A stretch of DNA of 32,000 bases from Dickeya dadantii NCPPB 898. Its GTDB lineage: Bacteria; Pseudomonadota; Gammaproteobacteria; Enterobacterales; Enterobacteriaceae. How positions within the stretch are numbered: position 1 is the stretch's first letter; each line of letters opens with the position of its first letter. Positions 1 through 32,000 of the stretch are shown here, in pieces. The DNA lies in assembly GCF_000406145.1 (NCBI RefSeq), contig NZ_CM001976.1, positions 4,455,175 through 4,487,174 of the forward strand. Direction: 5' to 3'. The notes under the pieces were generated by a model. The model was not told where the DNA came from and ran no database searches. It worked only from the letters and a program-made list of their open reading frames with translations. Made by a program: the position numbers and the translations under genes.

Positions 1-49
1 GATAGTAACCCGGACAATTACCATTACCCTGATCATAGGATGTACTCAT

Positions 50-1177
50 ATGACGGAACACATTACCTCCTCAACGCCCTCCGAAGAGGTGGTCGAACGG
101 GCTGAATCCACTCCTCCGCAAAAATCGCCGCCCGCCTCCGGTGCGCCGCGCCACGGTATTGTGCTGGGCGCCATCGCTATTGTGGTTTCGCTGGCGCTGA
201 GCGGCGGCGTCTACTATTACGCCCACCAGCAGATGACGCGTCAGAGTACCGCACTGACCCAATTGCAGGATCAGTTGACTGCGCTGCAAAAGCAGCAATC
301 ACAGGCGCAGCAGCAGTGGCAACAGACTCTGGATCAGCAGGCCAAAGCCCTGAGCGCCGATGAGCAGCGATTGGCGACCCTGACCCGGCAGGCCGGTGAA
401 ATGCAGGAAAAACTGGCCACTCTCGCTAACAGCGACTCCAAAACCTGGCTGCTGGCGCAGGCTGATTTTCTGGTCAAACAGGCCGGACGCAAGCTGTGGA
501 GCGATAAAGACGTCACCACCGCCGGTGCCCTGCTCAAAAGCGCCGATGCCAGCCTGGCGGACATGAACGACCCCAGCCTGATCGACGTGCGCCGGGCCAT
601 CACCCATGATATCGGCATGCTGGCAGGCGTCAGTCAGATCGACTTCGACGGCATCATCCTTAAAGTGAATCAGTTGGCGGATCAGGTGGACAACCTGCGG
701 CTGGCCGATACCGACTCCGACGAAGCGCCGATGGAAGAAAACGACTCGACGCTGTCGGCTTCGCTGAGCGAATGGCGGCAGAACCTGAGCAAGAGCTGGC
801 ATAACTTCCTGTCGGACTTCATCACCATCCGTCGCCGCGACGACAGCGCCGAACCGCTGCTGGCGCCGAATCAGGATGTGTATCTGCGTGAAAACATCCG
901 TTCACGCCTGCTGGTCGCCGCGCAAGCGGTGCCGCGCCACCAGAACGAAACGTACCGGCAATCGCTGGAAACGGCGGCGACCTGGATACGCGCCTACTTT
1001 GACGAAAGCGATCCGACCACCAAAGCGTTTCTGGACCAGTTGGACGCGCTGAGCCAGCAGTCGGTGGCGATGGATGTACCGAATGAACTGCAAAGCCAGC
1101 CGCTGCTGGACAAACTGATGCAAACCCGGGTCCGCAACCTGCTGGCGCAGCCGTCCGCCAAACCACAGGAGGGCTGA
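50..1177 (+). CDS. hemX: HemX (membrane-anchored protein of the hemCDXY operon)
   Basis: 375-aa ORF. It has one N-terminal TM segment ([23 protein letters not shown]) followed by a Q/A/L-rich coiled-coil-like region, as in enterobacterial HemX. hemY follows after a 2-nt gap. Confidence 0.9.
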
Positions 1178-1179
1178 AC

Positions 1180-2376
1180 ATGCTGAAGGTATTTCTGCTG
1201 TTTGTGGTGCTGATCGCCGGTATCGTAGTGGGGCCGATGCTGGCAGGCCATCAGGGTTACGTGCTGATCCAGACCGACAATTACAACATTGAAACCAGCG
1301 TCACCGGGCTGGTTATCATGCTGGTGCTGTTTCTGCTGGCGTTTCTGGCGGTGGAATGGCTGCTGCGGCGGGTGTTCCGCACCGGCGCCCGCACCCGCGG
1401 CTGGTTCATCGGCCGTAAGCGCACCCGGGCGCGTCAGCAAACCAAAGCGGCGCTGTTGAAACTGACCGAAGGCGACTATCTGCAGGTGGAAAAACTGCTG
1501 ACCCGCAATGCCGATCACGCAGAGCAGCCGGTGGTGAACTACCTGTTGGCGGCGGAAGCCGCCCAGCAGCGCGGCGACGAGTTCCGTACCCGACAATATC
1601 TGGAGCGGGCGGCGGAAATCGCCGACACGAATCAGTTGCCGGTGGATATCACCCGCGTTCGCATTCAACTGGCCCGTAACGAAGACCACGCCGCTCGTCA
1701 CGGCGTAGACCGTTTGCTGGAAGTGGCGCCGCGCCACCCGGAAGTCTTGCGGCTGGCGGAACAGGCGTTCCTGCGTACCCACGCCTACAGCGCTTTGCTG
1801 GATATCCTGCCCGCCATGCGTAAAACCCGGCTGCATGACGAATCCCAGCTGGATGAATTGCAGCAGCGCGCCACCATCGGTTTGATGGATCAGGCGATGG
1901 CGGAAGGCGGCAGCGAAGGGTTGAAACAGTGGTGGAAAAATCAGCCGCGTAAAGTTCGCCAGGCGCTGCCAATGCAGGTGGCCATGGCTGAACGGCTGAT
2001 TGTGTGTGATGACCACGTCACCGCACAGGACATCATTGTAGACGGGCTGAAGCAGCAGTTTGACTACCGGCTGGTACAGCTGATCCCCCGGCTCAATGCC
2101 GGTCAGCCGGAACCGCTGGAAAAACTGTTGCGCCTGCGTCTGAAACAGCACAACGATGACGCGCTGCTGCACAGCACGCTGGGGCAGTTACTGGCGAAGC
2201 ATGGCGAATGGCAACAGGCCAGCGATGCCTTCTCCGCCGCGCTGGCGTTGCGACCGGACGCCTACGACTACGCCTGGTGCGCCGATGCCTTTGACCGGCT
2301 AAAGCGCCCCGAAGACGCGGCCCGCATGCGGCGTGACGGTTTGTTACTGACGCTGCAGCCGCCCCACGACGCCTGA
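1180..2376 (+). CDS. hemY: HemY (inner-membrane TPR-like protein of the hem operon)
   Basis: 398-aa ORF, the length I recall for E. coli HemY. It has two N-terminal hydrophobic helices and a helical-repeat C-terminal part. The ATG lies 2 nt after the hemX stop. Confidence 0.9.
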   Translation: MLKVFLLFVVLIAGIVVGPMLAGHQGYVLIQTDNYNIETSVTGLVIMLVLFLLAFLAVEWLLRRVFRTGARTRGWFIGRKRTRARQQTKAALLKLTEGDYLQVEKLLTRNADHAEQPVVNYLLAAEAAQQRGDEFRTRQYLERAAEIADTNQLPVDITRVRIQLARNEDHAARHGVDRLLEVAPRHPEVLRLAEQAFLRTHAYSALLDILPAMRKTRLHDESQLDELQQRATIGLMDQAMAEGGSEGLKQWWKNQPRKVRQALPMQVAMAERLIVCDDHVTAQDIIVDGLKQQFDYRLVQLIPRLNAGQPEPLEKLLRLRLKQHNDDALLHSTLGQLLAKHGEWQQASDAFSAALALRPDAYDYAWCADAFDRLKRPEDAARMRRDGLLLTLQPPHDA

Positions 2377-2384
2377 CCTGCCCT

Positions 2385-2408
2385 GACCGGCGCGTTCCCG
2401 CGCCGGTC
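2385..2408 (+). terminator. Candidate hemY terminator hairpin
   Basis: GACCGGCGCG-TTCC-CGCGCCGGTC is a perfect 10-bp GC stem 9 nt after the hemY stop. The tail TTCACGTCTTCC is only partly T-rich. Confidence 0.55.
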
Positions 2409-2451
2409 TTCACGTCTTCCAGATAACACCATGATTTAGCTGAATAATGGC

Positions 2452-2656
2452 AAAAAAAAACGCTTACCGACCAGCGGCAAGCGTGCAATAAAAATCAGGT
2501 CTGAAAGACAACTTTAAGGTGCCCCACTCAACGTTACGTCCAACGGCGATGAAGCAAGCTTCATCAATAATCGGACGTTAGGCACCGTAAATGGCTCTGC
2601 GTCATTCCCAGGTTTATGAAGCCGAAGCAAGCATAGAAGGTGGAATGAGCATCTAC
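2452..2656 (-). ncRNA. glmZ: GlmZ small RNA (glmS-activating sRNA, SraJ/RyiA family)
   Basis: The minus strand reads GTAGATGCTCATTCCA...GGAATGACGCAGAGCCATTTACGGTGC...AACGTTGAGTGGGGCACC...TTGTCTTTCAGACCTGATTTTT, then a terminator hairpin (ACGCTTGCCG..CGGTAAGCGT) and T9. These blocks match the E. coli GlmZ sequence as I remember it. The position, convergent with the hemY 3' end, matches E. coli synteny. Confidence 0.88.
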
Positions 2657-2667
2657 ACGCTTAATAA

Positions 2668-2683
2668 AGCATGAATGATGCCA
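2668..2683 (-). promoter_or_regulatory. Sigma54 (-24/-12) type promoter of glmZ
   Basis: The minus strand reads TGGCATCATTCATGCT, so GG and GC have the exact TGGCAC-N5-TTGCW spacing. The GC lies 13-14 nt upstream of the predicted GlmZ 5' end at 2656. Confidence 0.7.
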
Positions 2684-2803
2684 ACTTCACTAAAATCCAA
2701 ATAGAAAAATATTATTCATTGATAAATAAGGAATTAAATATAAATCGCTGCTTAATACCGGCCTAACTAACCTGCTGAAAAATCAGGCATTCCTCACCAA
2801 TAC

Positions 2804-2917
2804 TGTCGCTAATAAGAGACGATGCCAACAGCGCTATTTATATCCTTTAAAAATCAAATGTTTATATGTCTCTCTTTGGCGACAGGAAGACACCCCAACT
2901 GTCGCCGAAAAGCCACA
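2804..2917. promoter_or_regulatory. Three GlrR(QseF)-type activator boxes upstream of glmZ
   Basis: Boxes are TGTC-N10-GACG (2804-2821), TGTC-N10-GACA (2867-2884) and TGTC-N10-CACA (2900-2917). Their centres lie about 156, 219 and 252 bp upstream of the GlmZ 5' end, spaced 63 and 33 bp apart (whole helical turns). A visibly AT-rich stretch (about 2690-2800) separates them from the -24/-12 element, which would suit DNA bending. Confidence 0.6.
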
Positions 2918-2938
2918 GGTAGCGTTTAGCTTACGATT

Positions 2939-2978
2939 CAAACAAAACGGCCACGGATAACCGTGGCCGTTTTGTTTG
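2939..2978 (-). terminator. Rho-independent terminator of the accessory ABC/amidohydrolase operon (symmetric hairpin)
   Basis: CAAACAAAACGGCCACGG-ATAA-CCGTGGCCGTTTTGTTTG is a perfect 18-bp inverted repeat 20 nt after the stop at 2998. A U-rich run follows the GC core on either strand. Confidence 0.8.
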
Positions 2979-2997
2979 ATAGGGCGCTGACGGGTGA

Positions 2998-4158
2998 TCA
3001 GGCGGTCTGCGGCAGTTGTTCCAGGCTCTGCTTCGCCAACTGATACAGGTAATGCGCGGTCGGGAACAGCGCACTATCATCCACCCGGAATTTGGGGTGA
3101 TGCAGCGCGTACGGGCCGCCAGAGCCGACCATCATAAAGGTGCCCGGCAGCTTCTGCTGGTAGAACGCGAAGTCTTCGCCGATGGGGCTGGCTTCGACGC
3201 GACGCGCCTCAAACCCTTCGTCATCAGCGACCTGCAGCGCGAAGTCCACCCAGCGCGGCGTGTTCACCACCGATGGCGGTCCGGCGTGCCAGATAAATTC
3301 GATTTCCGCGCCAAAGGTGCTGGCGATGCCGGCCACAATCTGGCGGAAACGCTGTTCAATCAGGTCACGCACCGCCTGACTAAAAGTACGCACCGTTCCT
3401 TCCACATAGGCGGTGTCCGGAATCACGTTCCAGGTGCTGCCGCTGTGCACCTGGGTGATCGACACCACCGCATTATTGTCGGACGGCACGGTACGGCTAA
3501 TAATGGTCTGCACGGAGGAAATCAGCTGCCCCAGAATAATGATCGGATCATTGCCTTCGTGCGGCTTGGCGGCGTGGCAGCCTTTGGCGGCAATCTTGAT
3601 TTCGAAACGGTCCACCCCGGCGGTCAGCGCGCCGTCTTTACCGCCAATCACGCCGACCGGCAGCGTTGGGTCGTTATGAATGCCGAAAATGGCGGTCGCG
3701 CCGTCCAGCGCGCCGACGGCGATCACTTCCGGCGCGCCCAGCCCGGTTTCTTCAGCCGCCTGAAACAGAATACGCACGGTGCCTTTCAGTTCCGGCTCAA
3801 TGCGTTTAAGCAAAATCGCCGCCCCCAGCGCCGCCGAAGAATGGAAATCGTGACCGCAAGCGTGCATCACGCCGGCATTCTTCGAACTGAATTCGACGCC
3901 GGACTCTTCTTCAATCGGCAGGGCGTCGATGTCGGAACGCACCACCACCAACGGGCCGTCCTGCAGGCCACCCACTTCCGCCACCAGACCGGTTTTCAGC
4001 GGCAGATCCAGAATGCGGATCCCTTCTTTTTCCAGCACGGCGCGAATTTTCCGCGTGGTTTCAAACTCCTGATTGGACAATTCCGGATGCTGATGCAAAT
4101 CGTGCCGGAACGCCTGAATAAACTGCGCCAACGGCGCATGCTGGGCATGCTCTTTCAT
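2998..4158 (-). CDS. M20-family amidohydrolase (N-acyl-L-amino-acid deacylase, hippuricase/YxeP-like)
   Basis: 386-aa ORF with the metal-ligand context MHACGHDFH and a GIHNDP motif typical of the M20D aminoacylase/ILR1 group. A GAGGAG Shine-Dalgarno lies 9 nt upstream of the ATG. It is the last gene of the operon. Confidence 0.85.
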   Translation of the reverse strand: MKEHAQHAPLAQFIQAFRHDLHQHPELSNQEFETTRKIRAVLEKEGIRILDLPLKTGLVAEVGGLQDGPLVVVRSDIDALPIEEESGVEFSSKNAGVMHACGHDFHSSAALGAAILLKRIEPELKGTVRILFQAAEETGLGAPEVIAVGALDGATAIFGIHNDPTLPVGVIGGKDGALTAGVDRFEIKIAAKGCHAAKPHEGNDPIIILGQLISSVQTIISRTVPSDNNAVVSITQVHSGSTWNVIPDTAYVEGTVRTFSQAVRDLIEQRFRQIVAGIASTFGAEIEFIWHAGPPSVVNTPRWVDFALQVADDEGFEARRVEASPIGEDFAFYQQKLPGTFMMVGSGGPYALHHPKFRVDDSALFPTAHYLYQLAKQSLEQLPQTA

Positions 4159-4237
4159 GTAGGGTCACTCCTCTTTTTTCAGCCCTGCCTCGCAGGGCGG
4201 CCCGACGCGTCGAGCCTGCAGGTGAATACGTTATCGA

Positions 4238-4999
4238 TCAGATATCGAACTCTGATGGTTCCTGAATGTTAGTCAGCTGTCGCAGGAAGCGGCGGGTCTG
4301 CGGGTTGTCGGAGAAACTGATCACTTTCTCCGCCGGGCCTTGCTCGACAATGTGTCCATCGGCCATAAAGATCACGCGGTCCGCCACCTCTTTGGCGAAC
4401 TGCATCTCATGGGTCACAATCACCATGGTGGTGTTCTGCCCCGCCAGTTTCTGGATAACCTGCAACACTTCATGCACGCGCTCCGGGTCAAGCGCCGAGG
4501 TCGGCTCATCAAACAGGATCGCTTTAGGGTCCACCGCCAGCGCACGGGCGATGCTGACGCGCTGCTGTTGGCCGCCGGACAGCGTCACCGGATACTGGTG
4601 CGCCTGCGGCAGCAGCCCCACCAGCTCCAGCAGCGACAGCCCAATCTCGTCCGCCTGCTTTTTCGGCATTTTCTTCACCACAATCAGGGCTTCGGTGATG
4701 TTTTCCAGCGCGGTCTTGTTCTTGAACAGGTTGTAGTTCTGGAACACCATCGCCGTCTGGCGTCTGAGCGCATACTCTTCCTTGCCGGTATAACGGCGAG
4801 TATCCAGCGACTGCTCGCCGATGGTAATGGTGCCGGATTCCGGCTTCTCCAGCAGATTCAGGCAACGCAACAGGGTGGATTTGCCCGAGCCGGACGGCCC
4901 GATGATCGCCACCACCTCGCCCTGGGCGATATCCAGACTGATGTTGTTCAGCACCACCTGGTCGCCAAAACGTTTGGTCAGGTTTTTTACGCTAATCAT
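4238..4999 (-). CDS. Polar amino-acid ABC transporter ATP-binding protein
   Basis: 253 aa with Walker A GPSGSGKST, ABC signature LSGGQQQRVSIARAL and Walker B ILFDEPTSALD. An AAGGAG SD overlaps the end of the permease gene. Confidence 0.93.
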   Translation of the reverse strand: MISVKNLTKRFGDQVVLNNISLDIAQGEVVAIIGPSGSGKSTLLRCLNLLEKPESGTITIGEQSLDTRRYTGKEEYALRRQTAMVFQNYNLFKNKTALENITEALIVVKKMPKKQADEIGLSLLELVGLLPQAHQYPVTLSGGQQQRVSIARALAVDPKAILFDEPTSALDPERVHEVLQVIQKLAGQNTTMVIVTHEMQFAKEVADRVIFMADGHIVEQGPAEKVISFSDNPQTRRFLRQLTNIQEPSEFDI

Positions 5000-5008
5000 G
5001 TCGGCTCC

Positions 5009-5680
5009 TTAACGCTGCCGTGAGTGGCTGAGTTTCTTCTCCAGCTGAGACTGCAGCCAGGAGTAAACCACAATGAGCATCCAGTAAATCAGCCCTACCA
5101 CCAGGAAAGTTTCGAAGAAGCGCAGCGATTCGGCGGCGATCATCTTGCCTTCGGCAAACAGTTCCGACACCCCGAGCGCAAAAGCCACCGAGGTATCTTT
5201 AATCAGCGAAATAAAGGTGTTGCCGGTGGCAGGCAGCGCATTGAGCATCGCCTGCGGCAGCACGATGCGGCGATAAATCTGCGCCTTGTTCATCCCTACC
5301 GACAGACCGGCTTCGGTTTGCCCGAAATCCACCGACGCCAGCGCCGCCCGGAAAATCTCCGCCATATAAGCCGAGTTCTTCAGGCTAAAGCCGATAATCG
5401 CCGCCGTCATGGCGGACAGGCCATTCAGTGACGGGAACAGCTGGGGCAGGCCGAAATAGATGATGAACAATTGCACCAGCGACGGGATACCGCGAAACAG
5501 CGAGATATAGAGCTCAACCAGTTTCGCCACCACAACGAAGCGGCTCTCGCGAACCAGCGCCAGCACCAGTCCCAGCACGATGGCAAACAGCATCGATACC
5601 ACCGCCAGCAACAGCGTGGTGGGTAAGTACATCAACACCTGGGGAAAAACTTTCAGCAGGTAGGAAAGATCGATATTCAT
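5009..5680 (-). CDS. Polar amino-acid ABC transporter permease (HisM/TcyL-like)
   Basis: 223-aa hydrophobic ORF with an EAA-loop-like segment (QTEAGLSVGMNKAQIYRRIVLPQA). It lies 9 nt upstream of the ATPase gene. Confidence 0.9.
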   Translation of the reverse strand: MNIDLSYLLKVFPQVLMYLPTTLLLAVVSMLFAIVLGLVLALVRESRFVVVAKLVELYISLFRGIPSLVQLFIIYFGLPQLFPSLNGLSAMTAAIIGFSLKNSAYMAEIFRAALASVDFGQTEAGLSVGMNKAQIYRRIVLPQAMLNALPATGNTFISLIKDTSVAFALGVSELFAEGKMIAAESLRFFETFLVVGLIYWMLIVVYSWLQSQLEKKLSHSRQR

Positions 5681-5698
5681 GGGTCATACCATTAACAC

Positions 5699-5728
5699 TG
5701 ACGCCAGCCGCGAATCTGGCTGGCGTCA
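5699..5728 (-). other. Intercistronic stem-loop between the binding-protein and permease genes
   Basis: TGACGCCAGCC-N8-GGCTGGCGTCA is a perfect 11-bp stem in the 72-nt gap after the binding-protein stop. No U-tract follows, so it is not a classical terminator. Confidence 0.5.
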
Positions 5729-5752
5729 CAGGAGTTGAGCGAGCAGGCAGGG

Positions 5753-6532
5753 TTATTTGCCCGCCGTGATGTCCTCGCCGAAATATTTAACAGACAGGGC
5801 TTTCAGTCGGCCATCACTGCGCATTTTGTTCAGTTCGTCATCAAACTTCTTGCGCAGCTCGTCGCCTTTCTGATCTTTATGGAACGGGAAGCCCACCTGC
5901 TCCACCACCAGCGGCTCGCCCACCAGCTTGAACGGCAGGTTGCGCTTATTGATTTCCGCCAGCAGGATCGGGCGGGAGTTGATGTAACCTTCCACACGTT
6001 TCGCCAACGCATCGCTCATGGCGCCGTCGCGGGTTTCGTAAGTGCGAATGTTGACGCTGCCGTCGGCAAAGGCTTTTTTCAGGTTGTTGACGTGGTTGGA
6101 ACCCAGCACGCCCGCCACGGTTTTGCCTTTCAGATCATCCAGCGTATTGATGTTGGCGTTGTCTTTATGCGTAACGATCTGACTGCCGTAATAGCTGTAC
6201 GGCTGGGAGAAGCTGTATTTCTCCTGACGCGCTGGGGTAATCGCCACCACGTTGGCGATGGTGTCCAGCTTGCTGGCTTCCAGTTGCCCCATCAGGCCGC
6301 TGAAATCCGCCGTCACCCACTCGACTTTGTAGTTCAAATCTTTAGCGATGGTTTCCGCCACTTCCACGTCAAAACCAACCAGCTTGTTGTCCTGTTTGAA
6401 CGAACTCGGGTAGCTCTGCCCGGTGGCGCCGATACGCAGTACCTTCTCGCCGCTGTTCTGAGAATCGCAACCCGCCGCCAGAATGGCCGCAGACAAGGCT
6501 AATACAGGGAGGATAATTTTTTTCATAGTCAT
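5753..6532 (-). CDS. Amino-acid ABC transporter substrate-binding lipoprotein (family 3 SBP, cystine/FliY-like)
   Basis: 259 aa. The signal peptide has the lipobox LAAGC (MTMKKIILPVLALSAAILAAGC). The body resembles polar amino-acid binding proteins. An AAGAGG SD lies 9 nt upstream. Confidence 0.9.
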   Translation of the reverse strand: MTMKKIILPVLALSAAILAAGCDSQNSGEKVLRIGATGQSYPSSFKQDNKLVGFDVEVAETIAKDLNYKVEWVTADFSGLMGQLEASKLDTIANVVAITPARQEKYSFSQPYSYYGSQIVTHKDNANINTLDDLKGKTVAGVLGSNHVNNLKKAFADGSVNIRTYETRDGAMSDALAKRVEGYINSRPILLAEINKRNLPFKLVGEPLVVEQVGFPFHKDQKGDELRKKFDDELNKMRSDGRLKALSVKYFGEDITAGK

Positions 6533-6545
6533 CGAATAACGCCTC

Positions 6546-7070
6546 TTAGGGGTGTTTCTTTTCCCAGTGATGATAAAGGTCCTGATCCAGGACTTTTCGC
6601 ATGTAAATCGTGAGGTGTCCTTTCCCTAAATCCGCCTGGCCGACTTCCTGAAAGCCATATTTCCGGTACATTTCCAGCAACCAGGGATGCTGTTTGGCCG
6701 TGCCCAGCGTCACGGCGGGTGCTTTTAACTGGTCTTTCAGCACCGCCTGCTCCAGCCAGTCCAGCATCTGTTTGCCCAGCCCCTGTTGTTTGAAGTCCGG
6801 ATGGGTGGCGAACCAACCGATGTGCGGTAATCCGTACGGGCCGGGATTCGGCCCCCACGGATAGCGAAGGGTGACAGACGCGGCCAGACGCCCGTCTTTC
6901 TCCATCACATACACGCCGTTGCTGCGCAGATGGCGGCGCACCATATCGATGTCCGCATAGGCGGCGTCAAACTTGATGCCCAGTTCGCGCACCGGCGCAT
7001 AAGCGGCCAGCGCCAGCGCCAAAAATGCCTCATCGTCCGCAGACGTGGCCTGACGAAATACGGTACTCAT
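6546..7070 (-). CDS. GNAT-family N-acetyltransferase
   Basis: 174 aa with the acetyl-CoA motif A QQGLGKQML. A GGGAGAGG SD sits between the lyase stop (7082) and this ATG. Confidence 0.85.
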   Translation of the reverse strand: MSTVFRQATSADDEAFLALALAAYAPVRELGIKFDAAYADIDMVRRHLRSNGVYVMEKDGRLAASVTLRYPWGPNPGPYGLPHIGWFATHPDFKQQGLGKQMLDWLEQAVLKDQLKAPAVTLGTAKQHPWLLEMYRKYGFQEVGQADLGKGHLTIYMRKVLDQDLYHHWEKKHP

Positions 7071-7081
7071 GGCCTCTCCCG

Positions 7082-8446
7082 TTACTCGGCCAGCAGACCG
7101 GTGCCATCCGCGTACCGGATCACCTCATCAACTTTCTGCGGCGCGCTGCCGACATAGTTCGCCGGATCCAGCCAGGCATCCAGCGTATCCGCCGTCAGGT
7201 GCTGCGACAGCACCGGATGCTCCAGCAGCAACGCCTTGAACTCGCGGTTCTGTTCGAACGCCGCCATCGAGCATTCATACACCAGGTGATGTGCCGTCTG
7301 TTTGCCGAGCAGTTTGCCGATTTCGAACATCACTTTTTCCGACAGCAGCAGGCCGTTTTGCAAATCCAGATTGGCGCGCATCTGCTTTTCGTTCACCGAC
7401 ATACCACGCAGGATGCCAAGCGCGTTCTGCAACTGCGCCGACAGATAGATGTTGATTTCCGGCAGCGCGATCCACTCCGCGCGCCAGCTCATGGCGTCAC
7501 GTTCGTGTTCGACTTTCATTGATTCGTGGATCAGGGCGGCGCTCTTAAACAGCGGCGCCGTCAGGCTGGCAAGCCCTTCCAGCGCGGCCGGATTGCGTTT
7601 GTGCGGCATGGTAGTAGAGCCGATCTTCCCTTCGGAGAACGGCTCTTCGATTTCGTTGATTTCGGTGCGCATCAGGTTGTACAGCTCGTTGCCGATTTTA
7701 CCGAGCGTACCGCTGATCAGCACCGCCACCGACGCGTATTCCGAGAAACGGTCGCGGGCGGACTGCCAGCCGATATTTGGGGTATTCAAACCCAGACGGG
7801 TCAGGGTATGGCGTTCGATTTCCGGCCCCAGCTCGCCAAAAGAGGCATAGGTGCCGATAGCGCCGTTGATGTTACCTACCAGCACACGCTCACGGATTTC
7901 ATTCAGGCGTTGCAGGTGACGCACAAACTCGTCCAGCCATACCGCCAGCTTGAAACCAAAGGTGGTCGGCAACGCCTGCATGCCGTGGGTACGGCCGGTC
8001 ATCAGCGTATGCTGGTGTTTCTTCGCCAGTCGTTTCAGTTCGATAGCCACCAGACGGGTGTCGCGCACCACGATGTCGAACGCCTGACGCAGCTGTAATA
8101 CCGTGGCGGTATCCACCACATCCTGCGTGGTCACGCCATAATGGATGTACTCGCCGGCTTCGCCGCACTGCCTCTGGATAGCGGCAATGGTCGGCATCAG
8201 AGAATGCTTCATGCGCACCGCATCCTGAGCGATCTCTTCAATATTCAGTGCGCTGGCGTTGGCGTGGGAAGCAATAGTGCTGGCCGCGTCCTGCGGGATG
8301 ACACCCAGATCGCCTTCTGCCAGCGCTAACGCGATTTCCACGTCAACCTGGCGGGTCAGGCGATTCTGCTCTGACCATACGGCGCGCATTTCTGGTGTGC
8401 CAAAGTTATTTCCAATAAGAAGAAAATCAATCAGATGTGATGCCAT
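7082..8446 (-). CDS. Adenylosuccinate-lyase-family (aspartase/fumarase superfamily) lyase, probably not housekeeping PurB
   Basis: 454 aa. It carries the fumarate-lyase signature GSTTMPHKRNP and the conserved HYGVTTQDVVDT and MTGRTHGMQALPTTFG blocks. Its architecture resembles Bacillus-type PurB/PcaB rather than enterobacterial PurB. It is the first gene of the six-gene operon. Confidence 0.85.
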   Translation of the reverse strand: MASHLIDFLLIGNNFGTPEMRAVWSEQNRLTRQVDVEIALALAEGDLGVIPQDAASTIASHANASALNIEEIAQDAVRMKHSLMPTIAAIQRQCGEAGEYIHYGVTTQDVVDTATVLQLRQAFDIVVRDTRLVAIELKRLAKKHQHTLMTGRTHGMQALPTTFGFKLAVWLDEFVRHLQRLNEIRERVLVGNINGAIGTYASFGELGPEIERHTLTRLGLNTPNIGWQSARDRFSEYASVAVLISGTLGKIGNELYNLMRTEINEIEEPFSEGKIGSTTMPHKRNPAALEGLASLTAPLFKSAALIHESMKVEHERDAMSWRAEWIALPEINIYLSAQLQNALGILRGMSVNEKQMRANLDLQNGLLLSEKVMFEIGKLLGKQTAHHLVYECSMAAFEQNREFKALLLEHPVLSQHLTADTLDAWLDPANYVGSAPQKVDEVIRYADGTGLLAE

Positions 8447-8465
8447 AACTCACTCGTTTACATTG

Positions 8466-8494
8466 TAATAATGGGGGAAAGAGAGGCGGGTCAA
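8466..8494 (-). promoter_or_regulatory. Candidate sigma70 promoter of the lyase operon
   Basis: The minus strand has TTGACC (8494-8489), a 17-nt spacer and TTATTA (8471-8466), about 20 nt upstream of the lyase ATG. The -10 element is weak and there is no other support. Confidence 0.3.
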
Positions 8495-8885
8495 GACGAC
8501 GCTGTTGTTTGTTGGCGACTATATCACCGGCGATATTCCCGCCTATATACCCGATCGATATAAGATATTCTTTATTGTTTTATGATTTCGTTGGCAATTA
8601 TTTTCCTGAAAACTATGTAATCAGTCTAACTCCTGATATGCCGTTTGCGATGGCCTGCACCGAATGCGTGCGTCCCCATTACGCCATCTTCGCCGGTAAA
8701 TCAGGATATGGTCATCGCCCCGGCTGGAAGCGCCGGAAGTAAAAGGATTATTTTTCAATCGATTAAACTTAAAGGACTCACCCCGCACTATCCGTTTTCG
8801 GCAATTCTGTCCCTGCCCACGCCAGAGGCGGCGTACTGGCTCAGGAATTGCTTGAATTCATGGGGTTTACTGGCTGGAGGCCAAC

Positions 8886-9866
8886 ATGGAATCTGTCGTT
8901 TTTTCCAGACCGGCAAATGCATCCGCGTCGTTAAGTCATCTGCGCTCATCCAATATTGAAGAGCACGCTGCCGGCATGACCGGCTGGTCATTGCAGTACA
9001 ATCAACTGACACCGGGGAAATTTTCCGGTCGGTTGACGGTCCTGGAGCTGGAGGGCATTCAGTTCGTCCGGGATCGCGTCAATCTGGCGTTATTCAAAAG
9101 CGGCCAGGCCAGAAAAGAGCTGCTGTTCACTTTTCCTCTGCATGCTCCCTGCGCCGATTTTTACTGCGCTGGGCACCAAATCAACCGCCACAGCCTGCTG
9201 GTGGCGCCATCCGCTTCGCTGCCGGATCTGCGCGCGCCGGAACACATTGATTTGTTGGCCATCAGCGTGGACGCAGCCTGCTTTACCACCCTGTTCGACG
9301 ACGCAGATGACCGGGCGTTGAATACGCCGCAGGTATTCCCGCTTAATGACCCTGACAACCTGACCCGCTGGCAAATGCTAAGCGACAGCCTTGACGAAGA
9401 AAGCCGGCGCAACGCGACACTGCTGGACTTCACGGCTATCCGTAAAGGGCTGCGCGATACGCTGTTGATTTCCCTGTCGGATATGGTGGGGCATTCGCAG
9501 GCGCTGAGGCTAACCGGCAGCGCCAAAAAGCGCATCGTGGACCGGGCGCAGGAGTATATGCTGACCCACTGCGAAAACCCGCCCTCGATTCTGGAGCTGT
9601 GCAAACACGCCGGCGCCAGCCGCCGCAAACTTCAGTATTGTTTCCAGGAAACGCTGGGCATCAACCCGGTAAGTTATCTGCGCGTGCTGCGCCTCAATGG
9701 AGTACATCGTGACCTGCTAAAGGGCGCACCTTCGGTGCAAGATGTCGCCTACGGCTGGGGATTCTGGCATCTTAGCCGCTTCGCCAACGACTACCGCCGA
9801 CTGTTTGGCGAACCGCCCTCCGCCACGCTGGCCCGTAGCCGTCACAACTGTGCTAATTTCGGCTAA
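8886..9866 (+). CDS. AraC-family transcriptional regulator (EutR/FeaR-like architecture)
   Basis: 326 aa. The C-terminal dual HTH is typical of AraC/XylS, and the ending WGFWHLSRFANDYRRLFGEPPSATL resembles EutR-type regulators. A GGAGG SD lies 6 nt upstream. Confidence 0.88.
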   Translation: MESVVFSRPANASASLSHLRSSNIEEHAAGMTGWSLQYNQLTPGKFSGRLTVLELEGIQFVRDRVNLALFKSGQARKELLFTFPLHAPCADFYCAGHQINRHSLLVAPSASLPDLRAPEHIDLLAISVDAACFTTLFDDADDRALNTPQVFPLNDPDNLTRWQMLSDSLDEESRRNATLLDFTAIRKGLRDTLLISLSDMVGHSQALRLTGSAKKRIVDRAQEYMLTHCENPPSILELCKHAGASRRKLQYCFQETLGINPVSYLRVLRLNGVHRDLLKGAPSVQDVAYGWGFWHLSRFANDYRRLFGEPPSATLARSRHNCANFG

Positions 9867-9922
9867 CATTGTTTCATCTTCATTACCTACGCTGACCAAC
9901 AACAAATACAGCGAAAAGGAAT

Positions 9923-10867
9923 ATGAAGATGAATTTTCTCAGCAATATCTCGTCATTTATTCGCAATTTATTAATATTTTCGACACTTTCGACAATAATG
10001 ACCGGTGTGGCTCAGGCGGCTGAAAACGGCACCCCCACCACGGCCGCCGGCGTGTATGATTTCGGCACCGGTTTCCTGCCGCTCACCACGGATTTCGGCA
10101 CCTTCGGCTCCCGTATCGCGTTCTATACCGCGCACACCAACCGTGACAACAACGGCAACACGCTCAACGCCCCCTTTTCATTGCAGGTACTATCGATGAG
10201 TCTGGCCTGGATGAAAATGACCGACCAGACGCTACTCGGCGGCCGCTATGGTTTCGGCCTGATCCAGCCGTTCTTCAAAATGGATATCGACATGACGGTG
10301 CCTACGCCGGCAGGCGGGCTGACGCTGCGCGACAACGTATTCCGCGCAGCGGACCTACAAGTCATACCGTTGATTCTCGGCTGGACGCCCGCCCCCAATC
10401 TTGCCATCAATACCCAGTTCCAGATTCAGGCGCCAACCGGCGACTATGACCGCAACCGTCTGGTTTCTCCGGGGCTAAACCACTGGGTTTTCTCTCCCAT
10501 CATCAACGCCACCTATATTACGTCCAGTGGGTTCGAGGTTTCCTCCAGCCTGGAGGTGGATGTCAACACGCAAAATCATGCCACCGATTACCGCAACGGC
10601 GTCGAATACCGCTACGAATATGCGCTGGGGCAACATATCGGTGCCTGGACAGTCGGCGTCGGCGGTTATTACTACAACCAGTTCAGCGACGACAGCAGCC
10701 CGACGCTGACACAGGGTATCCGCTCACGGACCTTCGCCTATGGCCCGGCGGTCAGCTATTTCACCCCCAAAGGTCCGGCAATTTGGGTACACGCCTATAA
10801 GGAAAACTATTCCCGCAACCGCAGCGAAGGCTACACCCTCGCCTTTCGCATCGCACAAAGCTTCTGA
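9923..10867 (+). CDS. Outer-membrane beta-barrel channel (MetA-pathway/phenol-degradation-type transporter family)
   Basis: 314 aa. The signal peptide ends AQA|AE. The mature part has alternating, aromatic-rich beta-strand character, with the motif PTGDYDRNRLVSPGLNHWVFSP and a C-terminal Phe (AQSF). The family assignment is from memory. Confidence 0.75.
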   Translation: MKMNFLSNISSFIRNLLIFSTLSTIMTGVAQAAENGTPTTAAGVYDFGTGFLPLTTDFGTFGSRIAFYTAHTNRDNNGNTLNAPFSLQVLSMSLAWMKMTDQTLLGGRYGFGLIQPFFKMDIDMTVPTPAGGLTLRDNVFRAADLQVIPLILGWTPAPNLAINTQFQIQAPTGDYDRNRLVSPGLNHWVFSPIINATYITSSGFEVSSSLEVDVNTQNHATDYRNGVEYRYEYALGQHIGAWTVGVGGYYYNQFSDDSSPTLTQGIRSRTFAYGPAVSYFTPKGPAIWVHAYKENYSRNRSEGYTLAFRIAQSF

Positions 10868-10880
10868 CGGAGACGCCATC

Positions 10881-12104
10881 ATGCAGTCAATACTGACTAC
10901 CCCGGCCGAAGGACGAATTCCGCGCGCCAGCCGCGAAGGGCTAATACTGATCCTCGGCGGCAGCCTGACCATCATGGGTTCGGTGATGATCGCTGCGGTG
11001 ATGCCGAAGATCGACGCCGAGTTCGGCCCGCGCACACCGGCCGCCGACGTGCTGGTTCCATTGGCTATCACCGGCCCGGCGCTGGCGATGGCGCTGTTTT
11101 CCCCGCTGGTCGGCTGGCTGGCCGACCGTTTCGGCCGCAAAAATTTGCTGATTCTGGCTACTGTGCTGTACGCCGTCACCGGTATGCTGCCGGCATTACT
11201 GGACGACCTCGGCAGCATCGTACTGAGCCGTCTGGTATTCGGTTGCGCTGAAGCCGCCATCATGACCTGTTGCACCACATTGATTGCCGATTACTGGCAC
11301 GGCCAGGAGCGAGGGCGCTTCGTCAATCTACAGGTGGTATCCATCGGGATTGTCGGTGCGTTGTTCTTTGTCATCGGCGGAGCACTCGGCGAGCACAGCT
11401 GGCGCCTGCCTTTTTATCTGTATCTGCTGCCGCTGTTGCTGGTGCCCGCCATGATCGGCGTGCTGTGGGAACCTCAGGTGAAACCGCGCGCCAGACAAAA
11501 ACAACCGGAGGCCGGTCAGCCGACGGTGTCCGGTACCCTGCTGGCCAACTACCTGCTGGTGTCTGGCGGTATGGTGCTGGCGTTTGTGGTGCCGGTGCAA
11601 ACGCCGGCGCTGCTCGTGCAGAAAGGTATCACTTCCAGCACGCTGATCGGGCTGTCCGCCGGACTCGGCCTGCTGGCATCACTTGTCGGTTCGCTGCTGT
11701 GGCCCTGGTTTCGCCATCGTGTGGGGATCGCGGGCGTTAATACTTTACTGCTCACGCTGGAAGGAGTCGGCTTATGGCTGCTGGTGCATGCTGGAGATTA
11801 CCCACAAGTACTGCTGGCGGTGTCCGTGCACGGTATCGGCGTCGGTATGCTGGTCCCCAATACGATGCTGCCGGTCATGAATGCGTTATCCGAGCGGCAT
11901 CGGGGTAAAGGCCTCGGCGTATTTACCGGTTGTCTGTATATCGGGCAATTCATCAGCCCATTGGTTGTCGCCGTCATAGCGAATGTTGCGCACAACATCC
12001 AGGGATCGATCCAATTATTGTCTGTCGCCAGTCTGGCAGGCGCGCTGGCATGGCTGTTCACCGGTCTGAAACGCCAATCCGCCCAGATCGCCAAAGACAA
12101 ATAA
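10881..12104 (+). CDS. MFS transporter
   Basis: I prefer the ATG at 10881, with a GGAG SD 13 nt after the OMP stop, over the track start at 10740, which overlaps the OMP gene. It has about 12 hydrophobic segments and the MFS motif A GWLADRFGRK. Confidence 0.88.
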   Translation: MQSILTTPAEGRIPRASREGLILILGGSLTIMGSVMIAAVMPKIDAEFGPRTPAADVLVPLAITGPALAMALFSPLVGWLADRFGRKNLLILATVLYAVTGMLPALLDDLGSIVLSRLVFGCAEAAIMTCCTTLIADYWHGQERGRFVNLQVVSIGIVGALFFVIGGALGEHSWRLPFYLYLLPLLLVPAMIGVLWEPQVKPRARQKQPEAGQPTVSGTLLANYLLVSGGMVLAFVVPVQTPALLVQKGITSSTLIGLSAGLGLLASLVGSLLWPWFRHRVGIAGVNTLLLTLEGVGLWLLVHAGDYPQVLLAVSVHGIGVGMLVPNTMLPVMNALSERHRGKGLGVFTGCLYIGQFISPLVVAVIANVAHNIQGSIQLLSVASLAGALAWLFTGLKRQSAQIAKDK

Positions 12105-12156
12105 CAGCTGATTATAAAAACCAATTAAAAGAGTCAGATACATAAGGAGGCGTTAC

Positions 12157-13611
12157 GTGAAACACATCCATCAGTTACTGGACACACAGGATGGCGTCGG
12201 GCTGGCCGGTTTGGTGACATGCGGCGAAGTCAAGCCTGCGGAACTGGTTGAAGCCGTGATTGAACGTCTGGAACAAGTCAACCCCAGCCTCAATGCGGTG
12301 GCCGAACCGCTTTACGACAGCGCCCGACACGCCGCCCGCACGATGGAGATCGCTCAGGGCGGCGCGCTGGCAGGCGTTCCTACGCTGGTCAAAGACCTGT
12401 TTACCGCGGTGAAAGAAGCAAGAATGACCAACGGTTCGCTGGCACCGGGCGAAACATATCCCGGACTCGACGATGAAATGATGCGGCGCTATCGCAAAGC
12501 GGGCATCCTGATTGTCGGTACATCTACGTCGCCGGAGTTTGGTTCTTCCTACACCACCGAATCCACCCGCTTCGGCGCCACCCGTAACCCGTGGAATACG
12601 CAACACAGCGCCGGAGGCTCCAGCGGCGGCGCTGGTGCGCTGGTAGCGGCTCGCGTGGTGCCGTTCGCCCACGGCAATGACGGCGGCGGTTCACTGCGGG
12701 TGCCGGCATCCTGCTGCGGCGTCTTCGGGCTGAAACCGACCCGGGGGCGAATGCCAAGCGGGCCGCTGGCAGGCGAAGGCTGGGCAGGGATGGGCGCACC
12801 CCATGCAGTGACGCTCTCGGTACGCGACAGCGCTGCGCTGCTGGATATCGCGTCAGGGGCCGACGCAGGCGCGCCTTACGCCGCGCCATACCAAAGCGAA
12901 CCTTTCATGGCGGCGCTGTCACGCCCTGCCCGCACACTGCGTATCGCGCTGGTCGAACATCTCTCCCCCTGGGTTACCAGCGAACAAGCGCTAAGCGCCG
13001 TCCGGCACACCGCCAGGCTGTGCGAACGCCTGGGCCACCAGGTCGATGTGGCGACGCTCCCGGTGACGGCGGAAAAATTCTTCAGCGATGCCTTTACCAT
13101 TATCAGCGTCAACACGCAGGAATACGTCGATCTGCTCGGCCATATGCGGGGAGCGCCGGTCAGGCCGGAAGAACTGGAGCCCAGAACTCGGGTCATGTTA
13201 CGTGAACGCGGCCGTCAGTCTGGCGTCGAATACGTGGCGGCGGTTAACGCCATGCATGCGCTAGGCCGACAGTTTGCCGGATTCATGCAGGATTATGATC
13301 TGATCCTGACGCCGACGCTGACTCGTGAACCGACGCCGATCGGCACACTGGATGCGTTTGACGATCGGCTCACCGTGGACGATATCATTGAAGGCTTCCA
13401 CCGTTATTGCCCGTTTACCGCGCTATTCAACGCCACCGGACAACCGGCGATGTCAGTGCCGCTTTACTGGACGCCGGGGGGCCTGCCGATCGGCTCTCAT
13501 TTCGCCGCCCGCTTTGGCGACGAAAACACGCTGCTGGCGCTGGCGGCACAGCTGGAGCAGGCGCAACCCTGGGCTGGCCGGGTGCCGCCGGTCAATGCGT
13601 TGTCAACATAA
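12157..13611 (+). CDS. Amidase-signature (AS) family amidase
   Basis: 484 aa with a GTG start 6 nt after a strong TAAGGAGG SD. The amidase signature GGSSGGAGALVAARVVPFAHGNDGGGSLRVPAS is present, as are Ser-cisSer-Lys triad candidates (VKDL Lys, GGSS, GGSLR). Confidence 0.9.
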   Translation: MKHIHQLLDTQDGVGLAGLVTCGEVKPAELVEAVIERLEQVNPSLNAVAEPLYDSARHAARTMEIAQGGALAGVPTLVKDLFTAVKEARMTNGSLAPGETYPGLDDEMMRRYRKAGILIVGTSTSPEFGSSYTTESTRFGATRNPWNTQHSAGGSSGGAGALVAARVVPFAHGNDGGGSLRVPASCCGVFGLKPTRGRMPSGPLAGEGWAGMGAPHAVTLSVRDSAALLDIASGADAGAPYAAPYQSEPFMAALSRPARTLRIALVEHLSPWVTSEQALSAVRHTARLCERLGHQVDVATLPVTAEKFFSDAFTIISVNTQEYVDLLGHMRGAPVRPEELEPRTRVMLRERGRQSGVEYVAAVNAMHALGRQFAGFMQDYDLILTPTLTREPTPIGTLDAFDDRLTVDDIIEGFHRYCPFTALFNATGQPAMSVPLYWTPGGLPIGSHFAARFGDENTLLALAAQLEQAQPWAGRVPPVNALST

Positions 13612-13655
13612 CGCCACGTCAAAAGCGCGTTCGGCTGACTGAGGCTTACTGTTAT

Positions 13656-13683
13656 AAAAAAGACCGCCGGAGCGGTCTTTTTT
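13656..13683. terminator. Bidirectional rho-independent terminator between the amidase and NTF2-like genes
   Basis: AAAAAAGACCGC-CGGA-GCGGTCTTTTTT is a 6-bp GC stem flanked by A6 and T6. It lies between two convergent stops. Confidence 0.8.
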
Positions 13684-13714
13684 ATACACTGCGAACGCCA
13701 CCGCATTCGCATAA

Positions 13715-14050
13715 TTACGCAAAATAGAACCATGCCGTCGCAATCAATCCGTCTTTGACTTCAAACACCGCGATGCTTTCGATCGGTTCAGGTTCTATGC
13801 CGTAAATCTTTTCATGATCAAAAACATGGTTACCCAGCACCGTGCGGGACACCAGCTCGGCTCGCAGCGCCGGGTTATTGAACCGGTGGTCGCGATAGAA
13901 GGTTTCCAGCGCGGCTTTTCCCTCCATGGACGAGTTTTCGGATGGCATGCGGTAAGCCCGGAAGTCGTCGTGGAAACAGGCGACAAAAGCGGTCAGGTCA
14001 TGGGCGTTGTAGGCGGCAAACTGTTTTTCAACCGGATCGATGATTGACAT
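13715..14050 (-). CDS. NTF2/SnoaL-like small protein of unknown function
   Basis: The ORF track gives 13715..14062 (115 aa). I favour the ATG at 14050 because the first codons, ATGGAGAGTGCT, form a GGAGAG SD for it. Its size and alpha+beta cone-type sequence (DLTAFVACFHDDF...) suggest the NTF2-like superfamily. Confidence 0.6.
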   Translation of the reverse strand: MSIIDPVEKQFAAYNAHDLTAFVACFHDDFRAYRMPSENSSMEGKAALETFYRDHRFNNPALRAELVSRTVLGNHVFDHEKIYGIEPEPIESIAVFEVKDGLIATAWFYFA

Positions 14051-14147
14051 AGCACTCTCCATTTAAATGCAATAATCATGAATAAAAATTCAATTCGACG
14101 TAATACACCAGTCAGCGGTGGAAAGCAAATCCGGCGGGAAAAACCAT

Positions 14148-14180
14148 AAAAAAAACGGCAGCCCATTTGGGCTGCCGTTT
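14148..14180 (-). terminator. Rho-independent terminator of the tRNA operon
   Basis: The minus strand reads AAACGGCAGCCC-AAAT-GGGCTGCCGT followed by T8, starting 14 nt after the tRNA-Pro 3' end. Confidence 0.85.
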
Positions 14181-14193
14181 CTTAAGAATAGGA

Positions 14194-14270
14194 TGGTCGG
14201 CGAGAGAGGATTCGAACCTCCGACCCACTGGTCCCAAACCAGTTGCGCTACCAAGCTGCGCTACTCGCCG
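14194..14270 (-). tRNA. proM: tRNA-Pro (anticodon UGG)
   Basis: 77 nt. The reverse complement reads CGGCGAGTAGCGCAGCTTGGTAGCGCAACTGGTTTGGGACCAGTGGGTCGGAGGTTCGAATCCTCTCTCGCCGACCA, identical to E. coli proM as I recall it, and includes the encoded CCA. Confidence 0.95.
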
Positions 14271-14310
14271 ATCCCGATTTAGAACACGTACATTACTGCT
14301 GTTGTTTGTG

Positions 14311-14396
14311 TGGTGCGAAGAGAGGGACTTGAACCCTCACGTCCGAAGGACACTAACACCTGAAGCTAGCGCGTCTACCAATTCCGCCACCTTCGC
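14311..14396 (-). tRNA. leuT: tRNA-Leu (anticodon CAG)
   Basis: 86 nt. The reverse complement starts GCGAAGGTGGCGGAATTGGTAGACGCGCTAGCTTCAGGTGTTAGTGTCC. It has a long variable arm, a TTCAAGTCCC T-arm and an encoded CCA. Confidence 0.93.
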
Positions 14397-14416
14397 CTGT
14401 CACAAACTTTAAAATT

Positions 14417-14493
14417 TGGGGTGGCTAATGGGACTCGAACCCACGACAACTGGAATCACAATCCAGGGCTCTACCAACTGAGCTATAGCCACC
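14417..14493 (-). tRNA. hisR: tRNA-His (anticodon GUG)
   Basis: 77 nt. The reverse complement reads GGTGGCTATAGCTCAGTTGGTAGAGCCCTGGATTGTGATTCCAGTTGTCGTGGGTTCGAGTCCCATTAGCCACCCCA, including the extra 5' G typical of tRNA-His. Confidence 0.95.
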
Positions 14494-14574
14494 ATATACC
14501 ACTGCTTTACTACGTATTCCAGTACTCAACTTACGGGGTAATAAGTACCTCCGCAGCTCCCGCACTCAATTTAA

Positions 14575-14651
<77 letters not shown>

Positions 14652-14672
14652 ATAGCGCCGTTGCGGGTGGGG

Positions 14673-14701
14673 ATAGTACGGATTTAATATGGGCCTGTCC
14701 A
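14673..14701 (-). promoter_or_regulatory. Candidate sigma70 promoter of the argX-hisR-leuT-proM operon
   Basis: The minus strand has TGGACA, a 17-nt spacer and TACTAT, followed by the GC-rich discriminator CCCCACCCGC typical of stringently controlled stable-RNA promoters. An A-tract (GAAAAAGC) lies just upstream. The -10 element ends 21 nt upstream of the tRNA-Arg 5' end. Confidence 0.5.
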
Positions 14702-14797
14702 GTGCTTTTTCACAGAAATGATGCGTTTGCTTATGCTTTGCTCATTTGAGCTCAAAACCCGCTTCAATCCACCGTCACCACCCGCCGTTAGCCGCGA

Positions 14798-16192
14798 TTA
14801 CTCGGCTTCCGTTTGCATTTCCGGCTGTTTTTTACCGAGCCCCAGCACAACGTAAAACAAGCTGACCGCGGCCAGGAAAATACCGCCGACCACCAGCGAC
14901 ATACGCGTGTCCTCATTGATGTACATCCCGACCAGCACGCAGAGCAGAAACGCCATCGTCAGGTAGTTCACCCACGGGAACAGGATCGACTTGAACGGAT
15001 GGCCAGCGAGCGCCGACTGATGCTGCTGACGGAAACGCAACTGGCTTATCAGCACCACAAACCAGGGAATCATCCCCGGCAGCACGCTGGCGCTGTACAC
15101 GTACACGAACACTTTTTCCGGATTGGGGATAAGGTAATTCAGCGCCGAACCGGCCACCAGGCACAGGATGGACACCATCACCCCAATAGCCGGCACGCCG
15201 CCCGCCGTCACCCGGCCCAGCGCCGCCGGCAACTGACGGTTGTTGGCCAGCGAATAGAGCATACGCCCGCAGCTGTACATGCCGCTATTGCAACCGGACA
15301 ACGCCGCCGTCAGCACCACGAAGTTGATGATGCCTGCCGCAGCGGTGATACCGATTTTGGCGAAGGTCAGCACAAACGGGCTGCCGGACGTGCCGATCTC
15401 ATTCCACGGGAAAATGGTCACAATCACGAAAATGGCGCCGACATAGAAAATCAGGATACGCCACAGGATATTGTTGATCGCCCGCTTCAGCGTCACCTGC
15501 GGGTTGCGGGCTTCACCAGCGGTAATGCCGACCAGTTCCACCCCCTGATAGGAGGCCACCACCAGACAGAGCGCAAACAGCAGCCCTTTCCAGCCGCCCG
15601 CCAGGAAACCGCCATGCTCGGTCAGGTTAACAAAACCGGTGGCTTGGCCGTGGTTGCCGATGCCGAAGAAAATGATGCCGACGCCCACCACAATCATCAC
15701 CACAATGGTGGTGATCTTGATCATCGAGAACCAGAACTCGATTTCACCATACAGCCGCACCGCCGCCAGATTGGCCGCCGCCACCAGCGCCACGGCGCCG
15801 ATCGCCGGTATCCACTGCGGCAAGGTCGGGAACCAGTACTGCACATACACGCCGATGGCGGTAATTTCCGAAATGCCGACCGCCATCCACATAAACCAAT
15901 ACCCCCACGCCGTGAGATAGCCGAAGAACGGACTCAGGTAATTGTGGGCGTAAACCGCGAACGAACCGGTCACCGGTTCCAAAAACAGCATTTCCCCCAT
16001 CGACCGCATGATGAAGAACACAAAAATGCCTGCCACGATATAGGCCAGCAGCACGGACGGCCCGGCCCATTTCAGGGCGCTGGCCGCCCCCATGAACAAG
16101 CCCACGCCGATGGTGCCGCCCAGCGCGATAAGCTCGATATGTCGCGCTTCCAGCCCACGGTGGAGCTTGTCTTGTTTTTCTATATTTACCAT
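14798..16192 (-). CDS. yifK: Amino-acid permease YifK (APC family)
   Basis: 464 aa and near-colinear with E. coli YifK as recalled ([27 protein letters not shown]...). It sits in the conserved position between wecG and the tRNA operon. Confidence 0.93.
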
Positions 16193-16426
16193 ATAACCTC
16201 TGTCTTTAATGGTTCCTTTTTACGCCGGCATCAAAAGCGTTATTGTTTTATACCCGTCATGTTTCACATGGGTATACCGGCTCTCTCCCGGCAAAGCATT
16301 ACCGCTCCCCGACCGGAAAAACGGCCGAGAAGATACCGCAATGCAAACCGGATTCCTACCCTTCCTGTACCCGGACATGATGAAATAAACAGCGCAGGCA
16401 GACCTTGATCACAACGATAAAGCGGT

Positions 16427-16481
16427 AAAAAAAGTGGTACGACGGGCAGCAAGCGCGAAGCCAGGCCGCCGTCGCCATACC
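16427..16481 (-). terminator. Candidate terminator after wecG
   Basis: The minus strand has GGTATGGCGACGG, a 21-nt loop and CCGTCGTACC, followed by ACTTTTTTT. The stem is imperfect and the loop long, so support is moderate to low. Confidence 0.35.
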
Positions 16482-16505
16482 AGCCAGCACCGTATTGAAA
16501 CGCGC

Positions 16506-17243
16506 CTAGAGTTTGCCGCCGAAATGCCAGACCAGATAGCGCAACAGTTTGAACTGGCGGCGAAAACGGCTGGGTTGCGTCAGCAAGCGGTACAACCATT
16601 CCACCCCGTAACGCCGCCACGCCGGCGGCGCGCGTTTGACCTGCCCGGTAAACACATCGTAAGTACCGCCCACGCCCATATAAAGCGCGGCGGGATACAG
16701 CCGACGGCAATCACGCATCAACAACTCCTGCCGCGGCGACCCCAGTGCCACCGTCACCAGTTGCGCGCCACTGTCGCGCACGCGTTCCAATACCGCCTGA
16801 CGCTGTTCCGGCGCGAAATAACCGTCCTGCGTTCCGACAATGTTGACCTGCCACTGCTCACGCAGCTTGCGCTCGGTTTCCGCCAGCACCGCCGGTTTAC
16901 CACCGAGCAGAAACACCGGCGTTCCCAACTGCCCGGCGCGCTGCATCAGCGCCTCCCACAGATCGGCGCCGGCGATACGCTGCACCTGAGCGCCCGGATA
17001 TTTGCGGCGAATGGAACACACCACGCTGATGCCGTCGGCATAGTTGCAATTTCCCTCCTGCAACATCAGTTCACGCAGCGACGCATCGCGGTCGGCGGCC
17101 ATCACCTTTTCGGCATTAATGGCAATCAGCGTTCCCGGGTGCGGCGAGCCGCCCGCAAACAGCGCCGACACACACTGGTCCATGTCCCGAAAACCCTGCA
17201 CCGGGATGCCGCGAATGCGGTACTGCGGCTGTGCATCATTCAT
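16506..17243 (-). CDS. wecG: UDP-N-acetyl-D-mannosaminuronic acid transferase (ECA)
   Basis: 245 aa that aligns end to end with E. coli WecG/RffM as recalled ([10 protein letters not shown]...YADGISVV...[12 protein letters not shown]). Its start overlaps the wzyE stop by 4 nt (ATGA). Confidence 0.93.
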
Positions 17244-18580
17244 TCCGTTTCTCCTTGAGATGGCGCGCGGGCGGCAACCGCGCCGGCGCGCAACAACAGC
17301 CAGTACAGCAATTTAGCCGCCAGCAGGCAGACAGCGAAAACCAGACAGAAAAACACCACCCGTGAGACAAACGCATCCAGCCCTTCACGCACCAGCACGA
17401 TCAGGTTAAAAACCGCGCCAAAGCAGAACGCCTGCAACACGGCGGACAGATAGCGGTTTTCCGCCTGCCGCCCATAGTGGTAAAGGCCATCAAACCCTTT
17501 GATAAGCAACCCGACCGCGACCGCGCCGGCCGGAATCAGCAGCGGTCCGTCCATGATCAGCAGCGAACCGAGCAAGGTCGGCGATATCGCCAGCCCGGCA
17601 TGATAATTCAGCACTTCCCAGGTGAAATAGTTGGCGCTGTTAAGCACCAGCGCCGGTCGATCCGGCCACAGCCAGGCGGGAATAAAGACATAGAAATCCC
17701 GTACGATGGGCGCCAACCCCTGTAGCGTGATCTGGTCGAGATGTTGCCATAGCATGGCCAGATTTTCCCACGGCGAAAAGGTATCCCGCGTCAGATACAA
17801 AAAGGTGTAGAACGCCTCTTCGCCCTGTACGTCCAGACCGTAGCGCTTGAGCGCCAGCCAGAACATCGCCACGATACCGCCGCCGCCCGCCGCCGCCAGC
17901 ATCCACCAGGCAATCCAACCGCGTTGCAGGCCAATAAACAGAAACAGGGCGAAGGCGATGATGATATTGGCACGGGTGCCGCCCACCAGTAGGTAGGTCA
18001 ACCCACCAAACGCGACGGTCGTCAGCAGGAAAATCAACCAGGCTCGCCGGGTCTGGTGCAGGAAATACCACATCAGCATGGCGGGAATAAAGAAGTAGAA
18101 GAAGCGCTTCAGGGCGACGCCGGCGACGTCGCGAGAGAAAATCTGGCTATAGGAGCTGAGTTTGAACAACAACAGGCCATTGTTGGCAAAGAACACTGCT
18201 GCGGTCACCAGCGCCACCAGCGCCAGCAATCCAGCGGTGAGAAGCGCTTCCAGCCGCGTCATGGTCAACGGCAATGGGCGTGATACCGGCGGCGCGGACC
18301 GCAGCCGGGTTTTATAACTGACATAATAAATGACGTAAAACGCCGTGGCGGACAGCAGCGCCAGCAGCAGGTTCAGCGGTGAGGCCGTCTCCACCCCGAA
18401 GCGAAATGTCAGTAAGGCGGTTAACGGAAAGCCGAAATAGAACGTCAGCAGATACAACAGGGAAAACAACACGTTGAAGTTGAAACGCCAGCGGCGGAAT
18501 TCACGCCCGCTCAGCCACAGCACCACGCCGCCACCGCCCAGCCAAACCAGCCACAACCCGAAAAACGCCCACTCAGTCAT
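17240..18580 (-). CDS. wzyE: ECA polymerase
   Basis: Polytopic membrane protein. I chose the start at 18580 ([10 protein letters not shown]...), giving 447 aa, which aligns with the E. coli WzyE N-terminus (FRRxRFNFNV). The track start at 18691 would overlap wecF by 119 nt. Confidence 0.9.
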
Positions 18581-19658
18581 CACAGTCTCCCGCCACCAGT
18601 GACAACGCCTGCCGCCACCCTTGTTCATAGCCGGGGCTGAAGAACGCAATCTGCCGGGTATCGATGTGCGCCAGTTGCTCGCGGGCGTCACGCACCATCG
18701 CCTGATTCAGCGTCTCCTCGCCAAGCAGCACCGGCAGGCGCTGTTGCGACAAATCAAGCCGGAACGGGTTATGACGACTGATGACGAACGGTACGCCCAG
18801 TTGGATCAGCAAACACAGGGTGCCAATCCCCTGCTGGCGGTGAAACAGGAAGTAGCCGAGATCGCAGGTGCGCAGCAACGCCAGATAGTCATCGAACGCC
18901 AGTGATTCACGCAACACCCGGCAACGGTCAGCGCCGAACAACGCCAGCCCGTGCTGCGCCACCTGCTCAATGTAGGCATGGTTGCCGGCCGGATACCCCA
19001 TCGGCACGATCACCCGCGCCTGCACGCCAAACTGACGATGAATGGCATCAAGCGCCGCCAGATGGCGGTTGCTGCGATCGCCGGAGTTGCCGACCAGAAT
19101 AGTCAGCAGCGCGTCCGGCGCTTTTTCATGTGGACTCGCCGCATGCAGGCTCATGCGGGTGGGGAAATAGAGCAGCGACGTCGCCGCGGCCGGATATCGC
19201 CGCCGGAAATAGTCGATGTCGCCGCGGGTGGCGAACACCCGAGCGACCCGCCGCTGCGCCAGCCGTCGCAGACGGTAAAACCAGCGGTATCTCCAGCCGC
19301 GGGCTTCCTCATACAGGTCCGCGCCCCAGATGTGCCAGTACGCCTGCGTCGTGCTGATACCGCCGCACAGCAACGCCAGCCACAGCCAGGGGTTAAACTG
19401 GCCGTGAAAAAAGAAACGGACCGATCGATCTTCACGCGCCTGCACCACCACGGCACGCGCCAGTGCTTTCTGGTCAGCGAAACGCGCTATCTGCAACGCC
19501 GGATAGGCATGCCCGGAGAGTTCAGCCGCCGAGACGACCATAAACCGCCGTACCTGATGCGACGGCAGCGACGGCGCCAGCGTATCATTAAAGAAACGCA
19601 GCACCGTCTGATTATGGTGGGGAATATCCGCCCCCAGAACGTGAATAAGTGTGGTCAT
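18573..19658 (-). CDS. wecF: TDP-N-acetylfucosamine:lipid II N-acetylfucosaminyltransferase (ECA)
   Basis: I chose the start at 19658 ([25 protein letters not shown]), which matches the E. coli WecF N-terminus, giving 361 aa. It overlaps the wzxE stop by 4 nt and the wzyE start by 8 nt. Confidence 0.9.
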
Positions 19659-20905
19659 GCTCGCCTGCAGTACAGAATGAAAACGCCGCAACACAGCAGA
19701 AAATAGACCGCATAGGTTGCCAGATACGCCTGCGACGCGCCCAGCGCGCCATGCAATGGAATCAGCCAGCGGGAAAATCCGGTCAGCAGCAGAAACTGGC
19801 CGAGCTCAGCCAGCAAATAGAAGCGCAGCGAGGCTCTGGCAACCACCAGGTAACCAAAAACGTAAGCGCCTACTTTCAATACATCGCCTGCCAGCTGCCA
19901 GGCAAACAGGTCACGCATGGCCGAAAACGCGCTGGAAAACAGTAAGCGGATCGCCACATCGCGCCACAGCCAGATAGCTACGCCTACCGCGGTAGCCACC
20001 GGCAACACAAACCGCAACGCGCTGAGAATCTCACGCCGGACCGCGCGTTTATCCTGCAGGCGCGCCAACGCAGGCAGCAAATAAACCGTGAATGACGCGG
20101 TAATGAATTGCAGCCAGGCATCAGAAATGGTGGTGACCCCCTGCCACACCCCCACTTCCTGCCAGGAGTAATGGGTCGCCAGCAGATTTCGCATCATCAC
20201 GTAACCCACCGGCAGCGTTACGGCGGTGATCAACGTCATCAGACTAAAACGGGTTAACTGACCGGCCAGCGGCCACGACCAATCAGGTGTGAGCGCTTGC
20301 AAACCTAATGGCGTTCGCCGGAACAACAGTATCAGCGCGGGCACGCACGTCAGCGCCGGCATCAGCGCCAATCCCACCAACGCGCCGGTATACGCCCCAA
20401 GCCACACGCTGACGCCGTACGCCACCGCCCCCAGCAGACTGCCGGCCATAACGGCCAGCGCGTTGCCCCGTGCATCCTGATAACCTTTCAGAATAGCCAG
20501 CAGCAGGCTGGCGCCCGCGATGCCCAGTTGCAGCCAGGCCAGCGCACGGATGGCAGGCTGGTAGGCGTCATCACCGAACAGCAGGCGCGACAGCGGCGCA
20601 GCCAGCAGCCACAACGCCAGCGTCAACAGCAGCGAGCAACCCATCGACAGCGATACCGCCGTCCCCAGCAACGGGCCGGGGCGGTTGGCATCGGGCGGGG
20701 CGGCGGCCACCGCGCGGGTTACGCCGTTGGCGATGCCCGCGCCGGCCATTACGCCCAGTACGGTGATCAACTGACGGTAGTTCCCGGCCAGCCCGACGCC
20801 TTCCGGGCCGAACGTCACCGCCAGCAGTTTGATGACCGCCAGCCCCGCGCCGATTTTGACCAGCGTGGAGGCAGCCGTCCATAACGAGGCGCGCGCCAGC
20901 GACAT
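19655..20905 (-). CDS. wzxE: ECA lipid III flippase
   Basis: 416 aa, the length I recall for E. coli WzxE, and the N-terminus MSLARASLWTAASTLVKIGAGL matches it. Confidence 0.93.
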   Translation of the reverse strand: MSLARASLWTAASTLVKIGAGLAVIKLLAVTFGPEGVGLAGNYRQLITVLGVMAGAGIANGVTRAVAAAPPDANRPGPLLGTAVSLSMGCSLLLTLALWLLAAPLSRLLFGDDAYQPAIRALAWLQLGIAGASLLLAILKGYQDARGNALAVMAGSLLGAVAYGVSVWLGAYTGALVGLALMPALTCVPALILLFRRTPLGLQALTPDWSWPLAGQLTRFSLMTLITAVTLPVGYVMMRNLLATHYSWQEVGVWQGVTTISDAWLQFITASFTVYLLPALARLQDKRAVRREILSALRFVLPVATAVGVAIWLWRDVAIRLLFSSAFSAMRDLFAWQLAGDVLKVGAYVFGYLVVARASLRFYLLAELGQFLLLTGFSRWLIPLHGALGASQAYLATYAVYFLLCCGVFILYCRRA

Positions 20906-22035
20906 CAGGAAAAGAAACTCAGCGCCGAATTGATGACGGTACGCTGATCAAGGTCAGACAGGTTGTAGAACAGCGGCAGACGCACCAACCGTTCGCTTTC
21001 CCGCGTGGTATGACGGTCTTCACCGACAAAACGGCCAAACTGCCGGCCAGCCGGGCTGGAATGCAATGGAATATAGTGGAACACCGTCAGGATCTCCGCT
21101 TCTTTCATATGGCTGATGAACGCTGAACGTTCCGCTTCATTTCGCAGGCGCAGGAAAAACAGGTGGCCATTGTGGCGACAGTCCGCCGGGATCACCGGCA
21201 ACGTCACCCGGCCTGCCGCCGCCAGCGGCGCGAACGCGCGCGCATAGTGTTGCCATAACATCAGGCGCCGCTCATGAATGCGCTGCGCCGCTTCCAGTTG
21301 CCCCCACAGATAAGCGGCCTGAATATCCGCCATCAGATAACTGGAGCCGATGTCGCGCCAGGTATATTTATCCGCCTGCCCACGAAAGAACTGGCTACGG
21401 TTGGTGCCTTTCTCGCGGATAATCTCGGCCCGCTCCGCCAGCTCGGGGGCGTTGATCAGCGTAGCGCCGCCTTCACCGCCCGCGGTGTAATTCTTGGTTT
21501 CGTGGAAACTGAAACAACCGATATGGCCGATGGCGCCCAGCGGCCGCTCCTGATAGCGCGACATCATCCCCTGCGCCGCATCTTCCACCACAAACAACCC
21601 GTGTTGCTGCGCCAGCGCCATGACGGCGTTCATGTCGCAGCCCACCCCGGCGTAATGCACCACCACAATCGCGCGGGTCTTGTTCGTAATCGCGGCTTCG
21701 ATGCGGTTTTCGTCAAGATTGAGGGTATCCGGCCGGATGTCGACAAACACGATGGTAGCGCCGCGCAGCACGAAAGCGTTGGCGGTGGAGACAAAGGTGT
21801 AGCTCGGCATGATGACTTCGTCGCCGGGCTGGATGTTCAGCAACAACGCCGCCATTTCCAGCGACGCGGTGCAGGAAGGCGTCAGCAGTACCTTGCAACT
21901 GCCCGAATAACGTTCCAGCCACTGCTGACAGCGACGGGTAAAAGCGCCGTCGCCGCTGAGCTTGCCGCTGCGCATCGCAGCCTGCATATATTCCAGTTCT
22001 GATCCCACCACCGGCGGCGAGTTAAAAGGAATCAT
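20905..22035 (-). CDS. wecE: dTDP-4-amino-4,6-dideoxygalactose transaminase (ECA)
   Basis: 376-aa DegT/DnrJ/EryC1-type aminotransferase in the conserved position. Its stop shares one nucleotide with the wzxE start (TGATG). Confidence 0.93.
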   Translation of the reverse strand: MIPFNSPPVVGSELEYMQAAMRSGKLSGDGAFTRRCQQWLERYSGSCKVLLTPSCTASLEMAALLLNIQPGDEVIMPSYTFVSTANAFVLRGATIVFVDIRPDTLNLDENRIEAAITNKTRAIVVVHYAGVGCDMNAVMALAQQHGLFVVEDAAQGMMSRYQERPLGAIGHIGCFSFHETKNYTAGGEGGATLINAPELAERAEIIREKGTNRSQFFRGQADKYTWRDIGSSYLMADIQAAYLWGQLEAAQRIHERRLMLWQHYARAFAPLAAAGRVTLPVIPADCRHNGHLFFLRLRNEAERSAFISHMKEAEILTVFHYIPLHSSPAGRQFGRFVGEDRHTTRESERLVRLPLFYNLSDLDQRTVINSALSFFS

Positions 22036-22066
22036 GTCGTCACCTGCAGAATCATCATCGGTAGAG

Positions 22067-22094
22067 CCATTATCGATAAACCATTATCGATAAA
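22067..22094. repeat. Perfect 14-bp tandem duplication spanning the wecD stop codon
   Basis: CCATTATCGATAAA occurs twice in tandem (22067-22080 and 22081-22094). The second copy contains the last wecD codons and its stop codon. Confidence 0.9.
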
Positions 22095-22788
22095 ACCAGT
22101 AGGCCGTGCTCTCCACCCGCGCGCCGCTGCGCAGGTAGAGGCGTAACGCCGCCAGATTGCTGGTCTGGGTCGCCACCGTCAACCGGCGAATGCCGCGCTG
22201 CTGACACCAGACCCGCGCCACCTGCATCAGCCGCTGACCAATCCCTTGCCCGGTCATACCCGGCCAGGCGGACAACACGCCGATACGCGCGGTGCTGGGC
22301 GACGTCTGGCGCAACGTAACAAACCCCTGCAACGGCAAGCCCTGACCGCCCATCACCAGACAGGCATCGTCAAAGGTGCCATACACCGCTTTTTCCACCC
22401 AACGCGCATAAAAACGGCCACAATCGTCCGGGCCATACCACGGTGCCCGGAACCGGCTCAGCACAAAACTTTTTGTCGCCGCCGCGCACAGCGCCGGAAT
22501 ATCCCCTGCCTCCGCCTCCCGCACGCCAACGGCGAACATGGCCCGGGCGACAGGCACGACCGGCATACTGAAATCCATCTCGCCTTCCGCCAGCCGAAAC
22601 CCCAGCGCCGATAGCGCATCCGCCGTCGCCAGATCGTTGGCCGCCAGCTTAGCCTGGCATAACTCATAGCGATCCAGATCGGCGAGGGTTAACGGCGGTG
22701 CGGTCTCCTGAAAACTCAACCGCCCGCTGATACGCTGAAAAAAATCGCTTTCCCAGACCAGAGGTTCAATCTCAGCACGAACAGGCAT
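22084..22788 (-). CDS. wecD: dTDP-fucosamine acetyltransferase (ECA, GNAT)
   Basis: 234 aa with a GNAT core (GQGIGQRLM) in the conserved position upstream of wecE. Confidence 0.88.
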   Translation of the reverse strand: MPVRAEIEPLVWESDFFQRISGRLSFQETAPPLTLADLDRYELCQAKLAANDLATADALSALGFRLAEGEMDFSMPVVPVARAMFAVGVREAEAGDIPALCAAATKSFVLSRFRAPWYGPDDCGRFYARWVEKAVYGTFDDACLVMGGQGLPLQGFVTLRQTSPSTARIGVLSAWPGMTGQGIGQRLMQVARVWCQQRGIRRLTVATQTSNLAALRLYLRSGARVESTAYWFYR

Positions 22789-22835
22789 AGGTCACTCCGG
22801 TTAACGCAGAATCCACAGCCGTCACCACGTCGCCT

Positions 22836-24101
22836 TCACCGCCAGACGCCTTTGGTGTCCACCACCCAACGTTGCGCCACCTGTTCAGGGGCAATCGCCC
22901 TGAACTGCCGGTGATCCACCAGCAAAACCAGGACGTCCGCTTCACTCAGCGCCCGATCGATATTCACCAGCCCGGCTTTTTCCTGCAAGCCAGGCGGTAA
23001 CTGCCGGATATGAGGCTCGACCACCCAGGTCGTCCCGGCATGCCATTCGGCAATCTGCCCGGCGATCGCCAGCGCCGGACTCTCGCGAAGATCTTCCACA
23101 TCGGGCTTGAACGCCAGCCCCAGACAGGCGATGCGCAGATCGCAGGCCCGTTGGTTTCCCTGCGCCAGCGCCTCCGCCACCATGACTTTCACCTGCTCCA
23201 CCACCCAGCGGGGCTTGGCGTCATTCACCTCGCGGGCGGTGCGAATCAGACGCGCCTGCTGCGGATGCTGCGATACGATAAACCAGGGATCGACCGCGAT
23301 GCAGTGACCGCCCACGCCCGGCCCCGGTTGTAAAATATTGACGCGCGGATGGCGATTAGCCAGGCGAATCAGCGCCCACACATCGATCTGCTGTTCGGCG
23401 CAAATCAGCGACAGCTCATTGGCGAACGCGATATTGACGTCCCTGAAGCTGTTTTCCGTCAGTTTGCACATTTCAGCGGTTCGCGAGTCCGTCATCGCAC
23501 ACTCGCCGTCGAGCAGGAACAGGCGATACAACTCGCTGGCCCGCGCCGAGCAACGCGGCGTCATCCCGCCAATCACCCGATCCTGGCTGAGCAGTTCTTC
23601 CATAATGCGGCCGGGCAACACCCGTTCCGGGCAATAGGCAATGCGGATATCCGATGCCTCGCCGGCCTGCTGGGGAAAGCTCAGATCCGGCCGCGCCTGC
23701 GCCAGCCAGCGCGCCATCTGCTCGGTGGTACCGACCGGCGACGTCGACTCCAGAATCACCAGATCCCCCGGTTTCAGCACCGGCGCCAGCGACAGGGCGG
23801 CGGCTTCCACAAACGAGACATCAGGCCGATGGTCCGCTTTTAACGGGGTCGGCACCGCGATAAGAAAGGCCTGCGCCGATACCGGCCGACTGCCGGCCTG
23901 CAAATATCCTTGCGCCACCGCCGCCTGCACCGCCTGCGCCAGTCCCGGCTCCGCAATATGAGTATGGCCCCGGTTGATGCTCTCCACCACGTGCGGGTTC
24001 ACATCCACACCAAAAACAGACTGTTGCCGCGAGGCCAACAGCGTAGCGGTCGGTAGGCCGATATACCCGAGACCCAGCACACAAATGCGATTAAAACTCA
24101 T
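22836..24101 (-). CDS. wecC: UDP-N-acetyl-D-mannosamine dehydrogenase (ECA)
   Basis: 421 aa with an N-terminal Rossmann motif ([12 protein letters not shown]) and UDP-glucose/GDP-mannose dehydrogenase family features. It overlaps the wecB stop by 4 nt. Confidence 0.93.
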
Positions 24102-25228
24102 GCGGTCACCCGGTGTTGTTTCAAAACGGAGAGAATTCGTTGGCTGGCCAAGCCGTCGCCATAAGGGTTATGCGCATAGCTCATCGCCTGATAAACGGCA
24201 GCATCCGCCAGCAGTTGGGAAACCTCGCGGATAATCGTCACGGTATCGGTGCCCACCAGCCGGACGGTGCCGGCGGCCAACGCTTCCGGCCTTTCGGTGG
24301 TCTCCCGCATCACCAGCACCGGTTTTCCGAGCGAAGGCGCTTCTTCCTGAATCCCTCCCGAATCCGTCAGGATCAGCCAGGCGCGATTCATCAGGTAGAC
24401 GAAAGGCAAATAGTCCTGCGGCGCGATCAGAAACACGTTATCGATACCGCTGAGAATACGTTGCACCGGCTCCAGTACGTTGGGGTTGCGGTGTACCGGA
24501 TAAACGATCTGAATATCCGGATGATGGCGGGCGAGCGCCGCCAGCGCGTGACAAATTCGCTCCATCCCTTCGCCAAAGCTTTCCCGCCGATGGCTGGTAA
24601 CCAGAATCATTTTCCGCTCCGGCTCCAGAAAGGCGTACTTTTCCTGCAACTGGTCACGCAATGCCGCGTCGCGGGCGATCAGATCCCGCACCCAGAATAA
24701 AGCGTCAATCACCGAATTGCCCGTCACCCAGATGCGGGACGGCGGGACCTGCTCCCGGCGCAAATTCTGCCGCGCGGTGATCGTCGGCGCAAAATGATAG
24801 GTCGCCAGACGACCGGTCAGCAGGCGATTAGCTTCTTCCGGCCACGGAGCCGTCAGATTACCGGTGCGCAGGCCGGCTTCGATATGCGCGACCGGAATAC
24901 GATGGTAAAACGCCGCCAGGCTGGTCATCAGAGTCGTGGTGGTATCGCCGTGCACCAGCATTAGGTCAGGCTGGAACTGGGTCAACACCGGCCCCAGCCC
25001 AGAGAGGATACGGGCGGAAATCTCCACCAGCCCCTGATCCGGCTGCATAACATTGAGATCGTAGTCCGGCACAATCTCAAACAGGCGCAGTACCTGATCA
25101 AGCATGTCGCGGTGCTGCGCCGTCACACAGACTTTGGATTCAAAGAAAGCATCCTGAGCCATCGCCCGTATCACCGGCGCCATTTTTATCGCTTCAGGGC
25201 GAGTGCCAAAAACCGTCAATACTTTCAC
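24098..25228 (-). CDS. wecB: UDP-N-acetylglucosamine 2-epimerase (ECA)
   Basis: 376 aa. The sequence [19 protein letters not shown]... is the canonical WecB N-terminus. Confidence 0.95.
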
Positions 25229-25314
25229 TGATGACTCTCTTTATTCCGGCTTGCCGCCACGGTAACCCATTCATTCATATCAATACTGTACTGTCTGTGC
25301 CAATCATCCCCCAC

Positions 25315-26349
25315 TTAGCGGGAACGCCGCGCCAGCGCCAGCCCGGCGCCGACCAACAGGCCGATGCTGCCCCACATCAACAGTAGAAAACCGCGCCGTG
25401 GGCTGTCGCGCTGCACCGGCTCTTCCGGTGTATGCAGATAGCGGTAAGTCTGGAACCGGTCCGCCAGCGCAGGCCCGTTTTCAAGCATCGCCAGCGCCGC
25501 CCGTCGCGGCTCGTAATCGGCGTCGAACGTCGGCCCGCTGGCCTTCAGCATGTCCAGACTCGCCTGCAATTGCGCGCTGCCCTGTAAAAACCATTCCGAA
25601 TCGGGCAGCGGCGGCGACGCCTCGTTTTTCGGTTGTACGATCCCTTGCTGGCGCGCAATAGCCAGCGCCTGCGTCAAACGCTGTAGCGTCCGGTCATAGA
25701 CGGCTCGCGCCGCCGTATCCTCGCGTTGCAGCCAGGCGCGTTCAAACCGGACGCGCGCCGCCAAGCTTCCGGCCAGACTCTGATTCAGATGATTGACGGC
25801 CCGCTGGTTGGCGAACTGCACATATTGCCGCAACAGATTGCTGGCGTCTTGCGCGTTATCAGCGCCCAATTTGAGGGTATCGTTGGTTTTTTTGGCATCA
25901 TCGCGCGGCATAAACTGAATATCGTTGATCAGCGCATCCAGCAGAACGGCATCCGCCTTGTCATCGCCTTTCTGGCGCGCGCGGTAATAAGCAGACTGCA
26001 GCCAGAATTCACGCCGGGTATCGTAGGCGGCGGCCTGCATCGTGAATTCGGTGTAGGCATCCGCCATAATGGCGCTGCCGTCCGGTATCGCCGCCGTCGG
26101 CGCATCCAGCGAACGCAGCCACTGCTGCTGGTCGAAGAATGTCGACAGCATGGCGGCCGTTGGTTTATCGGTTACCGCGGTGGTGCGCCATACCGGCTGC
26201 GCCAGCCAGGAATACATCAGCGCCAGCAGCGCAAACAGCGCCGCCGAGCCGACAATCCACATCTTGCCTTGCCACAGCGCCCGGCAGAGCCGGCGAATAT
26301 CCAGCTCATTATCCGGCGACATCGGCTGAGGGGAGGTTTCCGGTTTCAT
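25315..26349 (-). CDS. wzzE: ECA polysaccharide chain-length modulator
   Basis: 344 aa with N- and C-terminal TM segments flanking a large periplasmic coiled region. The N-terminal NELDIRRLCRALWQGKMWIV matches WzzE. Confidence 0.9.
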   Translation of the reverse strand: MKPETSPQPMSPDNELDIRRLCRALWQGKMWIVGSAALFALLALMYSWLAQPVWRTTAVTDKPTAAMLSTFFDQQQWLRSLDAPTAAIPDGSAIMADAYTEFTMQAAAYDTRREFWLQSAYYRARQKGDDKADAVLLDALINDIQFMPRDDAKKTNDTLKLGADNAQDASNLLRQYVQFANQRAVNHLNQSLAGSLAARVRFERAWLQREDTAARAVYDRTLQRLTQALAIARQQGIVQPKNEASPPLPDSEWFLQGSAQLQASLDMLKASGPTFDADYEPRRAALAMLENGPALADRFQTYRYLHTPEEPVQRDSPRRGFLLLMWGSIGLLVGAGLALARRSR

Positions 26350-26360
26350 TGCGCTCCCTG

Positions 26361-26429
26361 ATTCGGTTTATTCACAATTCGGCCCACTCACAATTCAATT
26401 CGGTTTACTCGCCATTCGTTTTACTCGCA
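26361..26429. repeat. Four degenerate tandem copies of a 16-bp unit filling the wecA-wzzE spacer
   Basis: The copies are ATTCGGTTTATTCACA, ATTCGGCCCACTCACA, (ATTCA), ATTCGGTTTACTCGCC and ATTCGTTTTACTCGCA. The last copy contains the final wecA codons and the TAA stop. Confidence 0.85.
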
Positions 26430-27497
26430 ATAACGACGACTTCGCCAATAACGCAGAATACGCCGGACGGCTCGCGCCACCCGCCACGCCCGCTTGATGC
26501 AGTAGCCATAGCCGCCGAACGCCAGCAAAAACAGCGCCAGCATCACATACTCGGGCACCGCCAGCCATTCGCCGGCTATCCCCACCGCCGCCAGCAGCAC
26601 GGCGGCCAGTGTAATCAGCAGACAAGCCTGACGGGAGGTCAGTCCCGCCCGCATCAGCAGATGATGGATATGCTGGCGATCCGGCGAGAACAGACCCGTG
26701 CCTTTACGCAACCGACGATAGACGATCGCCACCATATCCATCAGCGGAATAGCGATAACCCACAGCGCCGTCACCGGCCTGATGGCATTATCCGCGCCTT
26801 GAGAGCTCTGCAACAGCAGCCAGATCGCGGTAAAGCCGATCATGGTGCTGCCCGCATCCCCCATAAACACTTTATAACGTCGGCCCATGAGCTCAAGATT
26901 CAACAAAATGTACGGCAAGATGGCGGCAATCATGGCAAAACTCCACAACGCCAGCGCAAAACTACCGTGGTGATACAGCAGGATGCCCAATCCAGCGAAC
27001 AACACGCAGGACAACCCGCCCAGCAAACCGTCAATGCCGTCCACCATGTTAAAAGCGTTAATGGCCGTCCACACCACAAACAGCGTCATGAGATAACGTA
27101 CCGGCCCCAACCCGATATCCCAAAGCGGCCCCAGAATATACCCCAGACGCTGTAGCAGGATGCCGGCCAGCGCCATCATCAGGATAGCCACGGCCGCCTG
27201 TACCGCTGCCCGCACGCCGATGCTGATATCAAAGCGATCGTCCAGCACGCCAATCAGCACCAGCATACCCGCACACATCAGGTAGATCGGGAAATGGGGA
27301 ATCGGTTCGGAAATGAGAACAGGCAGCAGGCAGACGCCAATGTAGACAGAAATACCGCCAACCAGCGGTACCGCGCCATGATGACGTTTGCGATAGTTTG
27401 GCCGATCAACCAGACCGGTTTTTCTCGCCACGCTGCGCGCCAGCAACAGAGAAAAGAAAGAGCACAAAAATACGGCGACTAATTGAGCACTCATCAT
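26421..27497 (-). CDS. wecA: UDP-GlcNAc:undecaprenyl-phosphate GlcNAc-1-phosphate transferase
   Basis: 358-aa polytopic membrane protein. The motifs GLVDRPNYRKRHHGAVPLVGGISVY and NAFNMVDGIDGL match WecA/Rfe. It is the first gene after rho, as in E. coli. Confidence 0.93.
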   Translation of the reverse strand: MMSAQLVAVFLCSFFSLLLARSVARKTGLVDRPNYRKRHHGAVPLVGGISVYIGVCLLPVLISEPIPHFPIYLMCAGMLVLIGVLDDRFDISIGVRAAVQAAVAILMMALAGILLQRLGYILGPLWDIGLGPVRYLMTLFVVWTAINAFNMVDGIDGLLGGLSCVLFAGLGILLYHHGSFALALWSFAMIAAILPYILLNLELMGRRYKVFMGDAGSTMIGFTAIWLLLQSSQGADNAIRPVTALWVIAIPLMDMVAIVYRRLRKGTGLFSPDRQHIHHLLMRAGLTSRQACLLITLAAVLLAAVGIAGEWLAVPEYVMLALFLLAFGGYGYCIKRAWRVARAVRRILRYWRSRRYCE

Positions 27498-27668
27498 GAT
27501 TTATTCACGCTTAACAGTGCCAGAGAATACTACCGGGAATCACACCAGCCGGTGCTAATTTACCAAATTTTTCAGAAAGTTCCTGCGCGTTCGGGTAACA
27601 AAACATGATGTTGTCCGGCTCCCGACATCGCCGAAGATCAACAGCGCAGAATACAACGTACGAAACAG

Positions 27669-27700
27669 AAAAAAAAACGCCACGATGTCGTGGCGTTTTC
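27669..27700 (-). terminator. Rho-independent terminator downstream of rho
   Basis: The minus strand reads AACGCCACGA-CA-TCGTGGCGTT followed by T9, 18 nt after the rho stop. Confidence 0.85.
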
Positions 27701-27717
27701 TTTAGAGACTCAACCGG

Positions 27718-28977
<1,260 letters not shown>

Positions 28978-29398
28978 AATGGTGGGTTCTTAAACTCGGG
29001 GTAAATCTCGAACTATTAACGTGAATGGTATGGCAGGAACATCCATGCCGCTTAACAGCCTTCAATCACCAGAGATCCGTGTTGCTCAGGCTGAATCGCG
29101 CTGACTCTACGCATACACACGGCAAGAGATCGAAGACACCGTAAAACTAAATTAATGTAAAACTATCAGATTGCCGGCCCGGAGACATACTAACGTGCTG
29201 TTAATGTAATGATTTCCGATCCTGACACGGGATAAAGCTTTAGATTCTAACTTCAGGCTCAAGCCTAAGGGCTCAAACTATAAGGTAAGTACGATATGCA
29301 GTATTGACGAATCTAGCACGCTTCCCGGTGGGCGTCCAGCGGTCAGAATGAGAAAATCTCATCGTACGCTGTCGCCCGGGAACAGAGTGTGTGACAGA
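28978..29398 (-). promoter_or_regulatory. rho leader / promoter region
   Basis: This is a 421-bp non-coding gap between the trxA stop and the rho start. In E. coli the equivalent region carries the rho promoter and Rho-dependent autoregulatory attenuators. I could not place the promoter or find a conserved leader peptide here. Confidence 0.4.
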
Positions 29399-29725
29399 TT
29401 ACAGATTGGCGTTCAGGAACTCTTTCAACTGGCCTTTGGACAGCGCGCCCACTTTGGTGGCGGCGACTTCGCCATTCTTGAACAGCAGCAGAGTCGGGAT
29501 ACCGCGGATGCCGTATTTCGGCGCAGTAGCCGGGTTTTCATCAATGTTGAGCTTGGCGACCGTCAGTTTACCGTCGAACTCATCGGCGATCTCATCCAGA
29601 ATCGGAGCAATCATTTTACAGGGACCACACCAGTCAGCCCAGAAATCAACCAGTGTCACATGTTCAGACTGCAATACGTCCGCCTCGAAACTGTCGTCTG
29701 TCAGATGAATAATTTTATCGCTCAT
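29399..29725 (-). CDS. trxA: Thioredoxin 1
   Basis: 108 aa with the WCGPC active site. It is near-identical to E. coli TrxA ([12 protein letters not shown]...[13 protein letters not shown]...[33 protein letters not shown]). Confidence 0.97.
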
Positions 29726-29844
29726 GTTTTACTCCGCAGGATTATCTCTACCCAGTTGGTGTAGCATTAACCAACTATTAGGTTGACTTTATTTCACTGG
29801 ATACGCTTTCGTAAAGCAATAGTTAACTGATATTCTACCACGCT

Positions 29845-31131
29845 ATGAGCAAAACACACTTAACCGAACAGAAGTTTTCCGACTTCGCACTGCATCCGCA
29901 GGTTATTGAAGCTCTTGAAAATAAAGGCTTTCATAACTGTACGCCCATTCAGGCGCTGGCGTTGCCGCTGACGCTGTCAGGGCGTGACGTGGCGGGCCAG
30001 GCGCAAACAGGAACAGGCAAGACGCTGGCGTTTCTGGCGTCTACATTTCATTATTTGCTGACTCACCCCGCTCCCGCCGAACGTCAGACCAATCAACCTC
30101 GCGCCCTGATCATGGCGCCGACCCGTGAGCTGGCGGTGCAGATCCATACCGATGCCGAAGCGCTGGCGAAGGCGACCGGTCTGCGGTTGGGGCTGGCTTA
30201 CGGCGGCGACGGCTACGACAAACAGCTAAAAGTGCTGGAAGACGGCGTCGATATTCTGATCGGCACCACCGGTCGTTTAATCGATTACACCAAGCAAAAC
30301 CACGTTAATATGGGCGCCATTCAGGTCGTGGTGCTGGATGAGGCCGATCGCATGTACGATCTCGGCTTTATCAAGGATATTCGCTGGTTGTTCCGCCGCA
30401 TGCCGTCGGCCAATCAGCGTCTGAACATGCTGTTCTCCGCCACCTTATCCTACCGCGTGCGTGAACTGGCGTTCGAACAGATGAACAACGCCGAATACGT
30501 CGAAGTGGAACCGGAGCAGAAAACCGGTCACCGCATCAAGGAAGAACTGTTTTACCCTTCCAATGAAGAGAAGATGCGTCTGCTGCAAACGCTTATCGAG
30601 GAAGAGTGGCCGGATCGCTGCATCATCTTCGCCAACACCAAGCACCGCTGTGAAGATATCTGGGGTCATCTGGCCTCCGACGGTCATCGCGTCGGCCTGC
30701 TGACCGGCGACGTGGCGCAGAAAAAACGGCTACGCATTCTGGAAGATTTCACCCAGGGTAACCTGGATATTCTGGTGGCGACCGATGTGGCGGCACGTGG
30801 TCTACACATTCCGGCCGTGACCCACGTATTCAACTACGACCTGCCTGACGATTGCGAAGATTACGTACACCGTATCGGCCGTACCGGTCGCGCGGGCGCC
30901 AGCGGCTGCTCCATCAGTCTGGCCTGTGAAGAATACGCGTTGAATTTGCCGGCCATTGAAGACTACATCGGCCATCGTATTCCGGTGAGCAAATACAGCA
31001 GTGAAGCCCTGCTGACCGAACTGCCGGAGCCGAAGCGACTGAGTCGTCCGCGCTCTGCCGGCGGCCCGCGTCGCCCAGGCGCGCCTCGCCGCAGCGGCGC
31101 ACCCCGTAACAACCGTAAACGACCGGGTTGA
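29845..31131 (+). CDS. rhlB: ATP-dependent RNA helicase RhlB (DEAD-box, degradosome)
   Basis: 428 aa with motifs [25 protein letters not shown] and [10 protein letters not shown], plus an Arg-rich C-terminal tail. It is divergent from trxA, as in E. coli. Confidence 0.95.
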
Positions 31132-31138
31132 GTTGCTG

Positions 31139-32000
31139 ATGCCGAGCTCTTCTTCTCTTTATGCCGCGATCGATTTAGGGTCTAACAGCTTTCACATGCT
31201 GGTCGTGCGTGAAGTGGCCGGCAGCGTACAGACACTGGCGCGCATCAAGCGTAAAGTCCGGCTGGCGGCCGGGCTGGATGCCAACAACCGCCTTTCGCCG
31301 GAAGCGATGCAGCGCGGTTGGCAATGTCTGGCGCTGTTTTCCGAACGGTTGCAGGATATCCCGCCCCAGCAGGTACGCGTCGTCGCAACGGCTACGCTAA
31401 GACTGGCGACCAACGCTGACGAATTCCTTGAACGAGCCCGGCAAATTCTGGGTCTGCCGATTCAGGTCATCAGCGGCGAAGAAGAAGCACGGCTTATCTA
31501 TCAGGGCGTCGCCCATACCACCGGCGGGCCGGAACAACGGCTGGTGGTGGATATCGGCGGCGGCAGCACCGAGCTGGCGACCGGCACCGGCGCCCACCAT
31601 ACCCAACTATTCAGCCTGCCAATGGGTTGCGTCACCTGGCTGGAGCGTTATTTTACCGACCGCGATCTGACTCAGGCGCATTTTGATCGCGCCGAACAGG
31701 CCGCCCGCGAGATGCTGCGTCCGGTGAAAGATATCCTGCGCCAGCAAGGCTGGCAGGTTTGCGTCGGCGCATCCGGTACGGTGCAGGCGCTGCAGGAGAT
31801 CATGGTGGCGCAGGGGATGGATGAATACATCACCCTCGGCAAACTGCGTCAGTTGAAACAGCGCGCGATTCAGTGCAGCAAGCTGGAAGAGCTGGAAATT
31901 GAAGGCCTGACGCTGGAGCGGGCGCTGGTATTTCCCAGCGGGCTGTCGATTCTGCTGGCTGTCTTTCAGGAGCTGGAGATCGACTCCATGACGCTGGCGG
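31139..32000 (+). CDS. gppA: Guanosine pentaphosphate phosphohydrolase GppA (5' part, truncated by the window end)
   Basis: It is absent from the ORF track because there is no stop inside the window. I translated it by hand from the ATG at 31139: [46 protein letters not shown]...DIGGGSTEL... The frame stays open to the window end. It matches the Ppx/GppA N-terminus and the rhlB-gppA synteny. Confidence 0.9.

Follow-up and report, generated by a model that had tools for sequence, protein, structure and literature searches.

At least two routes for undoing succination, a form of metabolite damage tied to diabetes and to fumarate hydratase-deficient cancers, have evolved in bacteria, and they are chemically unrelated. 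The closest described systems are the yxe loci, which deal with S-(2-succino)cysteine (2SC) and across which the monooxygenase YxeK and the N-acetyl-S-(2-succino)cysteine lyase 2SL are inversely distributed (PMC9706529). Hillmann et al. cloned the Dickeya 2SL, UniProt E0SKP1, from strain DSM 18020 of D. dadantii and purified it (J Biol Chem 2022, PMC9706529). The enzyme converts N-acetyl-2SC (2SNAC) to fumarate and N-acetylcysteine with a Km of 1.2 mM, a kcat/Km of 0.29 mM-1 s-1 and an about 60-fold preference for 2SNAC over 2SC. It is promiscuous, accepting several small thiol adducts, and it complements a B. subtilis ΔyxeK mutant, restoring growth on 2SC (PMC9706529). The 2SL enzymes of Enterococcus italicus and Dickeya both prefer 2SNAC and are both reversible (PMC9706529), and 2SL is a useful reversible catalyst for the synthesis of S-succino compounds. 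ScmP/YxeP, for its part, acts in vitro as a deacetylase specific for N-acetylcysteine (PMC12757645).

Here we analysed a 32-kb stretch of D. dadantii DNA, referred to as the window. With a probability of about 0.93, we consider a six-gene locus on its minus strand to be the D. dadantii copy of the lyase-type 2SC breakdown operon, that is, of the Bacillus yxe/scm operon in its 2SL variant. We found nothing in the sequence that speaks against this explanation.

Gene content and partner proteins

The open reading frame listing of the 32-kb window contains six minus-strand frames at the positions that a preliminary description had assigned to them, and Pfam matches (E-values from 1e-11 to 1e-44) agree with its naming of a lyase, a GNAT, a binding lipoprotein, a permease, an ATPase and an M20 enzyme (Table 1). 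From the lyase to the M20 gene the intergenic gaps measure 11, 13, 72, 9 and 79 nt, in line with the 9-79 nt described. The same gene order was observed in D. lacustris, Pectobacterium, Brenneria and Acerihabitans, and also in Gilliamella, where the M20 gene is missing at the locus; because of this recurrence the six-gene arrangement goes beyond chance. The AraC cluster adjoining the operon was judged to lie outside the 2SC system.

Table 1. Features of the locus (positions in the window)
Feature	Position	Strand	Evidence
2SL, N-acetyl-S-(2-succino)cysteine lyase, fumarate-lyase/ADSL superfamily, 454 aa	7082..8446	-	Lyase_1 + ADSL_C; E0SKP1 match
GNAT acetyltransferase, homologue of YxeL/ScmL (ScmL is the 2SC N-acetyltransferase), 174 aa	6546..7070	-	Pfam Acetyltransf_1/7/10
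Substrate-binding lipoprotein, YxeM homologue, 259 aa	5753..6532	-	SBP_bac_3
Intercistronic spacer, 72 nt, 10-bp GC-rich hairpin without U-tract	5681..5752	-	
ABC permease, YxeN homologue, 223 aa	5009..5680	-	BPD_transp_1
ABC ATPase, YxeO homologue, 253 aa	4238..4999	-	ABC_tran
Spacer, 79 nt, two adjacent GC-rich hairpins without U-tract, then the M20 Shine-Dalgarno GAGGAG	4159..4237	-	
M20 amidohydrolase, homologue of YxeP/ScmP (N-acetylcysteine deacetylase), 386 aa	2998..4158	-	Peptidase_M20 + M20_dimer
Intrinsic terminator of the operon	2939..2978	-	19-bp stem + T-run
Conserved block 5' of the lyase gene, putative promoter and regulator site	8518..8567	-	Alignment, four genera

The five partners of the lyase were compared with the operon of B. 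tequilensis, whose YxeP is 96% identical to that of B. subtilis. The GNAT, binding protein, permease, ATPase and M20 enzyme proved to be full-length homologues of YxeL, YxeM, YxeN, YxeO and YxeP in the same order (52, 53, 58, 63 and 51% identity, respectively), and their genes are adjacent, on one strand, beside the lyase gene. The colinearity with yxeL-M-N-O-P put forward in the preliminary description is thus borne out at the protein level. No YxeK homologue was found in the whole 32-kb window by tblastn with the B. tequilensis protein as query, and no YxeQ homologue lies within it; the first gene of the operon encodes instead a fumarate-lyase-superfamily enzyme, which occupies the oxygenase slot as had been proposed.

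The GNAT (51.5% identity to B. tequilensis YxeL over 165 aa) is identical to ADN00443.1 of D. dadantii 3937. The binding protein (SBP_bac_3, 4.5e-35; 52.7% identity to YxeM) merits the label of lipoprotein that it had been given, as its N-terminus, MTMKKIILPVLALSAAILAAGC followed by D, is a lipobox; the LAAGC motif with Asp at +2 is kept in five genera. The permease (BPD_transp_1, 7e-25) and the ATPase (ABC_tran, 1.5e-36) are 58% and 63% identical to YxeN and YxeO. The nearest NCBIfam models of the three transporter components are a cystine-binding protein, a cystine permease and TcyN. The curated equivalog cutoffs for a cystine ABC importer (TcyJLN / FliY-YecSC), 312, 300 and 406 bits, were not reached by the binding protein, permease and ATPase, which score 149, 203 and 318 bits. 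The M20 enzyme, identical to ADN00439.1 of 3937, matches Peptidase_M20 (2e-41) and M20_dimer and exceeds the cutoff of the amidohydrolase model TIGR01891 (356 bits). Its top solved structure is B. subtilis YxeP itself (1YSJ, E = 2.7e-119; 401 bits versus 208 for the next), with which it shares the MHACGHDFH motif.

Identity of the lyase

The lyase is identical to E0SKP1 of D. dadantii 3937 at 452 of 454 residues, positions 241 and 424 being A in the window and T in 3937; no functional difference between the two proteins is expected. They fall into one 90% cluster, and the UniRef name for E0SKP1 is "N-acetyl-S-(2-succino)cysteine lyase". The caveat of the preliminary description, that a lyase variant had perhaps already been reported with a Dickeya enzyme, was therefore well founded. 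The protein matches Lyase_1 (2e-44) and ADSL_C (5.5e-20), and the fumarate-lyase signature G-S-x-x-M-x-x-K-x-N is present as GSTTMPHKRN at about residues 276-285, as read from the alignment with E0SKP1. Its relatives in the PDB include Tad1, 3C8T, CMLE and ADSL; no solved 2SL structure was found among these matches. The adenylosuccinate lyase/3-carboxymuconate cycloisomerase/XcbD branch shares fold and signature motif with 2SL, but the substrate of 2SL is an S-succino thioether rather than an N-succino compound or carboxymuconate.

Nearly all sources name the protein adenylosuccinate lyase. If it were an ordinary enzyme of this kind, a PurB paralogue, its ABC-transporter neighbourhood would be incidental, and the protein does exceed the cutoff of the purB model TIGR00928 (365.9 versus 326.2 bits). 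We nevertheless hold this to be extremely improbable: its score with NF006764, the model of E. coli-type PurB, is only 99.5 bits, for a cutoff of 446, S-succino lyase activity has been published for a 99.6% identical protein, and its linkage to GNAT, transporter and M20 genes is kept in several genera. Its NCBIfam scores are 486 bits for the ADSL subfamily PRK08937, 452 for XcbD, 400 for CMLE and 366 for purB, and a search of NCBIfam found no model for 2SL. The name "adenylosuccinate lyase" given by the NCBI pipeline is explained by this lack together with the exceeded TIGR00928 cutoff, and the practical value of the locus is the correction of this annotation.

Transcription and translation signals

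A perfect 19-bp stem, AAACAAAACGGCCACGG/CCGTGGCCGTTTTGTTT, followed by a TTTTGTTT run, was found where the preliminary description had placed a terminator (the region 2930-2997, which includes it, folds with a dG of -34.7 kcal/mol). As had also been stated, it is the sole strong terminator and lies at the distal end, the GC-rich hairpins in both long spacers having no U-tract. The description of Shine-Dalgarno sites overlapping the preceding stop applies to the GNAT-binding protein (TAAGAGG) and permease-ATPase (TAAGGAG) junctions but not to the others: at the lyase-GNAT junction the Shine-Dalgarno GGGAGAGG begins one base past the stop, GAGGAG lies 9 nt 5' of the ATG of the M20 gene, and inspection of the 5' side of the permease gene revealed no clear Shine-Dalgarno.

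The hairpin of the 72-nt spacer has a stem of GACGCCAGCC...GGCTGGCGTC (dG -26.5 kcal/mol, z = -2.3 versus shuffles), and hairpins with other stem sequences occupy the equivalent position in D. lacustris, Pectobacterium, Brenneria and Acerihabitans. In the 79-nt spacer, the motif GCCCTG...CAGGGC is shared with Pectobacterium and D. lacustris. Since both spacers hold GC-rich hairpins, we do not take a single uniform transcript as proven; the six genes could belong to more than one transcription unit, split at these two points, for instance with the M20 gene under its own promoter, and the Gilliamella locus lacking this gene indicates that the M20 module is separable. We consider such a split unlikely, because the spacer hairpins lack a U-tract, the only minus-strand promoter-like site that the scan detected within the cluster (8374-8403) is inside the lyase coding sequence, and a terminator combining a U-tract and a long GC-rich coding-strand stem occurs only 3' of the M20 gene. 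Hairpins 3' of binding-protein genes are a common device for setting subunit stoichiometry inside one operon. Co-transcription of the six genes is probable.

Upstream of the lyase gene, an alignment of four genera showed invariant columns at an extended -10-like element, TGATATAGT (8518-8526), at GGTATA (8546-8551) and at TAT.ATC (8558-8567). A simple sigma-70 scan of 8447-8885 found no canonical promoter. Judging from its sequence, the block looks like a promoter and may comprise a regulator site. One could imagine that soft-rot Pectobacteriaceae use the operon for regulated scavenging of succinated or S-alkylated thiols from macerated, fumarate-rich plant tissue, that a putative sulfur-responsive regulator acts through 8518-8567 (TGnTATAGT / GGTATA / TAT.ATC), and that the best lyase substrate is other than 2SNAC. 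Support for this idea, which we regard as distinctly unlikely, does not extend beyond the modest kinetics in the literature and the conservation of the non-coding block.

Predicted route and relation to known systems

In the 2SC breakdown operon, the lipoprotein-anchored binding protein, the permease and the ATPase would import 2SC, a stable fumarate-cysteine adduct. The GNAT would then acetylate it to 2SNAC, 2SL would remove the succino group by beta-elimination, yielding fumarate and N-acetylcysteine, and the M20 amidohydrolase would release cysteine from the latter. Cysteine and its sulfur would in this way be recovered from a damaged metabolite with no requirement for oxygen. This succession of import, N-acetylation, fumarate beta-elimination and deacetylation, already proposed in the preliminary description, is the published route of the 2SL variant (PMC9706529).

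The lyase step rests on published experiments with an enzyme that shares 452 of 454 residues with the one in the window. Acetylation and deacetylation have been shown experimentally with the Bacillus homologues only and are probably catalysed by their counterparts in Dickeya; we infer the activities of the Dickeya GNAT and M20 enzyme, and the import substrate of the transporter, from homology. The regulation of the operon and its role in the native host are likewise predicted, and the literature searched contained no Dickeya mutant phenotype for it.

Because of the modest efficiency (about 290 M-1 s-1, Km about 1 mM) and the thiol promiscuity of 2SL, the enzyme may have physiological substrates besides 2SNAC, or better ones. 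The true substrate in Pectobacteriaceae could be another S-substituted or N-succino amino acid, such as a plant thioether, with 2SC/2SNAC cleavage as a side activity. That the transporter components score best, although under cutoffs, against cystine-transporter models, and that XcbD, a C-S-bond enzyme from coenzyme M synthesis, ranks second among the NCBIfam matches of the lyase, would fit this possibility. We judge it very unlikely, given that the lyase rescues B. subtilis ΔyxeK on 2SC, that the five partners are full-length homologues of 2SC-operon proteins, that 2SL and YxeK show an inverse distribution over yxe loci and that no better substrate is known.

The operon is already known: the window carries the Dickeya locus described in the literature, from a second D. 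dadantii strain. The reading is right but offers no novelty, and the window adds nothing to the general significance of the pathway. Positions 1-17447 are colinear with the 3937 chromosome (CP002038.1; 98.2% nucleotide identity), and identity between each of the six proteins and its 3937 counterpart is 99.6-100%. The 3937 locus has the same six genes at the same chromosomal site, flanked by hemY/glmZ on one side and the tRNA-Pro-Leu-His-Arg cluster on the other; it differs in strain and in the two lyase substitutions. The minor additions made here are the Asp+2 lipobox, the spacer hairpins at conserved positions, the promoter-like upstream block and the exclusion of the AraC cluster. The yxe-like locus of the Firmicute E. 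italicus (2SL, E6LDH5) also has a lyase instead of YxeK, and a comparison of published kinetics gives its enzyme a ~5-fold higher efficiency and a ~14-fold lower fumarate Km than Dickeya 2SL. With the B. subtilis yxeKLMNOPQ (scm) operon, finally, the Dickeya operon has in common the acetylation-cleavage-deacetylation logic and the L-M-N-O-P order, whereas cleavage in Bacillus is carried out by the FMN monooxygenase YxeK, which needs oxygen and yields oxaloacetate, and in Dickeya by a lyase that yields fumarate without oxygen.

Operon structure and identity to the D. dadantii 3937 locus

An ORF listing with Pfam assignments placed the six minus-strand ORFs exactly where the preliminary description had put them (see the table), with spacers, from lyase to M20, of 11, 13, 72, 9 and 79 nt. 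The distal terminator it had reported was likewise found, within a stretch (2930-2997) for which a dG of -34.7 kcal/mol was obtained. Its statement that Shine-Dalgarno sites overlap the preceding stop codons held at two junctions (TAAGAGG and TAAGGAG) and nearly so at a third. With these small qualifications, the initial observation is confirmed.

Features of the succinocysteine operon and its surroundings in the window
Feature	Position	Strand	Description	BLASTP identity to B. tequilensis protein
hemX and hemY	50-2376
GlmZ small RNA gene	2454-2656	-	Rfam RF00083, 160 bits
Distal terminator of operon	2939-2978	-	19-bp perfect hairpin, then T-run
M20 gene	2998-4158	-	386 aa; Pfam Peptidase_M20 + M20_dimer	51% (YxeP)
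Long spacer with hairpins	4159-4237	-	GC-rich, no U-tract; long spacer
ATPase gene	4238-4999	-	253 aa; Pfam ABC_tran	63% (YxeO)
Permease gene	5009-5680	-	223 aa; Pfam BPD_transp_1	58% (YxeN)
Long spacer with hairpin	5681-5752	-	GC-rich, no U-tract; long spacer
Binding-protein (SBP) gene	5753-6532	-	259 aa; Pfam SBP_bac_3	53% (YxeM)
GNAT gene	6546-7070	-	174 aa; Pfam GNAT	52% (YxeL)
2SL lyase gene	7082-8446	-	454 aa; Pfam Lyase_1 + ADSL_C
AraC/EutR-like regulator, Phenol_MetA_deg outer-membrane channel, MFS transporter, amidase	8886-13611	+
tRNA-Pro/Leu/His/Arg, thrP/yifK, ECA (wec) cluster, rho, trxA 5'-UTR thermometer, rhlB	14194-14651, 14798-16192, 27718-28977, 29696-29784, 29845-31131	-, -, -, -, +	Thermometer: RF02773, 86 bits

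The window lyase is WP_038912156.1, a D. dadantii protein in public collections, and is identical at 452 of 454 positions to UniProt E0SKP1 of strain 3937; both belong to one 90% cluster, and the UniRef name of E0SKP1 is 'N-acetyl-S-(2-succino)cysteine lyase'. The GNAT and M20 proteins match ADN00443.1 and ADN00439.1 of 3937 at every residue, identities to the 3937 counterparts run from 99.6 to 100% across all six operon proteins, and positions 1-17447 of the window are colinear with the 3937 chromosome (CP002038.1) at 98.2% nucleotide identity. Set against the 3937 locus, the window operon is a copy, from a different strain, of the 2SL operon already published for D. dadantii, and the succinocysteine operon described here is therefore already known.

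Yxe loci were surveyed in about 2000 genomes by Hillmann, Goethel, Erickson and Niehaus (J Biol Chem 2022, PMC9706529), and a lyase class I gene, named 2SL, was present in 27 of 102 yxe loci. The gene was cloned from D. dadantii DSM 18020 (E0SKP1) and Enterococcus italicus, and either version enabled B. subtilis ΔyxeK to grow on S-(2-succino)cysteine (2SC) as sulfur source (PMC9706529). The Dickeya enzyme converted N-acetyl-2SC (2SNAC) to fumarate and N-acetylcysteine with a Km of 1.2 mM and a kcat/Km of 0.29 mM-1 s-1, about 60 times better than it used free 2SC; it worked reversibly and was promiscuous toward small thiols (PMC9706529). The earlier caveat that a lyase variant of the pathway had perhaps been reported already, possibly with a Dickeya enzyme, was thus correct, E0SKP1 being the characterised D. 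dadantii 2SL. A literature search found no publications on the Dickeya locus itself after that study.

Assignment of the lyase and the predicted salvage route

Nearly all public records name the lyase adenylosuccinate lyase, because NCBIfam holds no model for 2SL and the cutoff of the purB model TIGR00928 is passed (366 vs 326 bits). That score and the NCBI annotation would make the protein a plain adenylosuccinate lyase, but this reading is contradicted by the measured activity of 2SL, by its conserved linkage to the other operon genes and by its weak match to the E. coli-type PurB model (99.5 bits for a cutoff of 446). The naming of 2SL in public records is an annotation trap. The second-best NCBIfam model of the lyase was XcbD, a C-S-bond enzyme of bacterial coenzyme M synthesis (452 bits, cutoff 600).

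In the predicted route, the lipoprotein, permease and ATPase would import the substrate, the GNAT would N-acetylate it, 2SL would release fumarate by beta-elimination and the M20 enzyme would carry out the deacetylation. The published 2SL activity and the homology to yxeL-P support this interpretation. While the lyase step has been shown experimentally for a protein differing at two residues, acetylation and deacetylation would proceed by analogy with the Bacillus homologues, the only ones for which they have been shown; in B. subtilis, ScmP (YxeP) deacetylates N-acetylcysteine specifically and in a metal-dependent manner (2025, from the laboratory of Hillmann et al.; PMC12757645). The modest kinetics and the promiscuity of 2SL could indicate that its real substrate is another thioether, but this is unlikely because the enzyme complements ΔyxeK and all of its operon partners are homologous to yxe proteins. 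For Dickeya itself, we infer succinocysteine salvage both as the phenotype of the operon and in naming the transported substrate.

The N-terminus of the binding protein, MTMKKIILPVLALSAAILAAGC/D, is a lipobox (LAAGC/D, Asp at +2), which justifies its having been called a lipoprotein. Each of the five genera compared (Dickeya, Pectobacterium, Brenneria, Acerihabitans and Gilliamella) keeps the xGC/D form, with Asp at +2, in its binding protein. By the Lol rules of E. coli, Asp at +2 leads to inner-membrane retention, and the binding protein is therefore predicted to be anchored at the inner membrane. Such anchored lipoproteins are unusual among Gram-negative amino-acid binding proteins, and this arrangement would be in keeping with common ancestry with YxeM, the lipoprotein of Firmicutes. 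The top-scoring models of the SBP, permease and ATPase were cystine-importer models with scores below their cutoffs, which fits an importer of a cysteine derivative distinct from the cystine system itself.

Transcription unit, upstream region and flanking genes

The hairpins in the two long spacers were rejected as terminators, neither having a U-tract. For the same reason, a split of the cluster into several transcripts is possible but not favoured; we infer co-transcription of the Dickeya operon, as we do its regulation. Four further taxa have a hairpin in the position of the one that follows the binding-protein gene, each with its own stem sequence. In Dickeya, Pectobacterium and Brenneria it lies just 5' of a conserved TAATGGTAT...ATG of the permease gene, and its position in Acerihabitans is the same. 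A stem that differs from genus to genus at a constant position suggests a structural role, which might be to stabilise the upstream binding-protein message; this hairpin may act as an mRNA-stability or stoichiometry element.

Upstream of the lyase gene, a block at 8518-8567 (minus strand) is conserved across four genera. Its columns invariant in all four include an extended -10-like TGnTATAGT at 8518-8526 (written TGATATAGT), accompanied by conserved GGTATA and TAT.ATC elements, and its TATA-containing repeats are spaced by about one helical turn. A simple sigma-70 scan found no canonical sigma-70 promoter upstream of the lyase gene, and a TTGACC...CATTAT pair near the lyase ATG was discarded as a promoter, its spacing being non-standard and other genera not sharing this Dickeya-only pair.

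The divergent AraC/EutR-like gene (8886-9866) was rejected as the operon regulator because D. lacustris, Brenneria and Pectobacterium keep the six-gene operon despite lacking this gene and its three plus-strand neighbours at the site. The AraC-type cluster, present in D. dadantii between the operon and the tRNA cluster, is not part of the succinocysteine system and looks like a lineage-specific insertion. Its MFS ORF (10740-12104) probably has a later true start, since 3937 annotates 407 aa.

On the other side, glmZ, which ends in a separate terminator (2460-2484), lies immediately downstream of the operon terminator. The only sigma-54-like TGGCAY-N6-TGCW match of the window (2668-2683) precedes the 5' end of glmZ by 12 nt, and the only TGTC-N10-GACA match, a GlrR-type site, is at 2867-2884. 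The remainder of the window holds housekeeping genes in a setting standard for enterobacteria.

Distribution and comparison with the Bacillus yxe operon

All six genes, in unchanged order, were found in D. lacustris, Pectobacterium aroidearum, Brenneria rubrifaciens and Acerihabitans arboris, with operon proteins 61% to 97% identical to those of the window. Dickeya and Brenneria share one site for the operon, flanked by hemY and the yifK/ECA cluster, whereas the Pectobacterium operon has the yifK/ECA cluster on one side and a second ABC-transporter cluster, not hemY, on the other. The Gilliamella locus (L082) has lyase, GNAT and transporter genes but no M20 gene, and carries a convergent YxeQ-like gene (13138-14493, 42% identity). 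In A. arboris (L086, 3434-4741 and 12496-13842), 2SL is accompanied by a YxeQ-like MmgE/PrpD gene and a nearby YxeK homologue, 46% identical to B. tequilensis YxeK, and this is apparently a rare case of a genome with both cleavage enzymes. A second binding-protein gene is also present in that locus.

Megablast found no match to the operon locus in complete E. coli genomes and, among plasmids, only partial matches to Pantoea megaplasmids (75-78% identity); an E. coli or plasmid origin was thus rejected for the locus in this window. On the Pantoea megaplasmids NZ_OY970451.1 and NZ_CP083808.1, the matching genes are those for the lyase, GNAT and transporter, with nucleotide identity of about 78%. 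The lyase-GNAT-transporter module is therefore also found on large plasmids in Erwiniaceae.

As the 80 loci that the genome scan gave did not include B. subtilis, a B. tequilensis locus (L003), retrieved with the YxeP sequence from the 1YSJ alignment, served as the Bacillus reference; its YxeP is 96% identical to that of B. subtilis, and its ORFs have the expected sizes in the order yxeK-L-M-N-O-P-Q. BLASTP alignments of the GNAT-to-M20 proteins with YxeL-P were essentially full length (51-63% identity) in identical gene order, in line with the colinearity initially proposed. The top solved-structure match of the M20 protein was B. subtilis YxeP (PDB 1YSJ, E = 2.7e-119, 401 bits; next structure entry, 208 bits), whose MHACGHDFH motif is kept; the GNAT had no solved-structure relative detectable by sequence. 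The placing of a lyase in the slot of the monooxygenase YxeK was borne out by the Pfam domains of the first gene, and tblastn gave no match to YxeK or YxeQ in the 32-kb window; L003 has no lyase counterpart. The Dickeya operon thus shares the L-M-N-O-P order with the Bacillus yxe operon but differs from it in having the lyase, with YxeK and YxeQ being absent from the window.

Follow-up and report, generated by a model that had tools for sequence, protein, structure and literature searches.

The gene located at positions 7082..8446 (minus strand) of the analyzed stretch of Dickeya dadantii NCPPB 898 DNA (32,000 nucleotides, hereafter the window) almost certainly encodes the D. dadantii S-(2-succino) lyase (2SL) of a six-gene S-(2-succino)cysteine (2SC) salvage operon, and not PurB. 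2SC is a stable adduct formed when fumarate and cysteine thiols react spontaneously, and the aspartase/fumarase family is otherwise mostly associated with C-N and C-O elimination. The function of the lyase has already been published (Hillmann et al., J Biol Chem 2022, PMC9706529) and its discovery is not new; what remains useful here is the annotation point, a recognition rule, and the distribution of the enzyme. The lyase protein matches exactly the RefSeq entry WP_038912156.1 (D. dadantii), and 452 of its 454 residues (99.6%) are identical to those of E0SKP1 from D. dadantii 3937, named 'N-acetyl-S-(2-succino)cysteine lyase' in UniProt; both proteins fall in one 90% cluster. The two differences (A241 and A424, both threonine in E0SKP1) are conservative, and both positions vary among orthologues. 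Window positions 1-18447 are colinear with the D. dadantii 3937 chromosome around the E0SKP1 gene, with 98.2% identical DNA. The two loci, from different strains of one species, possess the same six-gene operon and the same flanks, hemXY on one side and AraC/OMP/MFS/amidase genes on the other. Judged from sequence, the gene is a 2SL by orthology to the characterized enzyme and by its shared chromosomal locus.

The biochemistry of E0SKP1 has been reported by Hillmann et al. (PMC9706529). [quoted passage not shown] The reaction is reversible, with a Kc of 0.0046, its equilibrium favouring synthesis, and E. coli lysates are devoid of 2SL activity (PMC9706529). Cleavage of 2SNAC by the protein of the present allele is expected from its near identity to this enzyme. 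An earlier note on this DNA, made from the sequence alone, had predicted a C-S (S-succino) lyase rather than a purine enzyme, which the near identity to an assayed protein supports. Its proposed substrate, a succinated amino acid, stands with a refinement, since the N-acetylated adduct 2SNAC is preferred ~60-fold over free 2SC (PMC9706529). The unusual C-S specificity that it suggested likewise holds for this lyase but is no longer unknown in the family, 2SL having been described in 2022 and XcbD forming a C-S bond. In contrast, its premise goes too far in having every superfamily member eliminate fumarate from a C-N or C-O bond, given the PcaB cycloisomerase, the Tad1 decarboxylase, and the phosphate-eliminating XcbC.

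Signatures of the lyase and its relation to PurB, PcaB, and XcbD

The lyase ORF comprises 454 uninterrupted codons, from an ATG at 8446 to a stop codon at 7082-7084 on the minus strand, a strand that the earlier note did not give, while the plus-strand translation of 7082-8446 contains many stops. The three motifs quoted in that note are all found, HYGVTTQDVVDT at residues 102-113, MTGRTHGMQALPTTFG at residues 149-164, and GSTTMPHKRNP at residues 276-286. Pfam analysis reports Lyase_1 (E=2e-44) and ADSL_C (E=5.5e-20), both far beyond chance, and the superfamily regions are recognized as TTQD (residues 106-109), RTHG (residues 152-155), and GSTTMPHKRN (residues 276-285). The protein therefore belongs to the aspartase/fumarase superfamily (lyase class I), in its ADL/PcaB-like branch. 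Ser277 (nucleotides 7616-7618) and His154 (nucleotides 7985-7987) align with S295 and H171 of E. coli PurB, and by this alignment are the putative catalytic residues of the lyase. All 75 aligned orthologues retain Ser277, Lys283, Asn285, and Glu290, and 74 of them retain His154.

Comparison with the NCBIfam models places the lyase nearer to the Bacillus-type PurB and PcaB (365.9 bits with TIGR00928 and 400 bits with a PcaB model) than to the enterobacterial PurB (99.5 bits with NF006764, cut-off 446), as the earlier note had stated; it shares 26% identity with E. coli PurB. The score with TIGR00928, the purB equivalog, exceeds the cut-off of 326.2 bits, which may drive the 'adenylosuccinate lyase' label of RefSeq, and almost all members are still named 'adenylosuccinate lyase' or 'PcaB' in RefSeq and UniRef. 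Together with the fact that PMC9706529 reports no adenylosuccinate or SAICAR assays, this label and this score are what would favour a genuine Bacillus-type adenylosuccinate lyase acting in purine synthesis or salvage. We nevertheless regard such a role as very improbable, as 2SNAC cleavage is proven for the 99.6%-identical enzyme, the GNAT/ABC/deacetylase cluster accompanies the gene in all of the 77 related loci while purine genes are absent nearby, and the lyase falls under the cut-offs of both NF006764 and NF006500 (486 bits against 626 for the latter). Moreover, D. solani possesses a canonical purB, annotated in a nudJ-mnmA-hflD-purB-phoP synteny comparable to that of E. coli, in addition to a 2SL orthologue, and database records give a canonical PurB in species of Pectobacterium, Brenneria, Lonsdalea, and Symbiopectobacterium in which the lyase is present as well. 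The D. solani gene table thus bears out, at the level of the genus, the suggestion that the lyase is an extra paralogue with the canonical purB elsewhere, and at this same level the lyase is neither the sole purine-pathway candidate nor located at the canonical purB locus. The best 120 matches to E. coli PurB or Pectobacterium PurB queries contain no Dickeya entry, cluster look-ups did not return a Dickeya PurB, and literature searches for Dickeya purB gave nothing.

A second database name to consider is PcaB, the 3-carboxy-cis,cis-muconate cycloisomerase of protocatechuate catabolism. Some database records carry this name, the NF006554 score reaches 400 bits, and the solved structures nearest to the lyase include 1re5 and 1q5n, both of PcaB, but every PcaB model remains under its cut-off (400 against 595 bits for NF006554, 282 against 356, and 186 against 371), neither the window nor the related loci contain pca genes, and the experimental data on the orthologue point elsewhere; this assignment is even less credible than that of PurB. 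By both cut-offs and context, the lyase is not a PcaB. The absence of purine and aromatic-catabolism genes nearby, already remarked upon in the earlier note, is borne out. The XcbD model is the second-best NCBIfam match of the lyase (451.9 bits, under the cut-off of 600), and xcbA, xcbB, xcbC, or xcbE neighbours are not found in the window, so that the lyase does not belong with XcbD either. A 2SL model is not among the NCBIfam matches of the lyase. With the database names in use and the TIGR00928 pass, a second PurB could therefore be wrongly counted when metabolism is reconstructed automatically.

The six-gene operon, its proposed pathway, and its boundaries

The operon comprises six genes on one strand, encoding the lyase, a GNAT acetyltransferase, a substrate-binding protein (SBP), a permease, an ATPase, and an M20 amidohydrolase, with gaps of 11, 13, 72, 9, and 79 nucleotides. 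The GNAT gene (6546..7070, minus strand; Pfam Acetyltransf_1/7/10) encodes the presumed 2SC N-acetyltransferase, in the role of YxeL/ScmL, and would produce 2SNAC, the preferred substrate of the lyase, if the published pathway applies. A search of solved structures did not return any relative of this GNAT by sequence, and its link to YxeL therefore rests on its position and on PMC9706529. The three following genes encode a cystine-like ABC importer, each conserved in the locus: the periplasmic SBP (5753..6532, minus strand; SBP_bac_3) in the presumed role of YxeM, the permease (5009..5680, minus strand; BPD_transp_1) in that of YxeN, and the ATPase (4238..4999, minus strand; ABC_tran) in that of YxeO. 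For all three, models of cystine transporters score best, yet under their equivalog cut-offs (149 bits against 312 with the cystine SBP model, 203 against 300 with the cystine permease model, and 318 against 406 with the TcyN model). The last gene (2998..4158, minus strand; Peptidase_M20 and M20_dimer) encodes a probable YxeP/ScmP-type NAC deacetylase; among solved structures, B. subtilis YxeP (1ysj; 401.6 bits, E=2.7e-119, residues 17-380) matches it far better than any other. Pfam and NCBIfam thus confirm the cystine-like importer, GNAT, and aminoacylase that the earlier note had named as neighbours, and the lyase lies within a yxe/scm-type cluster of an acetyltransferase, an ABC importer, and an NAC deacetylase. 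A flavin monooxygenase is not found among the proteins of the 32-kb window scanned with Pfam or NCBIfam, and PMC9706529 states that the D. dadantii locus carries 2SL in place of yxeK and that such genomes are devoid of a close yxeK homologue. At this locus, the lyase therefore takes the place of the yxeK/scmK monooxygenase.

In the proposed pathway, 2SC would be taken up by the cystine-like importer and N-acetylated to 2SNAC by the GNAT, as in the YxeL step of B. subtilis. The lyase would then perform a β-elimination of the succinyl group, breaking the C-S bond to release fumarate and NAC, as demonstrated for the 3937 enzyme; by analogy with the superfamily mechanism, the loop residue Ser277 would abstract the succinyl C3 proton and His154 would serve as general acid. 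Lastly, the YxeP-like M20 protein probably deacetylates NAC to cysteine, as its strong homology to YxeP suggests. The lyase thereby stands in for the O2-dependent flavin monooxygenase YxeK/ScmK, and the operon would both repair metabolite damage and salvage sulfur, acting on the 'oncometabolite adduct' 2SC. The preference of the lyase for the N-acetylated 2SNAC explains why a GNAT and a deacetylase adjoin it, and nothing in the data contradicts the 2SL assignment.

The low kcat/Km on 2SNAC and the equilibrium lying towards synthesis make a better physiological substrate conceivable. The enzyme could be a C-S lyase whose main substrate in Pectobacteriaceae is a related N-acetylated S-(dicarboxyalkyl)cysteine or another small succinated thiol of plant tissue, the more so as Tad1 and PcaB, which act on other unsaturated dicarboxylates, are among its nearest solved relatives. 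Since the Dickeya gene alone restores growth of B. subtilis ΔyxeK on 2SC, the operon matches the 2SC pathway gene for gene, and no alternative substrate has been demonstrated so far, we consider this unlikely and retain 2SC, as 2SNAC, as the substrate.

Upstream of the lyase gene, a promoter-like site read by eye (TTGACC, an 18-nucleotide spacer, and TATTAC; 8465..8494, minus strand) is followed by a Shine-Dalgarno-like sequence, GAGTGAG, and then by the ATG at 8446. This site, which is conserved only within Dickeya, may be the operon promoter, a weak suggestion; the consensus scan did not call any promoter in the intergenic segment 8447-8885, and Rfam reported neither a riboswitch nor a leader ahead of the lyase gene. 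A repeat search identifies two 14-nucleotide direct repeats (coding strand: CGGGTATATAGGCG and CGGTGATATAGTCG; 8516..8553, minus strand) that lie 24 nucleotides apart, immediately upstream of the promoter-like site. Both repeats contain a TATA core that does not vary upstream of the gene in Dickeya, Pectobacterium, Brenneria, Samsonia, Symbiopectobacterium, Lonsdalea, Pantoea, and Sodalis, and the repeats are a candidate regulator-binding site. One may imagine that the operon of the soft-rot Pectobacteriaceae is induced through this dual-repeat element by a putative sulfur-responsive activator and harvests sulfur from an S-(dicarboxyalkyl)cysteine of plant or host-damage origin other than 2SC, a proposal to which we give little credence; were it true, the Dickeya enzyme would prefer another substrate to 2SNAC, which would account for its low efficiency on this compound. 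The AraC/EutR-like gene at 8886-9866, which is divergent, is ruled out as the operon regulator: Pectobacterium, D. undicola, D. oryzae, and the 77 related loci all lack a counterpart of it upstream of the lyase, and its role is more likely connected with the neighbouring OMP/MFS/amidase genes. At the other extremity, a terminator-like hairpin (2947..2964, minus strand), a pattern match of the consensus scan ~34 nucleotides past the M20 stop codon, probably marks the end of the operon.

Conserved context and distribution

Among related species-level loci whose lyases are 57-98% identical to the present one, the GNAT gene is located directly downstream of the lyase gene in 77 out of 77, and the ABC importer, together with the M20 gene and/or a PrpD/YxeQ-like gene, nearly always follows. 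Lyase-GNAT adjacency hence offers a simple recognition rule for 2SL, valid down to 57% identity. The 77 loci include that of Enterococcus italicus DSM 15952, and the lyase clade extends to human-associated Pasteurellaceae, Klebsiella, and Providencia, and to the bee-gut Gilliamella. The distribution of 2SL had been left open by PMC9706529. D. dadantii itself is not among the matches of the genome-contig scan with the lyase, possibly because the source region is masked. In the JGI contig L001, the M20 gene seems disrupted, but this is an artefact, the run of N being an assembly gap.

Comparison with known systems

The second characterized 2SL, that of E. italicus DSM 15952 (E6LDH5), is ~62% identical to the Dickeya lyase and displays the same catalytic motifs. 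Its locus (L072) follows the same order, lyase, GNAT, SBP, permease, ATPase, and M20, with a PrpD/YxeQ-like gene upstream in this Firmicute. Both enzymes catalyze the same reaction with the same preference for 2SNAC, but the E. italicus 2SL exhibits a ~6-fold higher turnover and a ~14-fold lower Km for fumarate than the Dickeya enzyme (PMC9706529). The yxe/scm operon of B. subtilis follows the same strategy of import, N-acetylation, breakdown, and deacetylation, and the last Dickeya gene is a homologue of YxeP. The breakdown step differs, however, since B. subtilis uses an FMN- and O2-dependent monooxygenase that yields oxaloacetate and NAC, whereas Dickeya uses an unrelated lyase that yields fumarate and NAC. 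Unlike B. subtilis yxe/scm, the Dickeya operon is devoid of a YxeQ/PrpD gene.

Within the superfamily, the 3-sulfopropionylcysteine synthase XcbD of coenzyme M biosynthesis belongs to the same ADL-like branch, and its C-S chemistry likewise involves cysteine and an unsaturated acid (PMC9457059). Yet XcbD acts on sulfoacrylate and not fumarate, uses free cysteine and not NAC, and has a biosynthetic role (PMC9457059), and no xcb genes accompany the Dickeya lyase. The closest solved structures are those of Tad1 (9h4e), the 'fumarate lyase' 3c8t, and PcaB 1re5 (250-313 bits), and a 2SL structure is not among the sequence matches of the lyase to solved structures. Lastly, the Bacillus-type PurB (TIGR00928) and PcaB share with 2SL a common fold family, the Lyase_1 and ADSL_C domains, the GSxxMPHKRNP loop, and the catalytic serine and histidine. 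In 2SL, however, the leaving group is a thiol, instead of an amine or a carboxylate, and the genomic context is that of sulfur salvage instead of purine or aromatic metabolism.

The lyase gene, its operon and its published counterpart

The gene at 7082-8446 lies on the minus strand, where it reads as an unbroken frame of 454 codons, with its ATG at 8446 and its stop at 7082-7084. Translated from the plus strand, the same interval contains many stops. Its product carries the Pfam domains Lyase_1 (E=2e-44) and ADSL_C (E=5.5e-20) and the motifs HYGVTTQDVVDT (residues 102-113), MTGRTHGMQALPTTFG (residues 149-164) and GSTTMPHKRNP (residues 276-286). Downstream lie five further genes of this strand, separated by successive gaps of 11, 13, 72, 9 and 79 nt; they encode a GNAT (7070-6546), an SBP_bac_3 binding protein (6532-5753), a permease (5680-5009), an ABC ATPase (4999-4238) and an M20 amidohydrolase (4158-2998). 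The frame, motifs and neighbours are those that the earlier note described, the strand having been left unstated. The best NCBIfam matches of the three transporter proteins are the E. coli cystine transporter models, all below their equivalog cut-offs, and "cystine-like" is therefore an accurate term for the importer.

An exact-sequence match identifies the lyase as WP_038912156.1 of D. dadantii, which shares a 90% cluster with E0SKP1, named "N-acetyl-S-(2-succino)cysteine lyase" in UniProt. BLASTP reports 452 identities out of 454 between the two proteins, and their two differences (positions 241 and 424) fall at sites that vary freely across orthologues. The gene order around E0SKP1 in the D. 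dadantii 3937 chromosome is the same as in the window, whose positions 1-18447 align end to end with that chromosome at 98.2% nucleotide identity. Taken together, these matches establish the lyase as the published S-(2-succino) lyase (2SL), the same enzyme, operon and species in another strain, and hence an already known finding. The proposal made from the raw sequence, a C-S lyase rather than a purine enzyme, was right.

Using comparative genomics, Hillmann et al. (J Biol Chem 2022; PMC9706529) reported a lyase class I gene replacing the yxeK monooxygenase in some yxe clusters, which break down S-(2-succino)cysteine (2SC), named it 2SL, and characterised the enzymes of D. dadantii DSM 18020 (E0SKP1) and Enterococcus italicus DSM 15952 (E6LDH5). 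Expressed in B. subtilis ΔyxeK, E0SKP1, 99.6% identical to the window lyase, restored growth on 2SC as sole sulfur source (PMC9706529). The purified protein converts N-acetyl-2SC (2SNAC) to fumarate and N-acetylcysteine (Km 1.2 mM, kcat 0.35 s-1, kcat/Km 0.29 mM-1 s-1), prefers 2SNAC ~60-fold over free 2SC, works reversibly (Kc 0.0046), and takes other small thiols while refusing glutathione and CoA (PMC9706529). 2SL activity was absent from E. coli lysates, in which the native PurB is present (PMC9706529). The modest kinetics and the promiscuity of the enzyme might point to a different thiol adduct as physiological substrate, but this is unlikely, as the gene alone let the heterologous host grow on 2SC and the operon corresponds to the 2SC pathway gene for gene.

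For this 2SC pathway, the B. subtilis scheme suggests that the ABC system would perform the import, that the GNAT would then N-acetylate, and that the M20 enzyme would deacetylate N-acetylcysteine as the last step. The M20 protein matches B. subtilis YxeP (PDB 1ysj) over nearly its full length (401.6 bits, E=2.7e-119, residues 17-380), its second-best solved structure scoring 208 bits. A search by sequence found no solved relative of the GNAT, and its assigned role therefore draws on position and on the paper.

Chromosomal surroundings and upstream region

The operon and a divergent amidase island are bracketed by glmZ and a tRNA cluster. The GlmZ/SraJ sRNA (2454-2656, minus strand; Rfam RF00083, 160 bits, full length) sits between hemY and the operon end, and the strong hairpin at 2484-2460 is its terminator. 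The tRNA cluster Arg(CCG)-His(GTG)-Leu(CAG)-Pro(TGG) (14194-14651, minus strand) adjoins thrP/yifK and the ECA (wec) cluster. The slot between glmZ and this cluster would correspond to that of aslA/aslB in E. coli and would suggest a variable region. Between rho and rhlB, elsewhere in the window, there is a TrxA 5'-UTR thermometer (29696-29784, minus strand; Rfam RF02773, 85.9 bits).

The island (8886-13611, plus strand) is a unit separate from the lyase and comprises an AraC/EutR-like regulator (8886-9866), divergent from the lyase, a MetA-type (Phenol_MetA_deg) outer-membrane channel, an MFS transporter and an amidase. D. dadantii 3937 also has this island; Pectobacterium, D. undicola, D. 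oryzae and every other scanned locus lack it upstream of the lyase. As the island is lacking there in other genera, D. undicola and D. oryzae, the AraC/EutR-like gene is probably not the regulator of the operon. The longest ORF of the MFS transporter (10740-12104, plus strand; 454 aa) overlaps the preceding outer-membrane protein gene by 128 nt; the gene is called at 407 aa in 3937, so the true start probably lies further downstream.

A conserved element occurs in the upstream regions of eight genera. Its window form consists of two 14-nt direct repeats, 24 nt apart (8516-8553), just upstream of a promoter-like TTGACC-18-TATTAC (8494-8465); no Rfam element was found upstream of the lyase. A reasonable guess is that the repeats are a candidate site for a sulfur-responsive activator, and these readings of regulation we infer only tentatively.

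Related loci and their distribution

When one genome per species was scanned, 77 loci with 57-98% identity to the lyase emerged. They belong to Pectobacterium, Brenneria, Samsonia, Symbiopectobacterium, Lonsdalea and Sodalis, to Pantoea, Rahnella, Klebsiella michiganensis and Providencia, to the Orbaceae Gilliamella, Orbus and Zophobihabitans, to the Pasteurellaceae Haemophilus, Aggregatibacter and Pasteurella, and to Thorsellia, Zymobacter, Georgenia (Actinomycetota) and a Clostridiales MAG; E. italicus DSM 15952 is among them (62% identity). With the window's proteins as tblastn queries, a GNAT homologue lies directly downstream of the lyase in all 77, followed in nearly all by an ABC importer and then by an M20 and/or a PrpD/YxeQ-like gene. 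Separate look-ups in Pectobacterium and Gilliamella gave the same arrangement. This conserved context speaks for regarding all members of the clade as 2SL, and the lyase-GNAT pair offers a simple recognition rule for an enzyme of which the paper states that "the distribution of 2SL orthologs is unclear" (PMC9706529).

The operon varies among genera. In Gilliamella (among loci L042-L061) the order is lyase-GNAT-ABC, the PrpD/YxeQ-like gene is convergent and M20 is missing; the Pasteurellaceae loci have both PrpD and M20. Further variants occur in Rahnella, K. michiganensis and Pantoea sp. (L051, L053, L055, L060 and L079); those of Rahnella and Klebsiella read lyase-GNAT-M20-PrpD, and their ATPase and permease genes, on the opposite strand, are only distant relatives of the window's (33-54% identical). 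Several genera have near the operon a second SBP_bac_3 paralogue that the window lacks and that shares 58-65% identity with the operon's binding protein, either ~1.5-3 kb upstream of the lyase (L008, L020, L022-L025, L027, L029, L080) or immediately upstream (L037-L039). Some insect-associated genomes have a short lyase frame (117-180 codons to stop) or miss operon transporter genes (Symbiopectobacterium MAGs L029 and L083, Gilliamella sp. Lep-s35 L082, and L031/L032), which either pseudogenisation in symbionts or faulty assembly could explain. In L001 (JGI sample 3300030446) the M20 gene seems split at 14791-14861, owing to an assembly gap filled with N and not to a mutation.

Family placement and annotation

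By its NCBIfam matches, the lyase belongs to the aspartase/fumarase superfamily and there to the ADL/PcaB-like branch. Among solved structures, Tad1, the "fumarate lyase" 3c8t and PcaB come nearest in sequence, with no 2SL structure among the matches. His154 and Ser277 align with H171 and S295 of E. coli PurB; judging from this alignment and the superfamily mechanism, His154 would be the general acid and Ser277, in the signature loop, the base taking the C3 proton of the succinyl group. Across 75 orthologues there is no variation at Ser277, Lys283, Asn285 or Glu290, and His154 is kept in 74.

That the protein is PurB proper is suggested by its RefSeq name, "adenylosuccinate lyase", and by its TIGR00928 purB score (365.9 bits, cut-off 326.2), but everything else counts against this reading, which is highly improbable. 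The enterobacterial PurB model NF006764 gives 99.5 bits (cut-off 446) and the "adenylosuccinate lyase" subfamily NF006500 486 bits (cut-off 626), and the lyase shares 26% identity with E. coli PurB itself. A canonical PurB with a PF08328-type C-terminus, 88-89% identical to that of E. coli, is recorded in Pectobacterium polaris, P. brasiliense, P. carotovorum, Brenneria roseae, B. tiliae, Lonsdalea britannica and Symbiopectobacterium, and the same species carry lyase orthologues (82-89% identical); the PurB matches listed include no Dickeya protein. Within the genus, the Tn-seq gene table of Dickeya solani lists purB (1368 bp) in nudJ-mnmA-hflD-purB-phoP-phoQ-roxA-pepT, the gene order of the E. 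coli purB neighbourhood, and the D. solani lyase falls in the same 90% cluster as ours. At the genus level, the lyase is therefore an extra paralogue, as the earlier note held, and not the only purB homologue. An assignment as PcaB is more remote still, all PcaB models being below cut-off (NF006554, 400 bits against 595) and a pca context absent.

The names across the clade of the lyase in RefSeq and UniRef are nearly all "adenylosuccinate lyase" or "PcaB"; E0SKP1 alone bears the correct one among the listed members of the clusters, and the NCBIfam matches of the lyase include no 2SL-specific model. As RefSeq calls these proteins "adenylosuccinate lyase", the value left lies in annotation hygiene, beyond which there are small additions on distribution and on the conserved upstream element. 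C-S chemistry is also found in a second ADL-like enzyme, XcbD of bacterial CoM biosynthesis, whose model the lyase matches at 452 bits (cut-off 600).

Follow-up and report, generated by a model that had tools for sequence, protein, structure and literature searches.

Gene content of the locus

In the window, i.e., the whole 32,000-nucleotide stretch of Dickeya dadantii DNA that was analysed, a block of four genes was found at positions 8886-13611, with all open reading frames on the plus strand. The features of the locus, given in window coordinates, are the following:

8604..13715, no strand: whole inserted cassette (control region, four genes and terminator), delimited by the homology break in cassette-less genomes
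8788..8803, minus strand: inverted copy of the AraC/XylS-type operator, reading CTATCCGTTTTCGGCA on the plus strand; conserved k-mer upstream of the regulator gene
8837..8852, plus strand: candidate sigma-54 -24/-12 element TGGCTCAGGAATTGCT for the regulator gene, from GG-N8-TTGC conservation
8886..9866, plus strand: AraC/XylS-family regulator, 326 aa; HTH_18, EutR-like N-terminal domain
9851..9867, plus strand: candidate operator box TGCTAATTTCGGCTAAC, a conserved TGCY-N6-GGMTAA box overlapping the regulator stop codon
9888..9893, plus strand: candidate -10 hexamer TACGCT of the OMP-MFS-amidase promoter, at a conserved distance from the box
9923..10867, plus strand: COG4313/SphA-family outer-membrane channel (OMP), 314 aa; Phenol_MetA_deg, signal peptide
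10881..12104, plus strand: MFS transporter, 407 aa; MFS_1, 12 predicted helices, motif A
12157..13611, plus strand: amidase-signature enzyme, 484 aa, cytoplasmic; Amidase profile, GTG start
13656..13683, no strand: bidirectional intrinsic terminator, common to the cassette and the convergent SnoaL gene, from the sequence as read and its fold energy

The intergenic gaps of 56, 13 and 52 nt given in the sequence-only reading, an earlier annotation of this DNA, agreed with the open reading frame coordinates; the ATG of the MFS gene at 10881 is internal to a longer open reading frame (10740-12104). The good Shine-Dalgarno sites described there were likewise in place, with GGAG ahead of the MFS gene and TAAGGAGG ahead of the amidase GTG, and the ribosome-binding site of the OMP gene is AAGGAA. 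The hairpin proposed to close the unit at 13656-13683 was recovered as AAAAAAGACCGC-CGGA-GCGGTCTTTTTT (-24.1 kcal/mol, z -4.58). It was not picked up by a consensus terminator scan, probably since pairing between the A and T runs on either side lengthens the stem and leaves no free T-tail.

The regulator is an exact match to D. dadantii WP_038912157 and ends in a C-terminal double helix-turn-helix (HTH_18, 81.8 bits vs a cut-off of 33.6, residues 238-316). Of its earlier description as EutR/FeaR-like, the EutR-like architecture stood; the protein was rejected as an EutR orthologue, scoring 154.4 bits with NF007522 vs a cut-off of 319, though the match spans residues 20-317. The FeaR part was dropped, as the FeaR model NF007243 gave no match and a FeaR encoded at one of the other loci shared 25% identity with the protein, in the DNA-binding domain alone.

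Profile searches assigned the outer-membrane protein to the Phenol_MetA_deg/COG4313 type (PF13557, 205.3 bits vs a cut-off of 22, E 2e-60, full model length), and its orthologues carry the NCBI label 'SphA family protein'. The signal peptide reads MKMNF...GVAQA, with cleavage ahead of AENG (AQA/AE). An AlphaFold2 model (pLDDT 84.8) has 13 strand elements and Pput2725 (PDB 4rl8) as its top Foldseek match (E 3e-10, TM 0.65/0.76), so that the predicted fold is a Pput2725-like beta-barrel of about 12 strands. E34, the second residue of the mature N-terminal plug, is invariant across 36 orthologues. A conserved Glu2 of the mature plug has been described for COG4313 channels, which are implicated in the uptake of amphipathic molecules and are as a rule mutually <20% identical (PMC4493636).

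The third protein matched the MFS_1 profile with 140 bits and has 12 hydrophobic segments by hydropathy. The sequence-only reading had called it an 'MFS importer'; family membership and motif A (GWLADRFGRKNLL, between helices 2 and 3) were confirmed. No named MFS subfamily (Bcr/CflA efflux, aromatic acid:H+ symporter, MhpT and others) reached its NCBIfam cut-off, the best scores being 72.9 vs 200.9 (Bcr/CflA) and 68.1 vs 418.6. Since the weak best matches include the drug-efflux families Bcr/CflA and TetA, import is adopted below only as the probable direction.

The amidase matched PF01425 over residues 29-460 (305.3 bits vs a cut-off of 27), and the reported intact signature is present, with both GGSSGG and GGGSLRVPAS. 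The Ser-cisSer-Lys triad K79, S155 and S179 is invariant in 24 orthologues and aligns with the KDL, GGSSGG and GS(V/L)R(I/V)PAS motifs of NylA. NylA (3a2p) is also the closest solved relative (E 1.9e-86, full length, ~40% identity), followed by aryl acylamidase (E 9e-50). Subfamily placement thus led to the NylA subgroup, comprising NylA, OctHD, LibA and QsdB (PMC3676327). Orthology to NylA was rejected in view of the ~40% identity and of a score of 368.6 bits vs a cut-off of 418 with PRK07869, the best NCBIfam model; the enzyme falls under the cut-off of every curated model in that collection. Also rejected were GatA (TIGR00132, 181.6 bits vs 481.1, in two partial stretches, with neither gatB nor gatC in the block), IaaH (157 bits vs 532), AtzE (188 vs 461) and allophanate hydrolase (104-109 vs 487-511).

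Distribution and control of the cassette

A survey of 80 species genomes revealed strong co-conservation of the four genes, which occur in the same order in about 70 of them. Besides Dickeya, the hosts include Acinetobacter as well as Burkholderia, Rhizobium and Azospirillum replicons, and many are plant-associated or marine bacteria; the block is plasmid-borne in Klebsiella (IncFIB plasmid), Burkholderia and Rhizobium. Flanking genes vary among genomes and the four genes alone recur. From locus to locus, the four proteins rise and fall together in percent identity (Spearman coefficients of 0.32-0.61). Because the same four genes occur together in dozens of genera, the block is beyond chance, and we conclude that it is a real, self-contained unit of regulator, outer-membrane channel, inner-membrane transporter and cytoplasmic amidase. 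No publication on this four-gene block was found in a literature search.

Within Dickeya, the cassette is a clean presence/absence insertion at 8604-13715. In cassette-less D. solani and D. dianthicola, homology to the window ends at 8603/8604 and restarts at 13716, and the SnoaL gene directly adjoins the 2SC lyase gene; in D. solani L094 and D. dadantii, the four genes lie between these two. The cassette is horizontally mobile and travels between genomes as one unit.

A TGCY-N6-GGMTAA box, with the fuller consensus TGCY-N6-GGATAAC, is present at the regulator stop codon in 78 of 78 loci and almost absent elsewhere in the 1.3 Mb of loci. At several of these loci the entire box falls 3' of the stop codon, so that it is an element of the DNA itself and codon constraint does not account for it. 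A TAnnnT hexamer follows 20-21 nt 3' of the box in 71/78 loci; at this spacing, the -35 region of the OMP-MFS-amidase promoter is covered by the box. Ahead of the regulator gene, the k-mer TTTCGGCA, whose reverse complement is the box at the stop codon, was found in 49 of 77 regions, 77-123 nt from the start.

The upstream regions further contain GG-N8-TTGC (67/78 vs 12% of control windows). In 52 loci its distance from the inverted box takes one of two set values, 24-25 or 34 nt; GG and TTGC are invariant across genera and the intervening bases vary. In D. dadantii, the element at 8837-8852 has its GG/GC dinucleotides at -24/-12 spacing, with TTGC at -12. A sigma-54 promoter requires an AAA+ activator; no such gene was found in the cassette or among its recurrent neighbours, and the activator may be host-encoded. 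The regulator gene probably has a promoter of its own, separate from that of the OMP-MFS-amidase genes. This is the normal regulator-plus-operon layout, and the earlier view of the four genes as one module still holds.

Substrate clues and competing readings

Amine-oxidation, FeaR, aldehyde-dehydrogenase or hpa neighbours were found at 34 of 90 loci, several of which belong to closely related Pseudomonas, so that the independent events number fewer than 34; no amine or hpa genes adjoin the block at the other 56 loci or in the D. dadantii window. Some of the hpa genes are genuine, with HpaA, HpaG and HpaE over equivalog cut-offs, and hpa clusters adjoin the block in Acinetobacter, the P. fluorescens group, P. 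luteola, Larsenimonas and Rhizobium. Other neighbours are a FeaR (373 bits vs a cut-off of 199) with a StyD/FeaB-like aldehyde dehydrogenase, FAD amine oxidases with MoaF, class-III aminotransferases, and an OCD-family protein accompanied by a Rid protein and an FAD oxidase. The NCBIfam name of the OCD-family protein, 'tyramine oxidase subunit B', is an annotation only, for which no source paper was traced. A quinohemoprotein amine dehydrogenase adjoins a 47%-identical homologue. In Acinetobacter baylyi the immediate neighbours of the block are an amine-oxidase/aldehyde-dehydrogenase/permease cluster on one side and the hpa cluster on the other. The operator box was not found ahead of neighbouring amine or hpa genes, which places these outside the cassette regulon.

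The neighbours elsewhere suggest an aromatic amide yielding tyramine-like amines or 4-hydroxyphenylacetate. An aromatic or hydrophobic amide had already been put forward in the sequence-only reading, and it gained support both from these neighbourhoods and from the role ascribed to COG4313 channels (PMC4493636). Our preferred reading, held at a probability of roughly 0.55, is inducible uptake across two membranes and cytoplasmic hydrolysis of an amphipathic amide, the best guess being an aromatic one on the arylethylamine/4-hydroxyphenylacetate route. The amide would pass the outer membrane via the COG4313/SphA-type barrel, be carried into the cytoplasm by the MFS protein and there be cut by the Ser-cisSer-Lys amidase to an acid and an amine (or ammonia). 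The AraC-family protein would bind the TGCY-N6-GGATAAC box at the -35 region and, with substrate or product, activate the OMP-MFS-amidase promoter. The second, inverted box 5' of the regulator gene may serve autoregulation, and the regulator gene itself is apparently read from the sigma-54-type promoter. Candidate substrates would be N-acyl-tyramine-type secondary amides, e.g., plant hydroxycinnamoyl-tyramines or N-acetyltyramine, or else 4-hydroxyphenylacetamide-type primary amides. The occurrence of the block in marine hosts (Marinomonas, Amphritea, Halomonas) speaks against a substrate that comes strictly from plants.

Primary amides are central to a first alternative, in which the cassette scavenges arylacetamides (4-hydroxyphenylacetamide, phenylacetamide, indole-3-acetamide), mainly for nitrogen, releasing ammonia and an arylacetate for hpa/paa. 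IaaH and mandelamide hydrolase, both amidase-signature enzymes, act on primary arylacetamides; hpa clusters stand beside the block in Acinetobacter, several Pseudomonas, Larsenimonas and Rhizobium; and a sigma-54-type promoter ahead of the regulator would suit nitrogen control. However, NtrC-type sites (GCAC-N7-GTGC) were found at 3/78 loci only and are not conserved, most associated neighbours oxidise amines and are not ring-cleaving, the IaaH model stayed at only 157 bits, and a dedicated channel for hydrophobic substrates is hardly needed for small neutral amides. To our knowledge, moreover, the characterised members of the NylA subgroup (NylA, lactam hydrolases, LibA, QsdB) cleave substituted, not primary, amides. 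We regard scavenging of arylacetamides as unlikely.

The ranking of NylA and then aryl acylamidase as nearest solved structures, together with the NCBI annotation of several orthologues as 6-aminohexanoate-cyclic-dimer hydrolase, would fit hydrolysis of lactams, oligoamides or other acyl-amides (omega-lactams, nylon-oligomer-like compounds, acylanilide herbicides or drugs) with no tie to aromatic amine metabolism. This is quite unlikely, given the distance from NylA in both identity and model score and the ancient, widespread occurrence of the block in unpolluted plant and marine bacteria. In the alignment, Asn125 and Cys316 of NylA, the residues reported to contact the cyclic dimer, are replaced by Ser130 and Ile316, so that these contacts are not matched. 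The neighbourhood pattern would also be left unexplained.

Uptake and cleavage of N-acyl-homoserine lactones, for quorum quenching or as food, is very unlikely. QsdB, of the same NylA/OctHD/LibA subgroup, does cleave these amphipathic signals (PMC3676327), and the hosts inhabit signal-rich rhizospheres. However, QsdB is not an orthologue, as none of the cassette amidases shares its FLIKDLV and GGGSIRI motifs or its K70/S147/S171 numbering; NylA and LibA, of the same subgroup, lack such activity (PMC3676327), and homoserine-lactone or fatty-acid catabolic genes are not recurrent neighbours. Detoxification by export of a toxic amide or hydrolysis product through the MFS protein, possibly with the barrel, recalls the weak efflux-family matches and the proposed protective effect of sphingosine uptake by SphA (PMC4493636), but is highly improbable, as COG4313 channels are described as uptake channels (PMC4493636), the amidase is cytoplasmic, inspection of the MFS sequence showed no clear antiporter motif C (GP..GG) in TM5, and the block keeps company with catabolic, not resistance, genes.

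Relation to known systems

The closest parallel for the channel is Pseudomonas aeruginosa SphA, which is paired with the AraC regulator SphR and serves as a channel for sphingosine (PMC4493636). As in the cassette, an AraC-family regulator gene adjoins that of a COG4313/SphA-family barrel. There the regulator controls the barrel and the ligand is an amphipathic nitrogen compound, both of which would hold for the cassette too; in contrast, the cassette continues after the channel with an MFS carrier and an amidase-signature enzyme and has no sphBCD or ceramidase genes. The amidase shares its fold family and Ser-cisSer-Lys triad with NylA, omega-lactam hydrolase, LibA and QsdB, but differs in its ~40% identity and in the missing QsdB motifs. 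We know of no enzyme of this subgroup in an AraC-OMP-MFS context.

In the regulatory cascade of the TOL plasmid, XylR acts on the sigma-54 promoter Ps1 of xylS, whose product acts on Pm through the XylS box TGCA-N6-GGNTA. The cassette resembles it in having an AraC/XylS-family gene behind a sigma-54-type promoter and a box (TGCY-N6-GGATA) overlapping the -35 of the catabolic promoter. It differs in that an XylR-like activator gene is missing in or near it, and in that only one box can be made out in place of a pair of direct repeats, with an inverted second box 5' of the regulator gene. The Acinetobacter hca cluster, with the porin HcaE, the MFS protein HcaK and the esterase HcaG for hydroxycinnamate conjugates, follows a similar logic of channel, MFS carrier and a hydrolase freeing the aromatic unit of a plant conjugate for a nearby pathway; however, it uses an esterase and not an amidase, has other channel and regulator families and is no four-gene mobile unit. 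The amiEBCRS operon of Pseudomonas aeruginosa is likewise an inducible operon for amide use, but it lacks an outer-membrane channel and an MFS carrier; AmiE belongs to the nitrilase superfamily, and control is by AmiC/AmiR antitermination.

As a bolder and doubtful extension of our preferred reading, the cassette might import and cleave plant hydroxycinnamoyl-tyramine-type defence amides or related N-acyl-arylethylamines, feeding tyramine into an amine-oxidation/hpa route. If so, it would be the first system in bacteria devoted to the import and cleavage of such amides. Soft-rot and other plant-associated bacteria would thereby gain a means of disarming a wound-induced plant barrier compound and feeding on it, and the cassette would represent a plug-in unit that spreads among genera and brings along its own operator as well as a sigma-54-gated regulator.

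Layout of the cassette and its surroundings

The four cassette genes, whose counterparts in strain 3937 are ADN00445-ADN00448, with ADN00448 as the amidase, lie in the following setting:

2998-8446, - strand, leftward operon divergent from the cassette, encoding an adenylosuccinate-lyase-like protein, a GNAT acetyltransferase, a solute-binding protein, an ABC permease and ATPase, and an M20 deacylase
8886-9866, + strand, AraC-family regulator gene (HTH_18)
9923-10867, + strand, outer-membrane channel (OMP) gene (Phenol_MetA_deg, E 2e-60)
10881-12104, + strand, MFS gene (MFS_1)
12157-13611, + strand, amidase gene (Amidase, E 1e-90)
13656-13683, bidirectional terminator
14150-14183, strong terminator by the tRNA cluster
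14194-14651, - strand, tRNA cluster Pro(TGG)-Leu(CAG)-His(GTG)-Arg(CCG), adjoining thrP/yifK and wecG

The overall gene order is hemX-hemY, leftward operon, cassette, a convergent SnoaL gene, the four tRNA genes, thrP/yifK, the wec cluster and rho; in E. coli, a tRNA cluster of the same kind also lies beside thrP/yifK and wecG. Exact identity with D. dadantii RefSeq proteins was found for ThrP, WecG, the lyase, the regulator and the MFS protein (WP_038912156-63).

Inspection of the sequence confirmed the ribosome-binding sites that the sequence-only reading had described, together with its intergenic distances of 56, 13 and 52 nt, and the bidirectional terminator it had proposed corresponds to a hairpin of -24.1 kcal/mol (z -4.6). 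The pattern scan for promoters and terminators missed this hairpin, probably because pairing between the A and T runs on either side lengthens the stem and leaves no free T-tail. An Rfam search revealed no riboswitch or known RNA above threshold in the cassette region; a sub-threshold istR match over the terminator (29.6 bits vs 45) is most likely spurious.

In strain 3937, the orthologue of the lyase-like protein is named 'N-acetyl-S-(2-succino)cysteine lyase' by UniProt, and the leftward operon therefore looks like an S-(2-succino)cysteine breakdown operon. It is kept in every Dickeya examined, independent of the cassette.

Distribution and mobility of the four-gene block

With one genome taken per species, a profile-guided scan yielded 80 loci, about 70 of which carry regulator, OMP, MFS and amidase genes in the same order as the window, so that the proposed co-conservation of the four genes holds in other genomes. 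Simple ORF calling gave spurious antisense ORFs in GC-rich loci (e.g. families 8 and 16), which were disregarded. The block occurs in Pseudomonas (many species), Halomonas, Marinomonas, Amphritea, Marinobacterium, Nitrincola, Marinobacter, Xanthomonas, Dickeya and Pectobacterium, among other genera, and was also found on the following replicons:

Klebsiella pneumoniae IncFIB plasmid, amidase identity 75%
Azospirillum lipoferum replicon p1, amidase identity 59%
Burkholderia cepacia plasmid, amidase identity 58%
Acinetobacter baylyi chromosome, amidase identity 58%
Rhizobium acidisoli plasmid, amidase identity 54%

The identities of the four proteins co-vary across loci, and outside the four genes there is no generally conserved neighbour. 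Barrel-less variants are present in Marinomonas spartinae, Larsenimonas and Pseudosulfitobacter, and MFS-less variants in P. syringae and P. viridiflava copies (loci L076, L080 and L084). The OMP gene of P. morbosilactucae is broken into two ORFs (locus L025, 5762-6693), and P. salomonii (L023/L043) and P. viridiflava (L038/L084) each hold two copies of the block. Locus L058 (OZ240079.1, 7.1 Mb, labelled Leclercia tamurae) combines the cassette with FeaR, aldehyde-dehydrogenase and permease neighbours 95-99% identical to those of P. brassicacearum-group loci; this record looks like a Pseudomonas chromosome under an enterobacterial name.

Within Dickeya, the cassette is a clean presence/absence polymorphism. 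The SnoaL gene directly adjoins the lyase gene in D. dianthicola and most D. solani; in D. dadantii and one D. solani lineage, the four genes sit between the two. Homology with the empty site ends at 8603/8604 and restarts at 13716, and the mobile unit thus brings along 280 nt of control region and a terminator of its own. Cassettes of about 75% identity lie at different sites in D. oryzae, D. undicola and Pectobacterium zantedeschiae, indicating separate acquisitions. The cassette proteins of the D. solani locus L094 are 88-91% identical to those of the window, with left flanking DNA about 97% identical. The hemY-to-tRNA-Pro interval as a whole is a variable hot spot when the window is compared with the cassette-less loci L092 and L093, and cassette-less D. 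dianthicola and D. solani hold solute-binding-protein and Fe-ADH genes between the tRNA genes and SnoaL, both of which are absent from the window.

Encoded proteins and control elements

The amidase lacks a signal peptide, and its residues K79, S155 and S179, which align with the NylA triad, are unchanged across 24 orthologues. Among solved structures, NylA is the nearest (E 1.9e-86, ~40% identity), with aryl acylamidase second and GatA third, and the enzyme scores below the cut-off in all curated NCBIfam models. The enzyme is thus a NylA-subgroup member and not the housekeeping GatA that the sequence-only reading had considered, for which it scores 182 against a cut-off of 481. The NCBIfam comparison likewise removed IaaH (157 vs 532) as well as AtzE and allophanate hydrolase, whose curated cut-offs were not reached, and orthology with NylA itself was rejected by score and substrate-contact residues. 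QsdB is a homoserine-lactone amidase within the NylA subgroup (PMC3676327); its peptides were rebuilt from the mutagenesis primers in that paper and searched against all collected proteins and loci, where they matched none, and QsdB orthology was discarded.

For the OMP, HMM assignment to Phenol_MetA_deg, one of the families suggested for checking, was obtained. The protein has a signal peptide (AQA|AE), with a conserved Glu as mature position 2, and its AlphaFold2 model (pLDDT 84.8) is a barrel whose top PDB match is the COG4313 channel Pput2725 (4rl8, E 3e-10, TM 0.65/0.76). This relation was seen by fold comparison; a direct search of the OMP sequence against the PDB gave nothing meaningful. 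The COG4313 family is implicated in the uptake of amphipathic molecules, and SphA, its best-known member, is under the control of the adjacent AraC-family regulator SphR (PMC4493636). The MFS protein shows 12 helices and the motif A claimed for it, and reaches no subfamily cut-off; its direction of transport is inferred from genomic context only. As to the regulator, described as EutR/FeaR-like, the EutR resemblance stood (154 bits along the entire length, below cut-off) and a FeaR identity was ruled out.

Four candidate control elements were located around the regulator gene:

8788-8803, inverted box upstream of the regulator gene
8837-8852, candidate sigma-54-type -24/-12 element before the regulator gene, TGGCTCAGGAATTGCT
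9851-9867, direct box at the regulator stop codon (TGCY-N6-GGMTAAC), TGCTAATTTCGGCTAAC
9888-9893, TAnnnT hexamer TACGCT, candidate promoter hexamer of the structural genes

The regulator-OMP gap measures 34-117 nt across 77 loci, and the box TGCY-N6-GGMTAAC is found at or just past the regulator stop codon in 78/78. It is non-coding in loci where the stop codon lies further upstream, so what is conserved there is an element of the DNA, independent of any codon constraint. A TAnnnT hexamer follows the box by exactly 20-21 nt in 71 of the 78 loci, a spacing that makes the box cover the -35 region, as is common for AraC/XylS activators. Transcription is predicted to start at about 9900 for the structural genes and at about 8863 for the regulator gene. 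The box also resembles the XylS half-site, TGCA-N6-GGNTA.

Across loci, the inverted box lies 77-123 nt 5' of the regulator gene, and GG-N8-TTGC, spaced as for sigma-54, comes after it at a constant distance of 24-25 or 34 nt. This element was detected in 67/78 loci vs 12% of control windows, and its Klebsiella plasmid version is the near-consensus TGGCACGCGCCTTGCT. Its position before an AraC-family gene is kept across genera. A sigma-70 reading of the conserved TTGC was dismissed upon reading the Dickeya and Pectobacterium sequences, where no -10 hexamer occurs 16-18 nt on. No enhancer-binding activator gene was found in the cassette or among its recurrent neighbours, and NtrC control found little support, with GCAC-N7-GTGC in just 3/78 upstream regions vs 1.5% of controls. 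In the window, GCACCGAATGCGTGC (8657-8671), ~190 nt 5' of the sigma-54-like element, fits this NtrC-type pattern; given its rarity among the loci, the match may be chance or lineage-specific. A sigma-54-type promoter before an AraC-family gene without a nearby activator makes a small regulatory puzzle.

Across 1.3 Mb of loci, the box is nearly confined to its two cassette positions, implying that the regulon is the cassette itself, and none was found ahead of neighbouring amine or hpa genes in the loci scanned. On a Cupriavidus basilensis plasmid (locus L090; 2285, 8721 and 9801), the amidase is 47% identical and its gene precedes the regulator gene, which inverted and direct boxes still flank; a third box, ~200 nt 5' of a 'serine hydrolase' gene, hints at a slightly larger regulon there.

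Substrate clue and standing of the cassette

Near the cassette, 34/90 loci share one metabolic theme, leading from primary arylalkylamine via aldehyde and arylacetate to ring cleavage, and the neighbour genes concerned are of several non-homologous types:

Bona fide hpa genes: P. fluorescens group, P. luteola, Larsenimonas, Rhizobium, Acinetobacter
FeaR (above equivalog cut-off), StyD/FeaB-like aldehyde dehydrogenase, APC permease and DUF3156: P. brassicacearum group
PuuB/AmaA-like FAD oxidases, MoaF, SDR enzyme and LuxR-type regulator: Pectobacterium, Xanthomonas, several Pseudomonas
OCD-family protein (NCBIfam 'tyramine oxidase subunit B', an annotation name only), Rid protein and FAD oxidase: D. 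oryzae, D. undicola, Klebsiella plasmid, Halomonas, P. putida, Azospirillum
Class-III aminotransferases: also among cassette neighbours
Quinohemoprotein amine dehydrogenase: Cupriavidus, beside a more distant homologue

In Acinetobacter baylyi, the hpa cluster lies on one side of the cassette and an amine-oxidase/aldehyde-dehydrogenase/permease cluster on the other. By our estimate, well below 1% of 16-kb stretches taken at random would overlap an hpa or FeaR cluster; the association is thus unlikely to be due to chance, although many of the loci are related. Most of the 90 loci have no theme-related neighbours, and no amine-oxidation, FeaR or hpa-type genes flank the cassette in the window.

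From these neighbours, we infer that hydrolysis releases an arylethylamine such as tyramine, or (hydroxy)phenylacetate. Since the characterised NylA-subgroup members known to us cleave substituted, not primary, amides, and most theme-related neighbour genes serve amine oxidation, we lean towards N-acyl-arylethylamines as the substrate. For Dickeya, hydroxycinnamoyl-tyramines from plants would make an attractive candidate; in marine hosts, the substrate would have to come from a source other than plants.

The cassette works like other inducible catabolic modules of channel, carrier and hydrolase, and shares the pairing of AraC regulator and COG4313 channel with SphR-SphA. As the sequence-only reading had supposed, it belongs to no characterised system; amidase, MFS protein and regulator fail the curated orthologue tests and literature searches with family names, context and candidate substrates retrieved no publication on the four-gene block. 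We conclude that the cassette is real, conserved and mobile, and that the hypothesis on its substrate can be tested.

The block is a compact, widely shared, evidently mobile and overlooked unit, whose hosts include major plant pathogens and bacteria that colonise roots (Dickeya, Pectobacterium, Pseudomonas, Xanthomonas, Burkholderia, Rhizobium, Azospirillum) and a clinical Klebsiella plasmid. Its conserved operator and regulator offer a ready-made biosensor chassis. If the substrate were identified, hundreds of annotations that now read 'amidase', 'transporter' or 'helix-turn-helix protein' would gain a function. Its identification would also give just the second or third COG4313 channel with known cargo, and could show how bacteria handle plant- or microbe-derived aromatic amides.
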